DNA of 64,000 bases from an uncultured bacterium (GCA_963801165.1 CAWDDT010000004.1:128001-192000); one strand, 5' to 3'; positions 1 through 64,000 are shown, counted from the stretch's first letter. Made by a program: numbers and translations. Notes: a model not told the origin generated them from the sequence alone.

Positions 1-1233
1 AAATTCGACGCAGACACCAATCCAGACGGCGTCCGTCAGGTGATCGCTGAGGTCGTGGACGAGTACAAGGCGACCGCTCACCGTGGGATCAACGAGCCGC
101 TCCGTGACCCGCATGATATGGAGCGGCGTATCTGGCAAGCCGTTGCCGGATACGGTCCGCTCACCGAGCTATTCGAGAACCGCAGTGTCGAGGAGATCTT
201 CATCGAGGGTCCCCGGATCTCCTACATCGACGACTCCGGTCGTCTCCAGTCGCACGTGGTGTCCACGACCGAGGCGGAGCTCCGGCAGGTGATCGACCGG
301 CTGCTCGCCGGCACCAACCGCCGTCTTGACAGCGCCAATGCCATCGAGCAGGCTCACGTTCTCGGTGGGACTGCTCGCCTCACCGCGGTGGTGCCCCCGG
401 TCTCGGCCCGGCTCTCGGCGACGATCCGCAAGTACACGGTGGCCGACGAGACGCTGGGGTCGATGGTCCGCCTCGGTGCGGTCAGCTCGCCAGCCGCCGC
501 ATTCTTGTGGGCCACTGCCCAGGCCAAGACCTCGGTTCTGTATTCGGGTGCGACCGGTGCCGGCAAGACGACCCTGATGAGCGCCTGGTTGCGTGCCGTT
601 CCCAACGATCAGTGCATCCGCATCGTCGAGGAGGTTCGCGAGCTGCACATCCCACTGCCGCCGCATTCGAGCTACTACGAGGCCTCGCCGGCCACCATGC
701 AGGGCGACCGACGTTTCGATCTGCGCGATCTGGTCAAGGTCTGTCTGGCACAGCGGGTCGATCTGCTCTGCGTGGGTGAGGTGAGGGGGGCCGAGTCGTT
801 CGAGCTGACGAGGGCCGTCAACGCCGGCTGCGGCTTCACCTGCACGGTCCACTCGAACTCGGCCCGGGATGCCCTGGCGGCGATTGTCAACGCCGCCATC
901 ATGGCCGGCGAGAACGTCACCGAGCAGATCGTGCGACGAGTATTCGCCAGCTCGATCGACTTCGTGGTCCATCTCGATCGTGACACGCGACCCCGCGATG
1001 ACGCCACGGACGGGATACGCCGACAGGTGCGGGAGGTCCTTGCCGTCACCCCATCGCTGGCTTCGGACGATTTCACCACCGAGCCCATCTTCGTGAGACC
1101 GAACCTCGGTGAGCCGATGCGCTGGACGGGCAGTTACCCACCCGAGGAGGTTGTTGAGCGGATCGACCGGGCGTTGCCCCGGGACGCGTCGGTGAAGCGC
1201 ATCCTCCACGGTGACTGGAGCCCTGATCTATGA
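1..1233 (+). CDS. tadA: TadA/CpaF pilus assembly ATPase (open at the left edge)
   Basis: Walker A GATGAGKTT, VGEVRG, TVHSNS; frame open from base 1; followed by tadB/C-like genes. Confidence 0.9.
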   Translation, partial: KFDADTNPDGVRQVIAEVVDEYKATAHRGINEPLRDPHDMERRIWQAVAGYGPLTELFENRSVEEIFIEGPRISYIDDSGRLQSHVVSTTEAELRQVIDRLLAGTNRRLDSANAIEQAHVLGGTARLTAVVPPVSARLSATIRKYTVADETLGSMVRLGAVSSPAAAFLWATAQAKTSVLYSGATGAGKTTLMSAWLRAVPNDQCIRIVEEVRELHIPLPPHSSYYEASPATMQGDRRFDLRDLVKVCLAQRVDLLCVGEVRGAESFELTRAVNAGCGFTCTVHSNSARDALAAIVNAAIMAGENVTEQIVRRVFASSIDFVVHLDRDTRPRDDATDGIRRQVREVLAVTPSLASDDFTTEPIFVRPNLGEPMRWTGSYPPEEVVERIDRALPRDASVKRILHGDWSPDL

Positions 1234-2120
1234 GGCTGCTGGGTGCGCTGATGACGGCTGTGTTCATCTATCTACTGGTGGGCTTTGTCACCGGCAATGC
1301 GCCTGAGATCGGCACCAGAGTGAAGACAAAGCCGAAGACGTCGCGCCGGCAGTCGTGGCTGATCCAGGCTGGGTCCGATCTGAGCCCACGCCAATTCTGG
1401 GCGGGCTCGGCGCTCACCGGTTTGGTCGGGTTGCTGCTGCTGTGGTCGATCGCAGGCAGCTGGTGGGTTGCGCTCATTCCGTCGATGGCCATCGCCTCGC
1501 TGCCCTACGGGTACTTCTCCCGGCAGCGGACAAACCGCCTGGCGGCCGTGCAGAAGGCGTGGCCGGATGGGCTGCGGGAGGTGCTCGCCCACGTGAACTC
1601 CGGGGCGACGCTGGGGGCGGCCATCGAGGCGCTGGCGAAACGCGGGCCGGCCGCTCTCCGTGAAGCGTTTGCTCGCTTTCCGTCCCAGGCGAGGATGTTC
1701 GGGGTCGTCCCCGCGCTGGAGATCGTCAAGGAGGAGCTGTCCGATCCGGCCTCGGACAAGGTCGTCGAGGTGCTGATCCTCGCACACCAGTTTGGCGGCG
1801 ACAGCCTCCAGATCGTCCTACGAGACCTGATCGATACGATGACCGCCGATGAGCTGACCGCCGAGCAGATCCGCACTGCCGGGTTCGAGCAGCGTCTCGA
1901 GGGCTTAGTCGTCGCCATTGCTCCGTGGGTGATCCTGCTCTTTCTCGCCACCGTGCCGCCGACCTATCGCGAGTTCTACCGCAGCCCCACCGGGCGGTTC
2001 GTTGTCATCATCGCCGGCATCTGGGCTGTATTCGGTTGGGTGCTGATGAGGATCGTCTCGAGAACCCCGCAAGAGGTTCGGGTCTTTGGTGGTGGCTCCA
2101 CCGGGGGAGGCCCACAATGA
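1230..2120 (+). CDS. tadB: TadB-like T2SS-F membrane protein
   Basis: TM pairs flanking a WPDGL..SGATL T2SSF-like domain; 4-bp overlap with tadA. Confidence 0.8.
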   Translation: MRLLGALMTAVFIYLLVGFVTGNAPEIGTRVKTKPKTSRRQSWLIQAGSDLSPRQFWAGSALTGLVGLLLLWSIAGSWWVALIPSMAIASLPYGYFSRQRTNRLAAVQKAWPDGLREVLAHVNSGATLGAAIEALAKRGPAALREAFARFPSQARMFGVVPALEIVKEELSDPASDKVVEVLILAHQFGGDSLQIVLRDLIDTMTADELTAEQIRTAGFEQRLEGLVVAIAPWVILLFLATVPPTYREFYRSPTGRFVVIIAGIWAVFGWVLMRIVSRTPQEVRVFGGGSTGGGPQ

Positions 2121-3076
2121 GGCTGTCGTTTGTCGAGCTCGTCGCCCTCGGCTCATCGATAGCGTTCGCTGTCGCGGTGGCCTGGGCAGTCGTGCGCCCC
2201 TATCGAAGTCTGGCGGGTCGGGTGCGTCCGTATGCGACGGTGGCCAGAGTGCGGCTGACCAGAGCGGCCGATGTCGGGGGGCTGGCGCAGTCGGGCCCCA
2301 CCTTCGGTGATGCCACCATCAAGCGCCTCTTCGGACCGATCCTCGACCGTATCGTCGATGTCTTCGGCAGGCTCGTCGCCACCTCCGGCACCGAGCGGCT
2401 TGCGGTTCGGCTCCGTCAGGGTGGTCTCTACCCGGATCTGCCCGGGCCGCAGCGGGTACAAGAATTCCGGGTTCGCTCGCTGGTGTGGTCGTTGGGCTGG
2501 GCAGCCGGTCTCGGGGCGCTCGGTCTGGTGCTGTCGGGTCCGCTGTTCATGGTTGTGTTCGCTGTGCTCGGTTTTGTGTATGGCGTGCTCAGCTCCCGGG
2601 CCCGGATCGACAAGGCGGTCACCGAGCGCAGCGAGCGTCTCCGCGGTGAGTTGTACACGATCAACCAGCTCATCGCGATGCGAACCCGGGTCGGGGGCGG
2701 TGTTGTGGATGCGATCCGGCACGTCGTCATCAGAGGCAGCGGTGCGCTCATCGACGAGCTGGCGGAGGTGCTCCGGCTCCACGAGAGCGGCGTGTCGTTG
2801 GCAGATGCCCTGAACCGGGCGGCCGAGCTCACCCCGGAGCCGGAAGCGGCCCGCACCTACGCGGTGCTGGCCACCGCCCAGGAACGAGGTGCCGACCTGG
2901 GGGAGGCATTGCTCGATCTGAGCAAGGACCTGCGTGCGGCACGGCGGGAGGAGCTGCAGCGCAACGCCTCGAAGCGGCGCCTGCTGATGGTGATACCGAT
3001 CGTCGTCGTCCTGGCGCCGATCGTCCTGTTGTTTATTGCCGGTCCGATACCGCAAATCATCTTTGGTGGAAAGTGA
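2117..3076 (+). CDS. tadC: TadC-like T2SS-F membrane protein
   Basis: ATGA overlap at 2117; T2SSF-like domain (AQERGADLGEAL) and C-terminal TM. Confidence 0.8.
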   Translation: MRLSFVELVALGSSIAFAVAVAWAVVRPYRSLAGRVRPYATVARVRLTRAADVGGLAQSGPTFGDATIKRLFGPILDRIVDVFGRLVATSGTERLAVRLRQGGLYPDLPGPQRVQEFRVRSLVWSLGWAAGLGALGLVLSGPLFMVVFAVLGFVYGVLSSRARIDKAVTERSERLRGELYTINQLIAMRTRVGGGVVDAIRHVVIRGSGALIDELAEVLRLHESGVSLADALNRAAELTPEPEAARTYAVLATAQERGADLGEALLDLSKDLRAARREELQRNASKRRLLMVIPIVVVLAPIVLLFIAGPIPQIIFGGK

Positions 3077-3098
3077 AACCTGAAAAGGGGAGGAAGGA

Positions 3099-3290
3099 AT
3101 GAGCATGTTGTGGATGTACCTGCGGGGTGCCGTCGGAGAGCTACGCGGTGATGAGACCGGTGCGGTCGAGAGCGCGCAGATCTTCGCCTGGATCGTCGTC
3201 ACCGTCATCGCCATCATGGCGCTGGGGGCGATGATGCAGGCGTTGGGCGTCGACGTCATCAACTGGGTCCGCGACCAGATCGGCATCTAG
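3099..3290 (+). CDS. Flp-like pilin
   Basis: 63 aa, DETG followed by a hydrophobic helix, strong RBS, tad context. Confidence 0.65.
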   Translation: MSMLWMYLRGAVGELRGDETGAVESAQIFAWIVVTVIAIMALGAMMQALGVDVINWVRDQIGI

Positions 3291-3298
3291 GGACCGCC

Positions 3299-3697
3299 AT
3301 GTTCCGGGGAGCGCTGGTTCGGCTGCGGAGCGATGAGCATGGTCTGACTTCGGTCGGCATCCTGCTTGCGGTCTCGTTCACCCTCATCGTCGCCGTCATC
3401 GTGGTCAACCTCTACCTCTACCTGTACGGGCAGGGGGCCGCCCGCGCCGCGATCGACGAGGGGGTCAGGGCGGGGTCGCGAGTGGCCGCCGGTGTCGATG
3501 CCTGTCAGGACCGCGCCGCCGAGGTGCTCAACAGCCTCATGCCGGGTCCGCTCGGTGATGGGGTCGTCGTTTCGTGTGCGGGTGCGGGTGACCAACTGGT
3601 GGCGGTGGCGAACGTGACTCTCGACAGCCCGCTCCCAGGTGTCCCGTCGTGGTCGTTCCGCATGGAAGCTCGGGCCGTCCAGGAGACGGGCGAATGA
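3299..3697 (+). CDS. TadE-like pseudopilin
   Basis: DEHG + TM + AAIDEGVRAGS. Confidence 0.7.
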   Translation: MFRGALVRLRSDEHGLTSVGILLAVSFTLIVAVIVVNLYLYLYGQGAARAAIDEGVRAGSRVAAGVDACQDRAAEVLNSLMPGPLGDGVVVSCAGAGDQLVAVANVTLDSPLPGVPSWSFRMEARAVQETGE

Positions 3698-4143
3698 AAC
3701 GTCTTCTCGCACGGCTCCGCACCGAGCAGACCGGTGCCGCCTACGCCGCTATCGAGATGGTGCTGGTGCTCGGGATCATCCTCTTGCCGTTGCTGGCCGG
3801 CCTCGCCCAGCTGCCCAGGTGGGTGGATGCCAGGTCGACGGCCGATCTGGCTGCCCAGGAAGCGGCCCGGGAGATGGTGCTCGCCGACAGCTACGAGGAG
3901 GGGTTCGCCGCCGCCGAGACGGTGGCGGCAACGATCGTCGGCAACCGGGGGTTGGATGTCGGGGCAATCGTGGGCCTCCAATTCGAGGGTGTGCTGGCTC
4001 GCGGTGAGACGGTAACTGCGACGGTGACCCTTCGGGTGCCACCGGTGATCCTTCCGGGCGTGGGAGCGGTGGGTGGCGATATCAGCGTCTCTCGCTCGGC
4101 GACCGAGCGTGTCGACGACTACCGGCAGTTCGGCGCTCCGTAG
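3694..4143 (+). CDS. TadE/TadG-like pseudopilin
   Basis: EQTG..IE + TM + AAQEAAR; ATGA overlap. Confidence 0.7.
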   Translation: MKRLLARLRTEQTGAAYAAIEMVLVLGIILLPLLAGLAQLPRWVDARSTADLAAQEAAREMVLADSYEEGFAAAETVAATIVGNRGLDVGAIVGLQFEGVLARGETVTATVTLRVPPVILPGVGAVGGDISVSRSATERVDDYRQFGAP

Positions 4144-4179
4144 AGCGCTGTCACCGTCCGGTAGCCGCCGCAGCCCTAT

Positions 4180-5763
4180 TCAGTTGTTGGGGATGTTGCG
4201 TTCGCGGAACCCGACGAATGCCGCAGCCAGCAGTGCGCAGGCAATCACCGTCATGACGGCCAGCGACATGGCAGGCACGGTGCCGACGGGTGGGTTGCCA
4301 ACGTGGGTCGTCGGGGACAGATCGAGAACCCAGTGCGACAGCTTGAGACCGGGACCGAGGAAAGCGATGAAGGTCGCCACCGCGTAGTACCCCCACGAGA
4401 CTGCGAACAGCCGCGGGAACATCCCGAACAGCATCAGCGCTAGACCGGCGAAGATCAACTCGGCGGGGAGATAGGCGATGCCGGCACGTAGCAGCGTTGC
4501 CACCTGCCCCGAATCGCCCATCGAGATCGCCGAGGCGAGGCCGAACGAGACGGACGAGACGACAACGATGATGACCAGACCCGAGAGGATCACTGCGGCG
4601 TGCGCCGCCAGCCATTGAACCCGGGACAGGGTGCCCGCGAGTCTCGACTCGAGACGTTGTTCACTCTCCTCACGGCTCAGAATCCCTATAGCTTGAACCA
4701 CGTAGCCCATGGCGGTGATGGCGAGATATACCTGGACGATGGCGATGAACCCGTCAGCGAGATTGCCACCACCGGCGCCCATGGCGTCTGCCATCCCCGG
4801 GTTGCCCTGCAGGGCGTCAATCACCTGCTGCGACAGGGCGCCCATCATCACCCCGAGCACGACGGACCCGGCGAGCCAGCCGAGCATCGACGTCCGGTGC
4901 AGCCAGACGGCGAAGCCGAGAGGGCTACGGAGCCGTTGCGACGCTCGTGGTGATCCCGCACCGGCGCTGATCATCGCACTGCCGAGGTCACGACGACCGG
5001 CGAGATGAACGGCAAGCGCGGCGAGGGCTCCGCCAACAACGAGCGGGATGAGCAACACCCACCAGCGCTGGTCGCCCGTCGGCGCGGTTTTCTCCTGCCA
5101 ACCGAGCGGGGACAGCCAGGTGAGCCAGGTCCCGGTGGCATCGCCGATGCCCCGGATCACGTACGAGACCAGCAACACGCCGAATCCACCGAAGTAGACC
5201 CCGCGTGAGTGCAGGGTTATCTGGGCAATGAGGGCTGAGATCCCGACGAAGACGAACGCCAGGCCTCCCAGCGAAGCGGCATAGAGGATCGACGCGGCAA
5301 CCGGGACCCCGGATGCGGCAACCGATGCGGCAAATGCAACGACCAGCACCGCGATGACGCCGGTGGCGATGAGCAGCGCCGACACCAGGGGGGACCGCCG
5401 TCCGATGCGGCCCGACAGCAGCAACTCGAGACGCCCCGCTTCTTCCTCACGTCGAGTGGAGCGGGCGATCAGAGAGATGCCGAGCAGTGGGAGCAGGAAC
5501 GCCGCCAGGAAGGCGAACTCGTCCTGGATGATCCCACCGAGGCTGTCGATGCCTTCCACCTTGCCGTTGATCGCATAGAGCGATCCACCGGAGACGGCGG
5601 CGCCGTACGAGTGGATCTTGGCGGGCGTGTTGTACAGCGGCACGATCGCCGCCGCGGTTGACGCCAGCGACGCCACCAATGCCACTACCCAGGTGATGAG
5701 ACCCTTCCAGCGGGTTTTCCACTGGATTCCCATCATGGTGTTTAGACCATCGGCACTCATCAT
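4180..5763 (-). CDS. ABC-2 exporter permease (tetronasin/polyketide-exporter type)
   Basis: Duplicated multi-TM halves with EEEAGRLELLLS / EESEQRLESRLAG. Confidence 0.85.
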   Translation of the reverse strand: MMSADGLNTMMGIQWKTRWKGLITWVVALVASLASTAAAIVPLYNTPAKIHSYGAAVSGGSLYAINGKVEGIDSLGGIIQDEFAFLAAFLLPLLGISLIARSTRREEEAGRLELLLSGRIGRRSPLVSALLIATGVIAVLVVAFAASVAASGVPVAASILYAASLGGLAFVFVGISALIAQITLHSRGVYFGGFGVLLVSYVIRGIGDATGTWLTWLSPLGWQEKTAPTGDQRWWVLLIPLVVGGALAALAVHLAGRRDLGSAMISAGAGSPRASQRLRSPLGFAVWLHRTSMLGWLAGSVVLGVMMGALSQQVIDALQGNPGMADAMGAGGGNLADGFIAIVQVYLAITAMGYVVQAIGILSREESEQRLESRLAGTLSRVQWLAAHAAVILSGLVIIVVVSSVSFGLASAISMGDSGQVATLLRAGIAYLPAELIFAGLALMLFGMFPRLFAVSWGYYAVATFIAFLGPGLKLSHWVLDLSPTTHVGNPPVGTVPAMSLAVMTVIACALLAAAFVGFRERNIPNN

Positions 5764-6726
5764 TGCCGCCTCGCTGTGGCCGGTTCCCCGGCGTTGGCCG
5801 CCGCGGTCTCCAGCTGCTGGACATCCTCGTCGTAGCTACGCAGGAACAACGTATCGAGGCTCGGTGGATTGACCGTAAGGGTGTGGATGCTCGCTGCGTG
5901 CAGACGGCCGACGACATCGTCGAGGTGATCGGGGTCGACGGTGAAGCGGGAATCCACGATCCCGTCGAGCCGCGTCGCGGTGTAGTCGACGACTCCCGGA
6001 GCGTCGGCCAATACCCGCCGGCTCTTCGACCGTGACCGCGTGGACCGAAGTCCGCGTGTGGCGACGTAGCTCGGCCAGGGTGCCGGTCTGGATCCGTCTT
6101 CCCTTGCGGATGATGGTCACCCGATCGGCGAGGGCTTCTACTTCTCCGAGGATGTGGCTGGAGAGAAGCACCGTGATGCCTTCCTTGCGCCGCTCTCTGA
6201 CGACCTCCTGGAACGCCTGTTCCATCAGCGGGTCGAGGCCGCTCGTGGGCTCGTCGAGAACGAGCAGGTCGACATCTGTCGACAGCCCCGCCACGAGCGC
6301 GACCTTCTGCCTGTTGCCCTTCGAGTAGTCACGCGACCGTTTCGTCGGGTCGAGATCGAATCGCTCGATGAGCTCAGCACGGCGTTGTTCGTTGGCCCCA
6401 CCGTGGGTGGCGGTGAATATGTCCAGACACTGCCCGCCGGTGAGCCCTGGCCACAGCGCCACGTCGCCGGGAACATATGCGAGGCGTTTGTGTAGGTGGG
6501 CCGCCGCCTGCCAGGGATCGTCTCCGAACAGCTCGATCCGGCCGGCGTCGGCCTTCATCAAACCGAGCAGAACCCGGATGGTGGTCGACTTCCCGGCACC
6601 GTTTGGTCCCAGGAACCCGTGGACCTCGCCGGGGTTCACCTCGAGTTCGAATCCGTCGAGGGCCCGCACGGGGCCGAAGGTCTTCACCAGACCTTCTACT
6701 TCGATGATGGTCTTCGTCTCGCTCAT
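5760..6726 (-). CDS. ABC exporter ATP-binding protein, frameshifted near 6010-6030
   Basis: GPNGAGKST, YSKGNRQK, LDEPTSGLDP; natural C-terminus (PPSLDTLFLRSY) is in ORF 5760..6011. Confidence 0.85.
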
Positions 6727-7376
6727 TCTTGCTCCTCATTCATTTGCATGGGGACTTGGAAAGTCCCCTCGGTGTACATGAGAACGGCCTCGTTGACGTA
6801 CGCAACCGCGCCTTCCTTCGAGAGGGGGTCGAGTCCGGTGACCTCCTCGAGGTAGGGGCGAAGCATGATGAGGCCGAGGTCGTTCGAAAGCAGGATCGCG
6901 GCTCGAACCGCCGGGTTGGCGCCGGGCCTGGCGACGCCGGCGGCTATCAATTCGTCCATGACGGCGACACTGTCGGCATACCAGCGTTGGAACAGATCGC
7001 GAGCCGCCTGGTCTCCGGTCAGCAGGAGACGTCGGAGGTATGCCGGTAGCGGCGAGTCCGGAGGAAACCCGGCGGCGAGGGCTTCGACGAGGCTGGTCGA
7101 TCCAGCGTCGGTCACAGACTCGCTCAGCTCGTCGGCGAGTACGTCGAGCATCGCCTCGAAGATGCCGGCGACCTGAGCATCGATCGCCTCCCGCAGCCCG
7201 TCCTTGCTCCCGAAGTGGTGAAGGATGAGCGCGGGTGAGACGTCGGCGGCGGCGGCGATCTCTCTCACGGTGACCGCATCGGGCCCCGATTCGGCAAACA
7301 GTCGTAGGGCGGCGTCGCGTATCGCCGCCTTGCCGCTTGGATCCGCTTCTTTGTTGACTGAACGCATGTTCAGCAC
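6723..7376 (-). CDS. TetR family regulator
   Basis: IRDAALRLFAE..VREIAAAADVSPALILHHFGSKDGL; start uncertain (VLNMRS). Confidence 0.9.
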   Translation of the reverse strand: MLNMRSVNKEADPSGKAAIRDAALRLFAESGPDAVTVREIAAAADVSPALILHHFGSKDGLREAIDAQVAGIFEAMLDVLADELSESVTDAGSTSLVEALAAGFPPDSPLPAYLRRLLLTGDQAARDLFQRWYADSVAVMDELIAAGVARPGANPAVRAAILLSNDLGLIMLRPYLEEVTGLDPLSKEGAVAYVNEAVLMYTEGTFQVPMQMNEEQE

Positions 7377-7393
7377 ACTAAACGCGCGTTCAG
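7358..7393. promoter_or_regulatory. Two tandem palindromes over the tetR start (probable operator)
   Basis: CTGAACGCATGTTCAG (7358-7373) and CTAAACGCGCGTTCAG (7378-7393). Confidence 0.55.
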
Positions 7394-7522
7394 CAAACGT
7401 CAAGTAGGCATTTCCCGCTCGAAGCTCATAGGTTGTGTACGGTGTCGATCGTGGAGGACGGAGATGGCAGATGACAGGACGGATTCGCCGAGTTTGCTCG
7501 ACATGATGCGAAAGGTGTCCGC

Positions 7523-7921
7523 ATGACGGCGCCGGTGCTCTACCTGACCTTCCCCGGCAACGCCCGCGAGGCGCTCGAGTTCTATGCCGGCATCTTCGGC
7601 GGCGACCTTCAGCTCAACACCTATGCGGAGTTCTCCCGAACCGACGGTCCGGCCGATGCGATCGCTCACGGCGTGCTCAGCGGGGGACCGGTGGCGCTGT
7701 TCGGGTCGGACGCTGCTCCCGGCGAGGTACCGGTGCGTATCGAGGGGGCGATGTTGTCGCTGCTCGGGACCGCCGAGCCCGCCGTGCTTCATACATGGTT
7801 CGATCGGCTGGCCGTGGGCGGCACGATTGTCGACCCGCTGGCGCCCAAGCCGTGGGGAGCCTCAGACGGCCAGGTCGTCGACAAATACGGTCTGCACTGG
7901 CTAGTCGGCTACGAGCCCTGA
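7523..7921 (+). CDS. VOC/PhnB-like glyoxalase family protein
   Basis: YLTFPGNAREALEFY..FG, PWGA.DGQVVDKYGLHW. Confidence 0.9.
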   Translation: MTAPVLYLTFPGNAREALEFYAGIFGGDLQLNTYAEFSRTDGPADAIAHGVLSGGPVALFGSDAAPGEVPVRIEGAMLSLLGTAEPAVLHTWFDRLAVGGTIVDPLAPKPWGASDGQVVDKYGLHWLVGYEP

Positions 7922-7998
7922 CGGGATTGTCACACCCGGGTGTGAACATGACCAGGCGCGGTTCCTCCGGAGGATCCAGGAGGTGTACGGTGTCTGAC

Positions 7999-8294
7999 AT
8001 GGCAGCGACGACGATGCGACCGGGGGATCGGTTCCCGATGTCATGGGATGAGTAGTGGTTGAGATTCTGTCATCGGATCCCGCCCGCGACATCATCCGCA
8101 AGGCCGCCAAGTATGCGGCGGCCGGGGTGTCCCGGTATTGGATCATCGATCCGGATGGTCCGGAGGTCATCGTCTATGAGCTTGGTGGCGGGGTATTCGT
8201 CGAGCGAGGCCGCCACCGGTCGGGCACCACGGTCACCCTCGACGTCGGTCCGGCCGCGGTCACAGTCGATCCGGGCGATCTGGTGCGAGCGTAG
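7999..8294 (+). pseudogene. Uma2 family endonuclease with internal deletion
   Basis: MAATT..PMSWDE* joined directly to VVEILS..KYAAAGVSRYWIIDP; middle missing relative to the paralogue at 16062-16574. Confidence 0.75.
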
Positions 8295-8574
8295 GAGCTC
8301 ACCGCCAACTCAGTCGACCCACGGGCTGAGCAGCTACTTCCACTCCTCGATCGATGCGATCTGCGGCAAGCCGAGGTGAGCCACGGGTCGACGGGAGAGA
8401 CGGTCCCGGACAGTCGCCTTCGGCGCCGGGCAGGACGACAAATACGGTCCCACTCAGACAATCTATGACAAGCCGGGGCTATCGGTGGACTCGTTGCAGA
8501 ATCGAGATCCCAACCCGGTGCTGATGATTCCGCTCGATCGTTCCCAGCCCCACCTCTTGTAGCCTGAATCCGGC

Positions 8575-9824
8575 GTGGGAGCAATTGTGACGCATTCTCT
8601 TGGCAGAACCTCCTATTACGTGGTAGGCCTTGCGCTACTCACGATGATTACGAGCTGCACAGGGCACGCTCCAAGTGGGGAGAAGCCAGCCGATGCGGAC
8701 CTTCAGCCCGGCGACCTCGTATGGTCCACTGATTCGGATTGGCCCGGCGGCATTGCCGATCCTTCGCTTGTCACAGCATTGGCAACGACGGGTAGCCGGG
8801 CGGTTGTTGCTTTGGTCGGCCGATCAGGCGAGATGCGGGCGGCGGAGTCAAATGACGCCGGGTCCACCTGGGATGAAGTAGACATCGAGGCGGCGTGGAC
8901 GGGGCCCGTTGCCCGCGGCTTCTCATCGGACGGCGTTGCGTTCCTCGCCGGTCGCATTGGAAGCCGCGCTGCGCTGGTTGTTGTTCAGAATGCCGACCGC
9001 AATTGGGCGATCAGTTACCCCGACGGTCTGAGGCTCGAGCAGTCTGTGGCCCGGACAGCGTTTGCTGTGCGGGAGTCGTTTCTCGTCGCTGGGACGACGC
9101 GGAGGAGAGGGAGAAGAGCGGCCCGTTGTGTGGCGTTCCGAAGATAGTGGCGGGGCCTGGCACGCAACAGAACTCCCGATCGAGGACGGCTCAATCGCTC
9201 AAGTCAGGGCAGTCGCAGTCAACGAGCACGTCACCGTCGTGGGCGGCTCTATCGCGCATCCGGACGCCGCCTTATACGAAGACGGCACCGTTAGGAAGCC
9301 AGTTGTCTGGATCTCAGCCGACGACGGGGCGCATTGGAAGGAGGTTCACCTGGATTCTCTCGATGCTCCCGATGCCAGCGTTACCGCGATTGCGGTGGGC
9401 GACAATACGTTTCACGCTATTGGAGTGCTCACCGATCGTGCCTGGGGACTCGGTGGACAAGGCCTTGATAACTCTCAGGATCTAGCAGAGTGGAGACCAT
9501 CGCCAGGTGATGTCTTAGCTGGACTGTTTCGACGCCACGGAGCCTGGCGCTCAGACCCCTTACGCGATGGTGGCCAATACCTCGAACGTCTACGTTGTTG
9601 GTACCAGTAGCGAGGAATCAGCTGGGTATCGCCGTCCGGTGGTCTGGGAAAGCGATGACACTGGTCTGGTACGCCGAAAGGAGTTCTCTTCGCTCGAAGG
9701 AGATGTCTCAGGCATTGCAGGAGCAGTGCGCATCGGTGATCGATGGCTTGTGGCCGGGACGTGGTATCTGGGTGGCGACGTAGTGAGCGGGCGGGCAAAC
9801 TGGCTCCTCATTGGACAGGGGTAG
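8575..9824 (+). CDS. Lipoprotein with BNR/Asp-box repeats, split over three frames
   Basis: Lipobox ITSC; SNDAGSTW, SEDSGGAW, SADDGAHW, SDDTG in ORFs 8575, 9062 and 9567. Confidence 0.6.
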
Positions 9825-9849
9825 GGAAGGATTGTTGGGGTGCTGATCT

Positions 9850-10554
9850 GTGAAGCAGAGCATTGACCTATTGTTCCTGACCGGGCAAGCGATCGACCGG
9901 CTGACCGACGCAATAGTTGACGTGACATTGACTGTCAGGGGAGCTGGTGGCACGATCGCCCAGGTACAGAAGCAGGCAGTAAGCTGAGAGCTATCAGCGA
10001 TCGTCGCTATCGGTGACCTTGACGATCCACCGACACCGGGCGATTTGCGGGTCTGGAGTACGGTAGGATTGTTCTTGGAAAGGTAATTGCTCAGATTCCA
10101 GACGGCCTTCGATAGGGCTAGCGCTGTGCTTAGATTTCGCAGTTTCGCTGTTGCGATTCTGTGCGGTGTTGTCCAAGCTGGGTTAGCGGTGTACTCCATC
10201 GAGCTCGGACCCGATAACGCGTATGGTCCTGGTGGCGCCTGGCTGATTCTGTCGGGGATGGTGTGTACGCTCGTCGCTGCGGAATGGGTAGTACTTGCCG
10301 TCGTCGGCGCTCTCATCTCCTATCGGTATCGATCCGGTCCAGCGTGGTTGCGGAACACCGCAGTAGCTGCGGCTTCGGTTCTATTGGCGTTGCCCGGGAT
10401 CAACGTTGCGGTAGCGTACGTTGAAGCGCCGCTCTGGGCTGTGTTGGCCGGGGCGATGTCATTTGCGATGTGGGCGTGGGCAACTCTCCGATCCGGGCGG
10501 CTGTCACATGACTTCACATTGCTTCCGAACAGGAGCGGCATCTCTACTCCATGA
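9850..10554 (+). pseudogene. Membrane protein; upstream part of the frame interrupted by stops
   Basis: 4-TM ORF 10087..10554; same frame continues upstream through TGA and TAA. Confidence 0.35.
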
Positions 10555-11315
10555 GTCTGCCACAAAATAGGAGGCTGGTTCCCCGATCGAAGTGAATTGT
10601 GCCGGCGGACGCTGTCGCAGCTCGCCCGACGGGGCTGGAGGCTTGTTCGCGATCCACGCTCGTGTTGCGGCAAAGCCCGCTAGCGCCTCCGCCGAGGAGA
10701 AGGATTTCTTCTCTGTCCTGGCTCGGTATCTCGGATGTGGTTTTGGGACTATTGACGTGATGACAGCAGCTGGACGGTTTCGCACGGATGCTCATCCCGG
10801 TAGCTAGTCTCCTCGATCGCCTCGATTGCAGCGACTGGTCGACCGTGACTGTGGCGCTCCTGAAGCGCGACACCAAACCGAGCCGCGTCGCGATCAGCCA
10901 GTGTTGGGGGCGGACACCGGCTAGGTCCCAAGAGGTAGAACAGGAGCGGCCACCCCATTGTGGGTCAACTCAGACTCCGTCGTCCGTTCTACACGGCGGC
11001 GACGTCGACGTTGAGTAGGGCGGTCAGGATGTTGTGGTGTTCCGGGGCGATTGGGACACCCAGGGCCACCGTTGACATCGGGATTCGGACGGCTACCACA
11101 GACGAAGTTGGACCGATTGGGCACAATCTCTCGGGCTCGACTGACTCCGGCTCGGTCGAAGTTGTTGGCCCGGGGATGGAGGCTATGTTGAGAGTGGAGC
11201 CAAGGTCGATGGATCGGGGTGGAACGGTTTTGGCGTGTCTCTGAGTGCGCCGGGTGTCCACGTGCGGCTTTCTGCTTCATGGGATGTTCGGGACCTCAGA
11301 TTCTGGAAGTGAGGT

Positions 11316-11528
11316 ATGGGTTCTATCGCCGGAGGGTTTGTGCTGCTCGCAGGTGCTATCGTGGCAAGGTTAGACCTCGCTCGTCTCGATAGGTGGGCGG
11401 CACGCCTGTCGCGAGATGGCGCCAGCGCTCAGAGAGCGAAGCGGTTTAATAGAGCCGCAATAGCCGTGCTCACGCTGATGGGGGTCGCTCTCATTGTTGC
11501 GGGGCTTGTGAGCACCGTGGCCAACTGA
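11316..11528 (+). CDS. Small 2-TM hypothetical protein
   Basis: GAGGT RBS; two hydrophobic helices. Confidence 0.5.
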   Translation: MGSIAGGFVLLAGAIVARLDLARLDRWAARLSRDGASAQRAKRFNRAAIAVLTLMGVALIVAGLVSTVAN

Positions 11529-11909
11529 CGGACCCGACCTCGAGCTGTGGAGTGATGAGAACCTGGCCGTCCTCACCGTCGCCTACCCGCCGACAACGAC
11601 GAGAGCATCGGACAGGGACGGGAGGCAGTGACGATACCATCTGGCCCAGACCGCTAGACAGCGTCCGCGGGCCCGCCCGCGACTGATCATCCGCGAGACC
11701 GTCCAAGATGCGGTTAGCAACGTACCCGCCAGCACCGGTTGTAGCTAGCCTCGCTGCGCCTGTCGCACAATCGACCGTCTGAATGTCGGCGCATGCTCCG
11801 ACCGTGAACGGTACCGAGGTCACAACGTTCACGGCCGTCGTGGCACCAGCAAGCAGCTTGGAGGTATCTTTGATCGGTCTAGTTAATCAATGATCCCCGA
11901 GGTTCTCGA

Positions 11910-12092
11910 ATGAGCTTCAGCCAAGCACTAGGTCTGTGTGTGTCCGTTGGCGGCATCGCCTTCGCCCTGATGCTGCGCTCGGACAAGAAAAAGGGGTACC
12001 GCGATTTGCTCAGGATGGAGCTTATGTGGCCGCTGATTCTCCTTGTTAGCAGCGGTTGCCTCGTATGGGAGCTATGGGCGTTGGCGCGATGA
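11910..12092 (+). CDS. Small 2-TM hypothetical protein
   Basis: GAGG RBS; two hydrophobic helices. Confidence 0.45.
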   Translation: MSFSQALGLCVSVGGIAFALMLRSDKKKGYRDLLRMELMWPLILLVSSGCLVWELWALAR

Positions 12093-12510
12093 CAGCTGAC
12101 AAGGCTCGCGGGTGAATCGCCCGCATCGTGACGCTAGCGCTGTTCGCCGAATTCCACAGACTGGCTGGCGGTGTCACCGGGGAATGGCCAACTTGGGCGG
12201 AGAGGAGATCCTCGACTGTGTCAGCGGCGGCACCTGTCTAGCACTATCAATGGATGAGACGGGCTGGGATCTCGCCGGAGGTGCATCTTTCGGCAAGACT
12301 GGCAATCTCTTGGGCCATCACACCGCGTGGACGCTCGGCTACGAGGAGGTAACGACGACTCTCTCAAGAGTTGCCAAACACCCCGCTCTAGGGCCTAAGT
12401 TGGCGCTTGAGACTTGCTTGGTACAAGCGTGGGCACGTGCCGAGATCGCCCTATTGGACGCATTGATGAACACGGCACAGAGTGTCACGGGCAACCGAGG
12501 ACCTTGAGCA

Positions 12511-13221
12511 GTGAGCAGTCGCATCGATACCCGACCTGGTGTGACAGTCCCCGCGCTCGGTTTCATTACGCTCGGCGTGGCCTTCTTGGCGGTCGCGACG
12601 ATCGCGAACGCAGCTCGCGGCGAGTATGGCCAGGCGATTGCGTTTGGGGTGATGACCTTGCTCGGAGGCGTCCTTTTTGTCGTTCCTCGTCGTGCATTTT
12701 CAATCCTCGTCTCTTCGGAGGGTGTGAGCCTGTGGCCCGATTCGTTGTCGAGGTACTTCAGGTCGAAGTGGCTGCCTTGGTCTGAGGTCATTGGGTACGA
12801 ACTCAAGGGCCGACGCTCCTCAGAAACACCCGTAGGCTCACAAATCGTGGCCAGGACGGTGCGGGGCGACACGGCTGTGGTGTGCCAGATACCGACCTGG
12901 TTGCTAGACAGTGCGAGGTGGTTCGGCCAGGCGGTGGAGCGTATGCTCCGCGTGCTCGAAGAAGAGCGGCACACCGGCCTCGAGACAGTGGGCAATCGTG
13001 CGGTGGCACTGCGTAGCAACGTTCTGTTTCGATGGGCAGAGCGCGGCGGTGAAAGAGGACCAAAACACCAAGATCCTGAGTATGGCCCTTGCCGTGGGAT
13101 CGTGGTGAACCCACTCGTGAGCGTGGTCACCGAACTCCGCGATGTTCAGCGGTTCGTTCCGTATCCCGCCGTTGAACGAATCGATCCGCAGGTTCTCCCT
13201 GGGGAGCCGAGTTCGATGTAG
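12511..13221 (+). CDS. 2-TM protein with a PH-like soluble domain; 3' end runs into an IS remnant
   Basis: 2 TM, then VSSEGV..LPWSEV pattern. Confidence 0.5.
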   Translation: MSSRIDTRPGVTVPALGFITLGVAFLAVATIANAARGEYGQAIAFGVMTLLGGVLFVVPRRAFSILVSSEGVSLWPDSLSRYFRSKWLPWSEVIGYELKGRRSSETPVGSQIVARTVRGDTAVVCQIPTWLLDSARWFGQAVERMLRVLEEERHTGLETVGNRAVALRSNVLFRWAERGGERGPKHQDPEYGPCRGIVVNPLVSVVTELRDVQRFVPYPAVERIDPQVLPGEPSSM

Positions 13222-13224
13222 AAG
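13129..13224 (-). mobile_element. IS3-family transposase remnant
   Basis: Minus strand FYIELGSP/ENLRIDSFNGGIRNEPLNIAEFG resembles the IS3 core YIEPGSPWEN..IESFNG.LRDELLN.EEF. Confidence 0.65.
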
Positions 13225-13447
13225 GTGCCGAGCCGTGTGAGGTCGCATTAGTCCGCCAGCGTGTTGACGATCATATTCGAGGCTTTGACGAGGCCAGGAA
13301 CGAGCGGAGACAGCTAAAGCGTCTTGGCCGAAACGACATCCCGGTCGCCCGCTGATATCGGCCGGCCAGGGCGAGGTGCGTCCACGTTACATAGTGATTG
13401 TGCCGGCGGACGTGGGCTTGACCGCGGACCTATTCTCTTGGTTTGGA

Positions 13448-13908
13448 AGGTCGGTGAAGGTACGTCAATGATGGAGTTCGACAGGCGCGGACTAGTGCGG
13501 ATGATCGCAATCGGATTGGGTTTGACAACGGTCTGCGCGTGGGTGGCGGCCGCGGGCGTTACGACGAGCGTGTGGCCGTTTACGAGTTCAACCGTAATGA
13601 GAGCGCTTGGCGCCGTAGGTGCGTCCGCTTCACTAGCTCAGACAGTGCCCTTCCTGGGCATGCTGGCACGCCGACACAACCCGGCCATCGAGGGCAACAA
13701 CTCCTTCGTGACGATCCGAGCGGTTTCCGGGAAATCGCGTGTCATCGAATGGACAGATATCGAACGCGTCGAGTTGAGGCGCAACGCAGTCGACCTTCGA
13801 CTTCGGTCAGGCGGACGCGTCCGCGCATATGGCCAGGTCATTGCTGCGCGACACAAGAAGGCGATGGCAGAGGTTGCCGAGTTCTTCGCGAAGAGGGTTG
13901 CTCATTGA
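13448..13908 (+). CDS. 2-TM protein with a PH-like domain
   Basis: GAAGG RBS; 2 TM, then IEWTDIERVEL. Confidence 0.55.
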
Positions 13909-14010
13909 GCCGCTACCGGGGGTCAAATGGGGGACGAGGCGAGAATTTGACCCTGGGCGCTTGCGCCGCCCACGGTTCCAACGATCCGAAGGACGATATA
14001 GCTGGTGCGT

Positions 14011-14634
14011 CTAGGGCGCCAAGCCCAGCCGTTCCTCTGCCTCGAGGATGATGCCTCTGATGTGTGCCGTCGACAGGCCCAGAGCGGTGCCGGCCTTGTG
14101 GATCTGGGTGAGTTCGTGGTCGTCGATGGAGCCGTCGGCGGCGGCGATCTCCAGACAGGCTGCCAGCAGCGATTCCTTGCCCTGGTCGTTGAGCGACCCG
14201 GCAACACCCTCCAACCGTCGCGCCAGGTCACCGTGTTTCAGGTCTTTGAGGTCGTCTTCGAGATGCTGCATCGTGTACGGGGTATCGGCGTACCGCTGCA
14301 TCACCTCGAAGCCCTTCTCCTTCTCGGCGTCGGTGACGACACCGTCTGCGGTAATCAGGGACACGACTGCCTGGCGCACAGCGTTGGCCAGGTTATCCAT
14401 CATGTCGGCGGCGGTCGGCATCGAGAGCACGCTGACGTTGTAGGTCGACCCGCACGAGCTGCACTCGATGAACTCGCCGAGCACCTTGAGCGGGACGACC
14501 GGTATGAAGAACAGGGCGAACCATCTCCGGGCCTGGCGCCTCCGGTAGCTGCGATCACCGCCATCGTGCGGGCAGTAGAACCTGCCCTCGCTGAGCGTCC
14601 GGTAGCGAACCCTGATTCCAAAGATGATCAGCAC
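14011..14634 (-). CDS. Zinc-ribbon + TerB family protein
   Basis: IIFG..CPHD..RRWFALFFIP..CSSCG, then ADG..E.E and AADG..DHE TerB motifs. Confidence 0.85.
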   Translation of the reverse strand: MLIIFGIRVRYRTLSEGRFYCPHDGGDRSYRRRQARRWFALFFIPVVPLKVLGEFIECSSCGSTYNVSVLSMPTAADMMDNLANAVRQAVVSLITADGVVTDAEKEKGFEVMQRYADTPYTMQHLEDDLKDLKHGDLARRLEGVAGSLNDQGKESLLAACLEIAAADGSIDDHELTQIHKAGTALGLSTAHIRGIILEAEERLGLAP

Positions 14635-14705
14635 GGAGTGTTCCTTCTTTGCTTGGTGCGGCGGTTCTGATGCTACCGGCGGTGGCCGTGTAGCTCTGCG
14701 CCCCT

Positions 14706-14936
14706 GTGTTCCACACGATCTATACGCTGTCACGGCAAACGAAGGCGGCGCTCGCAGCACGTGCCGCTCTCAGCGGTCGCTCGTTACACGACTACCTGCG
14801 CTCGTTTCTGATCGACCTTGCTGCAAAGCCGAGCATCGACGAGCTGATGGATCGTATCGCGGCTCGGAAGCGTGTAACCCGGATCGAGCTGCCGGCTGAG
14901 ACGATCCTCGATCACCTGAGGGCCGACCGAGCCTGA
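14706..14936 (+). CDS. FitA/VapB-like ribbon-helix-helix antitoxin (orphan, possibly degraded)
   Basis: LAARAALSGRSLHDYLR..LAAKPSIDELMDRI..ILDHLRADR. Confidence 0.6.
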   Translation: MFHTIYTLSRQTKAALAARAALSGRSLHDYLRSFLIDLAAKPSIDELMDRIAARKRVTRIELPAETILDHLRADRA

Positions 14937-14967
14937 CGTGTCAAGCCATGGCTGTCGGCTGGCAAGG

Positions 14968-15140
14968 CCCTCACCGCCTTCCGTGCCGGCTTCGCCGGCA
15001 CGTCGGCACCTCTCCCAGGGGGAGAGGAAAGGAGAGTGTCGTGTCTGACGGTGGATTGGCGTTTGGAGCGGGTGATGCCTCGCGGTGCTGAGACGAGGAC
15101 GGCTTCGCCGGCACGTCGGCACCTGTCCCAGAGGGAAGGG
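14968..15140. repeat. Two REP-like palindromic units
   Basis: CGGCTTCGCCGGCACGTCGGCACCT.TCCCAG.GGGA at ~14987-15027 and 15100-15140. Confidence 0.7.
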
Positions 15141-15199
15141 AACGTCCTGTCTGTGGGCGAGTTTCCTACCATGAAGCTACCGAAACCAGGAGGTCTTCT

Positions 15200-16040
15200 G
15201 TGGAGCGTGTCGTTGTAACCGGGGGAAGCGGGAAAGCAGGTCGGGCGGTGGTCGCCGACCTGACGGAGCACGGGTTCGACGTGCTCAACGTCGATGTGGC
15301 CGCCTCGTTGCATCCCGACGATCCGACCCGGGTCGCCGATCTCACCGACCTCGCACACACGATCGAGTCGCTGCGGGGTGCCGATGCCGTTGTACACCTG
15401 GCCGCCATCCCGGCCCCGAACATCGTCCCGAACGGCGAGACGTTCCGCATCAACATGATGTCGACGTACAACGTGTTCTCGGCCGCGGAGCAACTGGGGC
15501 TGGAGCGGGTGGTCTACGCCTCGTCGGAGACTCTCATCGGGCTGCCGTTCCATCGGGAGCAACCCAGCTATGCACCGATCGACGAGAAGCACCCGCGGCT
15601 TCCGGAGTCCCATTACGCCCTCGCCAAGCTGGCGGGGGAGGTCATTGCCGAGCAGTTCAACCGCTGGTCGGGGATCCCGTTCCTCGGTCTGCGTATCTCC
15701 AACATCATGGAGGAGCACGACTACCAGCGGTTCCCCGGCTTCTGGGACGATCCGACTATCCGCGCCTGGAACCTGTGGGGCTACGTCGACGCCCGCGACG
15801 TCGCCCAGGCGGCCCGGCTCGCCCTCACCGAAGACGTCACCGGCAGCCGAGGCGTTCCTGGTGGCGGCCGCCGACACGTGTATGACCACCGAGAGCTCGG
15901 AGCTGTTGGCCCGGGTGTACCCGGACGTTCCCATCGCCGGGGACATCTCCGGCTACACGACGCTGCTGGCAATCGGCAAGGCAAGATCGGTGCTGGGATA
16001 CGAGCCGCAGCACTCCTGGCGCGACCACGTCACGGTGTAG
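15200..16040 (+). CDS. NAD-dependent epimerase/dehydratase, frameshifted near 15845
   Basis: TGGSGKAG, HLAA, YALAK; C-terminus KARSVLGYEPQHSWRD in ORF 15570..16040. Confidence 0.85.
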
Positions 16041-16061
16041 CCGGTTACCTCGACAGTTCCT

Positions 16062-16574
16062 CTAGCGAGACACGGACCGTCGCCGGGCCGATGTCGATTT
16101 CGATCGAGTCGAAGCGTCGCCGTGGCCCGTCTCGCAAAACACGCCGTCGACCAGCGTGTACGCCGTCAGCTCGAGGTCCTGCGGGTCGATGATCCAGTAG
16201 CGAGGCAAGCCGGCCCCGGCGTATTTGTGGAACTTGCGGATGAGATCCCGACCCCGATCGTCGGACAGGATCTCGACCACGAGATGCGGGGTGTGCGTGT
16301 AGCGCACGACTTCACCGTGGTCCGCAAAGACGATCACGTCGGGAATGAACTCGTCGTCACCTGGCTTCCAACCCCACTCCGTCGCCACGCGGGTTCCGGC
16401 GGGTAGCACCCCCTCGATCGCGTTGGCGAGGCGACGAGCGATGGTCTGGTGCGGGAGCGTCGGGGACGGGCTCACGATGAGGTGCCCATCGATGTACTCG
16501 CCCCGGGTGTCCTCGCCCAGTGCGAGATACTCGTCCCAGGACATAGGGACACGGTCGCCGGTCGTTGCTGCCAT
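16062..16574 (-). CDS. Uma2 family endonuclease (possible 3' frameshift)
   Basis: EYIDG.LIVSPSP..HQ, PDV, VVEILS, KY..AGLPRYWIIDP. Confidence 0.9.
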   Translation of the reverse strand: MAATTGDRVPMSWDEYLALGEDTRGEYIDGHLIVSPSPTLPHQTIARRLANAIEGVLPAGTRVATEWGWKPGDDEFIPDVIVFADHGEVVRYTHTPHLVVEILSDDRGRDLIRKFHKYAGAGLPRYWIIDPQDLELTAYTLVDGVFCETGHGDASTRSKSTSARRRSVSR

Positions 16575-16722
16575 GGTGACATCCACAGTACTCCCTTGGG
16601 TATTGGCGATGTCCCCAAGGTATCGGTGGTGAATGACAGATTCTCGCTCTGGCCAACCGTCCGGGTCTGTGGGGTCGCTCGGCCCTTCGCCAAACCGCCC
16701 CGGGGCTGTAGGTTTGACCGTC

Positions 16723-18990
16723 ATGGGCAGTGAGATCACATCGATCGTGCGCCGGCGGCTTCGGGTCACCGGGGTCGTCCAGGGCGTCGGCTTCCGGCCG
16801 ACCGTGTACCAGCTCGCCACGTCCCTGGGGCTGGCGGGCTGTGTCGGCAACGATAGTGCTGGTGTGTTCATCGAGCTCGAGGGCGAGCCGGCGCTCATCG
16901 ACCAGTTCGTGCTCAGGCTGCGAGCCGACCCGCCCCCCCTGGCCCACATCGACACGATCGAGGGGCGTGACATCGAGCCGCGCAACGAAACCCAGTTCGT
17001 GATCGTGGAGAGCCGGCGCGACAGCGACGCGTCCACGCTGGTGTCGCCCGACCTCGAGGTTTGCGCCGACTGTCTCACCGAGCTGTACGACCCGGCGAAC
17101 CGGCGATACCGCTACCCGTTCATCAACTGCACCAATTGCGGGCCGCGCTTCACTATCACCAAGGCCACGCCATACGACCGGCCGATGACCACGATGGCGT
17201 CGTTTGTAATGTGCGACGACTGCCAGGCCGAGTACGACGACCCGGGCAATCGGCGCTTCCATGCCCAACCCAACGCCTGCGCCGAATGCGGTCCCCGTAT
17301 TTGGCTGGAGCGTGATCGGGAGCTGGTGAGCGACGACGTGATTGCCACGGCCCGGGAGCTGATCGCCGCCGGGGAGATCGTGGCGATCAAGGGTATCGGC
17401 GGTTTCCACCTCGCCTGCGACGCCCGTAACGCCGCTGCCGTGGCCACGTTGCGGGAACGCAAGCACCGCACCGCCAAGCCGTTTGCGGTGATGGCGGCCG
17501 ACATTGCCACGGTCGAGAAGATCGCCAACCTCGCCAGCGCCGAGCGCGACCTGCTCAAATCGCGGGAGCGCCCCATCGTGCTCGTCGAGGAATCGGCGGC
17601 AAGCGACCTGGTCGGCGGGATCGCCCCCGGCAACAGCCGGATTGGCGTGATGCTGCCCTACACACCGTTACACCACCTGCTGCTGGAACCGGGTGACGTG
17701 TGGGTGATGACGTCAGGCAACTATGCCTCGGAGCCCATCGTCAAGGACAACGACGAGGCCAGGGCCAAGCTGCTAGATCTGGCCGACACGCTGCTGCTCC
17801 ACGACAGGGAGATCCACGTCCACTGTGACGATTCCGTGCTACGCATCGCCGCCGGCAAGGAGCTCCCGGTCCGGCGCAGCCGTGGCTTCGCCCCCTTCCC
17901 GGTTCGGCTCCCGATCGCAGTGCCGCCGATGCTTGCCGTCGGCGGTGAGCTGAAGGCGACTTTCTGTCTCGCCGACGGCACCAACGCCTTCATGAGCCAG
18001 CACATCGGCGACATGGAGAACATCGAGACCCTCGACGCCTTCACCGCCGCGGTCGAGCACATGAGCGGGTTGTTTCGCATCGTCCCCGAGCGAGTCGTTG
18101 CCGACATGCATCCCCGTTACCTGTCGACCAGGTGGGCCCAGGAGCACCATGCCGACAGGCTGGTTCTGGTGCAGCACCACCACGCCCACATCGGGTCGGT
18201 CATGGCTGAGAACGCCCGCACCGATCCCGTCATCGGGTTCAGCTTCGACGGCACCGGGTACGGCACAGACGGCACCATCTGGGGCGGCGAGATTCTCGTC
18301 GGCGACCTGGGCGTGCTGTACCGGGCCGGGCATCTCGGTGTTGCCCAACTCGTCGGCGGCGACGCCGCGGTGAAGCGGCCCTACCGGATGGCGCTGTCGC
18401 ATCTCTGGGCGGCGGGCATCGGGTGGGACGGCCGCATCCCGGCGGTGGCCCACGCCAGCGACGAGGAGCGGCGCATCATCCGCCAGCAGCTCGTGACCGG
18501 GCTCAACAGCATCGAGACCACCTCGATGGGCAGGCTCTTCGATGCGGTCGCCTCGATCGCGGGGGTGTGCCAGGAAATCTCGTATGAGGGTCAGGCGGCC
18601 ATAGAGCTCGAGGCGCTCGGCACCCCGGATGCGGAGGGCCGGTACCGCTTCGATCTCATCAACAATGAGGGTGCCCTGATCATCGATCCCGGTGCAGTGG
18701 TGGCCGCCGTCGCCGGAGACGTGGTCGCCGGAGTGCCCGCCCCGGCCATCAGCACCAGGTTCCATCGAGCCCTGGCAGCGGTGATCGTCGCCGCCGCCGA
18801 GCAGATGCGACGGCAGTACCATATTGAAACGGCGGCCTTGAGCGGCGGCGTGTTCCAGAACGTAACGCTGCTCGAAGCGGCCAAGCGAGGATTGGAAGGG
18901 GCGGGTTTCACCGTTCTCACCCATCGGCTGGTGCCCCCAAACGACGGTGGGCTCGCCCTCGGACAAATCGCTCTCGCAGGAAAGAGGTAA
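16723..18990 (+). CDS. hypF: Carbamoyltransferase HypF
   Basis: GVVQGVGFRP, CADC, CTNCGPRF, RFHAQP, KGIGGFH, QHHHAH, DGTGYG, PPNDGG. Confidence 0.97.
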   Translation: MGSEITSIVRRRLRVTGVVQGVGFRPTVYQLATSLGLAGCVGNDSAGVFIELEGEPALIDQFVLRLRADPPPLAHIDTIEGRDIEPRNETQFVIVESRRDSDASTLVSPDLEVCADCLTELYDPANRRYRYPFINCTNCGPRFTITKATPYDRPMTTMASFVMCDDCQAEYDDPGNRRFHAQPNACAECGPRIWLERDRELVSDDVIATARELIAAGEIVAIKGIGGFHLACDARNAAAVATLRERKHRTAKPFAVMAADIATVEKIANLASAERDLLKSRERPIVLVEESAASDLVGGIAPGNSRIGVMLPYTPLHHLLLEPGDVWVMTSGNYASEPIVKDNDEARAKLLDLADTLLLHDREIHVHCDDSVLRIAAGKELPVRRSRGFAPFPVRLPIAVPPMLAVGGELKATFCLADGTNAFMSQHIGDMENIETLDAFTAAVEHMSGLFRIVPERVVADMHPRYLSTRWAQEHHADRLVLVQHHHAHIGSVMAENARTDPVIGFSFDGTGYGTDGTIWGGEILVGDLGVLYRAGHLGVAQLVGGDAAVKRPYRMALSHLWAAGIGWDGRIPAVAHASDEERRIIRQQLVTGLNSIETTSMGRLFDAVASIAGVCQEISYEGQAAIELEALGTPDAEGRYRFDLINNEGALIIDPGAVVAAVAGDVVAGVPAPAISTRFHRALAAVIVAAAEQMRRQYHIETAALSGGVFQNVTLLEAAKRGLEGAGFTVLTHRLVPPNDGGLALGQIALAGKR

Positions 18991-18994
18991 CACC

Positions 18995-19291
18995 ATGTGT
19001 CTCGGGATTCCCGGCAAGATCGTCGAGGTCTACGAACAAGACGGCACCCGGATGGGCAAGGTCGACTTCGACGGCATCGTCAAGGAGATCTGCCTCTCGT
19101 TCGTGCCCGAAGCCGAGGTGGGCGACTACACCATCGTTCATGTCGGCTTCGGTATCACCAAGGTCGACGAGGAGAGCGCACATGAGACGCTCGCCCTGAT
19201 GAGCGAAATGGGTGTGCTCGCCGGAGAGCTGGACGCGGGTGCCGCTCTCGCCCGGGAGCAGGCTCTTGCTGGTGGCGAGGAAGGGCCGTGA
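18995..19291 (+). CDS. hypC: Hydrogenase chaperone HypC
   Basis: MCLGIPG..VGDY.IVHVG. Confidence 0.97.
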
Positions 19292-20397
19292 AGTACCTCG
19301 ACGAATACCGCGACCCGGCGCTCGCCAGGAAGCTGTTCGACGAGATCGACCGTCTCGCAACCCAGCACTGGGTGCTGATGGAGGTGTGCGGCGGTCAAAC
19401 CCACTCGATCATCCGTAACGGCATCGACAAGCTGCTCAACGACCACATCGAGCTGGTGCACGGGCCGGGCTGCCCGGTATGCGTCACGCCGCTCGACACG
19501 ATCGACAAGGCCCTGGCGATCGCCGCCAAGGGCGACGTCATCTTCTGCTCGTTCGGTGACATGCTGCGGGTGCCCGGCAGCGAGCGCGATCTGTTCCAGG
19601 TGAAAGGCGAGGGCGGCGACGTCAGGATCGTCTACTCGCCACTCGACGCGGTGAACATCGCCAGGGACAACCCCGGCAAAGAGGTCGTCTTCTTCGGGAT
19701 CGGCTTCGAGACGACCGCCCCCGCCAACGCCATGTCGGTCTACCAGGCCAAGCAGCTCGGGCTGAAGAACTTCTCGATGCTGGTTTCCCACGTGCTGGTG
19801 CCGCCTGCGATCAGGGCCGTGCTCAGCTCGCCGGTCAACCGGGTGCAGGGTTTCCTCGCCGCCGGGCACGTGTGCTCGGTGATGGGATATTCCGAGTACG
19901 TGCCCATCGTCGAGGAGTACCACGTGCCGATCGTTGTCACCGGCTTTGAGCCGCTCGACGTTCTCGAGGGCATCCGCAAGACCGTTGCCCAGCTGGAGGC
20001 CGGTGAGGCCCGGGTCGACAACGCCTACGCCCGTGCCGTCAGCTTCGAAGGCAACAAGGCCGCCCAGCAGCTCATCGCCGACGTGTTCAAGACCACGGAT
20101 CGCAACTGGCGCGGCATCGGCATGATCCCCGGCAGCGGGTGGGAGCTGTCCGACAAGTACGCGGACTTCGATGCGGCCCTTCGCTTCGAGGTGGGCCACA
20201 TCGACACCAAGGAGCCGGAGATCTGCCGATCCGGTGAGGTCCTTCAGGGTTTGATCAAGCCAAACGAATGCGAGGCGTTCGGCAAGCAATGCACCCCGCG
20301 CAAGCCGCTCGGAGCGACCATGGTCTCCAGCGAGGGCGCCTGCGCCGCCTATTACCAGTACGGGCGGTTCATCGAGATAGAGGGGGTCAAGGCATGA
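19288..20397 (+). CDS. hypD: Hydrogenase formation protein HypD
   Basis: [29 protein letters not shown]. Confidence 0.97.
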
Positions 20398-21455
20398 GCG
20401 ACGCGGGAGCAACCATCGACGGCTGGGTGTGCCCGATGCCGCTTCGCGACCAACCCAACATCGTCATGGGGCACGGCGGTGGGGGCAAGCTCTCGTCGGA
20501 GCTGATCGAGCATGTCTTTCTGCCCGCTTTCAGCAACGAGTTCCTCGACGGGCTCGGCGACGCCGCCGTCATGGATCTGCCCGCCGGTCGGATCGCCATG
20601 TCCACAGACAGCTTTGTGGTCCGCCCCCGTATCTTCCCGGGCGGCAACATCGGCGAGCTGGCCGTAAACGGCACGGTCAACGACGTTGCCATGACCGGAG
20701 CCGATCCGAAGTACATCAGCGTCGCCATGATCCTCGAGGAGGGGATGCCGATCGACGAGCTGGCCTGGCTGGTGCAGGCGATGGCCAAGGCCGCCGAGAC
20801 GGCGGGGGTCCAGCTGGTTACCGGCGACACCAAGGTCGTCGACAAGGGGCACGGCGACGGTATCTACATCAACACGACGGGGATCGGGGTGCTGCCCGAG
20901 GGCATCGACATCCATCCCCGCAACATCCAGCCGGGCGACGCGGTACTGGTCAACGGCACGATCGGCGACCATGGCATGGCCATCATGAGCGTGCGCGAAG
21001 GGTTGGAGTTCGAGTCGACCATCAGATCGGACACCGCCGCATTGAACCATCTGGTTGCGGCGCTGCTCGACGCCGGGATCGCGGTCCGGGCAATGCGGGA
21101 CCCCACCCGGGGCGGTCTCGCCGCCACCCTCAACGAGTTCGCCGCCGCAGCCCGTGTCGGGGTCGTTGTCGACGAGCTGAGCCTGCCGGTGGATCGGGCT
21201 GTCGCTTCGGCGTGCGAGCTGCTCGGCATGGACCCGTTCTACGTGGCCAACGAAGGCAAGGTCGTTGTCGTCGTGCCGCCTGATGAGGCAGATCGGGCCC
21301 TCGAGGTCATGCACGGTAACGAGCTTGGCGAGCATGCGACCCGGATCGCGGAGATAGTGGATGGTCATCCGGGTGTCGTGGTCGCCACGACGGCTCTCGG
21401 ATCTACCCGTGTAGTCGATACTCAGGTGGGGGAGCAGCTCCCCCGTATATGCTGA
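20394..21455 (+). CDS. hypE: Hydrogenase formation protein HypE
   Basis: HGGGG, GTVND, GDTKVV, RDPTRGG, C-terminal LPRIC. Confidence 0.97.
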
Positions 21456-21537
21456 CGCGACCGACGAGGTTCAGTCCGGGCCTGCCCGGACCGATGAAAC
21501 TGGGTGTATCTTCGCGACGGTCGCTACAAGGAAGGGC

Positions 21538-23152
21538 GTGACGGCGGTGGATGAAGCCATTGACCTGCGTGGCGACGATCGGACGGTCCCGGCGCATCGC
21601 GCCGTGGATGCTCGCTCGCGGTTCCTGGTAAATACCAGCCAGGAGATCCGGAGCCGTGTCAACGAGATCGTGAGTCACACCGGATCGGTTCTCGACACGA
21701 CCCTCACCCTCGAGCAACGTGGCGCTCTCACGGATGTGCAGCAGTCCGCCGAGGATCTGCTCACCCTCGTCAACGATCTGTACGACGTGTCCCGTCTCGA
21801 GGAGGGCGACTTCACCCTCGAAGACATACCGTTCTTGCTGCGGCGTACCGTCGATCACCTCATCAAGGTGATGGCGCCCGCCGCGGTCGAGAAGGGTCTG
21901 CAGCTCACCCACGAGTTCCAGGCCGGGCTGCCCGACTGGCTGCGGGGTGACCCGGGCCGGTTCCGGCAGATGATCGCCAACCTCATCGACAACGCCATCA
22001 AGTTCACCAGCGTTGGCGGCGTGCGTGTCGCTATCACCGGCGAGCCCAACGGCAGCGAAGGCCTCGATCTGCGGATCTCGGTGTCGGACAGCGGAATTGG
22101 GATCCCTACGGAAGCGCAGGACCGTGTCTTCGAGTGGTTCGCCCAGGGGAACGCGGCAACGTCGCGCAACTTTGGTGGCATCGGGCTCGGTTTGCCGATC
22201 GCCGCCAAGCTGGCAGAAAAGATGGGTGGTCGCATCTGGATGGAGAGCAAAACCGGGGTCGGAACGACGGTCCACTGTGCGGTCACCGTCCAGCTCGGCG
22301 ATGCGCCCGACGGGACACAGAAGATCATGGATGCGTTCCGGGCGGTTCCCGACGAGTTCCCGGTTCTAGTCATCTCGGACCTCGAGGAAGAGCGACGCAG
22401 GCTCGTCTCGGTTCTGGGAGAAGGCAACATGTCACCGATTGCGGTGGCTCATATCGAGCCAGCCTTCAGCGCCATTCAGCGTGCCGCCGAGCGGGGCAGC
22501 CCGGTCAAGGCGGTCGTTTTCGCCGTCGGCGAGGACCCGTTCAACCTCTATGCCAGGTTCCGGTCGGCATTTGTCGAGCGAATTCCCGCCGTCGTTACGG
22601 TCCCGTCCGGCAGGACGGGGCGATGCCAACCTCTGTCGTGAGCTCGGGATCGCCGGATACCTGGCAGGTTCCTATGAGCAGAACGACGTCGCCGACATGG
22701 TGCGGGCGGTCGTCGAGTTGGGGAGACGTGGTGACGCGTCCCTGGTGACCAGACACCGGCTGCGTGAAGGCCGGAGCAGTCTGCGCATCCTGATTGCCGA
22801 CGACAGCCCGACCAATGTCAAGCTGACGACACGCATGCTGGAGAACCGCGACCACACGGTCACGGCGGTGGAGAACGGGCGTCTGGCTCTCGAGGCGCTA
22901 CGGCTCGGGGACTTCGATGTCATCCTCATGGACGTGCAGATGCCGGTGATGGACGGGATCCAGGCAACGAAGGCCATCCGGGAGGAAGAGGGGACCAGGG
23001 GCAAGCGGATCCCCATCATTGGGCTCACGGCATACGACGACAGGCAGGTATGCCTCGACGCCGGCATGGACGAGCATCTCACTAAGCCCTACCGTCCCCA
23101 GGATCTGTTCACCGTTGTCGAGGACCTGGCGTCACCTCGCATCGAGGGCTGA
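21538..23152 (+). CDS. Soluble hybrid histidine kinase with degenerate and intact receiver domains, frameshifted near 22620
   Basis: NLIDNAIKFT, DSGIG, GIGLGL; receiver ADD/LMDVQMP/KP in ORF 22439..23152. Confidence 0.85.
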
Positions 23153-23262
23153 AACCAGCGTTTGCTGCTGGGGCTGCCGTCATCGGGGCGGCCGGCGATG
23201 ACGCTTGCCTCGCATGACGTTACCTGCACGCCGATGCCTGACCAGGGCGGGGTTCGGCAACC

Positions 23263-24252
23263 GTGAAGCGAAGTACGATCACACCGATGACCTCCGCAGG
23301 GGTTGCCCCCGATAGTCGCATTCGCCTTCTGGCGTGGTCCGCACTGTGGCTGACGATTGCCGTCGTCGCCGGCGGTGCGCTCGTCCGCGCCACGGACTCG
23401 GGTGCAGGCTGTGGTGCGTCGTGGCCGATCTGCGGTGGCAAGGTGGTGCCCCACATCGGTACCTACCACACCGCCATCGAGTTCAGCCATCGCATGGCAA
23501 CCGGTCTGCTCGGGATCGTGCTGGTCACGCTGTTGGTGCTGGTGCGACGCCGTTACCCGAAAGGCCACCATCTCCGGGGCGCGGTATACGCCGCAGGTAC
23601 GTTCCTGGTGGTCGAGTCGCTGCTCGGCGCCTCCCTGGTCCTGTTCGGCTGGGTCGAGTACGACGCATCTATCGCCCGGCTCATCGTGGTGCCGGTTCAC
23701 CTGATCAACACGTTCCTGCTGATCGGGTCGATGGCGCTCATTGCCTACTTTGCCAGCGGTGGTGGCACGTTCCGGGTCGACTGGAGCCGTCCGCGAGACA
23801 AGCTTCTCACCGGCTCGCTCGGGATCATCCTCTTCATCGGTGCCAGCGGTGCGCTCGATGCGCTCGCCGATACCCTGATCTTCTCCGGCCACCTCCGCGT
23901 TGCCGCACCGGGTGAGCTGCTGGTGACCGAACCGGTGCTCCGTCAGATCAGGACGATCCATCCCTTTGTCGCCATCGCCGGTGGTCTGGCCGTCTACATG
24001 CTGGTCCGGTATCTGACCGACGATGCTGAGCCCGGTGTGCGCCGTCTCGGTTTCGGGGTCCAGCTGGTCATCTGGTTCCAGTTCATCCTCGGCATGATGA
24101 ACATCGCGTTGGAGGTGCCGCTCGAGATCCAGCTCGTCCACCTCTTTGTCGCCGACGTGCTCTGGGTGCTCACCCTGTTGATCGCGTTCAACCTGTTGCG
24201 GGCGAGATCCGGCGTGCCGGACGCCGCACCTACCCCTGCCGGGGCGCTATGA
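23263..24252 (+). CDS. ctaA: Heme A synthase (COX15/CtaA)
   Basis: G.LVRATDSGAGC..WP.C, IEFSHR, conserved His in TMs. Confidence 0.9.
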   Translation: MKRSTITPMTSAGVAPDSRIRLLAWSALWLTIAVVAGGALVRATDSGAGCGASWPICGGKVVPHIGTYHTAIEFSHRMATGLLGIVLVTLLVLVRRRYPKGHHLRGAVYAAGTFLVVESLLGASLVLFGWVEYDASIARLIVVPVHLINTFLLIGSMALIAYFASGGGTFRVDWSRPRDKLLTGSLGIILFIGASGALDALADTLIFSGHLRVAAPGELLVTEPVLRQIRTIHPFVAIAGGLAVYMLVRYLTDDAEPGVRRLGFGVQLVIWFQFILGMMNIALEVPLEIQLVHLFVADVLWVLTLLIAFNLLRARSGVPDAAPTPAGAL

Positions 24253-25148
24253 CGAGTCCTTCGGTTCGCATCACAAACCCGCGTACAGACGTGTCGGTGG
24301 TGAAGACCTACGTCGAGTTGATGAAGCTGCGCATCGTCGAGTTGCTGTTGATCACGACGCTGCCCGCGATGGTTGCGGCCGCCCGGGGATGGCCCGGCTG
24401 GTGGCTGGCCTTTGCCACGCTTGTCGGGGGCACCCTGTCCTCGGCGGGCGCCAACGCCATCAACCAGGCCATCGACATCGACATCGATCGGGTAATGAGC
24501 CGCACCCGCCGTCGGCCGCTGCCCACCGACCGTGTCTCGCGCAGGGCCGTAGTTGTTTTCGGCTCTGCCCTGGGTGGTGCCGGGTTCGCCTGGTTATGGG
24601 CGACCACGAACCTTCTGGCGGCGACGCTGTCGCTAACCGGTCTGCTCCTCTACGTGTTCGTGTACTCGCTGTTGCTCAAACGGACGACCACCCAGAACAT
24701 CGTGATCGGTGGCGCGGCGGGCGCCATGCCCGCTCTGGTCGGATGGGCGGCGGTGACCAACTCGGTGGCGTTACCGGCCTGGGTGATGTTCGCCATCGTG
24801 TTCTTCTGGACGCCGCCCCACTTTTGGGCACTGGCGGTGCGGTACCGCAAGGACTACGAACGGGCCGGCGTCCCGATGCTTCCCGTCGTAGTCGGGGAGC
24901 GGAGGGCGATGGACCACATGGTCGCCTACACGGTCACGCTCATCGGCATGACCCTGCTGCTCTACGCAACGGGGGCGGTCGGTTGGCTCTACCTCGTCGC
25001 GGCGGCAACTGCCGGAATCGCCTTCCTCGCCGGCACCTGGTCGTTGCGAGATCATCCCGAGGCGGCAATGCGCTACTTCACATATTCGAACGTGTATTTG
25101 AGCGTGGTCTTCATCGCCATTGCGGTCGATGTGCTGGTGCTGGGATGA
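24249..25148 (+). CDS. ctaB: Protoheme IX farnesyltransferase
   Basis: DIDRVMSRTRRRPLP, LKR.T.QNIVIGG, WTPPHFWAL. Confidence 0.95.
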   Translation: MTSPSVRITNPRTDVSVVKTYVELMKLRIVELLLITTLPAMVAAARGWPGWWLAFATLVGGTLSSAGANAINQAIDIDIDRVMSRTRRRPLPTDRVSRRAVVVFGSALGGAGFAWLWATTNLLAATLSLTGLLLYVFVYSLLLKRTTTQNIVIGGAAGAMPALVGWAAVTNSVALPAWVMFAIVFFWTPPHFWALAVRYRKDYERAGVPMLPVVVGERRAMDHMVAYTVTLIGMTLLLYATGAVGWLYLVAAATAGIAFLAGTWSLRDHPEAAMRYFTYSNVYLSVVFIAIAVDVLVLG

Positions 25149-25327
25149 GGGGCACCGTGCTGGTTGTCGGGACTGTCCTGACCGGGCTGGGTCTGGCGAT
25201 GATCCTGTGGCGCGAGCTCTCCGGTGCCCGGGAGCGTCGGCGGGTCGGGGCGGTGCGTGACGTTGTCGAAGTCCTGTTGCCCCTGGTGGCGGCGGTGGTG
25301 CTCGTTGTGTGGGTGTGGGTCTCCTAG
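25145..25327 (+). CDS. Small 2-TM protein
   Basis: ATGA overlap with ctaB; two hydrophobic helices. Confidence 0.55.
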   Translation: MRGTVLVVGTVLTGLGLAMILWRELSGARERRRVGAVRDVVEVLLPLVAAVVLVVWVWVS

Positions 25328-25427
25328 CACCGGGAGGCCTACGTGTGGCGTAGGCCCGTCGACAGGTGGCGGGAAATTCCGAGGAGCGCACTGAGCGGCC
25401 GGGGCAAAACGTACCCCGGGGTCGCCC

Positions 25428-26072
25428 TCAATCAGGCAGAATGATCGAATAGCGCTCCGGAACTGCCGGGGTCCGATCCGGACGGAAACCGACCCTGGCG
25501 TAGTACTTTTCCTGCTCGGGATTAGCGACCCGGGTCCAGGCGCAGCGGCAATTGGCTTCGGTGAAGAGACCGGACTGCTTCGAGTACAGCCAGTGCGCCA
25601 GCCTGAAGTCGCGGTACTGGGGGATCACGTAGTCGAACAAGATCTCGATCGATGAGTCACCGTGCACGTTGGCGATGACGAGCCCGGCGGGGACCAGATC
25701 ACGCAGCAGAAGGATGGCCAGGGTCTTGGGGCCCGGCTCGTAGACGAACCGGCTGTTGTGGCCGGCGGCAATGTCGGTGCCATAGAACTCGAGGAAGTAC
25801 TGGATGTAGCGGGAGTCCGGGCTAACGGTGAGGATCCGGAATACCTCGTTTTTCTTCCGCACCAGCCTGCGCAGGTGGTACAGGTGGATACCGGCGGCGG
25901 TGACATTGACGACCGCGATCGGGTAGGCACCGATGGCGACGCTGTAGCCAAGGAACGTTGCCGATGCCACGACGCCGATGGTGCGCAGCCGCAGGATGGA
26001 TTTCTGCAGCAGCGACAGAATGACAAGCGCCGACCCGACGTAACCGACGACCTGAATCCAGAATCCACTCAC
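25428..26072 (-). CDS. YgjV-like membrane domain with GNAT-like C-terminus
   Basis: GYVGSALV.LSL..SILRLR; DYVIPQYRDFRLA. Confidence 0.7.
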   Translation of the reverse strand: MSGFWIQVVGYVGSALVILSLLQKSILRLRTIGVVASATFLGYSVAIGAYPIAVVNVTAAGIHLYHLRRLVRKKNEVFRILTVSPDSRYIQYFLEFYGTDIAAGHNSRFVYEPGPKTLAILLLRDLVPAGLVIANVHGDSSIEILFDYVIPQYRDFRLAHWLYSKQSGLFTEANCRCAWTRVANPEQEKYYARVGFRPDRTPAVPERYSIILPD

Positions 26073-26110
26073 ATCGCGGCAGAGTAGCGGCGGCGGCGGC
26101 CGGCGGTTCG

Positions 26111-29100
26111 CTACCCGTCGACTACCCGGCCCACGATCATGAACAGGCGGGCCGACCCGTCCGTGATGGGATAGGTGGCGGCTCCACCGAGGCTGACGTC
26201 CTGCTTGTAGGACGTGCCGACGACGACGACGGCGTCCGTCCCGACGGCAGGAGTCGTGGTCCACCACCAGCCGTCGGTCCGGCCGAACAGCACGATGTCC
26301 TCGACCTCGCTCCAAACGTTGCCGTCGGCGGACAGATAGACCGCAGCCGGTTGCCCCCGGGTGCTGTCGAAGCCGAACGCGGCCAGGCCGAGCGGACCAA
26401 CAGAGATGTCACTCGCCGCCACGATACGGTCGTCGGCCGTGTGCAACTGTCGCCACACGGTTCCGTCATCGGATGTCCAGACACTGAGCCCGTAGTCACA
26501 TTCGGCGCCGGCACTCTCATCCGCGCAGTTCAGCTCCAGGCTCTGCCCGACGACAAAGTAGCGGTCGCGGTCGCGCAGCGCGTTCCCGGAGAAGGCCACG
26601 TTGTCGAGGGCCACGGACTCGGTGACGAGGGTCCAGATCTGACCATCGCGGGTCGACCACATCGACGTCGCACCGGTCGCCGGGTCGTTTACGAAGGCGA
26701 CAAAGCCATCGTCGGTCGCCTCGAATTGCACGCCCGCTTCGATGGTCAGGGGCGGTGGTGTCACCCCAACAGTCACGTGGAAATCCGGGTCGATCATGTA
26801 GAGAGCAGTCGAGCCTCCGGCTTCGTACCGGTTGAAGGTCGCCACGAAGACGAGTATCCGGTCATTGCCGGCGACGCTGCTGAACGCAGAGTTTGCAGGA
26901 TCTTGGGCGGGAATGTCGATGTGTGTCCACTGATCGCCGTCGAAGTACACCATGCCCAGACCCGCTTCGGTCCACTGGTTGGCGACGATCCCATCCTGGA
27001 ACGCACTAACGCCCCACATGTTCCCTACCTCGCCGGGCAACGGCGGCTGCTCCCAATCAACGCCGTCGCCCGAGGTGAACAGAATTGGGTCGGACGCACC
27101 GTTCGTCGTGGTGGTGTAGCCGCTGAGGACAAAACCGAGCTTCGACCAAACGACCGACGGCTGTGTCACCGTGTCGAATCCGTCGGGTTCGAGCCAGCTC
27201 CACTCCATATCCCCGAGTACCGTTGGGACGGTCGCAGTCTCGCCCGGTTGGAGCAGGCGGTCGAGATAATGCCGGGCGGCGTCGAGGTGTTGCTGCGCCG
27301 ATGCCGCGGTGAAAGCGACCCCACCCTCAATCTGTGGCCCAAAGGCTTCCCACATCGCCACCGACGGGTCGACATCGACCGTCGCGCTACTCAGCACGCC
27401 ATCGCGGATCACGGCCCGCAGTCCACCCTGACCATCGCTGCCTGAAAACAAGCTCAGCAGATCGGAGTTCACCGTGTAAGCACAGGACACGTCGACATGA
27501 TCCGACGAACCGAGCGATACCGCGGTCGTGCACCCGTCGACCGCAATCGACGCGTTGGTGCCCGCCAGATAGTCGATCGTCCCTGCAACGCGGTCGGTGA
27601 CCAGGTTGCCCTGATCGTCCCACCAACCCTGGTCCTCGTGTGCCAGGGAGGGAACCTCGAAGGGCGCATGTGGTGGCGAGACCTGTCCTGGAAGCAAATC
27701 CACGAGCGCGCCGGCATCGTGCCCGGACAGGGCTTCGAGGTACGCACGAACCTGATCCTCGGCTGCTGCCGCCGTCGGGTCCGTGTCCCATCGGCCGCGC
27801 CACGTCCCGGTCTCGGCCCCCGACGCTGTTGCCACCAGCGCATCACCGTGGGTGTCGATCGCAAACGAATCGGGGTACGTGCCCCGCAGTGTCTTTCGGC
27901 TCCAATTCACGCCTCCGTCGTCGGTGAGCCAGAGCTCGGTCGCGGCCGTTCCTCCGGTGCTGCCGATGATCGCCATCCTGGCGCCCTCGGCGGCGATTCG
28001 GGAGGGGAGGAACATACCCCGCACGATCACCGACTCATCGATCCCGACGTACATGTCGGCTCGGGGGTCGCCCTCGATCTCTATGCCGCTGGAGGAGATG
28101 CTGTCAACCTTGAAGGTGCCGACGTCGGTCTCAATGGTGGTTCCCACCGTCACCTGTTCCGGGGTGTTGTTGACCGCCAGAACGGCGCTCGGGTTGTCGC
28201 CGGGGTTGGTCGTGGTAACCGAGAACGAGACGCTGGTCTCGTCGAGGTGGGGCTCCCGATCACCAAGACGGCTCCAGTTGGCACCGTCGGTGGATTCCCA
28301 GAGCGCCGGCTCGAGCGGCGCATCCTGTGTGGTGGTCTTGCCGAGCGCCACCAGCCGGTCACCGTCCACCACGAGATCGTCGATGGCATCGACTGCGTCA
28401 TCGATGCCGACCAACTGCCAGTCCATCCCGTCCGTGGAGCGGTAGATGGCGCCGTGGGTCAAGCCTGCGGTCGTTGTCGCCCCGTAGGCGTAGTAGGCGG
28501 TCCCGTCGGTGGCCAGCCCTAGTAGCAGCGCGGTGTCGAGGCCGGTGAGCGTGTCGTGACGGCTCCACTCCACGCCGTCGGCAGAGGTCCATCCGATCCA
28601 CCCGGCGCCGTCGCCGGTGATCGTCAACAGCTGCGGTCCGGCTACGAGACCGATGGCGTTCTGCGGGTCCGGCCCGAGCAAACCTCGGTAGTGCCAGGCT
28701 TCTGCGGGCCGTTGCGATGTCCAGATACCGACGCTGTCCTCGACGCTGCCGAGGGCCACCATGTCGCCGTCCCAGCTGACGATATGGTCGATGCTTGACT
28801 TTCCGACCGGTCTCACGGTGGGGACCTTCTGCCACGTCGTCGCCGAACCGGCCCACCACACCTGCGCCCCTCTCGGCACCGAACCGCCGGCGACGTAGAT
28901 GCCTCCCGCCCGCTCCAGGTCGCGTATCTGCGCCGCGTCGTCGACGGGTGCCGACTCCCACTCGAGCATGTCGTCCGTCGCGGTGCGTAGATCCAGGTTC
29001 CTCGCGTCGAGTGCTGCGATGGGTGGCACCCGGGTGGTAGTCGGCGCGGCGGTCGTGGCTGTGGGGCGGGTCACCACGACGAACACGGCGAGTAGCCCGA

Positions 29101-29263
29101 GCAGGACCGTCACCGGTAGTAGCCAGCGAGGGCGAGGATTGAGATTGGGTGGCGGAGCGGTGGCGTTGTCGTTGGCAGGGAGAACGCGGATAGCCGGTTC
29201 GCTCTCATGACGAGCCAAGCTATTCCCTCCGTTTCTGCGCCGTTTGTTCGAACTCTCCGGCAT
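26111..29263 (-). CDS. Large membrane-anchored protein with Asp-box/beta-propeller repeats
   Basis: N-terminal TM; many S.DG..W repeats; start uncertain. Confidence 0.75.
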   Translation of the reverse strand: MPESSNKRRRNGGNSLARHESEPAIRVLPANDNATAPPPNLNPRPRWLLPVTVLLGLLAVFVVVTRPTATTAAPTTTRVPPIAALDARNLDLRTATDDMLEWESAPVDDAAQIRDLERAGGIYVAGGSVPRGAQVWWAGSATTWQKVPTVRPVGKSSIDHIVSWDGDMVALGSVEDSVGIWTSQRPAEAWHYRGLLGPDPQNAIGLVAGPQLLTITGDGAGWIGWTSADGVEWSRHDTLTGLDTALLLGLATDGTAYYAYGATTTAGLTHGAIYRSTDGMDWQLVGIDDAVDAIDDLVVDGDRLVALGKTTTQDAPLEPALWESTDGANWSRLGDREPHLDETSVSFSVTTTNPGDNPSAVLAVNNTPEQVTVGTTIETDVGTFKVDSISSSGIEIEGDPRADMYVGIDESVIVRGMFLPSRIAAEGARMAIIGSTGGTAATELWLTDDGGVNWSRKTLRGTYPDSFAIDTHGDALVATASGAETGTWRGRWDTDPTAAAAEDQVRAYLEALSGHDAGALVDLLPGQVSPPHAPFEVPSLAHEDQGWWDDQGNLVTDRVAGTIDYLAGTNASIAVDGCTTAVSLGSSDHVDVSCAYTVNSDLLSLFSGSDGQGGLRAVIRDGVLSSATVDVDPSVAMWEAFGPQIEGGVAFTAASAQQHLDAARHYLDRLLQPGETATVPTVLGDMEWSWLEPDGFDTVTQPSVVWSKLGFVLSGYTTTTNGASDPILFTSGDGVDWEQPPLPGEVGNMWGVSAFQDGIVANQWTEAGLGMVYFDGDQWTHIDIPAQDPANSAFSSVAGNDRILVFVATFNRYEAGGSTALYMIDPDFHVTVGVTPPPLTIEAGVQFEATDDGFVAFVNDPATGATSMWSTRDGQIWTLVTESVALDNVAFSGNALRDRDRYFVVGQSLELNCADESAGAECDYGLSVWTSDDGTVWRQLHTADDRIVAASDISVGPLGLAAFGFDSTRGQPAAVYLSADGNVWSEVEDIVLFGRTDGWWWTTTPAVGTDAVVVVGTSYKQDVSLGGAATYPITDGSARLFMIVGRVVDG

Positions 29264-29305
29264 ACTCCCAACGTTACGCAATGGACACCCGTTCCGGTTC
29301 CGCGC

Positions 29306-29334
29306 TTGCCCGGCCGCGGCACCAGCGTTATCGT
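29306..29334 (+). promoter_or_regulatory. Sigma70-type promoter for the leader peptide
   Basis: TTGCCC-17-TATCGT, ending 8 nt before the ATG at 29343. Confidence 0.55.
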
Positions 29335-29342
29335 GGCCCGCA

Positions 29343-29414
29343 ATGAAGCAGACCTCCTTCTATTTCGTGTATTTCTTTGCCGGGCCCTCGGCCCGGGCAG
29401 AGGGTGCGCGCTAG
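29343..29414 (+). CDS. Phe/Tyr-rich attenuator leader peptide MKQTSFYFVYFFAGPSARAEGAR
   Basis: 4 Phe + 2 Tyr within 7 codons, upstream of an aromatic biosynthesis gene; not in the ORF track. Confidence 0.85.
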   Translation: MKQTSFYFVYFFAGPSARAEGAR

Positions 29415-29436
29415 AAGCGAGGCAACGCCAACCCAC

Positions 29437-29468
29437 AGCCCGAAGCCGAGAGAGGCTTCGGGTTTTTT
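29437..29468 (+). terminator. Attenuator terminator
   Basis: AGCCCGAAGCC-GAGAGA-GGCTTCGGGTT followed by TTTT. Confidence 0.85.
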
Positions 29469-29500
29469 CGTGCCTGGAGCCACCGGCACAGGAGACGATC

Positions 29501-30562
29501 ATGACCGACAGACCCATTCTCAAGAGCCACCGGCGACCCGAGGTCGAGACCAGCATCATCTCGGTCGGCAACGTCAGGTTCGGTGACGGCTCGTATCCGG
29601 TCATCGCCGGCCCTACCGCCGTCGAGAGCGAGGAACAGATCGTCGCCACCGCCGTGTCGCTCGCCGAGTCCGGCGCATCGATGCTGCGTTCGGGGACCTT
29701 CCGAGCCGAGCATTCGCCGTACACCTTCAAAGGCATGGGTCGGGAGGGCCTGTGGCTTCTGGAGAAGGCCGGCCACGCCGCCGGCCTGCCAACGGTCACA
29801 GAAGTGATCGAGCCGGGTCACGTCGAGCTAGTCGCGGATCACGCCGACATGCTCGAGATCGGTCCCGACAACATGCAGAACTTCGTGCTGCTACGGGACG
29901 CGGGGAAGACGAACCGGCCTGTGCTGTTGCATCGCGGGGCTTCGGCGACGGTCGACGAGTGGCTGATGGCCGCCGAATACATCCTCGCCGAGGGCAACGA
30001 CAACGTTGTTCTGTGCGAGCGGGGGAGCCGTGGTTTCGACCCGCGCACCTCCGATACGATCGACATCTCGGTCGTTCCCGTGGTCCAGCGTCTTTCCCAC
30101 CTGCCGGTCGTCATTGATCCTGCGCCCGCCACGGGCGGGGCCGACCTCCTCGCCCCCCTGGCCCTGGCCGGGCGGTCGGTGGGAGCCGATGGGCTGGTCA
30201 TCGCCTCGCACCTGAACCCCGGCGCATCGCTGGCGGGCAACGGTAGCCAGCTCGATCTCGGCGAGTTCGCCAAGCTGATGGATCAGCTGGGGATCCCATC
30301 TTTGCGGGACGAGATCGACCGGGTGGACCGGCAGTTGATCAAGCTGATTGCTCGCCGGCTGCACAGCTCGGTCGAGATCGCCAAGATCAAGGCGTCCAAG
30401 GGTCTCGACATGCGGTCTCCGGACAGGGAAGCGGAGCTCATCGAGGAGGCGGTGCATGACGGCGAGGCGTTCGGAGTCGGCCGCGAGTACATCGAGGCGC
30501 TGATGACGATCGTCCTCGACCACAGCCGTGCCGCCCAGCAGCGTGCGGTGGATTCGCGGTGA
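29501..30562 (+). CDS. Class I-beta DAHP-synthase-like domain (degenerate active site) fused to AroQ chorismate mutase
   Basis: IAGP..VES, SPYTF.G.G, NMQNF.LL, EW..AAEYI..GN..V.LCERG; C-terminal LRDEIDRVD..RR..K..RE..S..Q. Confidence 0.85.
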   Translation: MTDRPILKSHRRPEVETSIISVGNVRFGDGSYPVIAGPTAVESEEQIVATAVSLAESGASMLRSGTFRAEHSPYTFKGMGREGLWLLEKAGHAAGLPTVTEVIEPGHVELVADHADMLEIGPDNMQNFVLLRDAGKTNRPVLLHRGASATVDEWLMAAEYILAEGNDNVVLCERGSRGFDPRTSDTIDISVVPVVQRLSHLPVVIDPAPATGGADLLAPLALAGRSVGADGLVIASHLNPGASLAGNGSQLDLGEFAKLMDQLGIPSLRDEIDRVDRQLIKLIARRLHSSVEIAKIKASKGLDMRSPDREAELIEEAVHDGEAFGVGREYIEALMTIVLDHSRAAQQRAVDSR

Positions 30563-31161
30563 CCCTTGATGTTGTAATCGGTGACGACGAGCTGCCCCGC
30601 TGCTGGTGGGGAGACAGCCCGGATATCTATCGCATCTACCACGACGATGAGTGGGGGCGTCCGGTCGACGACGACCACACGCTGTTCGAGAAGCTGTGTC
30701 TGGAAGGGTTCCAGGCCGGGCTGAGCTGGCTGACGATCTTGAAGCGAAGGGAAGGGTTCCGGGCCGCCTTTCACGGCTTCGACATCGACCGTGTCGCTGC
30801 GATGACCGAGCGTGACGTTGCCCGGCTGGTCCAGGACACCGGAATCATCCGGCACCGGGGCAAGATCGAGTCGACCATCAACAATGCGCAACGCGCCCAG
30901 GAGGTGCGTGACGAACTCGGCTCGCTCGGGGCGTTGGTGTGGTCGTATGAGCCGGTTGGCCCGACCACGGTGCGTGAGTCGGTGACGCCCGAGTCGAATG
31001 CGCTGGCCAGGGATCTCAAGAAGCGCGGCTTCACCTTTGTCGGCCCCACAACGGTCTACGCGTTCATGCAAGCCATGGGCGTCGTCAACGACCACCTCGC
31101 CGGCTGCCACGCTCGGGAGACGGTCGATGAGGCCCGGGCAGGGTTCGTGCGGCCGGCGTAG
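30559..31161 (+). CDS. tag: DNA-3-methyladenine glycosylase I
   Basis: RCWW..YHDDEWG, LEGFQAGLSW, FVGPTTVYAFMQA.G.VNDH..C. Confidence 0.95.
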   Translation: MTLDVVIGDDELPRCWWGDSPDIYRIYHDDEWGRPVDDDHTLFEKLCLEGFQAGLSWLTILKRREGFRAAFHGFDIDRVAAMTERDVARLVQDTGIIRHRGKIESTINNAQRAQEVRDELGSLGALVWSYEPVGPTTVRESVTPESNALARDLKKRGFTFVGPTTVYAFMQAMGVVNDHLAGCHARETVDEARAGFVRPA

Positions 31162-31242
31162 CGCCCGCTTCTTGCGTAGAGCAGAACGGCTATCCGGCAC
31201 GGTCTACGCCCGAACACGAATAGCCGCGGCCGATGGCCTCAC

Positions 31243-32250
31243 TCAACCTATTCCGTGCATCTCCGGCTTTGCTTCGCGGCTCATCAGGTTGGAGACCGCC
31301 TCGGCGGGGCTGGCACCCTCGTAGAGCACGCGGGCCACCTGGGTGGCGATCGGCATTTCGATGCTGTGGCGATCGGCCAGCGCCAGGATCCCCGGCGTGG
31401 ACTTGACGCCTTCTGCAACCTGGTTCATCTCGGCGATGATCTCGTCGAGTTTCTTGCCCTGGCCCAGCCCGTAGCCGACGGTGTGGTTGCGGCTCTTTGA
31501 GCTCATGCAGGTGGCAATGAGGTCGCCCATCCCGGCCAGACCGGCGAACGTGAGCGGGCGACCACCCATGGCGATCCCGAGCCTGGTCAGCTCGGCGAGC
31601 GCCCTCGTGATGAGAGTGGCCATGGTGTTGTCTCCGAAGCCGAGCCCGTGGGCCATTCCGGCTGCTATCGCCATTACGTTCTTGAGGGCTCCCGCAGATT
31701 CGCTCCCGATGACATCGTCATTTGTGTAGACGCGGAACCTCGAGTTCATGAACGCTTGTTGCAGGCTCTGCGCCGACTCCTGGTCTGTCATCGCGATCAC
31801 GGTTGCCGCAGGCTGCCCGGCGACGATCTCCCTGGCCAGGTTCGGTCCGGTGAGCACCCCGATCCGGTCATGCCGGTGCCCGGGCAGGACGTCCCCCGTC
31901 ACCTCGGTCATGCGCATCAGCGTGCCCTGCTCCACGCCTTTGGCCAGGCTGAGGATCGGGGTCTCGGGGGCGATGTGACCTCGCGCCAGCTCGAGGACTG
32001 AGCGAAATCCGTGCGAGGGAACGCCCATGACGATCGCGTCGGCCGTGTCCAGACACTCGGCGAGATCGCTGGTGGCGTAGACGCGGTCCGAGAGTGTGTG
32101 ATCGGGCAGGTAGTCGGGGTTGGTGTGACCGGTGTTGATCGCATCGGCGAGACCGGACCGGCGCGCCCAGAGGGTAACCGCCTGTTTCTGCGCCACGATG
32201 TCGGCAACCGCAGTCCCCCACGACCCTGCCCCGATGACCGCAATCCGCAT
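31243..32250 (-). CDS. gpsA: NAD(P)H-dependent glycerol-3-phosphate dehydrogenase
   Basis: GAGSWG, GPNLARE, GALKNV.AIA.G, GLAGMGDLIATC.S..SRN. Confidence 0.95.
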   Translation of the reverse strand: MRIAVIGAGSWGTAVADIVAQKQAVTLWARRSGLADAINTGHTNPDYLPDHTLSDRVYATSDLAECLDTADAIVMGVPSHGFRSVLELARGHIAPETPILSLAKGVEQGTLMRMTEVTGDVLPGHRHDRIGVLTGPNLAREIVAGQPAATVIAMTDQESAQSLQQAFMNSRFRVYTNDDVIGSESAGALKNVMAIAAGMAHGLGFGDNTMATLITRALAELTRLGIAMGGRPLTFAGLAGMGDLIATCMSSKSRNHTVGYGLGQGKKLDEIIAEMNQVAEGVKSTPGILALADRHSIEMPIATQVARVLYEGASPAEAVSNLMSREAKPEMHGIG

Positions 32251-32376
32251 GAAGCCCTCCCGATTTTTCCCGTTAACCAAGAGTAGGCGTCTTGCCGATA
32301 GGAAACTTGTGGTCCTTGCTTTTCCACACGAAGCCGGGAAGGCTTGTGATCTCAGATCGCGAGAAACGAGGCCAGG

Positions 32377-33687
32377 GTGACGAGAAAAACGTACGTACTT
32401 GACACTTGTGTCCTTCTCGCCGACCCGCTCTCTCTCCTCCGTTTCGATGAACACGATGTAGTGATACCGCTCGTCGTCGTGGAGGAACTCGACCGCCAGA
32501 AGACACGGCCGGACGAGGTCGGGGCGAACGCACGTCGCGCCATCAGAGCCCTGGAGGAACTGGGGGCGTCTGCACCGGGAGGGCTCCGGCTCCCGGCAAA
32601 TCTCGACAGCGGTGGCTCGTTGCGGATCGAGTTGAACGGCACCCGCTCCGACCGGCTTCCCAAGGTGCTCGATCCGTCCACGGCGGATCATCGCATCCTG
32701 GCAACATGTCTCAATCTCGTTGATGGCGGGCTCACGACGGTGCTGGTCACCAAGGACGCCTCGCTGCGGATCAAGGGTGCGCAGCTGGGGGTGGAGGTCG
32801 AGGACTACCGAGCGGACACCGTCCCGGTCGACGAGTCGTACTCCGGTGTCGCCGAGATCGAGGTCGACCCGGCGACCATCGACCAGCTCTACGCGGCGGG
32901 CAAGACCGTAGTTGCGTCGTCCGAGCTGCTGGTCAACCAGTACGTGATTCTCAGAGCGATGGAGTCGCACTCGGCGGTAGGCAAGGTGATCGATGTCGTG
33001 GGTGGCGCCACGATCGTGCGTGTCCCCGGCTCGCGCCAGGCCTTTGGGATCGAATCGAAGAACGTCCGCCAAGCGTTTGCCCTGGACCTGATGATGGATC
33101 CCGACATCACCGCGGTGAGCATGATGGGGGTGGCCGGCACGGGAAAGACGTTCCTCGCTCTGGCAGCAGCACTGGAGCAAACCGTGGAGGCGGGGCGGTA
33201 TCGCCGCATCTCCGTCTACCGGCCGCTGGTGGCCGTCGGTAGACAGGAAGTGGGATTCCTGCCCGGTGATCTCGACGAGAAGCTCGCCCCCTGGATGGCG
33301 GCCGTTCACGACAACCTCTATGCCCTGTTCAGCGGCGATCCGCTGTCCGCCAAAGGCGCGATCGATGAGCTGCTCGAACGAAACGTCATCGAGATGGCGG
33401 CCGTCACGTATCTGCGGGGCCGGTCGATAACCGACGAGTTGGTGATCATCGACGAGGCCCAGAACCTGGAGTACTCGACGCTGAAGGTGATCCTGACCCG
33501 GATCGCATCGGGTTCGAAGGTCGTGTTCTGCGGTGATCTCAGCCAGGTCGACAACCCGTACATATCTCCGTTTGGTGGTTTGGCGGCGCTGATCGAGAAG
33601 CTGAAGGGACAGCATCTATTCGGGCACATCACCCTGGAGAAGTCGGTGCGCAGCCCCCTGGCAGAACTGGCGGCCAACGTCCTGTAG
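32377..33687 (+). CDS. PIN-PhoH protein (PhoH2/YlaK)
   Basis: VLDT PIN domain; G.AGTGKT, GFLPG, RGRS, DEAQN. Confidence 0.93.
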   Translation: MTRKTYVLDTCVLLADPLSLLRFDEHDVVIPLVVVEELDRQKTRPDEVGANARRAIRALEELGASAPGGLRLPANLDSGGSLRIELNGTRSDRLPKVLDPSTADHRILATCLNLVDGGLTTVLVTKDASLRIKGAQLGVEVEDYRADTVPVDESYSGVAEIEVDPATIDQLYAAGKTVVASSELLVNQYVILRAMESHSAVGKVIDVVGGATIVRVPGSRQAFGIESKNVRQAFALDLMMDPDITAVSMMGVAGTGKTFLALAAALEQTVEAGRYRRISVYRPLVAVGRQEVGFLPGDLDEKLAPWMAAVHDNLYALFSGDPLSAKGAIDELLERNVIEMAAVTYLRGRSITDELVIIDEAQNLEYSTLKVILTRIASGSKVVFCGDLSQVDNPYISPFGGLAALIEKLKGQHLFGHITLEKSVRSPLAELAANVL

Positions 33688-33926
33688 CGACCGCCTCAGA
33701 AGCAGGTGAGGCGGCTTAGCTGGTTCTCCCCAACCGTTCCCCGGCCCCCGGTACCAGCTCGGCCGCCTTCCCGCGTTTCTCGACGCCCCCTCCCCAGGAG
33801 ATCGTCTTCGCTGAGCGTACCGGCCGCTTCCCGAGCGCGGCTGGCAGTATTCATTTATGCCAAAGGGACTAGTCCCTCGTCGCGACGCGACGAAAAGCCG
33901 CCAAATCGATCGGCTACGCTCATCCC

Positions 33927-34349
33927 ATGGCTTCTGTATTCACGATGATCATGAACGGGGATCTGCCGGCGCGCTTTGTCTGGAAGGATGAGCGTTGTGT
34001 TGCCTTTCTCTCGATAAATCCCCTGGCCCCGGGGCACACTCTGGTGGTGCCGCGGGAGGAGATCGATCACTGGATCGATCTCGATGCCGATCTCATGAAT
34101 CATCTGTTCGCTGTGAGCCGGAAGATCGGGAAGGCCCTCGATCTCGGATTCAAGCCGAAGAGGGTGGCCCTGCTGATCGCCGGTCTCGAGGTACCACATG
34201 CGCACGTGCACGTCGTGCCCATCGAGGGGATGCACGATCTGGATGTGGACAACGCCAACCTGGCACCCAACCCCGACCAGTTGGACGCAGCAGCCGATCG
34301 GGTGCGTGCTGCGCTGCGGGCCCTCGAATTCACCGGGGTGGCAGACTGA
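33927..34349 (+). CDS. HIT family protein
   Basis: GHTLVVP, HAHVHVVP. Confidence 0.95.
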   Translation: MASVFTMIMNGDLPARFVWKDERCVAFLSINPLAPGHTLVVPREEIDHWIDLDADLMNHLFAVSRKIGKALDLGFKPKRVALLIAGLEVPHAHVHVVPIEGMHDLDVDNANLAPNPDQLDAAADRVRAALRALEFTGVAD

Positions 34350-34351
34350 GG

Positions 34352-35722
34352 TCAGGCCGCGGAGTGAGGCAGGCGCAGCTCGAAACAAGCTCCATCGCCC
34401 TCCACCGAGGTGGCGGTTACGTCACCGCCGTGAGCGCGGGCGAGGGTGCGGGCGATGTTGAGGCCGATCCCGGTTCCCGGCTGGGTCCTGTCGAGCCTGG
34501 TGAAGCGCTCGAAGATTGTCTCCAGCTGGGATTCCGGGATGCCCGGGCCGGTGTCGGCGACAGATACCCGGCACCACGTGGCATCGACGGTTCCTCTGAC
34601 TGTCACTTGCCCTCCCTGAGGTGTGTGGCTGAGCGCGTTGCCCAGCAGATTCGTCACCGTCTGGGCAATCCGGGTGTCGTCGACGTGAACCGGCATCGGG
34701 CCCGGCATGCTTACGCTGAGCGCGACGTCGTTGATCTCGTACTGGGGCTGCAACGTGTCGGCAACGGCGGCAACGATCTCGCCGAGGTCGTGCGGTGTCA
34801 TTTCGTAGGCGATTGCCCCCTCCTGAGCTTTCGAGAGCGTCGTCAGGTCACGGGTGAGCCGCTTGAGACGGTGTGCCTCGGCGGCCACCGCCTCGTACGT
34901 GTCGCGTGATGCGGGGAGAACCCCGTCGATGAGCCCCTCCATGTAGCCCTCGATGGTCGACAGCGGGTTGCGGATCTCGTGGGCCAGATCGGATACCAGG
35001 CGGGCCCGGGTCTGCTCGGTCCGCTCCAGCGAGTCGGCGAGCGTGTTGATCGATGCGGCCAGCTCGGCCAACTCCACCTCTGCCGGTACCGGGATCCGCA
35101 CCGAGTAGTGGCCAGCGGCGAGCTCGGCCGCTCCCTCCTTCACTCCGGTGAAGGTTCGCAGAAGCCGTCTGGTGAGCAGCCACCCGAGGAGGAGGGCGAT
35201 AACCAGCCCGATGGCGATGGCGACGATGAGCGCGGCGGTGAGCGCGTGCTCGTAGTCCTGCTGTATCTCGATGGGAATCGGGCTGCGGTCGGTCGAGGTA
35301 GCTGCAGCGCCTGCGGCATAGACGCCGGGGCCTGCAAACGAATCGACAGTGGTGGTGGGCGGGCCGTTCCCGTTTCCCGGGTTGCGGGTCTGACCATCGC
35401 CTTCGGTAGTTCCCTGGCTACCCGACCCGGTGTCGCTCCGGCCCGGCCCGATAGTGGAGCCCGTCGGGGTCGGTGCCGCGGGTTCCCGGGAAGACGGTGT
35501 GCTGGCCGGCGTGGTCGTCGTTGTGGAGTCGCCGCCACTTTGACCCGGCGTATCGCTCTGGCCAATCTGCGGTCCCGGTCCCAACCGTTGCTGTACGGCC
35601 TGCTCGAAGAACTCCGGTACCAGCACCTGCACAGTGACAAACGCCGCCGCGGTGACCACGATGACGACCGCCAGGTACGACAGGATGAGACGGCGGCGCA
35701 GCGAAGGTCGACCCAGCATCAT
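34352..35722 (-). CDS. BaeS-like sensor histidine kinase
   Basis: 2 TM, HAMP, AHEIRNPL, NLLGNA, DTGPG, GTGIGL. Confidence 0.92.
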   Translation of the reverse strand: MMLGRPSLRRRLILSYLAVVIVVTAAAFVTVQVLVPEFFEQAVQQRLGPGPQIGQSDTPGQSGGDSTTTTTPASTPSSREPAAPTPTGSTIGPGRSDTGSGSQGTTEGDGQTRNPGNGNGPPTTTVDSFAGPGVYAAGAAATSTDRSPIPIEIQQDYEHALTAALIVAIAIGLVIALLLGWLLTRRLLRTFTGVKEGAAELAAGHYSVRIPVPAEVELAELAASINTLADSLERTEQTRARLVSDLAHEIRNPLSTIEGYMEGLIDGVLPASRDTYEAVAAEAHRLKRLTRDLTTLSKAQEGAIAYEMTPHDLGEIVAAVADTLQPQYEINDVALSVSMPGPMPVHVDDTRIAQTVTNLLGNALSHTPQGGQVTVRGTVDATWCRVSVADTGPGIPESQLETIFERFTRLDRTQPGTGIGLNIARTLARAHGGDVTATSVEGDGACFELRLPHSAA

Positions 35723-36408
35723 GACTCGGGGATGAACTTGTAACCGACGCCCCGTACCGTGCCGACATAATGCGGCTCGACGGCGTCGTCGCCCAGCGCC
35801 TTGCGTAGCTTGCGGATGTGGACGTCGACGACCCGCTCGTCGCCGAAGTAGTCCCATCCCCAGATGGCCTCGATCAGTTGGCGCCGCGAGAAGACGCGGC
35901 CCGGTTGAGAGGCGAGGGCGGCGAGCAGGTCGAGCTCGAGTGTGGTGAGCTCCGCGTCCTTCGTTCCGACGGTGACCCGGCGGCGCGCCAGATCGATGGT
36001 GAGATCGCCGTATTCGAGCCGGTCGGTGTCGACCCCGGTGCCGATGCCGCGGTTGCGGCGGAGCACCGCCTTGATACGGGCGACCAGCTCGCGCGGGCTG
36101 AATGGCTTGGTCAGGTAGTCGTCGGCACCGACCGAGAGCCCGATGAGCTTGTCCACCTCCTCGGAGCGAGCGGTGAGCATGACGACGCAGACGTCGGAGA
36201 ACGTGCGGATGGTGCGGAGGACCTCGATGCCGTCGAGCCCGGGCAGGCCCACGTCGAGCACGATCAGGTCGGGTTGGGCGGAACGCGCCAAAGCAACGGC
36301 TTGCTCGCCGTTGTCCGCTTCGAGGACTTCAAAGGTCTCGTTCTCCAGATAGGAGCGGACCAGGCGGCGGATCGATGCCTCATCGTCGACTACGAGGATC
36401 TTGGTCAT
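35719..36408 (-). CDS. OmpR family response regulator
   Basis: VVDDE, LD..LP, GADDYLTKPF, VDVHI..LR.., TVRGVGY. Confidence 0.95.
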   Translation of the reverse strand: MTKILVVDDEASIRRLVRSYLENETFEVLEADNGEQAVALARSAQPDLIVLDVGLPGLDGIEVLRTIRTFSDVCVVMLTARSEEVDKLIGLSVGADDYLTKPFSPRELVARIKAVLRRNRGIGTGVDTDRLEYGDLTIDLARRRVTVGTKDAELTTLELDLLAALASQPGRVFSRRQLIEAIWGWDYFGDERVVDVHIRKLRKALGDDAVEPHYVGTVRGVGYKFIPES

Positions 36409-36455
36409 GTGCGAATGTTAAGCGGCCGGGCGCGGCCGCCGGCATTCGAAGAGAA

Positions 36456-36483
36456 GAGGGGACCCGCACCTGCGGGTCCCCTC
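36456..36483 (-). terminator. Intrinsic terminator
   Basis: GAGGGGACCCGC/GCGGGTCCCCTC hairpin followed by TTCTCTT on the minus strand. Confidence 0.7.
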
Positions 36484-36492
36484 GAGTTGTTC

Positions 36493-36930
36493 TCAGCTAC
36501 GGCCATGGGCACCGCCGGGGCCGGCTGCGTCGGAGCCGATCCCGTGCTGGTAGCCGGTGCCGTCCATCGGCCGGACGGCATCATCCGGCCCGGTACCGTC
36601 GCAGTCGCCTGTGGCGTTCCCGTACCCGAGACCGTCGCCGTCGCAGTCACACGCTGCGGGATCCTGGATCTGCAGCCTGGTTTGGGTAGCCGTCGCCGCC
36701 GCGGTCACGCCCTGCGCCCGGAAACCGATCTGCTGGCGCGTTTGGAGTTGCTCCACGAGAGTCAGGTCCGGATCCTGGATGTGCAGCTGCTGGCTTGCTG
36801 CGATCGGCGTAGCGACCGTCGTGCTCGGCGCCGCGTCTGCGACGACTGGAGTGTCGGCCATTGCGGCCGCTCCTCCGACGGTGAGGGCGCCGGCGATCGC
36901 CGCCGCCATGATGAGTCTGCTCTTCTTCAT
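36493..36930 (-). CDS. Secreted low-complexity protein (Gln-rich repeats, CDG/DGTG motifs)
   Basis: AGGAG RBS, signal peptide, two LxIQDP repeats. Confidence 0.7.
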   Translation of the reverse strand: MKKSRLIMAAAIAGALTVGGAAAMADTPVVADAAPSTTVATPIAASQQLHIQDPDLTLVEQLQTRQQIGFRAQGVTAAATATQTRLQIQDPAACDCDGDGLGYGNATGDCDGTGPDDAVRPMDGTGYQHGIGSDAAGPGGAHGRS

Positions 36931-36993
36931 CGTTCTCCTTTGGTAGGAACAATGACATCAGAACATTTCCAGATGAAGGGGCAACGGGCGCTC

Positions 36994-37013
36994 GTGTGAA
37001 GCTTGTGTGAAGC
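36994..37013. promoter_or_regulatory. Tandem direct repeat, candidate OmpR-type binding site
   Basis: GTGTGAAGC twice with 11-bp period. Confidence 0.5.
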
Positions 37014-37017
37014 CGGC

Positions 37018-37049
37018 CGGGGGGCGTCTGATCGGCCAGACGCCCCCCG
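37018..37049 (-). terminator. Hairpin after the ABC operon
   Basis: CGGGGGGCGTCTG/CAGACGCCCCCCG. Confidence 0.6.
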
Positions 37050-37059
37050 ACCTCGTCTC

Positions 37060-38040
37060 CTACAGGTTGTTGCTGATCCAGTCGGCTGCTACCTGCTCCG
37101 GGTCGTCACCGTCAATTCCGACCTGGCGGTTCATCTCGCTCAACGCGGACGTTGTCAGCGCAGCGCTCACCGAGTTCAGGGCCGATTTCAGATCGTCACC
37201 GTAGGCGTCGACGATCTCCTGTCTGATGACAGGGGTGACGTTCTCGGCCGGCTGGAGACCCTTGTCGTCCTCGAGGAGCACGAAGCCTTTGGCGGCGATG
37301 ACTCCGTCCGAGGTAAACAGGATCGCTACCTGGATCTCATCTCCCTCGAGCGCAGCGACCGTGAGCGGCCCACCGGCGTCGAGCGGTTTGAACTCGGCGA
37401 AGCTGAGCCCGTACACGTCCTCGAGACCCTTTTGGCAGAAGTCACGCTCCGGGCACTCCGGAGGCCCGCCGAGAATGAGGTCGTCGTGACCGGCCAGGTC
37501 GCTCACCTTCGAGAGGCTGAGCTCATCGGCCGTGTCTTGACGGACTACCACACCGTTCTTGTCCTGGGCCGGCGCCGGGTCGAGCACAGCGATCCCGGCA
37601 TCCTTCCAGGCGTCGGCCAGAGCCTGTGCCGTTGCTGCCGTGTCGGAGGTAGGTGTCCCCCCGAGGTAGGAGAGGGCAGACCCGAGGTACTCGGGGACCA
37701 AGTCGAGGCCGCCGTCCTCGAGCGCCGCCGCATAAATCTCACGGTTGCCCACGTTCAGGGTGCGCTCGACCGGGAAGCCGGCGCTCTCGAGCACCTGAGC
37801 GTAGATCTCGGCGACCAGCGCACTCTCGCTGAAGTTGGCCGAACCGATGGTGATCGTCGGCCCGTCCATCATGGCGTGGGTGGTTGTTGTCTCGGCCATC
37901 GCGTCGGCCGACGTTGTGGTCGTGCTGTTATCTGTGCCGGTTTCCTCACCCGATCCGCACGCGGTCAGCAGCAGTGCCAACACGACCACGAGAATCGCCC
38001 CAAGGAAACCATTGCGGTGTGTCCGCATGGGTCTCACCAT
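37060..38040 (-). CDS. Osmoprotectant ABC substrate-binding lipoprotein
   Basis: LTAC lipobox; GSANFSE..LVAEIY, PEYLG, LEDDK. Confidence 0.9.
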   Translation of the reverse strand: MVRPMRTHRNGFLGAILVVVLALLLTACGSGEETGTDNSTTTTSADAMAETTTTHAMMDGPTITIGSANFSESALVAEIYAQVLESAGFPVERTLNVGNREIYAAALEDGGLDLVPEYLGSALSYLGGTPTSDTAATAQALADAWKDAGIAVLDPAPAQDKNGVVVRQDTADELSLSKVSDLAGHDDLILGGPPECPERDFCQKGLEDVYGLSFAEFKPLDAGGPLTVAALEGDEIQVAILFTSDGVIAAKGFVLLEDDKGLQPAENVTPVIRQEIVDAYGDDLKSALNSVSAALTTSALSEMNRQVGIDGDDPEQVAADWISNNL

Positions 38041-38097
38041 CTCTTTCTGTTCGGGAACGCGCTGCACGCTACTTGATGGGTGTGACAAGGATGACGA

Positions 38098-38805
38098 TCA
38101 ACCGTGCGCAGGAGGCACGACCTCGGCTGCAGGCGAGAGGCCGGGGGGCACCACCCGCCTCTCCACCGCCCCCAGCAGGAGATCGGTCCCGATCGATAGC
38201 AGCGTGACCAGGAGCGCCCCGGCGAAGACGCGGACGTTGTCGCGGACCGAGAAGCCATCGATGATGTATCTGCCCAGGCCACCCCACGCCACCAGCGCAG
38301 CCAGCGGTGCTGTGGCCACCACTTGAACCGCCGAGACCCGGATGGCGGCCAGGATCACCGGCGAGGCCATAGGCGCCTCGATGCTGCGCATGATCCCGGC
38401 TTCGGTCATGCCCATGCCCCGCCCTGCTTCGACCAGGGCCGGGTCGACGTCGCGGACGGCTGTGTACGTGTTGACGAACATCGGTGGCAGGGCCAGCGCA
38501 AACAGGGCCAGCAGCGAAGGCCAGAAGCCGATCCCCAGCCCGAGCCGGATCGAGATGGGCACGAACAACACCATGATGGCGAAGGAGGGGATGGCCCGCC
38601 CGAGGTTGACCAGAGAGACGGCGGCGAACCCGCCGCGGCGTCGATGGCCGAGCCACATCGCAGGCGGCAACGCCAGCAGCAACGCGGCGATGGTGGCAAT
38701 AGCCGAGATCTGGATGTGCTCCCATAAGCGGTTGGGGATACCGGCCGGGCCCGACCAGTTCTCCGCCGAGAGGAACCACGAGACAACGCCCCCGAGGAAA
38801 TCCAT
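38098..38805 (-). CDS. Osmoprotectant ABC permease
   Basis: RAIPS, EAGRGMGM, GGLG. Confidence 0.9.
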   Translation of the reverse strand: MDFLGGVVSWFLSAENWSGPAGIPNRLWEHIQISAIATIAALLLALPPAMWLGHRRRGGFAAVSLVNLGRAIPSFAIMVLFVPISIRLGLGIGFWPSLLALFALALPPMFVNTYTAVRDVDPALVEAGRGMGMTEAGIMRSIEAPMASPVILAAIRVSAVQVVATAPLAALVAWGGLGRYIIDGFSVRDNVRVFAGALLVTLLSIGTDLLLGAVERRVVPPGLSPAAEVVPPAHG

Positions 38806-38806
38806 G

Positions 38807-39481
38807 TCAGCCCGCCGCCGCTCGACGTCGTGCCCATGGTGTCAGCAGTGTCTCTAGACCGAGCAGACTCAGGTCGGCGATGACCGCCAGCACCACCGAG
38901 AGCACCGTGCCGGCGAGGATCTGCGTGGTGCCCACTGCCGAGAAGAGCTGGAGACCGCGCAGGATGAAGAAGCCGAGACCACCCTGTCCGATCAACGCGG
39001 TGATCGTCACGAGCCCGACGGTCGTGACCGTGGCGATGCGAATCCCCGCAATGATGACCGGCAAGGCCAGGGGGAGCTGGATGTCGGTGAGCAACCTTCG
39101 CTCGGTGTACCCCATGCCCCGCGCCGCCTCGAGCACGGACTCGGGCACCCCGTCGATACCGGCGACGATGTTGCGGATCAGAATCAGCAGCGTGTAGGAG
39201 ACCAGACCGATCTCGGACGTCAACCTGGTGAGACCGGTGATCGGCACCAGGAACGCAAACAGGGCGAGGCTTGGTATCGCGTAGAGAAGACCGGCGACCC
39301 AGGTGATCGGCGTGTATGTCTTGCGCCACCGCAACGCGAGAAGCGACAACGCCAGGCTGATAGCCATGCCGACACCCACCGCGATCGAGGTGAGAATGAT
39401 GTGCTCCCACGTTGCTGCCCACAAGTTGTCCAGGTTGCGTCCCACCCAGTCCCAGCGGACAAACGGCTCGGCAACGATCAC
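38807..39481 (-). CDS. Osmoprotectant ABC permease
   Basis: YAIPSLAL, EAARGMG, GGLG. Confidence 0.9.
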   Translation of the reverse strand: MIVAEPFVRWDWVGRNLDNLWAATWEHIILTSIAVGVGMAISLALSLLALRWRKTYTPITWVAGLLYAIPSLALFAFLVPITGLTRLTSEIGLVSYTLLILIRNIVAGIDGVPESVLEAARGMGYTERRLLTDIQLPLALPVIIAGIRIATVTTVGLVTITALIGQGGLGFFILRGLQLFSAVGTTQILAGTVLSVVLAVIADLSLLGLETLLTPWARRRAAAG

Positions 39482-40569
39482 TGCACGATCTCCCTGCTGA
39501 TCTGATCGACCGTCGCCATTCCCAGGTAGCGGTCACCGTCGAAAACGGCGGCAACCGCGGTGTGCGAGCTGACGACGGTATCGAGTGCCTCCTTCAGGCT
39601 CGACTGAGGCCCGATCCGGTCCCGGTAGCGGCGCACCGGAACTTCAGACAGGTCGGGGCGGCCGGCGATGTCCTTGTCCTGGAACCAGCCCTCGACCCTG
39701 TCCCCATCCCCGATCATCGCCCAGTCGATCCCGTAGCGCTTCATCATCGCCATCGCCTCGTCGGCCGTGGCGGAGCGGGGTAGCACCGGCCCATGGTCGA
39801 GCTCGATAGCCGAAATCGGTATCAGCGAGAGACGCTTGATCCCGCGATCGGTGCCGAGGAAGTCGGCAACGAACTCGTTGGCGGGCTCACGCAGGATCTC
39901 GCCGGGCGTGTCGTACTGCTCGACGTGGCCTCCATCGCTGAGAATCACGACCCGGTCGCCCAGCTTGATCGCCTCGTCGATGTCATGGGTGACGAGCACG
40001 ATCGTCTTGTGGACACGGTCCTGGAGCCGCAGCATCTCGTCCTGGAGGTTGGCCCGGACGATCGGATCGACGGCACCGAACGGCTCATCCATGAGCAGCA
40101 CGGGGGGATCGGCAGCGAGTGCCCTGGCGACACCCACCCGCTGGCGTTGCCCACCGGAGAGCTCTCCCGGGTAGCGGTCCAGCATGTCGGCTCTCAGCTC
40201 CACCAGATCGACGAGCTCATCGACCCGGGCAGTGGTGCGCGTCTTGTCCCAGCCGAGCAGAGTCGGAACGGTGGCGATGTTGGCCCGGATGGTCTTGTGA
40301 GGGAACAGCCCGATCTGCTGGATCACGTAGCCAATGCTGCGGCGCAGCTCGAAAGCGGGGAGGCTCAGTACATCTTGACCCGCCACGGTGATGCGCCCGG
40401 CGGTTGGCTCGATGAGCCTGTTGATCATCTTGAGCGTCGTGGTCTTGCCGCAACCGGATGGGCCGACGAGGACGACGACCTCGCCCTCGGCGATGTCGAG
40501 AGATAGCCCGAAAACGGCGGGGGCGGCGGTTCCCGGGAAAGTCTTGGTGACATCGGTGAGCGTGATCAT
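39478..40569 (-). CDS. Osmoprotectant ABC ATPase with CBS-like tail
   Basis: GPSGCGKTT.LKMINRL, LSGGQ, DEPFGAVDP. Confidence 0.92.
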   Translation of the reverse strand: MITLTDVTKTFPGTAAPAVFGLSLDIAEGEVVVLVGPSGCGKTTTLKMINRLIEPTAGRITVAGQDVLSLPAFELRRSIGYVIQQIGLFPHKTIRANIATVPTLLGWDKTRTTARVDELVDLVELRADMLDRYPGELSGGQRQRVGVARALAADPPVLLMDEPFGAVDPIVRANLQDEMLRLQDRVHKTIVLVTHDIDEAIKLGDRVVILSDGGHVEQYDTPGEILREPANEFVADFLGTDRGIKRLSLIPISAIELDHGPVLPRSATADEAMAMMKRYGIDWAMIGDGDRVEGWFQDKDIAGRPDLSEVPVRRYRDRIGPQSSLKEALDTVVSSHTAVAAVFDGDRYLGMATVDQISREIVQ

Positions 40570-40632
40570 CGCGCAGAACCATAGTGGTCGGAGCGCCGCG
40601 CACCGGGGGCCATACCGCGCTAACTTCACGAT

Positions 40633-41961
40633 GTGAGTTCGCAATCACCACCGACCGAGCAGAAGCGGGGCCGTGTCGGGCAGGTCGCTGCTGCGCTGGC
40701 GCACAGTGTCGGCCAGATGTTCAGCTCGCGCGGTCCCGGGTTCCGCCGTCTCGCCCAGTCTCACGCCGGTGGCACCGCAGGAGACACGCTGGTGGCGATG
40801 GCGCTCGGCACCACCCTGTTCTTCTCGGTGCCGTCCACGGAGGCCCGGTCCAATGTCGCCCTCTACCTGCTGATCACGCTCGCCCCATTTGCCTTGATCG
40901 GCCCGTTTCTGGGGGCGTTCTTCACCCGTTTCCCAGGTGCGTATAGAGGCGGGCTCGTTGCCGCCTCGGCGTTGCGCGCCGTGGCCGCGGTGGCGCTGGC
41001 AATGTCCCTCGATACGGTCCTGCTCTTTCCGCTGGCGTTTCTGTCACTGGTGCTGTCACGGTTTCACGGGATCAGCCGTTCGAGCGTCGTTCCGATTGTT
41101 CTCGATGACCCCGACGAGCTGGTATCTGGTAACGCACAGCTCGCCAAGATCGGTGTGGTGGGCAGCGCCTTCATCGTGCCGTTTGGTCTGCTCGGAGTCG
41201 GATTCGGACACCCGTCTGTTACGTTGATCATCGCCTCGATCGTGTACGTGTGGTCGGCCCTTTCGGCGAAGGGGCTGCCGCCGCTTCGGATCGAGCGGGA
41301 CCGGAGCCGGGAGGCAAGGGCGTTGCGCAAGCGGTCTGCCGCCCCGCGCGAGGTGAGGCTGGCCCGGTTTGCGACGGCAGGTGTGCGTTTCCTCAACGGG
41401 TTCCTGCTTCTTCTCGTGGCGTTTGCTTTCCGTGATCAGGACGCCGGGGTCGCCGACTTCTCCGCTCTGCTCGCGGCTGCCGGCCTCGGTTATCTGATCG
41501 CCGCCTTCGCCACCCCGATTCTCGATCGGAGGATGTCGGAGGAGCCGATGGTGGTCACCGGCCTGGCGATCGAGGCTGGGGCGGCGTTCGTTGCCGCCGA
41601 GGTCTTCGGGCTGCCGGCCGCCGCGTCACTGGCCGCCGCCGCGGGCTTTGCCTGGGGCACTGCCAAGTTCGGGTTCGACGGATTGCTCCAGGCCACCGTC
41701 CCCGAGGAGGGGAGAGGCCGGGCGTTCACCAACGCTGAAACTTTCTTCCAAATCTCCTGGGTCGTCGGAGCCTTGATCCCGGTTGTGCCGGTGATCCCGG
41801 TGACGGCCGGGCTGACAATCGCCGGCATCTCCGCTCTTGTCATCCAGGTCGTCTATGTGAGCGCCGTGCTGGTGCCGGTGGTGCGTCACCGAAGAGCAGC
41901 GGCCGTAGCCACGAGTCGGGAGAACACAGGGCCCGACAAGAACGTCATGGACCTGATCTAG
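40633..41961 (+). CDS. MFS transporter
   Basis: About 12 TM; VALYLLITLAPFA..GP, RGRAF..ET. Confidence 0.8.
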   Translation: MSSQSPPTEQKRGRVGQVAAALAHSVGQMFSSRGPGFRRLAQSHAGGTAGDTLVAMALGTTLFFSVPSTEARSNVALYLLITLAPFALIGPFLGAFFTRFPGAYRGGLVAASALRAVAAVALAMSLDTVLLFPLAFLSLVLSRFHGISRSSVVPIVLDDPDELVSGNAQLAKIGVVGSAFIVPFGLLGVGFGHPSVTLIIASIVYVWSALSAKGLPPLRIERDRSREARALRKRSAAPREVRLARFATAGVRFLNGFLLLLVAFAFRDQDAGVADFSALLAAAGLGYLIAAFATPILDRRMSEEPMVVTGLAIEAGAAFVAAEVFGLPAAASLAAAAGFAWGTAKFGFDGLLQATVPEEGRGRAFTNAETFFQISWVVGALIPVVPVIPVTAGLTIAGISALVIQVVYVSAVLVPVVRHRRAAAVATSRENTGPDKNVMDLI

Positions 41962-41970
41962 CACAGCGTG

Positions 41971-43290
41971 CTAGGCGACGAACCCCGCAAACCGGTGCAG
42001 CTCGGTTCTCGGCACCTGTGCGGTGATCCTGGTCCCGTCGTCGGTGTGCTCGGTGGCCGCCACCCGGCCGATCTGGTGAACCAGGGCGACCACGTCACCG
42101 CGGTCGTAGGGGATCACCAACTCGACGTCGTCGGTTGTGTTCTCGAGCCTCGTGGCGACGGTGGCGAGGAGATTGTCGATCCCTGCTCCCGTTGCTGCCG
42201 ACGTAGCCACAGCCTCGGGATGAAGCGCCAGGAGCCTTTTCACCGCAACGGGATCGGCGATGTCCGTCTTGTTGACGACGAGGACCTCAGGGATGTCTCC
42301 CGCGTCGATCTCCCGGAGCACGCTGTGGACGGCGGTGATCTGGCGGTCGGGATCAGGGTCGGCGGCGTCGATGATGTGTAGGAGCAGGTCGGCCTGATTC
42401 ACTTCCTCGAGGGTGGAGCGAAACGCCTCGATGAGTTGGTGCGGCAGGTTACGGACGAACCCGACGGTGTCCGACACCAACAGCGGTGAGCCGCCGGGAA
42501 GCTCGATGCGGCGCACGGTGGAGTCGAGCGTGGCGAACAGCCGATCCTCGACGAGCACACCCGCGTCGGTGAGCCGGTTGAACATCGTCGACTTGCCTGC
42601 GTTCGTGTAGCCCACCAGCGAGGCGACCGGGAGGCGCGACTTCCGCCGGGCTTTGGTGCGGGTATCCCGAGATCGAGCCAGATGCTTCAGCTCACGCTCG
42701 AGCTTGGCGATGCGGTCGAGGATGCGCCTCCTGTCGGTCTCCAACTGTGTCTCACCAGGCCCACGGGTCCCGATACCGCCGCCGAGACGGCTCATCTCGA
42801 CGCCACGCCCGCGCAGACGCGGCAACCGGTATTGCAGCTGGGCCAGCTCCACCTGAAGCATGCCCTCTCTGCTCGTGGCGTGCTGAGCGAAGATATCGAG
42901 GATCAGGGCGACCCGATCGACGACGTCGCATTGGAACATCCCTTGCAGGTTGCGTTGCTGTGCCGGCGACAGCTCGTTGTCGAAGATGACGACGTCGATG
43001 TCCTGCGCCCTGGTGAGAGCCACCAGCTCCTGGATCTTGCCTTTCCCGATCAGCGTCGCCGCGTCGAGGCGGTCGCGGCGAACCAGCTCCTGGTCAACCG
43101 GGTTCGACCCTGCGGTATCGGTCAGGAGCGCCAGCTCATCCAAGCTCGCTTCCGTGCCGGGAATCGCGCCCTTGCTCTGCGCAACCGCGATGAGGAACGC
43201 GCGCTGCTTGACGACCTCGAGGTCGGTGACACTTGCGGTGAGGCGGGAGCGGCTTCTTCCCGGGCGGGATTGTTCTGCCATCGAGGTCAT
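41971..43290 (-). CDS. hflX: GTPase HflX
   Basis: GIGTRGPGETQLE, GYTNAGKST, FATLD, DTVG, NKTD. Confidence 0.95.
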   Translation of the reverse strand: MTSMAEQSRPGRSRSRLTASVTDLEVVKQRAFLIAVAQSKGAIPGTEASLDELALLTDTAGSNPVDQELVRRDRLDAATLIGKGKIQELVALTRAQDIDVVIFDNELSPAQQRNLQGMFQCDVVDRVALILDIFAQHATSREGMLQVELAQLQYRLPRLRGRGVEMSRLGGGIGTRGPGETQLETDRRRILDRIAKLERELKHLARSRDTRTKARRKSRLPVASLVGYTNAGKSTMFNRLTDAGVLVEDRLFATLDSTVRRIELPGGSPLLVSDTVGFVRNLPHQLIEAFRSTLEEVNQADLLLHIIDAADPDPDRQITAVHSVLREIDAGDIPEVLVVNKTDIADPVAVKRLLALHPEAVATSAATGAGIDNLLATVATRLENTTDDVELVIPYDRGDVVALVHQIGRVAATEHTDDGTRITAQVPRTELHRFAGFVA

Positions 43291-43368
43291 GAAAGCAGAT
43301 CCTGCAGAGACCTGTGGACTTCGTTCACGGGTAGTTGGTATCTTTGAGGCACGCTGATAGGGAGGATC

Positions 43369-43800
43369 ATGCAGAAGACCGTCGGGCAGTTGCTCGAAGC
43401 AAAGGGAGCCGAGGTATGGACGATCGGCCCGGATGCCACCGTCCTCGAGGCTCTCAACTTGCTCGCAGAGAAGAATGTCGGTGCGGTCGTCGTCGTCGCA
43501 GACGGTAAGGTGAGCGGGATACTTTCGGAGCGTGACTACGCCCGCAAGGTCAGGCTCCTGCATCGTGATTCCGGGGATACGGCCGTCTCCGAGATCATGA
43601 CCTCAGAGGTGAGAACGATCACCCGCGACAAGGATGTCGTGGACTGCATGGAGATGATGACCGAGTTTCATATCCGCCATCTTCCCGTAGTCGAGGGCGA
43701 CACCCTGGTCGGGCTCATCTCGGTGGGCGACGTGGTCAAAGCGGTGATCGCCGAGCAGGCGTTCCTGATCGATCAGCTGCACCAGTACATCACCGGGTAG
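43369..43800 (+). CDS. CBS domain protein
   Basis: GILSERDY, IRHLPV, ISVGDVVK. Confidence 0.92.
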   Translation: MQKTVGQLLEAKGAEVWTIGPDATVLEALNLLAEKNVGAVVVVADGKVSGILSERDYARKVRLLHRDSGDTAVSEIMTSEVRTITRDKDVVDCMEMMTEFHIRHLPVVEGDTLVGLISVGDVVKAVIAEQAFLIDQLHQYITG

Positions 43801-43845
43801 CTACATCACCGGTAGCTACATCACCGGGTAGCTACATCACCGGTA
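43786..43845. repeat. Four-unit 15/16-bp tandem repeat
   Basis: TACATCACCGG(G)TAGC x4. Confidence 0.9.
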
Positions 43846-43852
43846 ACGCGGT

Positions 43853-44176
43853 TCAGGCTCCGCGATCGGCCATGATCGAAGCGTCGTACGGCTCGATCAT
43901 GATGCACTCACCGGGGCACTCCTCTGCCGCCTCGACCACCGTGTCGACGTCGTTGTCGGGAACCCGGGCGACGCCGCGTGAGCCGTCGGGACCGTGGTCA
44001 TCGCCTTCGCCGGCGTCGAAGTAGATGGTCTTGCCAAAGTTGGACGCCTCTTCCTTCACTGTCCACAGGCCATCGTCGCGGCCCCGGAACACGTCGGGTG
44101 CGATCTCCTCGCAGATGCCGTCGCCGGTGCAGAGATCCTGGTCGATCCACACCATCAGTTTGGTTTCATCAGCCAT
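43853..44176 (-). CDS. Ferredoxin (Fer4_13/15 type)
   Basis: DLCTGDGIC..APDVF...CPGECI. Confidence 0.9.
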   Translation of the reverse strand: MADETKLMVWIDQDLCTGDGICEEIAPDVFRGRDDGLWTVKEEASNFGKTIYFDAGEGDDHGPDGSRGVARVPDNDVDTVVEAAEECPGECIMIEPYDASIMADRGA

Positions 44177-44271
44177 CGCTCACCTTGTCGCCTGGGAATC
44201 GCGGCTCAGATTAGTCGCCGGGTGCCGGACTGCCGGCGGACCCCAGGTGGGCCGGCGGTAACCTCACCCTC

Positions 44272-44366
44272 GGAGGTGTCAGGATGCCTGGTGGGTCCCG
44301 CGGTCTTCAAAACCGTTGAGGGGGCGAAAGTCCCCTGGCGGGTTCGATTCCCGTCCGCCTCCGCCA
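44272..44366 (+). tRNA. selC: tRNA-Sec (UCA)
   Basis: 95 nt; anticodon loop CTTCAAA, TGGT D-loop, long variable arm AGGGGGC-GAAA-GTCCCCT, TTCGATT T-loop, G-CCA end. Confidence 0.95.
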
Positions 44367-44373
44367 GAGCCCG

Positions 44374-45594
44374 TCAAATAAGGGTATTCCGGGTGCTGCC
44401 GTCGAGTTCGACGACGGCCCCGGAGCCCTTCGGGGCGCGCTCGGGGCGCGATAGGGGCGCGGGAGAATCACTCGAGCCTCGTTGGGGGCGTGTCTGGGGC
44501 GGTGTGGTGGCGGCGATGTAGCGGCGGTCGAGCGCGTCGGAGAGGGCGTCGAGGTCGTCTGTCGTAGAGGTGTCCGTATAGGTCGAGTGTCATTGCTGCT
44601 GAGGCATGGCCGAGCTGGCGTTGTACTGCTTTGATGTTGGCTCCGGTGGAGATCATCAGCGAGGCTGCGGTGCCTCGCAGGTCGTGGATGCGGAGTTGCT
44701 CGAGGTCTGCTGCTTCGATGGCTGGTTTCCAGACGGTTTGGCGGAACGGGGAGGAGCGGAGCGGCCCTCCTTTTGGTGCGGTGAAGACGAGCCCGTCGTC
44801 GGTGATGGTGCCGAGGTGGGCGGCGAGACGGTCGGCGAGGAACGCGGGCATGGTGACGAGACGCCGTTCGTGGGTTTTGGGTGTTCCCCATGACAGACCG
44901 GAGCCGAGTTCGGTTGCGGATTCGGCGATCTCGATGCGACGCCGCAGCAGGTGGACACGAGGTCGTCTCAGCGCGACGAGTTCGCCCCATCGCATCCCGA
45001 CCCACGCCAGGGTCTCGATGATGAGCCCGGTTCCGGTTTGAGCGTTCTCGGCGGCTGCGGCGAGGACTGTGACTTGTTCGGCGGTGAGGAACCGCTGCTC
45101 GCGTCGCCGCACCGTCGGGACCTTCACCCCGGACGTCGGGTCGCGGGCCAGGATCCCGTCGTTGACGGCCAGCTGGAGCGGGCTGATAGGACTTGTTTGG
45201 CTTGTTTGATCCGTGACGCGGAGAGCCCCTCGGTGGTCATGTCGGCGATCCATTCCCGCACCATGGCCGGCGAGATGCGGTTGACTGGCAGATCCCCGAA
45301 TGCGGGTAGTACGCGTGAGCGGAGCAGCGATTCGTATCCGGCGCGGGTTTTGGGTTTGATGTCGAGTCCGGCGAGCCAGGCGGCGGCGGCTTCGGCGAGT
45401 GGGATGTCTCCGGCTTCGGGGGCGATCCAGTCGCCACGGTCGATTGACCCGAGTCTGGCAACCAGCCAGCGGTCGGCGTCGACTTTCCGGTCGAAGCTCC
45501 TTGAGCGGATGCGTCCGTCGGGGCCTCGATATCGGGCTCGCCACCTTTTCCCGGTGCGTCCTTGCCGGTCTTCGATCCATCCGGAGCGTCTCAT
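44374..45594 (-). CDS. Tyrosine integrase with two frameshifts (~45180, ~44560)
   Basis: WRARYR.PDG arm domain; GMRWGE, HDLR, LGH, TLDLYGH; corrected tail DDLDALSDALD..NTLI*. Confidence 0.9.
44432..44461. repeat. Candidate integrase arm-type sites
   Basis: GGGGCGCG x3 at 11-bp period; x2 at 54994-55012. Confidence 0.6.
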
Positions 45595-45917
45595 GCGGTT
45601 CTCCCTCCCTACGTCTCGATGCGGCATCTACTCGTATCCATACACGGAATCCGGTGTGGCGGGCTGTCAACCCCATTGCCGGCCACAACTCTGAGACGGC
45701 AGAAGGCGAGTTCACATCTCTCATCATTGCTCATCATCTCTCATTAGTTATCAATATTTATACGCTATCAATGTTGTATAAGGGTTATGATAGTCGAAGG
45801 AACGGACACCCGCACCGGGAATCTGATCATGACTCCAGCTACCAACCTGCAGCGACCCCACAGAGTCTTTGAGGACAGACGGGTGCACACCTGCGGTGAC
45901 AGGGTGGGGGTGGCACG

Positions 45918-48675
45918 GTGACGGTGCGGGTGACGACGTTGAAAGGCACCGAGGCTGGTCGCTATTACACCGAGCAGCTCCCGTCGTACTACCTCGACAG
46001 CGGTGAGCCGCCGGGTCGCTGGTTCGGACACGGCGCCGCCGAGCTGGGTCTTGATGGTGTGGTCGACGATGAGGCGTTCTTGGCGGTGATGGCCGGATTG
46101 CATCCGACGACAGGGGAGCGGCTGGGTCGCCGCTTCGGCGACGGTTCGGTGCGGGGGTTCGATGCGACGTTTTCGGCGCCGAAGTCGGTGTCGGTTCTGT
46201 TCGCCGTAGGCGACGAACAATTGCGCCGCGCAGGTGACCGAGGCGCATGACCGGGCGGTCGACGCGGTGCTCGACTGGGTCGAGTCGCAGGCGCATACGA
46301 GGTTGCGGTGGCGGGGTCATGTGGTGTGTGTCGATGCCGAAGGGATCGTGGTCGGGGTGTTTCGTCAGCACACGAGCCGCCGACTCGACCCGCAGTTGCA
46401 TACCCATGCGGTGATCGCCAACCGAGTCAGGGCTCCGGACGGGCGTTGGTTGGCGCTCGATGCCCGCACGTTGAAGATGGATCAGCGGACCTTGTCGGGG
46501 TTGTATCACGCCGGGTTGCGGGCCGAGCTGACCCGCCGCCTCGGAGTCCAATGGCACCAACCCGAAAATGGGATTGCCGAGATGGTCGGTGTCGACCCGG
46601 AGGTGCTGGCCGAGTTCTCCCAACGCAGCCGCGACATCGAGCAGCGGGTCGGTGAGAAGCTGGACCGGTTCCGCACCGACCTCGGGCGGGAACCGACACC
46701 ACGGGAACGGTGGCGTCTGGAACGCGAGGCCGTGTTGGACAGCCGCCCCGCCAAGACCACGGTCACGCTGCCGGCGAGTTGCATGCCGGGTGGCGCAGCA
46801 GGTTGCGAGCCGGCTCGGTTTCGAACCACGACGACATCGCCGTCGGCACGGTGGGTCGGGTCCGCCGGGCGACCGGCATCGACCAGGCGACAATGGCCGG
46901 AATGATCGATGGGGCGTTGGAGGCGTTGGGGGAGCGGCAGTCGACATGGCGTCCCGCCGAACTGGTCCGTGAGCTCGCCGCCCAGGTCCCCACCAATGTC
47001 ACCGTCGAACCGGATCGTCTGTGCGGTTTCCTGCAGGACCTCGCCAACCACGTCGCGGCAGACCGCTGTGTCGACCTGTCCCCACCAGTCCCGTCTGGTG
47101 CCGTGTTGCGCCGTGACGGGCGCCCGATCAGCGAAGCCGCCGTCGACCGGGCCCTCACCACCCAGGCGATCCTCGAGGAGGAGGAACGGATCGTGGAATG
47201 GGCTGAGCGGCAGCGCCGTTTCGCCGACATCATCGACACCACACCCCGGGGCCTCGACACGCAGGGTTTGAGTGCGGGTCAGGCCGAAGCGTGTCGGGCA
47301 GCAGCCGGTGGCGCACCGTTGGAGCTGATCGTCGGACCCGCCGGATCGGGCAAGACCACCGCCCTCACACCCGCCGTCGCCTACCTACAAGACCGCGGCC
47401 AGACGGTGTTCGGGGTGGCACCCACCGCAGCAGCCGCCGAGGTGCTCGCCACCGAAACCACCATGGCGGCCGACACGCTCGACAAGCTCCTCTACGAACA
47501 CTCCCGGCCCGACCGGCCACCACAACCGGCATACGACTGCCGCGGGGGTCGACGGTGATCGTCGATGAAGCCGGCACCGTGTCCACCCCGAAACTCGCCG
47601 CCCTCACCCGTCTCGCCGACGACAAGGCGTGGCGGGTGGTGATGGTGGGTGATCCCCGCCAGTTCTCCGCCGTCGGTCGGGGCGGCATGTTCGCCCACCT
47701 CATCGACACCTACGGCGCCATCGAACTCGACCACATCCACCGCTTCACCCACCAATGGGAAGCCGACGCCACCCGGCGTCTCCGCCAAGGCGACATCGGC
47801 GTGCTCGGCGAGTATCAGCGTCACGGTCGCCTCCACGACGGCACCCCCGACGCGATGGAGACAGCGATCGTCGAGGCCTGGAGTCAGGCGCGGCGGCGGG
47901 GCGAGTCGGTGGCGTTGATGGCCAACACCAACCACACCGTCAACCGTCTCAACCAGCTCGCGCAACAAAGACGCATCGGCACCGGTGAGCTCGACCCGAA
48001 CGGGCCCGGCCTCGACGCTCGGCCGGCGAGCGGCTGCTCGTCGGCGACGAGGTGGTTACCCGCCGCAACCAGCGCACCCTGCGCACCGACCACGGTGTCA
48101 TGGTGAAGAACCGGGACCACTGGACCATCGAAGCCATCCACCCCGACGGCGCCGTCACCGTCACCGGACGGGCGGGCAGGGTGCGTCTCCCCGCCGACTA
48201 CGCCGCCGAGGATCTCGAACTCGGCTATGCCCAGACCAGCCACGCCACCCAAGGCCGCACCGTCGACACCGGTCTCCTCCTCGTCGACGGCCCCATCGAC
48301 GGCCGCGGCCTCTACACGCCGCTGACCCGCGGCCGAAGCTCCAACCACGCCTACGTCGTCACCAGCGAAAACGAAACGGCAGCCGACGTCCTCACCCAAG
48401 CGATCGCCCGGGACTGGATCGACCAACCCGCCATCACCCAACGAACACGCCTCGAAGCCGGCAAGGCGTTGAACCCCACGCTCGGACACAGCCAGCTCGG
48501 AGACGATCAGCAAGAAGCAACGCACCCACCCGATCACGACGTCGGCAAGCCAGATCTCAGCTCCGACGACCACCAAACCTGGCAGACAAATCAACCGGAG
48601 CATCGAAGCCGCCAAGCAACGCCAGCGCCGCTGAGCGCAGCCCGCAGCCGACACACCCCCGGCATCGGCCGCTGA
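45918..48675 (+). CDS. MobF (TrwC) relaxase-helicase split over five ORFs
   Basis: YY..YY, FDATFSAPKSVS, HTSR..DPQLHTH, GPAGSGKTT, VDEAG, GDPRQ, GYAQTSHATQG.TVD. Confidence 0.9.
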
Positions 48676-48835
48676 CCACAACCACGGCCACGGAACGTGA
48701 CGAACCAATAACTGGTCTAGATCACCGGCATATTGCCGGATCGAGGGCGGTTGTGGGTGCTCGATAACGCGGCGTGGCTGGTGTCGTTATGGGCGGGTGG
48801 TAGCCATCCATGCCTACTAGTGGTAGTATTCCGGT

Positions 48836-49060
48836 ATGAAGCTCAGTGTCAGTCTTCCGGACGAGGATGTTCAGTTCCTCGATCAGTACGCTCAAACCCA
48901 AGGATACGAGTCCCGGTCCGCTGTGGTGCACAAGGCCGTCCGGCTACTTCGTGCATCCGAACTGGGAGGCGACTACGCCGACGCTTGGCAGGAATGGTCA
49001 GATTCGGGTAATGCCGAGGTCTGGGACGCTGCTATAGGCGACGCGTTGGTTGGCAACTAA
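48836..49060 (+). CDS. RHH antitoxin (MazE-like)
   Basis: MKLSVSL..D..SRSAV..AV.LLR..L..YA.AW.EW; coupled to the toxin. Confidence 0.9.
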   Translation: MKLSVSLPDEDVQFLDQYAQTQGYESRSAVVHKAVRLLRASELGGDYADAWQEWSDSGNAEVWDAAIGDALVGN

Positions 49061-49407
49061 TGCTGCGCGGTGAAATCCGGATGGTTGATCTCGATCCGGC
49101 ACGACAGGGTGAAGCAAACAAACGACGCCCGGCGGTTCTTGTTTCCAATGACGGTGCCAATACCACCGCCGCCAGGCTGGGACGCGGTGTGGTGACTGTG
49201 GTTCCGGTTAGTTCCAACGTCACCCGGGTTTATCCCTTTCAGGTGCTGCTTGCTGGAAACGAAACGGGTCTCGATCGTGACTCGAAAGCCCAGGCTGAAC
49301 AGGTCCGGTCCGTTTCTGTCGATAGGGTTTCCCACAAGGTCGGTACGGTGCCGCCGGACATCATGCTTGCAGTCGATGACGCTTTGCGTCTCCACCTCGC
49401 GCTCTGA
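49060..49407 (+). CDS. mazF: MazF/PemK toxin
   Basis: RGEI..VDLDP..G.E..KRRPAV.VSND, DSKAQAEQVRS. Confidence 0.95.
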   Translation: MLRGEIRMVDLDPARQGEANKRRPAVLVSNDGANTTAARLGRGVVTVVPVSSNVTRVYPFQVLLAGNETGLDRDSKAQAEQVRSVSVDRVSHKVGTVPPDIMLAVDDALRLHLAL

Positions 49408-49633
49408 CGATCGGTGCTACCTGACTTGACGCCTACGACTACGCGTTGGCTGCCGAGAGTCAACGCCACTGGATGCCATCTCAGATCACCAAATCCCGGA
49501 CGATGAGACGCACATCACCGAACCACGCATACCGGCGCCTCTCTCCGCTCGGCATGGCGGCCACGCAGGGTTGTACCAAGCGGTCGGCGGGTGTCTTCCA
49601 TCACCTCAAACTTTCGTATTACGATATTGAGAT

Positions 49634-49897
49634 GTGGAAATCTACCGCACAGCCCACAAACACGGCATCAGCGACGCCGATATCCGGCACGCCGTCGACA
49701 ACGCCATCACCGTTGTTGACCTCGAACCCGACGTGGACCCTCCCAAGGTCCTGGCCATCGGACCGGACCGTGCCGGGAACCTGTTGGAGGTCATCTGGCT
49801 CGAACTCGCCAATGACGCTCAGCTGGCGATTCACGCCATGCCGCTTCGACCCACTTTCTACGACTTGCTCCCGTTCCCCGGGGAGGACATACCATGA
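49634..49897 (+). CDS. Putative toxin (BrnT/RelE-like)
   Basis: A.KHGI..DI.HA, IGPDRAGNLLEV, IHAMPLR. Confidence 0.8.
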   Translation: MEIYRTAHKHGISDADIRHAVDNAITVVDLEPDVDPPKVLAIGPDRAGNLLEVIWLELANDAQLAIHAMPLRPTFYDLLPFPGEDIP

Positions 49898-50175
49898 GTG
49901 ACAACAAGACACGCCGCACCGCCACTGGCCGCAGCCTCACCGAAGAGGAACTGGACCACATCGCCGCCGAAGTCGAAGAGACCGCATACGATGTTGGGGT
50001 ACTCAAGACTCGTCGCCGCGGCCGCCCCCCGATGGGGTCGGGACCGGCAGATGTGGTCCCTGTTCGCATCGACCCGGAACTGAAGGCAGCGATCGAGGCT
50101 CGAGCCCAAGCAGACCACACATCCACCAGCGAGATCATCCGCGAAGCAATCCGCCGTTTCCTCGACGTGGCCTGA
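49894..50175 (+). CDS. CopG/RHH antitoxin
   Basis: RGRP..G..VVPVR..EL..SEIIREAIRRFL; ATGA overlap. Confidence 0.85.
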   Translation: MSDNKTRRTATGRSLTEEELDHIAAEVEETAYDVGVLKTRRRGRPPMGSGPADVVPVRIDPELKAAIEARAQADHTSTSEIIREAIRRFLDVA

Positions 50176-50445
50176 CCTAGACCAGAGCAGACCAACAATT
50201 CTGTCGCAAGAACGATCACTTCCCCGAGTGCGCCCGATCGGCACTTCCAAGATCGGGGCCGGGACAGGGAGGCTGCCACGCAGCGTGGTGCCCGCTTGAC
50301 CCGATCTTCCGTTCCATTGCTACTCAACCCCAGGCAATGGCGCCACGTCATACCGATCACGCAACGCAACCGTTGGATGACATAACTGGCCATGACGCGG
50401 CACCGGATTGGTCAGCTCCGCTAGCGTCCAGCGAACGCAGAAAGG

Positions 50446-51273
50446 TTGCGGATGAAGTGTCCAAGCGGGGATTCCGAGGAGCCTCGTGACGATGAGGAGC
50501 TGGCGCGTGTCCTGCTGGGCGAACATCTCTCAGGCGAGTTAGTTCGTGTCGATCCCCCTCTACCCGATTTCGTCATCTGTCGCGATGGTGTGATCGAAGG
50601 CGGCGTCGAGGTGACACGCGCAACTGACGAAGATTCAGAGCGACTCAGGGGGCTACTTCGCAAAGACGGTCCCTCGTTTGAGTCCGATCGCTTGGAACAG
50701 AACTGGATCGTGATGTTCAACAAGGGCGCTGACCTGCGCAAACTCAACCGGGATCGTCTCGTCGATGCCCTCGTGCTGATGGAGCTCGACGCGACCGAGC
50801 GAGCACTTGCCGCAACGAACCGCCAGATCCAGCAGCGACACGCTCTTGAAGCTATCCGTCACGAAACGCAAATCAAGGGCGTGCTTGGCACTCTTGGCGT
50901 CGACCACGCCATACCGTGGAACCACAACAAGCCCGCCGGAACGGTGCACCTATCTGAGGGCGGGTGGACGTGGGCGTGGGAGCATCCAAACCTGATCAAT
51001 GACCTCGCGGAGGAAGTGATAGAGCGGAAGAAAGAAAAAGGCCTCCGGAGCATCAGTGGAGAAAGCCACCTGTTTGTGTGGGTAGACCCTTGGGAGCCGA
51101 CCGGCGCTGGCATTTTAATGAGCGGACAAGCCGAGCTTCCGGAAGAACCACCGAAGATCCCGGATTGGGTCACCGATGTTTGGATGGTAAGCACGTTCGG
51201 CCCTGCCCGCCTGTGGCACTGCTCAAGAGGTGGATCGTGGCATCTCCGAACCTCCGGGCAACCCGACCCCTAG
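50446..51273 (+). CDS. Hypothetical protein with PD-(D/E)XK-like motif
   Basis: LPDF..GVEVT; start uncertain. Confidence 0.6.
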   Translation: MRMKCPSGDSEEPRDDEELARVLLGEHLSGELVRVDPPLPDFVICRDGVIEGGVEVTRATDEDSERLRGLLRKDGPSFESDRLEQNWIVMFNKGADLRKLNRDRLVDALVLMELDATERALAATNRQIQQRHALEAIRHETQIKGVLGTLGVDHAIPWNHNKPAGTVHLSEGGWTWAWEHPNLINDLAEEVIERKKEKGLRSISGESHLFVWVDPWEPTGAGILMSGQAELPEEPPKIPDWVTDVWMVSTFGPARLWHCSRGGSWHLRTSGQPDP

Positions 51274-51480
51274 AAACCCCCACATCCCGTGAACACTCCC
51301 GTCCTAGAACACCAAATCGGGCGTGATAACCATCACATTGCCCACCCACTCGATATCGGCACCTCCACGGGCGGGCTCCGGAACACTCGTGGTGGCAACG
51401 GCCATCCGATAAGCGCATCGATCAAGGGAGCACTACTCGCCTATCCTGAGTCGAGAGAATCCAGACGGGAGGCGACCGCC

Positions 51481-51810
51481 ATGGCGAAAAGGATCATTGT
51501 CGCTACTTGCCTAGCTTGGGCGTTTCTGGGTTTTGCGATCGCTATGGTCGCCCTCCCGGAAGTCAACGCCGATGCAAAGCTCCTTGTCGGATCGATGTCT
51601 GTGCTTCTCCCCGCTGCGGCGGTGGGGGCAGCCTGGGCCGCCAATCGTTCGAAGGTCTGGCTCACCGTCGTCCTGCTTCTCATATCGGTCGGGACGCCAA
51701 CATACATGCTGTATGTCGCCAACCTAATTCCGGTGATTCTGGCGGCTGTCCTCGCCCGGAGAGGGCGGGTTCTATTGGATTCGGTCCAGTCGAATTCGGT
51801 CACGGTCTGA
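51481..51810 (+). CDS. Small multi-TM protein
   Basis: GGAGG RBS; mostly hydrophobic. Confidence 0.65.
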   Translation: MAKRIIVATCLAWAFLGFAIAMVALPEVNADAKLLVGSMSVLLPAAAVGAAWAANRSKVWLTVVLLLISVGTPTYMLYVANLIPVILAAVLARRGRVLLDSVQSNSVTV

Positions 51811-51989
51811 GGTGTTCTAGGTCGCTCGACCCTCAGAGGTATTCGAATCGGGGCCACCTCAGGTCTTTGGCCGCCCCCGACCAGCATTATCCGAGCAATA
51901 ACGCAGATTTCGCCGACCGTCCCCGAACGGCACCTCCGCGAGCGGGGTGTCGACCACCGGTGGTGACGCGGTCGATTGTGGTGCTGCTG

Positions 51990-52377
51990 CTATTGCGAGG
52001 CTTGGCTGTATGAGAACTCGCCGGTGATTCGTTGTCCTTCGACTGTTCGTTCTAGGCAGGTCCCCGTCCAGCCGGCTGGGAGTTCGACCGCGGTGAGGAC
52101 GTCGCATGAGGGTCGCGTACATCCGGTGGGTGTCCTCGGCCCGTAGTCGCACATAGATGATCGCTCCTTCGGAACTCGGGATCGCATACAGCTGATCACC
52201 TACTTCAGCAGCGATCAGTGCTTCCAACTCAGGAGTCGGGATATCGGCGTCGGTGATTTCGGTGGCATTGGCCATCAGTGTGGCGGTCGTCGCCTCGGTT
52301 GGGTCGGTGCCGGTCCCGGTCGCCGTGCAACCCATCAGCGATGCGGCAAAGATGACAGACGCTTTACGAAACCACAC
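51990..52377 (-). CDS. Small lipoprotein, frameshifted near 52110
   Basis: Lipobox LMGC; C-terminus continues in ORF 51990..52199. Confidence 0.55.
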
Positions 52378-52531
52378 GGCATCACCTCTTCAGCCAACGA
52401 TACATCAGGTCTCGATTACCCCCATAACAAAAAATACTGTGCGGCGGCGCTAGCCACCCCCGAAGCGCTGCCGCGTCGGGATGACCTTCCCAGCACTGAC
52501 CGCCCAGGATTGCCGAAGATGCGCGTTCTCT

Positions 52532-52945
52532 ATGATCCAGTCTGTGATCGAACCATTTCCCGAGGACCATGAACTCGTCTCGTTTTTCGAGACCCTTCCG
52601 ACATACCCTGAACGATCCACTTCCGACGACTACGAGATCCCTACGGCGTACCTCAAACAGGTTTACTCATCGAGCGCAGGGTCGTCTGCGGTGACCTTTT
52701 CCGTGGAACGAGCATCGGGTCTGGTAGATCTGGACGTCACTTCAGCCGACGGAATGAGCGTGAGGGTCGTTCTCCACTGGGTAGCGGCGATCTCGATCGA
52801 GGAGCACCCGCGCCTAGGAAAGACGCTGGTAGCGAAGCCAAGCCAGCCTGAACTCCGAGATCTCCGGCTGAGGCTCGGTCCGGAGCCCTCCATCAGTTGG
52901 GGAACAGAGATGTATCCGGATCGGCCCGCTGACCCCATCGTGTAG
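52532..52945 (+). CDS. Hypothetical protein (immunity-like?)
   Basis: Clean 137-aa ORF FPEDHELVSFFE..LRLRLGPEPSISWGT. Confidence 0.55.
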   Translation: MIQSVIEPFPEDHELVSFFETLPTYPERSTSDDYEIPTAYLKQVYSSSAGSSAVTFSVERASGLVDLDVTSADGMSVRVVLHWVAAISIEEHPRLGKTLVAKPSQPELRDLRLRLGPEPSISWGTEMYPDRPADPIV

Positions 52946-53411
52946 GTGCCGCGAGGAACGGTGCCTTCGTTGTGGCGCCGCCAAACCACCCCCGAAGCGC
53001 TGTGACACTCCGAGAACCTTCCCGGGCAATATCGCCAATTCTGCTGCAGTAACGATCAGTTTCGCCGACCGCCCGGGATCGTCACTGATGCGGGCATGGC
53101 TCGAACACGCACCGTGACAGGGTGCCTGCGCGTTTTCCCTGGATCGAAATCGGGTCACCCGCCTATTCCCGATCTCGTGGGCGGGTTGGGGGTCGACACG
53201 TCGGGGCGGTTGGCGGCATTCTCGAAGGCGGCGGTGTGCTCGGAGCTATGAGTAACCGAAGGGTCGGCATGTGCGGTGAAAGCCGGTGACGCCGGAAGGC
53301 TCGAAAGGACTGGGCGTGACATTCCCTCCTTGTCTTCTCCGGGTTGGCTGTCTTTTGTTCTCCATGGCCGCGCGCGTCGGGTGTTGCCGAGAGAGTGGGG
53401 CACAATAGGTT

Positions 53412-54092
53412 GTGATGGTTGTCAAGAAGGGCAATGTGAGTCTCGATTCCGACTCCTCCGACAAGGGGGAGCGTTTCGGCGGTCGCCTGTTACCCGTCTT
53501 TGTTGTCGTTCTGGCGGTGTTGGCCGCGGTGACCGTTTGGATTGCAGGTGTTGATGCCGGACCGTTCACAGCAGCAGACTCGACTCCATCGACGCCGGCT
53601 ACCCAGGTTTCCACGACTCAGGCTCCCTCGACTGGAACCTCGGTTGGTCCTTCAACATCGACAACGGTTGGCCCGGTCCGGGTGGTCACCGCACCAACAG
53701 GACCGGCTGCGGGATCAAACTCGCCGACGTGCGAGAACGCAGCCGAGCAGGCCGCGGTCGGGTTCTTCGCCGCAATGGCAAACGGGGATGCAGCCGAAGC
53801 CGAAACATTCTTCGCAACCGACGATTTCGACGGATACACAGAGGTTCCGCACAGGACAGACGACGCCGCCCGCGACCGCAACAGCCTCTTGGAGTACTTC
53901 CAGACTCGCGCAGCTACGGGCGCTGAGTTCCATCTGGTGAGTCGAACCTTCTACGGTGGGACAGATGACCGCCAGGCCAACTTCGGCGTTGACGTGCGCA
54001 ACGAGGACGGCGACAGCATCTCAGGCCAAGGCACTGTCAACTGTCAGACAGGCAAGATCATCGCCCTATTCCTCGTCCCGCTCATCGACTAG
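53412..54092 (+). CDS. Membrane-anchored protein with S/T/P linker and NTF2/SnoaL-like domain
   Basis: TM, ST-rich linker, FFAAMANGD..A..FF. Confidence 0.6.
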   Translation: MMVVKKGNVSLDSDSSDKGERFGGRLLPVFVVVLAVLAAVTVWIAGVDAGPFTAADSTPSTPATQVSTTQAPSTGTSVGPSTSTTVGPVRVVTAPTGPAAGSNSPTCENAAEQAAVGFFAAMANGDAAEAETFFATDDFDGYTEVPHRTDDAARDRNSLLEYFQTRAATGAEFHLVSRTFYGGTDDRQANFGVDVRNEDGDSISGQGTVNCQTGKIIALFLVPLID

Positions 54093-54331
54093 CGGCCAAT
54101 CTCAGGCAGGTGCGCGTCGGCATCCAGCGTGGCGACCGGCAGGCATCTAGCCCGACTGACGCATGCCGTACCATCAGAAGCTGGCCGCCCCAGATCAGCA
54201 TTATCCGAGCAAGAACGCTCCGTTTCCCGACCGCCCGGGAACGGCACGTCGGGGTGCGGGTCAGTGGCCACTCGCAGTGTCTGCTGAATGACGGGCGAGG
54301 CGGTCGAACTCCTCAGGCATGGACGGAACTC

Positions 54332-54360
54332 TTGAGACGTATCACGATACGTGATACGGT
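54332..54360 (+). promoter_or_regulatory. TA promoter with palindromic operator
   Basis: TTGAGA-17-TACGGT enclosing CGTATCACG-ATA-CGTGATACG; ATG follows 6 nt later. Confidence 0.7.
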
Positions 54361-54366
54361 CGTTGT

Positions 54367-54606
54367 ATGGCACAAGCAATCTCAGTCCGCCTTGACGATC
54401 GGGCGCTCCGTGCGCTTGGCCAACTCGAGGCAACCGGCATGACCCGCTCCGAAGCGATCCGTGCCGCTCTCGTCGAGGCAGCGTCTCGACTCCATGACAA
54501 GGCTGCCGTCGCTGCAGAAGTCGCCGCTCTCGAAGCCGACGACGACGATCGCGCCGAGATGCTGGCAGTTGCCGATCTGATGGAGAGCCTTCGTGCAGCG
54601 GGGTGA
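54367..54606 (+). CDS. RHH antitoxin
   Basis: AISVRLDD..RSEAIRAAL..DRAEM.AV..MESLR. Confidence 0.88.
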   Translation: MAQAISVRLDDRALRALGQLEATGMTRSEAIRAALVEAASRLHDKAAVAAEVAALEADDDDRAEMLAVADLMESLRAAG

Positions 54607-54910
54607 CATCTTCGCCCTGCGACTCCCCAAAGGGGTGGGGCACGAACAGAAGGGACGTCGCTTCGGTGTGGTCGTCCAGTCTGACGCGTTTCTGCCGCGG
54701 TCGGTGGTGCTGGTGGCACCGACATCGACCAGTGCCAAACCCGCTTCGTTCCGACCCGAAATCGAAATCGATGGAACCGCGACTCGGGTGCTTGTAGAGC
54801 AGGTTGGTGCTGTCGATGTGCAGCGCCTCGGTGATCTGGCCGGCCACCTCAGCCCGGAAGAACTATGGGGTGTCGATGCCGCTTTGCTCACCGTCCTCGG
54901 TCTCAACTGA
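54593..54910 (+). CDS. mazF: MazF/PemK toxin
   Basis: RGDI..GHEQ.GRR..VVVQSD..VAPTSTSA..EQ..AVD..RL. Confidence 0.92.
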   Translation: MQRGDIFALRLPKGVGHEQKGRRFGVVVQSDAFLPRSVVLVAPTSTSAKPASFRPEIEIDGTATRVLVEQVGAVDVQRLGDLAGHLSPEELWGVDAALLTVLGLN

Positions 54911-55139
54911 GCGCACCGATCACACCAATTCACGAGCAACAACGCACACTTCGCCGGGTGATCGGGATCGCGGTGAGCAGTCTTCCGCATCTCGGGGCGC
55001 GCTGGGGGCGCGGGAGAACGAAAAACGATGCAAACCACTGGGAGATGACCAAAGATGATGAGTAGTCAAAAACCATTGTGCTATAATGGTTTTCGGCAGA
55101 ATCCCCAGCGTGTCGCTGACTTCCGAGAAACGCCCCGAA

Positions 55140-55205
55140 CGGTCTTCAAAACCGTTGAGGGGGCGAAAGTCCCCTGGCGGGTTCGATTCCCGTCCGCCTC
55201 CGCCA
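55140..55205 (+). repeat. attR: duplicated 3' part of tRNA-Sec
   Basis: Identical to 44301-44366. Confidence 0.95.
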
Positions 55206-55237
55206 CGAGGAGCCCCGTCGGTTGGCGGGGCTCCTCG
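55206..55237 (+). terminator. Hairpin after attR
   Basis: CGAGGAGCCCCG/CGGGGCTCCTCG. Confidence 0.65.
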
Positions 55238-55378
55238 CCCCGTCAAATAAGGGTATTCCGGGCGCTGCCGTCGAGTTCGACGACGGCCCCGGAGCCCTTC
55301 GGGGCGCGCTCGGGGCGCGATAGGGCCGCGGAAGAATCAGTCGAGCATCGTTCGGGGCGTGTCGGCAGCGGTGTGGTA
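55238..55378 (-). pseudogene. 3' remnant of a sister integrase
   Basis: Near-identical to ~44369-44508; encodes ..LSRPERAPKGSGAVVELDGSARNTLI*. Confidence 0.75.
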
Positions 55379-55461
55379 CGCCAGCGCCGGCGTCGCACCG
55401 CCGGTATACGCTCCGTGACGACGACCGAAGTTCGCAGCGCACACCAAAGGAAGGACCAAGA

Positions 55462-56118
55462 ATGTCTCAGCTACTCCGAGTGCAGAACTTCTGCGTGTCG
55501 GCCGATGGGTTCGGCGCCGGTGAAGGGCAGAGTCTCGAACAGCCCTTCGGGCACGCCAAGAAGGCCGACCTCCCCGCCGACCTCGCCTCGTGGGCCTTTG
55601 CCACCGCGAGCTGGCCGAACCGGACCGATCCCGGCGGATCCCGGGGGCTGGACGACTACTTCGTACGCGACTTTGCCCGGAACATCGGTGCCGAGATCAT
55701 GGGCCGCAACAAGTTCGGTCCGCAGCGCGGCCCGTGGGAGAACCTCGACTGGCAGGGCTGGTGGGGAGACACCCCGCCCTTCCATACCCCTGTGTTCGTC
55801 CTCACCCACCATCACCGACCCAGCTTCACGCTGGCCGACACCACGTTTCATTTCCTTGATGCGACACCCGCGGAGGCGTTGCAGCGGGCCACCGACGCCG
55901 CTGACGGCAAGGACGTACGGCTCGGGGGCGGTGTCGCCACCGTTCGGCAGTTCTTGGAGGCCGACCTGGTCGACACCATGCACGTCGCCGTCGCGCCGGT
56001 AGAAATCGGTGACGGCGAGCGACTCTGGACCTCCCCCGAAGACCTGCTCGACCGGTTCCACCTCGAGTCCGTGCCGAGCCCCAGCGGCGTGACGCACCTG
56101 TTGTTCTGGCGTCGGTAG
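55462..56118 (+). CDS. Dihydrofolate reductase/RibD C-terminal family protein
   Basis: VSADG, IMGRNKF, PVFVLTH, GGG..VRQFL..LVD. Confidence 0.92.
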   Translation: MSQLLRVQNFCVSADGFGAGEGQSLEQPFGHAKKADLPADLASWAFATASWPNRTDPGGSRGLDDYFVRDFARNIGAEIMGRNKFGPQRGPWENLDWQGWWGDTPPFHTPVFVLTHHHRPSFTLADTTFHFLDATPAEALQRATDAADGKDVRLGGGVATVRQFLEADLVDTMHVAVAPVEIGDGERLWTSPEDLLDRFHLESVPSPSGVTHLLFWRR

Positions 56119-56182
56119 CCGACGACCGCCGTACCCACGCGAAAGGATCGGTCCTCCGAGCGTGCCGCCCGCCCGGGGCAGC

Positions 56183-56359
56183 TCAGTCTTCGCTTGCCTC
56201 GATGCGGCCGTCGCGCATCGTCAGCACCCGATCGGCAAGGTCGAGGATGCTGCGGTCGTGGATCGGGTCGACCCGGGTGATGCGGCGCACGCCGGCGAGC
56301 ACTTCGGCCATCCCGGTGAGCACGAGTGTTGCCCATGCAGCCAGCACCGGCCCCTGCTG
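56183..56359 (-). pseudogene. Chimeric duplicate of ABC ATPase and permease 3' ends
   Basis: 56183-56261 matches 57790-57868; 56261-56359 matches 58491-58589. Confidence 0.85.
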
Positions 56360-56387
56360 GTGCGAGTTGAGGGCTGCGATCGCCTGG

Positions 56388-56720
56388 TCACCGTGCCGCG
56401 GTGGTTGCTTGGGTTCCGACCGTCGTGGTCGGTCGGTTGCGGTGTCGTCGTTGCCGGAGCTTGTCGCCGGAACGGAACAGGAACGCGATCAGCACGAGAA
56501 TCAGGATCTGCGCCAGCCAGTACTGGCCGAGTCCATGCCCTTGCACCGCGCTGAGCCCGTCGACTCCAAAGAACCCCTTCGTGGCCGGGTGCGCGAGGTA
56601 TGCGGTTTGTATCGCGAGAGAGGCGTACCAGACGAGCGCCACGATGGTGATGGAGAGCGGGCGACGGCCCAACACGTACCCGCACCCGAATCCGACGATC
56701 AACCCGAAGATCAGCGTCAT
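56388..56720 (-). CDS. Small 3-TM protein
   Basis: GGAGG RBS; three hydrophobic segments. Confidence 0.65.
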   Translation of the reverse strand: MTLIFGLIVGFGCGYVLGRRPLSITIVALVWYASLAIQTAYLAHPATKGFFGVDGLSAVQGHGLGQYWLAQILILVLIAFLFRSGDKLRQRRHRNRPTTTVGTQATTAAR

Positions 56721-56740
56721 TTAGAACCTCCCAGTCCATT

Positions 56741-56781
56741 ACTCTGCGCTGCAGAGTCAGTAAACTCTACGTCGCAGAGTT
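56741..56781. promoter_or_regulatory. Two palindromes in a divergent promoter region
   Basis: ACTCTGC-GCT-GCAGAGT and AACTCT-N7-AGAGTT. Confidence 0.6.
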
Positions 56782-56802
56782 GCAGACGTCAAGGGAGGCG
56801 CA

Positions 56803-57369
56803 ATGGATCTCGACCCGACCGTCGACCGGCGGTTGTTGACCGAACTTCAGTCAAGGATCGACATCAACCGTCGCCGCGCAGGCGTGCTGACGTTCCCTCT
56901 CGTCGCGCTCGGGTTTGTCAACCTTGCGGCAGCGGTATGGTGCATGATCGCGGGTCGACGGCACATCCTGGTCTTCTACGCGCCGGTTCTACTCATGGTG
57001 ATCGTCGCCAGCCACCACCACGAACGTCGCATGGCCGACCACACCGGAGTGCAACTCCCGCTTCGAGATTGGGCCCTCGCAGCGTGCGCGCTGGCTGTTG
57101 CCAGCGCCTCGGTCTCCCGGGCGGGCGTGGCGCTCGAGCGCCCGCTCCTCGAAACGGCCGGACCGAACCTTGTGTGGGTGCTCGGCTATCACCTCCTCGG
57201 ACGGTGGGGCCGCAACCGGGTGCTGGTTCGCGCAACCGTTGCGATGGTGCCCGCCGCGGCTGCTGCCACACTGATTCTCTCCGGGGACGCGTTGGTGGCC
57301 GGCCAACTGACCATCGATGGCCTGCTCCTCCTCGCCGCGGCCCTGGCGAACACCGTCCCAGTCTTGTGA
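56803..57369 (+). CDS. Multi-TM membrane protein
   Basis: GGAGG RBS; about 6 TM. Confidence 0.7.
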   Translation: MDLDPTVDRRLLTELQSRIDINRRRAGVLTFPLVALGFVNLAAAVWCMIAGRRHILVFYAPVLLMVIVASHHHERRMADHTGVQLPLRDWALAACALAVASASVSRAGVALERPLLETAGPNLVWVLGYHLLGRWGRNRVLVRATVAMVPAAAAATLILSGDALVAGQLTIDGLLLLAAALANTVPVL

Positions 57370-57686
57370 CATCGCACCCGATACACCGGCTCGACGACGC
57401 CGTCCATCAACGCGTCCGGCTCGGCATTCTTGCGGCATGCGTCAACATGGCGAAGGTGGACTTCGCCTACCTGAAGTCGACCCTCGACCTTACCGACGGG
57501 AACCTTGGCCGGCACCTCGAGACCCTCGCACAAGCCGGTCTGATCACGATCGAGCGGGTGACTCAAGGGTCGCGCCAGCGGAGCTGGATCAAGCTCACCC
57601 GCAATGGCCGCCAAGCCCTCTTCCGGGAGATCGACGCCCTCCGCGAACTCCTCGACGGGATCGACCCAGCAACCCGAGACAGCTGA
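57366..57686 (+). CDS. Winged-helix regulator (HTH_34/MarR-like)
   Basis: LDD.VHQRVRLGIL..DF..LK..L.LTDGNL.RHL..L..AG; GTGA overlap. Confidence 0.9.
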   Translation: MTSHPIHRLDDAVHQRVRLGILAACVNMAKVDFAYLKSTLDLTDGNLGRHLETLAQAGLITIERVTQGSRQRSWIKLTRNGRQALFREIDALRELLDGIDPATRDS

Positions 57687-57789
57687 ACGCGAATCGCGCC
57701 ATGGATCGAGCCCAACCGCCGAGCGCGACATTCCCGGAGCGTTCCGCGCTAGGACCTGCGGCACGTGTCGCTTGCCCGCTCGAGGCAGG

Positions 57790-58470
57790 TCAGTCTTCGC
57801 TTGCCTCGATGCGGCCGTCGCGCATCGTCAGTACCCGATCGGCAAGGTCGAGGATGCTGCGGTCGTGGGTGACCAGCACGGTGCCGATGCCGCGGCGATG
57901 AGTCTCTTCCCGCAGCAGTTCGACGATCTCTCTGGCACGGGCGTGGTCGAGCGCTGATGTGGGCTCGTCGACCAGCAGCAGGGTGGGCTGGTTGATGAGT
58001 GCCCTGGCGATGCCGACCCGCTGACGTTCCCCGCCGGACAGTTGCCCGGGGCGCCGGCCGCTCTTATCTGTCAGTCCGACCTCTGCGAGCAGTTCGTTCG
58101 CCTCGGCAGCGACCGAGGCACCGGTGCGTCCCGCGACCCGGGCGGCGTAGATGAGCTGTTCTCTGGCTGTCAGCGCTTCGAAGAGGTTGGAGGATTGGAA
58201 CACGAACCCGATGTGGTCACGCCTGATTTGGGCTTGTTGCGGGCGGGCGGCATTAGTGATGTCGTTGCCGGCGATGGAGACGGTGCCGGAGGCCGGGGAG
58301 CGGAGCGCCCCGGCGACCGCCAGCAGGCTGGACTTGCCTGCGCCGGAGACGCCAACGACTGCGACCATCTCGCCCGGCTCGATGGTGAGCGTGACGTGGT
58401 CGAGGGCGACCACCTCTTCGTCGCCGTCTCCGAACGACAGGTACAGGTTGTCTAGTTGGAGCGAGCTCAT
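57790..58470 (-). CDS. ABC ATPase (LolD/HrtA-like)
   Basis: GVSGAGKSS, LSGGERQR, DEPTSALD, VTHD. Confidence 0.92.
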   Translation of the reverse strand: MSSLQLDNLYLSFGDGDEEVVALDHVTLTIEPGEMVAVVGVSGAGKSSLLAVAGALRSPASGTVSIAGNDITNAARPQQAQIRRDHIGFVFQSSNLFEALTAREQLIYAARVAGRTGASVAAEANELLAEVGLTDKSGRRPGQLSGGERQRVGIARALINQPTLLLVDEPTSALDHARAREIVELLREETHRRGIGTVLVTHDRSILDLADRVLTMRDGRIEASED

Positions 58471-59564
58471 TCGGCACCTCCCAGGGCGATGATCGGGTCG
58501 ACCCGGGTGATGCGGCGCACGCCGACGAGCACTCCGGCCATCCCGGTGAGCACGAGTGTTGCCGATGCGGCCAGCACCGGCCCCGGCTGCAGCGAGAAGG
58601 GCACGTCGCCGCCTGCGACGACGAGGCCGAGGGCGTAGCCGATGAGGGCGCCCGCCGTGGTGGCAGCGATGAGGATTATGAGGACCTGGCCCAGCGAGCC
58701 GATGAGCACGGACCGGGTGGATGCGCCGAGAGCCTTCTGGAGGCCTATCTCCTGGCGGCGCTGAATAGTCCATACCGTGAAGAACGCCCCGAGGATCATG
58801 GCGGCGATGACGTAGAGGAAGCCCCGGATCAGTGCCATCGTCGATGTCTCGGCCGCATAGCCGGGGGAGCCGCTGTAGGCCTCGCTCTTGGTGACGACGT
58901 CGACGTTGGACCGGGTCGCCGGCGCGGCAAGGTCGGTTCCACCGGGTGCGTTGATCGCCACGGCCGAGGCGAGGTCGGAGGAACTCGGGGAGGAACCGTA
59001 TGTGGCCTGGCGCCAGAGGTCGATAGGTGCGTATACGACGGCGACGTGACCGTAGGTGGCTTCGGAGGCTACCGCGACCACGGTCATGTCGAGGCCGGAG
59101 CGGTCAAGGACGATGTGGTCACCGACGCCGACTCCGGAGTCGGCAAGCCCCTGGCTGATCACGACGCCGCCGGATCCAGAGGTCAATTGGTCACCGTTGG
59201 TGATCGAGGTTGCGAGGAGGCCTCCGGGTTCGATTCCGAACAGGGTCATCTCGGTCGGCGTCCCGCCTGCCAACTTGGCGTTGAAGATCCCAACGCCAAG
59301 CGGTTCCGCCTGGACTCCAGCGACGCCGGCGAATGCGGAGACGGTATCCGAATCGACGGTGGAGCGGGTGAAAGTGCTGTGGCTGTTTGGGGAGAAGGCA
59401 AGGTTGGTGACGGGGAGGGCTCGCAACCCGGATATCCCATCGTCGACGAGGCCGCTGGCCAGGCCGGACAGCATGACGGTCAGGATTGCGACCAGGCCGA
59501 TGACGGACCCGACGAGGGCGAATCGGCCCCAGGCGTATCTGAGTTCTCGTAGTGCAAGGTACAT
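58467..59564 (-). CDS. MacB/FtsX-type permease (HrtB-like)
   Basis: MYLALRELR..RF, FFTVWTIQR..EIG..KALGAS, VDPIIALG. Confidence 0.88.
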   Translation of the reverse strand: MYLALRELRYAWGRFALVGSVIGLVAILTVMLSGLASGLVDDGISGLRALPVTNLAFSPNSHSTFTRSTVDSDTVSAFAGVAGVQAEPLGVGIFNAKLAGGTPTEMTLFGIEPGGLLATSITNGDQLTSGSGGVVISQGLADSGVGVGDHIVLDRSGLDMTVVAVASEATYGHVAVVYAPIDLWRQATYGSSPSSSDLASAVAINAPGGTDLAAPATRSNVDVVTKSEAYSGSPGYAAETSTMALIRGFLYVIAAMILGAFFTVWTIQRRQEIGLQKALGASTRSVLIGSLGQVLIILIAATTAGALIGYALGLVVAGGDVPFSLQPGPVLAASATLVLTGMAGVLVGVRRITRVDPIIALGGAE

Positions 59565-59660
59565 GTGGCTTCTCTTGTTGGCAGAAACGCCAAGTTATCT
59601 ACGGACCGTAGGTAAGTCAAGTTCACGACGCGGCGTAGGAAAGCCGGGTACCATCGCTGC

Positions 59661-60251
59661 ATGCCGCGTATCGAAGCCCCCACAGTTGTCGAGCACCATG
59701 CCGCCCGGGCGGCTGAATTGTCGCGCCTTGCCGTCGAGATTGTCGAGACCGATGGTGCGGCCGCGCTTACCCTCGCGGAACTTGCCAGGCGGGCCGGGCT
59801 GTCGCGGCCCTCGCTATACAGCTACTTCCAGTCGCGGGATGACCTGATGACAACGATCTGTGAGCAGGCGGTGACGGTGTGGGCAGAAGAGGTCATCGCC
59901 AGCATGGAGGTGGAGACCGACCCGCTCTTGCGGTTGCGAGCCTTTGTCACTGCTCAACTGGAAGCAGCGGCGGAGAGCAAGCACCAGGCGGCGTTTGCTC
60001 TGCTGGAGTCTGGTCTGAGCCCCGAAGGGCACGAGCGGGTGATGGCCGCCCACGCCCCGCTGCAGGCGGCCCTGCGCCAGGCGGTAGAACAGATCGGGCT
60101 CGAAGCGGCTGCGGCGGTGGTTCCGATGGTGCAGGCCGTGGTTTCGTCGGCGTACGGCCAGATCCGGGCCGGAGCCGATGCCGATCAGGTGATGCGGGGG
60201 GCCAGCCTCTTCATCGAAGGTGGGCTGGGGGCTCTTATCGACCCGGGCTGA
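59661..60251 (+). CDS. TetR family regulator
   Basis: LTLAELARRAGLSRPSLYSYFQSRDDL. Confidence 0.92.
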   Translation: MPRIEAPTVVEHHAARAAELSRLAVEIVETDGAAALTLAELARRAGLSRPSLYSYFQSRDDLMTTICEQAVTVWAEEVIASMEVETDPLLRLRAFVTAQLEAAAESKHQAAFALLESGLSPEGHERVMAAHAPLQAALRQAVEQIGLEAAAAVVPMVQAVVSSAYGQIRAGADADQVMRGASLFIEGGLGALIDPG

Positions 60252-60266
60252 CCCCGCATATCAGTG

Positions 60267-60316
60267 CCCCCGCTTGCGGGGGAACTGTACCGCCGCCAAA
60301 GGCGGGGGTAAGGGGG
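60267..60316. repeat. REP-like palindromic element
   Basis: CCCCCGCTTGCGGGGG..CGCC-GCCAAA-GGCG..AGGGGG. Confidence 0.5.
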
Positions 60317-60374
60317 CTGCCGGCGGAGTTGGCGGTATTGAGGCGAGATGTCCGCGCTTCGCCGACATGACATA

Positions 60375-60412
60375 ACGAAGGCCGGCCCTCCGTGGGCCGG
60401 CCTTCGTCGTTT
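60375..60412. terminator. Terminator between convergent genes
   Basis: ACGAAGGCCGGCCC/GGGCCGGCCTTCGT followed by CGTTT. Confidence 0.75.
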
Positions 60413-60430
60413 TGTGGTTGAGTGTTGTCT

Positions 60431-62224
60431 TCAGCTACCGATGCCGAGCGCCCTGGCCAGGAATGTGGCCATCTGCGCACGGGTGACCGGATCGTCCGGG
60501 CTGTAGGTGCCAGGGCCGGTCCCGACGGTGATGCCGGCTGCGGCGATAGCGTTGATGTCGCCTTCGAAGATCGACGAGTCGTCGTCACCGAAAGCGTCGA
60601 CGCTGCTACTCGAGACGTCGAAAGTACGCTTCAAGAACGCGGCCATCTCTCCCCGGGTGACAGGATCATCCGGGCTGAATGTGGTTGCGCTCGTCCCCAC
60701 CGTGATCCCGACTGCGGCGATAGCGTTGATGTCGCCTTCGAAGATCGACGTGTCGTCATCTCCAAAGAAATCGGTGCTGGTCGCAGGCAGGTTGAGAGCC
60801 CGGTTGAGGAAGGCAGCCATCTGGCCTCTTGTAATCGGGTTGTTGGGGCTGAACGTGTCTGGCCCGGTGCCCTTGGTGATCCCCAGCGAGGCAATCAGGT
60901 CGATGTTGCCCTGGTGGACGCTGGCGTTGTCATCGTCGAACCAGCCGTCGGGGCCGAGATTCGGAATCGCCTGGACGAGAAGTCCGAAGGTGCCGCCGGC
61001 GAGGTCACCGATGGCGTAGACGATCGTGCTTTGGCCCTCGGGGAGGGTCACATCACCTGCGTCGAATGCGACGGTGTCGGTGCCGGCTGCGTTGATGGTG
61101 ACGCCATAGGTGCCTGCGGCTACATCGAGTTGGCCTTCCATGGGGTTGGTGACGTTCTCGAATAGCGGGAGGGAGCCGTTGGCGATGATGTCAACGGCAG
61201 GGGCATCGGCAAGGTGGCGAACCACGAGCCGTGCCTCGCCGGCCGCGATCTTGCTGACGTCATTGACGAACACTCCGAGAGTGGGTGTACCCACGTCGTT
61301 GAGATGCGCAACGATGGACGCGTTGGCTCCCGCGGGCAGCGTTGCTGCTCCCACAATGGCAGGTGCGGTCGTCAGCGGGTCAGCGCCTTCGGGATAGATG
61401 GCAATCGTGTAGTCGGTGGCGGGCAGAATGATCGGGCCCAGCACGGTGCCAGGCTCGAAGCCCGGGATTGTCAGATTGCCGTTCAGGTACACGTCCACAG
61501 TGAGTCCGGGGACCCCGTGTACGACTGTTGCGATGCCGTTGGCTCCGGTGTCGGGGAGGTCGATCATCTGGACGAGAAGTCCGAGGGTGCCGCCGGCGAG
61601 GTCACCGATGGCGTAGACGATCGTGCTTTGGCCCTCGGGGAGGGTCACATCACCTGCGTCGAATGCGACGGTGTCGGTGCCGGCTGCGTTGATGGTGACG
61701 CCATAGGTGCCTGCGGCTACATCGAGTTGGCCTTCCATGGGGTTGGTGACGTTCTCGAATAGCGGGAGGGAGCCGTTGGCGATGATGTCAACGGCAGGGG
61801 CATCGGCAAGGTGGCGAACCACGAGCCGGCCGTTGTTGGGATCGGTCTGAGTCGTGTCGTTCAGGAATGCCGAGAGTGCAAGACCTCCGCCTTCGGTCAA
61901 ATGGGCGACGGCCGAGACGTTTCCACCGGGCGGCAGATACAACTCAGCGGACAGCACCGGTGCTGCGACCAAAGCTGGTCCCTCACCGGTGAGGTAGATG
62001 TCGACCTGGTGCGACCCTGATGGCAATGCAATCGGGTCGGTGACTGTGTTCGGCGCAAAACCCGGGAGCGCGTTGGCGCCATCCACGTAGACATCGACTG
62101 TGACCCCGGGTATTCCGTGAACCACGGTCAGTTCGGCCGACGTCTCCTCCGCAACGGCGGGGGCGACGGCGAGCAACGACGCAATCATGATTGCGGCGAG
62201 CACGAATATCGAGCGTTTTCTCAT
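60431..62224 (-). CDS. Secreted DUF4397-repeat protein with C-terminal SLH domains
   Basis: Signal peptide; VVHG.PG.TVDVY and VRHLADAPAVDI repeats; three GIT.G..FSP..TR..MA.FL.R. Confidence 0.88.
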   Translation of the reverse strand: MRKRSIFVLAAIMIASLLAVAPAVAEETSAELTVVHGIPGVTVDVYVDGANALPGFAPNTVTDPIALPSGSHQVDIYLTGEGPALVAAPVLSAELYLPPGGNVSAVAHLTEGGGLALSAFLNDTTQTDPNNGRLVVRHLADAPAVDIIANGSLPLFENVTNPMEGQLDVAAGTYGVTINAAGTDTVAFDAGDVTLPEGQSTIVYAIGDLAGGTLGLLVQMIDLPDTGANGIATVVHGVPGLTVDVYLNGNLTIPGFEPGTVLGPIILPATDYTIAIYPEGADPLTTAPAIVGAATLPAGANASIVAHLNDVGTPTLGVFVNDVSKIAAGEARLVVRHLADAPAVDIIANGSLPLFENVTNPMEGQLDVAAGTYGVTINAAGTDTVAFDAGDVTLPEGQSTIVYAIGDLAGGTFGLLVQAIPNLGPDGWFDDDNASVHQGNIDLIASLGITKGTGPDTFSPNNPITRGQMAAFLNRALNLPATSTDFFGDDDTSIFEGDINAIAAVGITVGTSATTFSPDDPVTRGEMAAFLKRTFDVSSSSVDAFGDDDSSIFEGDINAIAAAGITVGTGPGTYSPDDPVTRAQMATFLARALGIGS

Positions 62225-62368
62225 TGAGTCCCTCCTAATGGGTGCGGACTGATGTCCGCTGTCACCCGTTGTTCGGTGCGACCACCGTCGCCGGATGATT
62301 TACTACTAAAACTGTAGAGTCGACAATCCGTGCGTTGATTCCGCTTTCGGATAAGCTGCGGGCATCTC

Positions 62369-63247
62369 ATGAGTGACCCGAATACCCTCGGCAGCCTTGT
62401 TAGGAAGCGCCGTCTCGAATCTGGATACTCTCTCGGTCAGCTGGCCTCCAAGGTAGGCAAGACGGCCGCTGAGGTGCGCGCCTGGGAGCGCGACTCCGAA
62501 TTGCCCGAACACGGGATCATCGAGCGTCTCGCCTCGACTCTGGAGATCGACCTCGACGAGATCAAAAAGCGTCTCGACGCAGGCAAGAAGGCCTTTGAGG
62601 CCGAGCGCAATGCCGCGCAGCACGCCGCAGCTGAGGAGAATGCGGATCCCGAACAGCCGGAGAAGGTCGCGGAGCCCATCCCGGCTCCGGTCGTGCAGGT
62701 CGAGGGCATCCCCGCAAACTCCGAGCGCGACGAGGATGACGACGAGGAGGACAAGGCGGAGGAGGATCTCCCCGGCTTTGTCGTCGACGACCCTTTCACG
62801 CCACCGCCGGCGCCACCGGTTGAGGAGTTGCCGCCGGAGAGCGATGATCTCCCGTCCGGGTGGGTCGACTCCGACCTGCTCGATGCGCCCACGGAGGCGG
62901 TCCCGGTGCCGATGATCACGGGCACGGCGACCGCCGCCCGGGCCAGCCGTGCCGCGGCCTTCCTCGAGGAGCCACCGCCGCCGCCTTCCGTGGCGTTCGC
63001 ACCATCCGAGGAGGATCAGGGCTTGTTGCGGTACCTCGAGCCGCTGCGGGCGCTCTTCGATCCGCACCAGCGGTACCTCTACTGGATCAGGGCGGGATTG
63101 ACGATCGTGGCGATGCTCGTGTTATTGGTCATCCTGCTCACTGAGCTCGGCAAGCTGCTTGATGCGATCGGTGAATTGATCGACACCATCAAACCGGCGA
63201 CCAATACCGATCAGCTCAACCCGATTGGGCTGATCTGGTTCTTCTAG
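62369..63247 (+). CDS. XRE-HTH + acidic Pro-rich linker + C-terminal TM
   Basis: LGSLVRKRR..SLGQLA..WE..P; DE/P-rich middle; one TM. Confidence 0.75.
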   Translation: MSDPNTLGSLVRKRRLESGYSLGQLASKVGKTAAEVRAWERDSELPEHGIIERLASTLEIDLDEIKKRLDAGKKAFEAERNAAQHAAAEENADPEQPEKVAEPIPAPVVQVEGIPANSERDEDDDEEDKAEEDLPGFVVDDPFTPPPAPPVEELPPESDDLPSGWVDSDLLDAPTEAVPVPMITGTATAARASRAAAFLEEPPPPPSVAFAPSEEDQGLLRYLEPLRALFDPHQRYLYWIRAGLTIVAMLVLLVILLTELGKLLDAIGELIDTIKPATNTDQLNPIGLIWFF

Positions 63248-63966
63248 AGGTACGCCCGCAGTAATAGGCCGGCGGCCGCCACCGATGAGATGGCGAGGAT
63301 CGCGGGTCTGATCCCACGGCTGTCGAGAAGGTGGCGGAGTCGGGAGCTGATCAGATAGCCGGCGACGAGCCCGGGGAGCAGCAAAGCCGTGATGGTCAGG
63401 TCGTCGTGGCTGATTCGATGGGCGCCGATGCGGAACAGGATGGTGACGAGCAGACCACCCGAGAAGAACAGCGACAGGCTCGCCCGGATCGTGGGCCCCT
63501 CCGAGTCCTTGAAGAGGAGCGCCGCCGGAGGCCCGCCCATCGAGGCCACCATGCCCATCACGCCGGCGGCGATACCGGTGCCGAGCTCGGCAGGTGCGTT
63601 GCGAGGGACCTTGAGACCGGTGCCCAGGATTAGGACGGCGACCAGCACGGACAGGGCGATCCCGACGTCGATGCTGCGCTGGGCGGCGAGTCCGAGGATC
63701 CACAGACCGATCAGCGCACCCGGGACCCTCCCCGCCAGCATCCAGCCGACACCCCTGGCGTCGATGGCGTGCCGCTCCCGCCAGGTCATGGCCAGGCTGA
63801 GTGGTGCCGCCAGCAGCAGCTGCGGGACCGGGGCCAGGATCGGGTTGAGCAGAGACAGGATCGGAACCGATACTACGGAGAAGCCAATCCCGACAGTCCC
63901 TTGCACCACCGCGGCAACAAGCGTTACGGCGAGCGCTATCGTCAGCTCAAATGGAGATAGAGGCAT
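63244..63966 (-). CDS. TauE/SafE sulfite exporter family protein
   Basis: VQGTVGIGF..VP, RVPG..IG, MGGPP. Confidence 0.9.
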   Translation of the reverse strand: MPLSPFELTIALAVTLVAAVVQGTVGIGFSVVSVPILSLLNPILAPVPQLLLAAPLSLAMTWRERHAIDARGVGWMLAGRVPGALIGLWILGLAAQRSIDVGIALSVLVAVLILGTGLKVPRNAPAELGTGIAAGVMGMVASMGGPPAALLFKDSEGPTIRASLSLFFSGGLLVTILFRIGAHRISHDDLTITALLLPGLVAGYLISSRLRHLLDSRGIRPAILAISSVAAAGLLLRAYL

Positions 63967-64000
63967 CGGGACTTCACGGGAGCAGAATGCGGAGTATGGC

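What the first reader, a model, noticed from the sequence alone, without database searches (positions are those of the whole stretch)
48836..54970. Candidate non-integron gene-cassette array: island cargo modules separated by co-oriented dif-like repeats
Seen: each cargo module is followed by a copy of one degenerate repeat, all in the same orientation. Cores written as 7+11+6+11 nt: CCAAATC CCGGACGATGA GACGCA CATCACCGAAC (49489, weak); ACAATTC TGTCGCAAGAA CGATCA CTTCCCCGAGT (50195); CCAAATC GGGCGTGATAA CCATCA CATTGCCCACC (51312); GCATTAT CCGAGCAATAA CGCAGA TTTCGCCGACC (51884); CCAATTC TGCTGCAGTAA CGATCA GTTTCGCCGAC (53035); GCATTAT CCGAGCAAGAA CGCTCC GTTTCCCGACC (54198); CCAATTC ACGAGCAACAA CGCACA CTTCGCCGGGT (54925). 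Five copies continue into AwCGkCAC, and most of these into GCGGG..CAC (~80 bp). Between them lie mazEF, a BrnT-like TA, a PD-(D/E)XK-like gene, a membrane protein, a lipoprotein plus hypothetical, an anchored protein and a second mazEF. Established: XerCD dif sites are 11-6-11 with ATAA-N6-TTAT, and pdif modules and integron arrays are TA-rich. The reverse complement of the 51891-51918 core (GGTCGGCGAAA TCTGCG TTATTGCTCGG) resembles the XerC arm GGTGCGCATAA. Inference: this is a site-specific cassette-capture system on a mobilizable element. Unlike integrons it has no intI or attC hairpins, and unlike typical pdif modules the sites are direct rather than alternating.
Basis: partly seen in the sequence, partly recalled or inferred. 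Interest (0 to 1): 0.85.

Follow-up and report, generated by a model that had tools for sequence, protein, structure and literature searches.

The report
Non-integron gene-cassette arrays in Acidimicrobiia
The repeats are real recombination sites that let small gene modules, mostly toxin-antitoxin pairs, be swapped between genomes of an uncultured actinobacterial order, much as integrons do but with unrelated sites and an enzyme not yet identified.

Summary
All seven repeats exist. They belong to a ~100-nt family with a near-invariant hexamer, CGGCAC. My profile finds 41 copies in this genome against 0 in a reversed decoy, and the family occurs in 36 of 41 related genomes (uncultured Acidimicrobiia), usually in co-oriented arrays. 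The window array is the cargo end of a 10.8-kb island in tRNA-Sec that carries an integrase and a TrwC-type relaxase gene, apparently frameshifted.

Single modules recur at 97% identity in other genomes and in metagenome contigs, next to different neighbours. Homology breaks at the hexamer: 22 of 67 surveyed ends fall within -7..+3 nt of it. In five informative cases a variant hexamer stays with the upstream partner, which puts the junction at its 3' edge.

The host dif (found at the GC-skew peak) does not resemble the repeat, and no hairpin is supported.

An IS110-family element and a 2.5-kb element with two Xer-like tyrosine recombinases are inserted at the same hexamer.

Verdict: site-specific cassette exchange is well supported. 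The XerCD/dif reading is not supported, and the recombinase is unidentified; a tyrosine recombinase making a single strand exchange is the most likely candidate.

The parts
44272..44362 (+). tRNA-Sec (selC). Its 3' 66 nt (44297-44362) form the left copy of the island's direct repeat (attL core).
   Evidence: ARAGORN; Rfam RF01852, 72.7 bits; alignment with the right copy
44468..45727 (-). Island tyrosine integrase, 419 aa
   Evidence: Pfam Phage_integrase, 70.7 bits. Paralogues lie next to other arrays.
45918..48675 (+). TrwC-type (MOBF-like) relaxase-helicase gene read here in five overlapping frames: an apparent pseudogene, or assembly frameshifts
   Evidence: Pfam TrwC and AAA_30 on successive pieces. 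An intact 915-aa copy lies at G000:C5:593925-596672.
48725..48740 (+). First junction site between backbone and cargo: CCGGCAT|ATTGCCGG, a near-palindrome whose left part resembles the repeat's left arm plus hexamer
   Evidence: Homology with G014 (L030) starts at 48732. An X1 contig diverges after 48739. Alignment of sister islands.
48732..49538 (+). Cassette 1: RHH antitoxin (48836-49060) and MazF toxin (49060-49407). Ends with repeat 5' half and hexamer CGGCGC (49533-49538).
   Evidence: Pfam; repeat hit at 49472-49596; with cassette 2, shared at 97% with G014:C24
49539..50244 (+). Cassette 2: DUF4258/BrnT-like protein (49634-49897, sub-threshold) and RHH protein (49894-50175). Hexamer at 50239-50244.
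   Evidence: Pfam. Junctions: L030 diverges after 50244-50247; X5 contig diverges after 50244; X1 and X6 contigs join another 5' half at 49541.
50245..51362 (+). Cassette 3: 275-aa protein of unknown function (50446-51273). Hexamer at 51357-51362.
   Evidence: A 5,540-nt contig of run X3 matches only 50239-51362 and has different flanks
51363..51933 (+). Cassette 4: small membrane-protein ORF (within 51289-51810). Hexamer at 51928-51933.
   Evidence: ORF list; no Pfam hit; repeat hit at 51867-52006
51934..53085 (+). Cassette 5: lipoprotein-like ORF on the minus strand (52377 down to 51859; as called it runs into the repeat, so a frameshift or read-through is likely) and a 154-aa ORF (52481-52945). 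Hexamer variant CGTCAC at 53080-53085.
   Evidence: The lipobox was read by eye from the sequence and is an inference.
53086..54247 (+). Cassette 6: 226-aa protein with an N-terminal hydrophobic segment (53412-54092). Hexamer at 54242-54247.
   Evidence: Shared at 97.0% over 1,169 nt with G014:C8 (L031 4418-5586), with different neighbours on both sides
54248..54974 (+). Cassette 7: RHH antitoxin (54367-54606) and MazF toxin (54593-54910). Ends with a half site (5' half, degenerate hexamer CGCGGT at 54969-54974) joined to the island's right arm.
   Evidence: Pfam; profile hit covers model positions 9-75 only
54991..55018 (+). GGGGCGCG-rich motif also found just inside attL (44430-44465) and after attR. 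Possible arm-type integrase sites (inference).
   Evidence: the repeat finder families D6 and D7; alignment
55095..55198 (+). Second tRNA-Sec-like sequence. Its last 66 nt (55133-55198) are identical to 44297-44362 (attR core). It is followed by about 110 nt similar to the start of the island, probably the remnant of an older island.
   Evidence: Rfam, 51.2 bits; alignment

Best explanation
The repeats are ~100-bp site-specific recombination sites. Each has a ~56-nt 5' half, the hexamer CGGCAC, and a ~40-nt 3' half. Together they delimit mobile gene cassettes. A cassette runs from just after one hexamer to the end of the next, so an excised circle would carry one complete site. The window array (seven cassettes, three of them toxin-antitoxin pairs) is the cargo end of an integrative mobilizable island in tRNA-Sec. 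The same site family forms arrays at about 16 places in this genome and across the order. What is shown: the sites exist and are non-random, cassettes are shared between genomes in different contexts, and the junction lies at the 3' edge of the hexamer. What is inferred: the catalyst is a tyrosine recombinase that exchanges only the strand cut next to the hexamer, and the resulting Holliday junction is resolved by replication, as in integron attC x attI and CTX-phage/XerC reactions. That would explain why the variable sequence 3' of the hexamer need not match between partners. The enzyme itself is not identified. Candidates are the island integrases, or Xer-like recombinases such as the pair carried on a 2.5-kb element that sits at the same hexamer.
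For: The family is real: 41 sites against 0 in the decoy, and it occurs in 36 of 41 genomes of the order panel. Cassettes are shared in different contexts. Window 53080-54247 matches G014:C8 at 97.0%, and window 48732-50247 matches G014:C24 at 97.2%. A metagenome contig of run X3 holds only 50239-51362. Contigs of X1, X5 and X6 switch partner at 49541 or 50244, and no run holds more than 19% of the array's sampled words. In the junction survey, 22 of 67 homology ends that lie within +-100 nt of a hexamer fall within -7..+3; about 3.7 would be expected if they were spread evenly. Hexamer variants stay with the upstream partner in 5 of 5 informative comparisons. The backbone (integrase plus relaxase) is 89-94% identical in four other genomes and in a second copy in this genome, and that homology stops at the end of the relaxase gene or within about 65 nt after it, so the cargo differs. 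For a tyrosine recombinase: a two-recombinase element has its ends joined at exactly this point at three left junctions (own C6, G014 and another MAG, L051) and three right junctions (own C6, G014 and a partial copy at own C10:1-662). Its circle junction would read inverted 14-nt arms flanking CCTCAC. 10 of 16 repeat clusters in this genome lie within 12 kb of an island integrase or relaxase gene. The genome has 20 tyrosine-recombinase hits, one distant serine resolvase and no Y1/RAYT gene.
Against: No recombinase tracks the repeat family. The two-recombinase element was found in only 6 of 41 genomes, all in one genus. The island integrase family was found in 28 of 41, and genomes G017 and G022 hold six integrase matches each but no repeat at E<=0.001. 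The arms flanking the hexamer are only moderately conserved, which is unusual for protein-binding arms. No excised circle or empty site was observed: the runs were available only as contigs. Many junction events are not independent, because related genomes share ancestry. All genomes are metagenome-assembled, so chimeric assembly at repeats could mimic some context changes. However, the same junctions recur in separate assemblies from four studies.
Confidence: 0.45

Rival explanations
1. The sites are oriT-like nick sites. A TrwC-type relaxase (HUH enzyme) nicks after CGGCAC, and initiation at one site with termination at the next releases a single-stranded cassette circle. Relaxase-catalysed strand transfer into another site inserts it. 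Cassette shuffling would then be coupled to conjugative mobilization.
For: The junction is one fixed position, with the conserved sequence mostly 5' of it (56 nt plus the hexamer). In distant genomes, matches often cover only the 5' half, the hexamer and about 15 nt more. This is the asymmetry expected for a relaxase nick site. In 5 of 6 relaxase-linked clusters the array lies downstream of the relaxase gene on the same strand. This genome has about nine relaxase loci, at least three of them full-length at 83% identity or more. A conserved block with an inverted repeat (CGATAACG..CGTTAT) follows 4 of 6 relaxase genes aligned, and CGATAAC also occurs in the repeat's 5' half. That TrwC recombines oriT copies is recalled from the literature and was not checked here.
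Against: The relaxase family was found in only 19 of 41 genomes, against 36 of 41 with repeats. G006 and G007 (92-95% complete) have 23-24 repeats and no relaxase match, while G017 and G022 have relaxases and no repeats. Some arrays lie in islands or chromosomal spots without a relaxase. No hairpin 5' of the junction is supported. The element that uses the same junction point encodes tyrosine recombinases, not an HUH enzyme.
Confidence: 0.17
2. One reading: the sites are dif-like and are recombined by the host XerC/XerD, as in pdif modules or Xer-exploiting integrative elements.
For: XerC- and XerD-like genes are present and would be shared by the whole order, which fits the wide spread of the repeat. 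With a 1-nt shift, the consensus left arm AGTGCGCGAGA|TC resembles the dif XerC arm AGTGCCCATAA|TC at 7 of 11 positions (my own alignment of the consensus with the dif). Single-strand exchange by XerC on degenerate sites is known for CTX phage (recalled).
Against: There is no ATAA-N6-TTAT. The best mean identity to the host dif is 11.3 of 28, and the XerD-arm side has no similarity. About half of the copies have a different left arm, of the ACCAC or ACCGC type. The sites are direct repeats, not alternating.
Confidence: 0.08
3. The repeat is a REP-like or regulatory intergenic element with a cellular role. The modular pattern would then come from homologous or microhomology recombination between copies, from common descent with deletions, or from assembly artefacts, and not from a dedicated site-specific system.
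For: The family is order-wide and also occurs as single copies and outside islands, for example between housekeeping genes on C7. IS110-family elements typically target such conserved repeats (search listings). Many homology ends (45 of 67) lie away from the hexamer.
Against: The breakpoints peak sharply at a 6-nt motif that is too short for RecA-dependent exchange, and hexamer variants segregate consistently with one side. There is no terminator or promoter signal in the repeats: 0 of 7 terminator-like hits coincide with them. There is no conserved structure, no Rfam match and no RAYT gene. The orientation of the repeat relative to the genes varies between arrays, which argues against a transcript-level role.
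Confidence: 0.12

Closest known systems
Integrons (IntI, attI, attC cassette arrays; chromosomal 'super-integrons' and integrase-less attC clusters)
   Same: Co-oriented arrays of short, mostly single-gene or toxin-antitoxin cassettes. Each cassette carries one site. The junction sits at a fixed point next to a short invariant core, and the sequence on the other side need not match. Cassettes are shared between genomes in different orders. IS110/IS1111-type elements parasitize the sites (the IS1111-attC group appears in the papers listed; details are recalled).
   Different: There is no integron integrase: the best NCBIfam integron-integrase score is 71 bits against a cut-off of 265. No folded attC is supported, and there are no R''/R' boxes. 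The site is split near its middle, with about 62 nt at the cassette's end and about 40 nt at its start. There are many arrays per genome, mostly in the cargo ends of tRNA-integrated mobilizable islands. The host is in Actinomycetota.
pdif (Xer) modules of Acinetobacter plasmids and Xer-exploiting integrative elements (IMEX)
   Same: Modules bounded by short recombination sites with no dedicated integrase next to them. IMEX arrays have direct repeats and use a single strand exchange (recalled).
   Different: The sites do not resemble the host dif. They are direct, not alternating. They occur at many loci and not at dif or on plasmids.
oriT-specific recombination by conjugative relaxases (TrwC of R388; recalled)
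   Same: One defined junction nucleotide, recognition mostly 5' of it, and arrays downstream of TrwC-family genes.
   Different: No cassette arrays built this way have been described, to my knowledge. The relaxase does not co-occur with the repeat family.
Strand-biased circularizing integrative elements (SE-6283, SE-6945) and Tn554-type elements with two tyrosine recombinases
   Same: This comparison applies only to the 2.5-kb element at the hexamer: two tyrosine recombinase genes, imperfect terminal inverted repeats, and a 6-bp crossover region carried along with the element. The SE features come from passages of PMC9345347 read.
   Different: Here there are only two genes, both Xer-like (378 and 435 aa), without the two extra SE core genes, and the target is the repeat hexamer. 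Tn554 features are recalled only.
REP/BIME elements with RAYT transposases; MITEs
   Same: An abundant intergenic repeat family that IS110-type elements target.
   Different: No palindromic hairpin, no RAYT gene, and no terminal inverted repeats or target duplications. The copies delimit exchangeable gene modules.
Tycheposons and other tRNA-island systems with cargo modules
   Same: Tyrosine-integrase islands at tRNA genes with variable cargo.
   Different: There the modules are separated by partial tRNA repeats (recalled; only the search listing was seen). Here the separators are an unrelated ~100-nt site.

Membership tests
Integron | IntI-type integrase next to the array | tested here: not met
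   The island integrase and the two Xer-like recombinases score 26-71 bits on the NCBIfam integron-integrase models, whose cut-offs are 265 and 435.
Integron | attC sites that fold as imperfect hairpins with R''/L''-L'/R' boxes | tested here: not met
   RNAalifold on 21 copies predicted 0 pairs. Native and swapped half-sites fold equally well, -8.81 against -8.95 kcal/mol. Circle-junction pairing is only marginally better, p=0.019 in one of three windows.
Integron | Co-oriented cassette arrays with exchange at a conserved core | tested here: met
pdif / Xer module | Sites similar to the host dif (11-6-11, ATAA-N6-TTAT) | tested here: not met
   Host dif located. Best mean identity is 11.3 of 28, and the motif is absent.
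pdif / Xer module | Alternating site orientation around modules | tested here: not met
   All copies within a cluster share one strand.
pdif / Xer module | Recombination by XerC/XerD | not testable with these tools
   Needs biochemistry or genetics.
Integrative mobilizable element (the island that holds the array) | Tyrosine integrase next to a tRNA gene, direct repeats of the tRNA 3' part at both ends, and a relaxase gene | tested here: met
   The relaxase is read in five frames here, and an intact copy exists elsewhere in the genome.
REP/RAYT system | RAYT (Y1 transposase) gene and palindromic REP units | tested here: not met
   PF01797 not found in this genome, which is 98% complete. No conserved hairpin.
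IS110 family (element inserted in the hexamer) | DEDD transposase with a Transposase_20 domain and site-specific insertion | tested here: met
   Pfam, 84 and 69 bits. NCBIfam NF033542, 171 bits against a cut-off of 140. Three left junctions are inserted at CG|(G)GCAC, and the right junction was checked in two of them.
Relaxase oriT / nick site | Nicking by the cognate relaxase at the junction | not testable with these tools
   Only indirect: position and strand relative to relaxase genes, and no co-occurrence.

The most novel reading that the evidence does not exclude
The arrays are built by conjugative relaxases. Each ~100-nt site would be a pseudo-oriT that is nicked after CGGCAC, so any stretch between two sites can leave as a single-stranded circle and be pasted into another site. 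This would be a cassette-capture system run by an HUH enzyme and coupled to conjugation, independent of integrons and unknown so far.
Probability: 0.15. Interest if true: 0.92.

Novelty: new variant of a known kind. Interest (0 to 1): 0.8.

Why it matters
Integrons are the textbook case of gene capture by site-specific recombination. From recall, and from the paper listings only, they are not known as native chromosomal elements of Actinomycetota. This system appears to be a functional analogue, built from unrelated sites, that spans a whole order of abundant soil and sediment Acidimicrobiia. If confirmed, it would give a second, independent route to cassette-based genome plasticity. It would explain how toxin-antitoxin and small accessory genes spread in these uncultured bacteria. 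It would offer a short, portable recombination site with a defined junction, and it would make a clear question testable: which recombinase acts at CGGCAC. It also shows three kinds of mobile DNA converging on one 6-nt target: cassettes, an RNA-guided IS110-family element, and a two-recombinase element.

Tried and rejected
- **Hairpin or attC-like structure.** RNAalifold predicted no pairs. Constrained folding of native against swapped halves showed no difference. Cassette-own (circle) junctions were only marginally better. Rejected as unsupported.
- **RNA family.** Rfam at E<=1 on 43-57 kb returned only the two tRNA-Sec matches.
- **Terminator or promoter role.** No signal coincides with the repeats, and counts are not above the shuffles.
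- **Relation to the island att sites.** The profile does not hit the attL or attR flanks.
- **dif similarity.** Weak at every offset.
- **Catalyst by co-occurrence.** The two-recombinase element (6 of 41), the relaxase (19 of 41) and the island integrase (28 of 41) do not track the repeat (36 of 41). None is excluded, because the genomes are incomplete metagenome bins.
- **RAYT and serine recombinases.** No RAYT gene, and one distant resolvase.
- **Replication-strand bias.** 11 clusters are co-oriented with the G-rich strand and 4 are opposed, which is not significant.
- **Left-edge crossover.** I considered a crossover at the left edge of the hexamer at the array's right end (54969). The contig ends there scatter over 54957-54989, so I dropped it.
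- **Unknown cassette proteins.** PADLOC gave no hits for 8 proteins. The ESM Atlas gave no usable lead for a 587-aa cassette protein, with a best score of 0.77.
- **Sequencing runs.** All were held as contigs. Parts of the array without cover in a run are not evidence of absence, and no excision joints could be sought.
- **Literature.** Six searches found no description of this repeat or system. Supplementary files were not consulted.

Full report
**Observation**

The seven repeats are present at the stated coordinates and in one orientation. A profile built from those seven alone finds 27 sites at E<=0.01 in the 4.55-Mb genome that holds the window (20 of them new) and none in a reversed decoy. 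After one iteration the figures are 41 and 0. The unit is about 100 nt. An ungapped alignment of 60 distinct copies, anchored on the most conserved part, shows three sections:
- a ~56-nt 5' half: aGAtCA.CAAaTc..G.GCgA.AACGc.CA.tTCgCCGAgtGc.CgaGAt
- a near-invariant hexamer: CGGCAC
- a weaker 3' half: .TC.gCG.gCGGgg....Ga.cac.c...GTgg

**Setting**

The organism is an uncultured member of the Acidimicrobiia, judging from the record titles of the integrase relatives. The window holds tRNA-Sec at 44272-44362 and a second tRNA-Sec-like match at 55095-55198. Their last 66 nt are identical and bound a 10.8-kb island. From left to right the island holds:
- a tyrosine integrase (44468-45727, minus strand)
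- a TrwC-type relaxase-helicase gene read in five frames (45918-48675), which is either a pseudogene or the result of assembly frameshifts; an intact 915-aa copy lies on contig C5
- the array (48732-54974)

The cassettes hold two MazEF pairs, a sub-threshold BrnT/DUF4258-like protein with an RHH partner, and five small proteins with no family match above threshold.

**Distribution**

In this genome the copies form about 16 clusters, each on one strand. Ten of the 16 lie within 12 kb of an integrase or relaxase of the island families. In 5 of 6 relaxase-linked clusters the array lies downstream of the relaxase gene and on its strand.

Genes inside the arrays can lie on either strand relative to the repeat. 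They are rich in toxin-antitoxin families: 14 of 20 further cassette proteins scanned carry such domains (MazF, ParE, Phd, PIN, Doc, RHH), two of them below the Pfam cut-off.

A sequence-only covariance model of 43 copies finds the family in 36 of 41 genomes of the relatives panel, which spans 12 families of the order, with up to 72 copies in one genome. Five genomes (96-100% complete) have none at E<=0.001. Among 62 loci fetched through integrase relatives, 12 hold the repeat. All 12 are Acidimicrobiia-type metagenome genomes; none is from Gordonia, Rhodococcus, Amnibacterium or the other named genera.

**Cassette behaviour**

The island backbone is 89-94% identical in four other genomes and in a second copy in this genome. 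That homology stops at the end of the relaxase gene or within about 65 nt after it (window 48676 to 48741), and the cargo differs.

Single cassettes recur elsewhere:
- Window 53080-54247 is 97.0% identical to G014:C8, where both neighbours differ.
- Window 48732-50247 is 97.2% identical to G014:C24, with a different right neighbour.
- In G014:C8 the 226-aa cassette is followed by an element that in this genome lies on another contig.

Public metagenome assemblies give independent support. No run holds more than 19% of the array's sampled words. In contigs from four studies:
- One 5,540-nt contig (run X3) matches only 50239-51362 and continues on both sides into other sequence.
- Contigs of X1 and X6 join a different 5' half (ending ...GATCGGCAC) to window 49541.
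- A contig of X5 diverges right after 50244.

**Junction**

I ran an all-against-all comparison of the arrays of this genome and about 90 fetched loci. It gave 67 homology ends within +-100 nt of a hexamer, and 22 of them fall within -7..+3 of its last base. Shared upstream cassettes end at 0..+3 (10 events). Shared downstream cassettes begin at -7..-2 (12 events). These events are not all independent.

Where the hexamer itself varies between two sites that share the downstream cassette, the variant always goes with the upstream partner. The pairs are CGTCAC/CGGCAC, CGGTAC/CGGCAC, CGGCAC/AGGCAC/CTGCAC, CGGCAT/CGGCAC and CGGCAC/AGGCAC, which is 5 of 5 informative comparisons.

The junction is therefore at the 3' edge of the hexamer.

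The backbone-cargo boundary is a related near-palindrome, CCGGCAT|ATTGCCGG (48725-48740), and a breakpoint falls at the bar.

**Other elements at the same hexamer**

- An IS110-family element is inserted at CG|(G)GCAC in three places; the right junction was checked in two of them. Its transposase scores 84 and 69 bits on the two Pfam domains and 171 bits on NCBIfam NF033542, whose cut-off is 140.
- A 2.5-kb element carries two overlapping Xer-like tyrosine recombinase genes (378 and 435 aa). Both are intact in G014; the first is frameshifted in this genome. Its left junction was seen at three sites (own C6, G014 and another MAG, L051) and its right junction at three (own C6, G014 and a partial copy at own C10:1-662). 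Its ends are inverted repeats (ATATGKGGGTAATCG), and it carries its own hexamer, CCTCAC, at its right end. A circle junction would therefore read arm-CCTCAC-arm, the classic layout of a tyrosine-recombinase core. Its junctions with the target lie at the same 3' edge of the hexamer.

**What it is not**

- It is not a folded attC.
- It is not an Rfam family.
- It is not a terminator.
- It is not like the host dif, which I located at the GC-skew maximum of contig C6 (AGTGCCCATAA-TCCACG-TTATGTATAGT).
- The genome has no RAYT gene and only one distant serine resolvase. It has 20 tyrosine-recombinase matches and several relaxase genes.

**Mechanism**

Site-specific exchange at the hexamer is well supported; I put it at about 0.8. 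The enzyme is not identified. I favour a tyrosine recombinase that exchanges only the strand cut next to the hexamer, with the junction resolved by replication. The replicative resolution of integron insertions is the subject of PMC3458562, of which I saw only the search listing. The reasons are these:
- The sequence 3' of the hexamer differs between partners.
- The hexamer stays with one side.
- An element that encodes only tyrosine recombinases uses the same point.

A relaxase nicking model fits the single junction and the 5'-weighted conservation, but it fits the co-occurrence data poorly: the relaxase is found in 19 of 41 genomes and the repeats in 36 of 41. No candidate tracks the repeat family.

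**Limits**

- All genomes are metagenome bins, and some are very fragmented.
- My gene calls come from a simple codon-usage score.
- The tallies include two unpublished genomes (G027, G038).
- Statements about TrwC, CTX phage, pdif modules, IS1111-attC and Tn554 are recalled. Only PMC9345347 was read, in passages. Other papers were seen as search listings.

Noticed in passing
G000 contig C6, about 196,545-196,572 (outside the window): Probable chromosomal dif site, AGTGCCCATAA-TCCACG-TTATGTATAGT, at the maximum of cumulative GC skew on that contig. It marks the replication terminus.
   Followed up: yes
window 43790-43845: Three to four tandem copies of a ~15-nt unit (GGTAGCTACATCACC) a few hundred bases upstream of tRNA-Sec.
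   Followed up: no
window 55205-55400: After the right end of the island, the sequence again resembles the first ~190 nt of the island, including the 3' end of an integrase gene. This is probably the remnant of an older, related island at selC.
   Followed up: partly
window 48732-48800, and downstream of relaxase genes at G000 C5:596.7k, C9:440.2k and C13:169.1k: A conserved ~70-nt block, TGCCGG(A/T)T...GCTCGATAACG-N16-CGTTATGGGCGG, with an inverted repeat. It follows 4 of 6 relaxase genes aligned, even where the proteins are only about 35% identical. It could be an oriT or a regulatory site.
   Followed up: partly
G000 C5:599448-600797, C6:650746-652095, C10:23916-25265: Three copies of a 449-aa Mutator/IS256-type transposase gene with equal ORF length and coding score, each within a few kb of a repeat array. 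Pfam was run on the C5 copy only (406 bits).
   Followed up: partly
window 9000-14000: A stretch of lower G+C (0.60 against 0.65) with strong positive GC skew. It may be another acquired region.
   Followed up: no
L003 5109-6872 (G000 C5:288108-289871); 80%-identical partial copy at C6:28797-29792; unrelated 587-aa ORF at L001 7031-8794: Large cassette-borne proteins. For the two 587-aa ORFs there is no Pfam or PADLOC match, and the C5 one has no ESM Atlas lead. The C5 one is a single-gene cassette between two repeats.
   Followed up: partly
Sister islands in G005, G012, G014 and G000 C5: The integrase genes of several sister islands match in two pieces with in-frame stops, whereas the window copy is intact. 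The window's relaxase is the broken gene instead.
   Followed up: no
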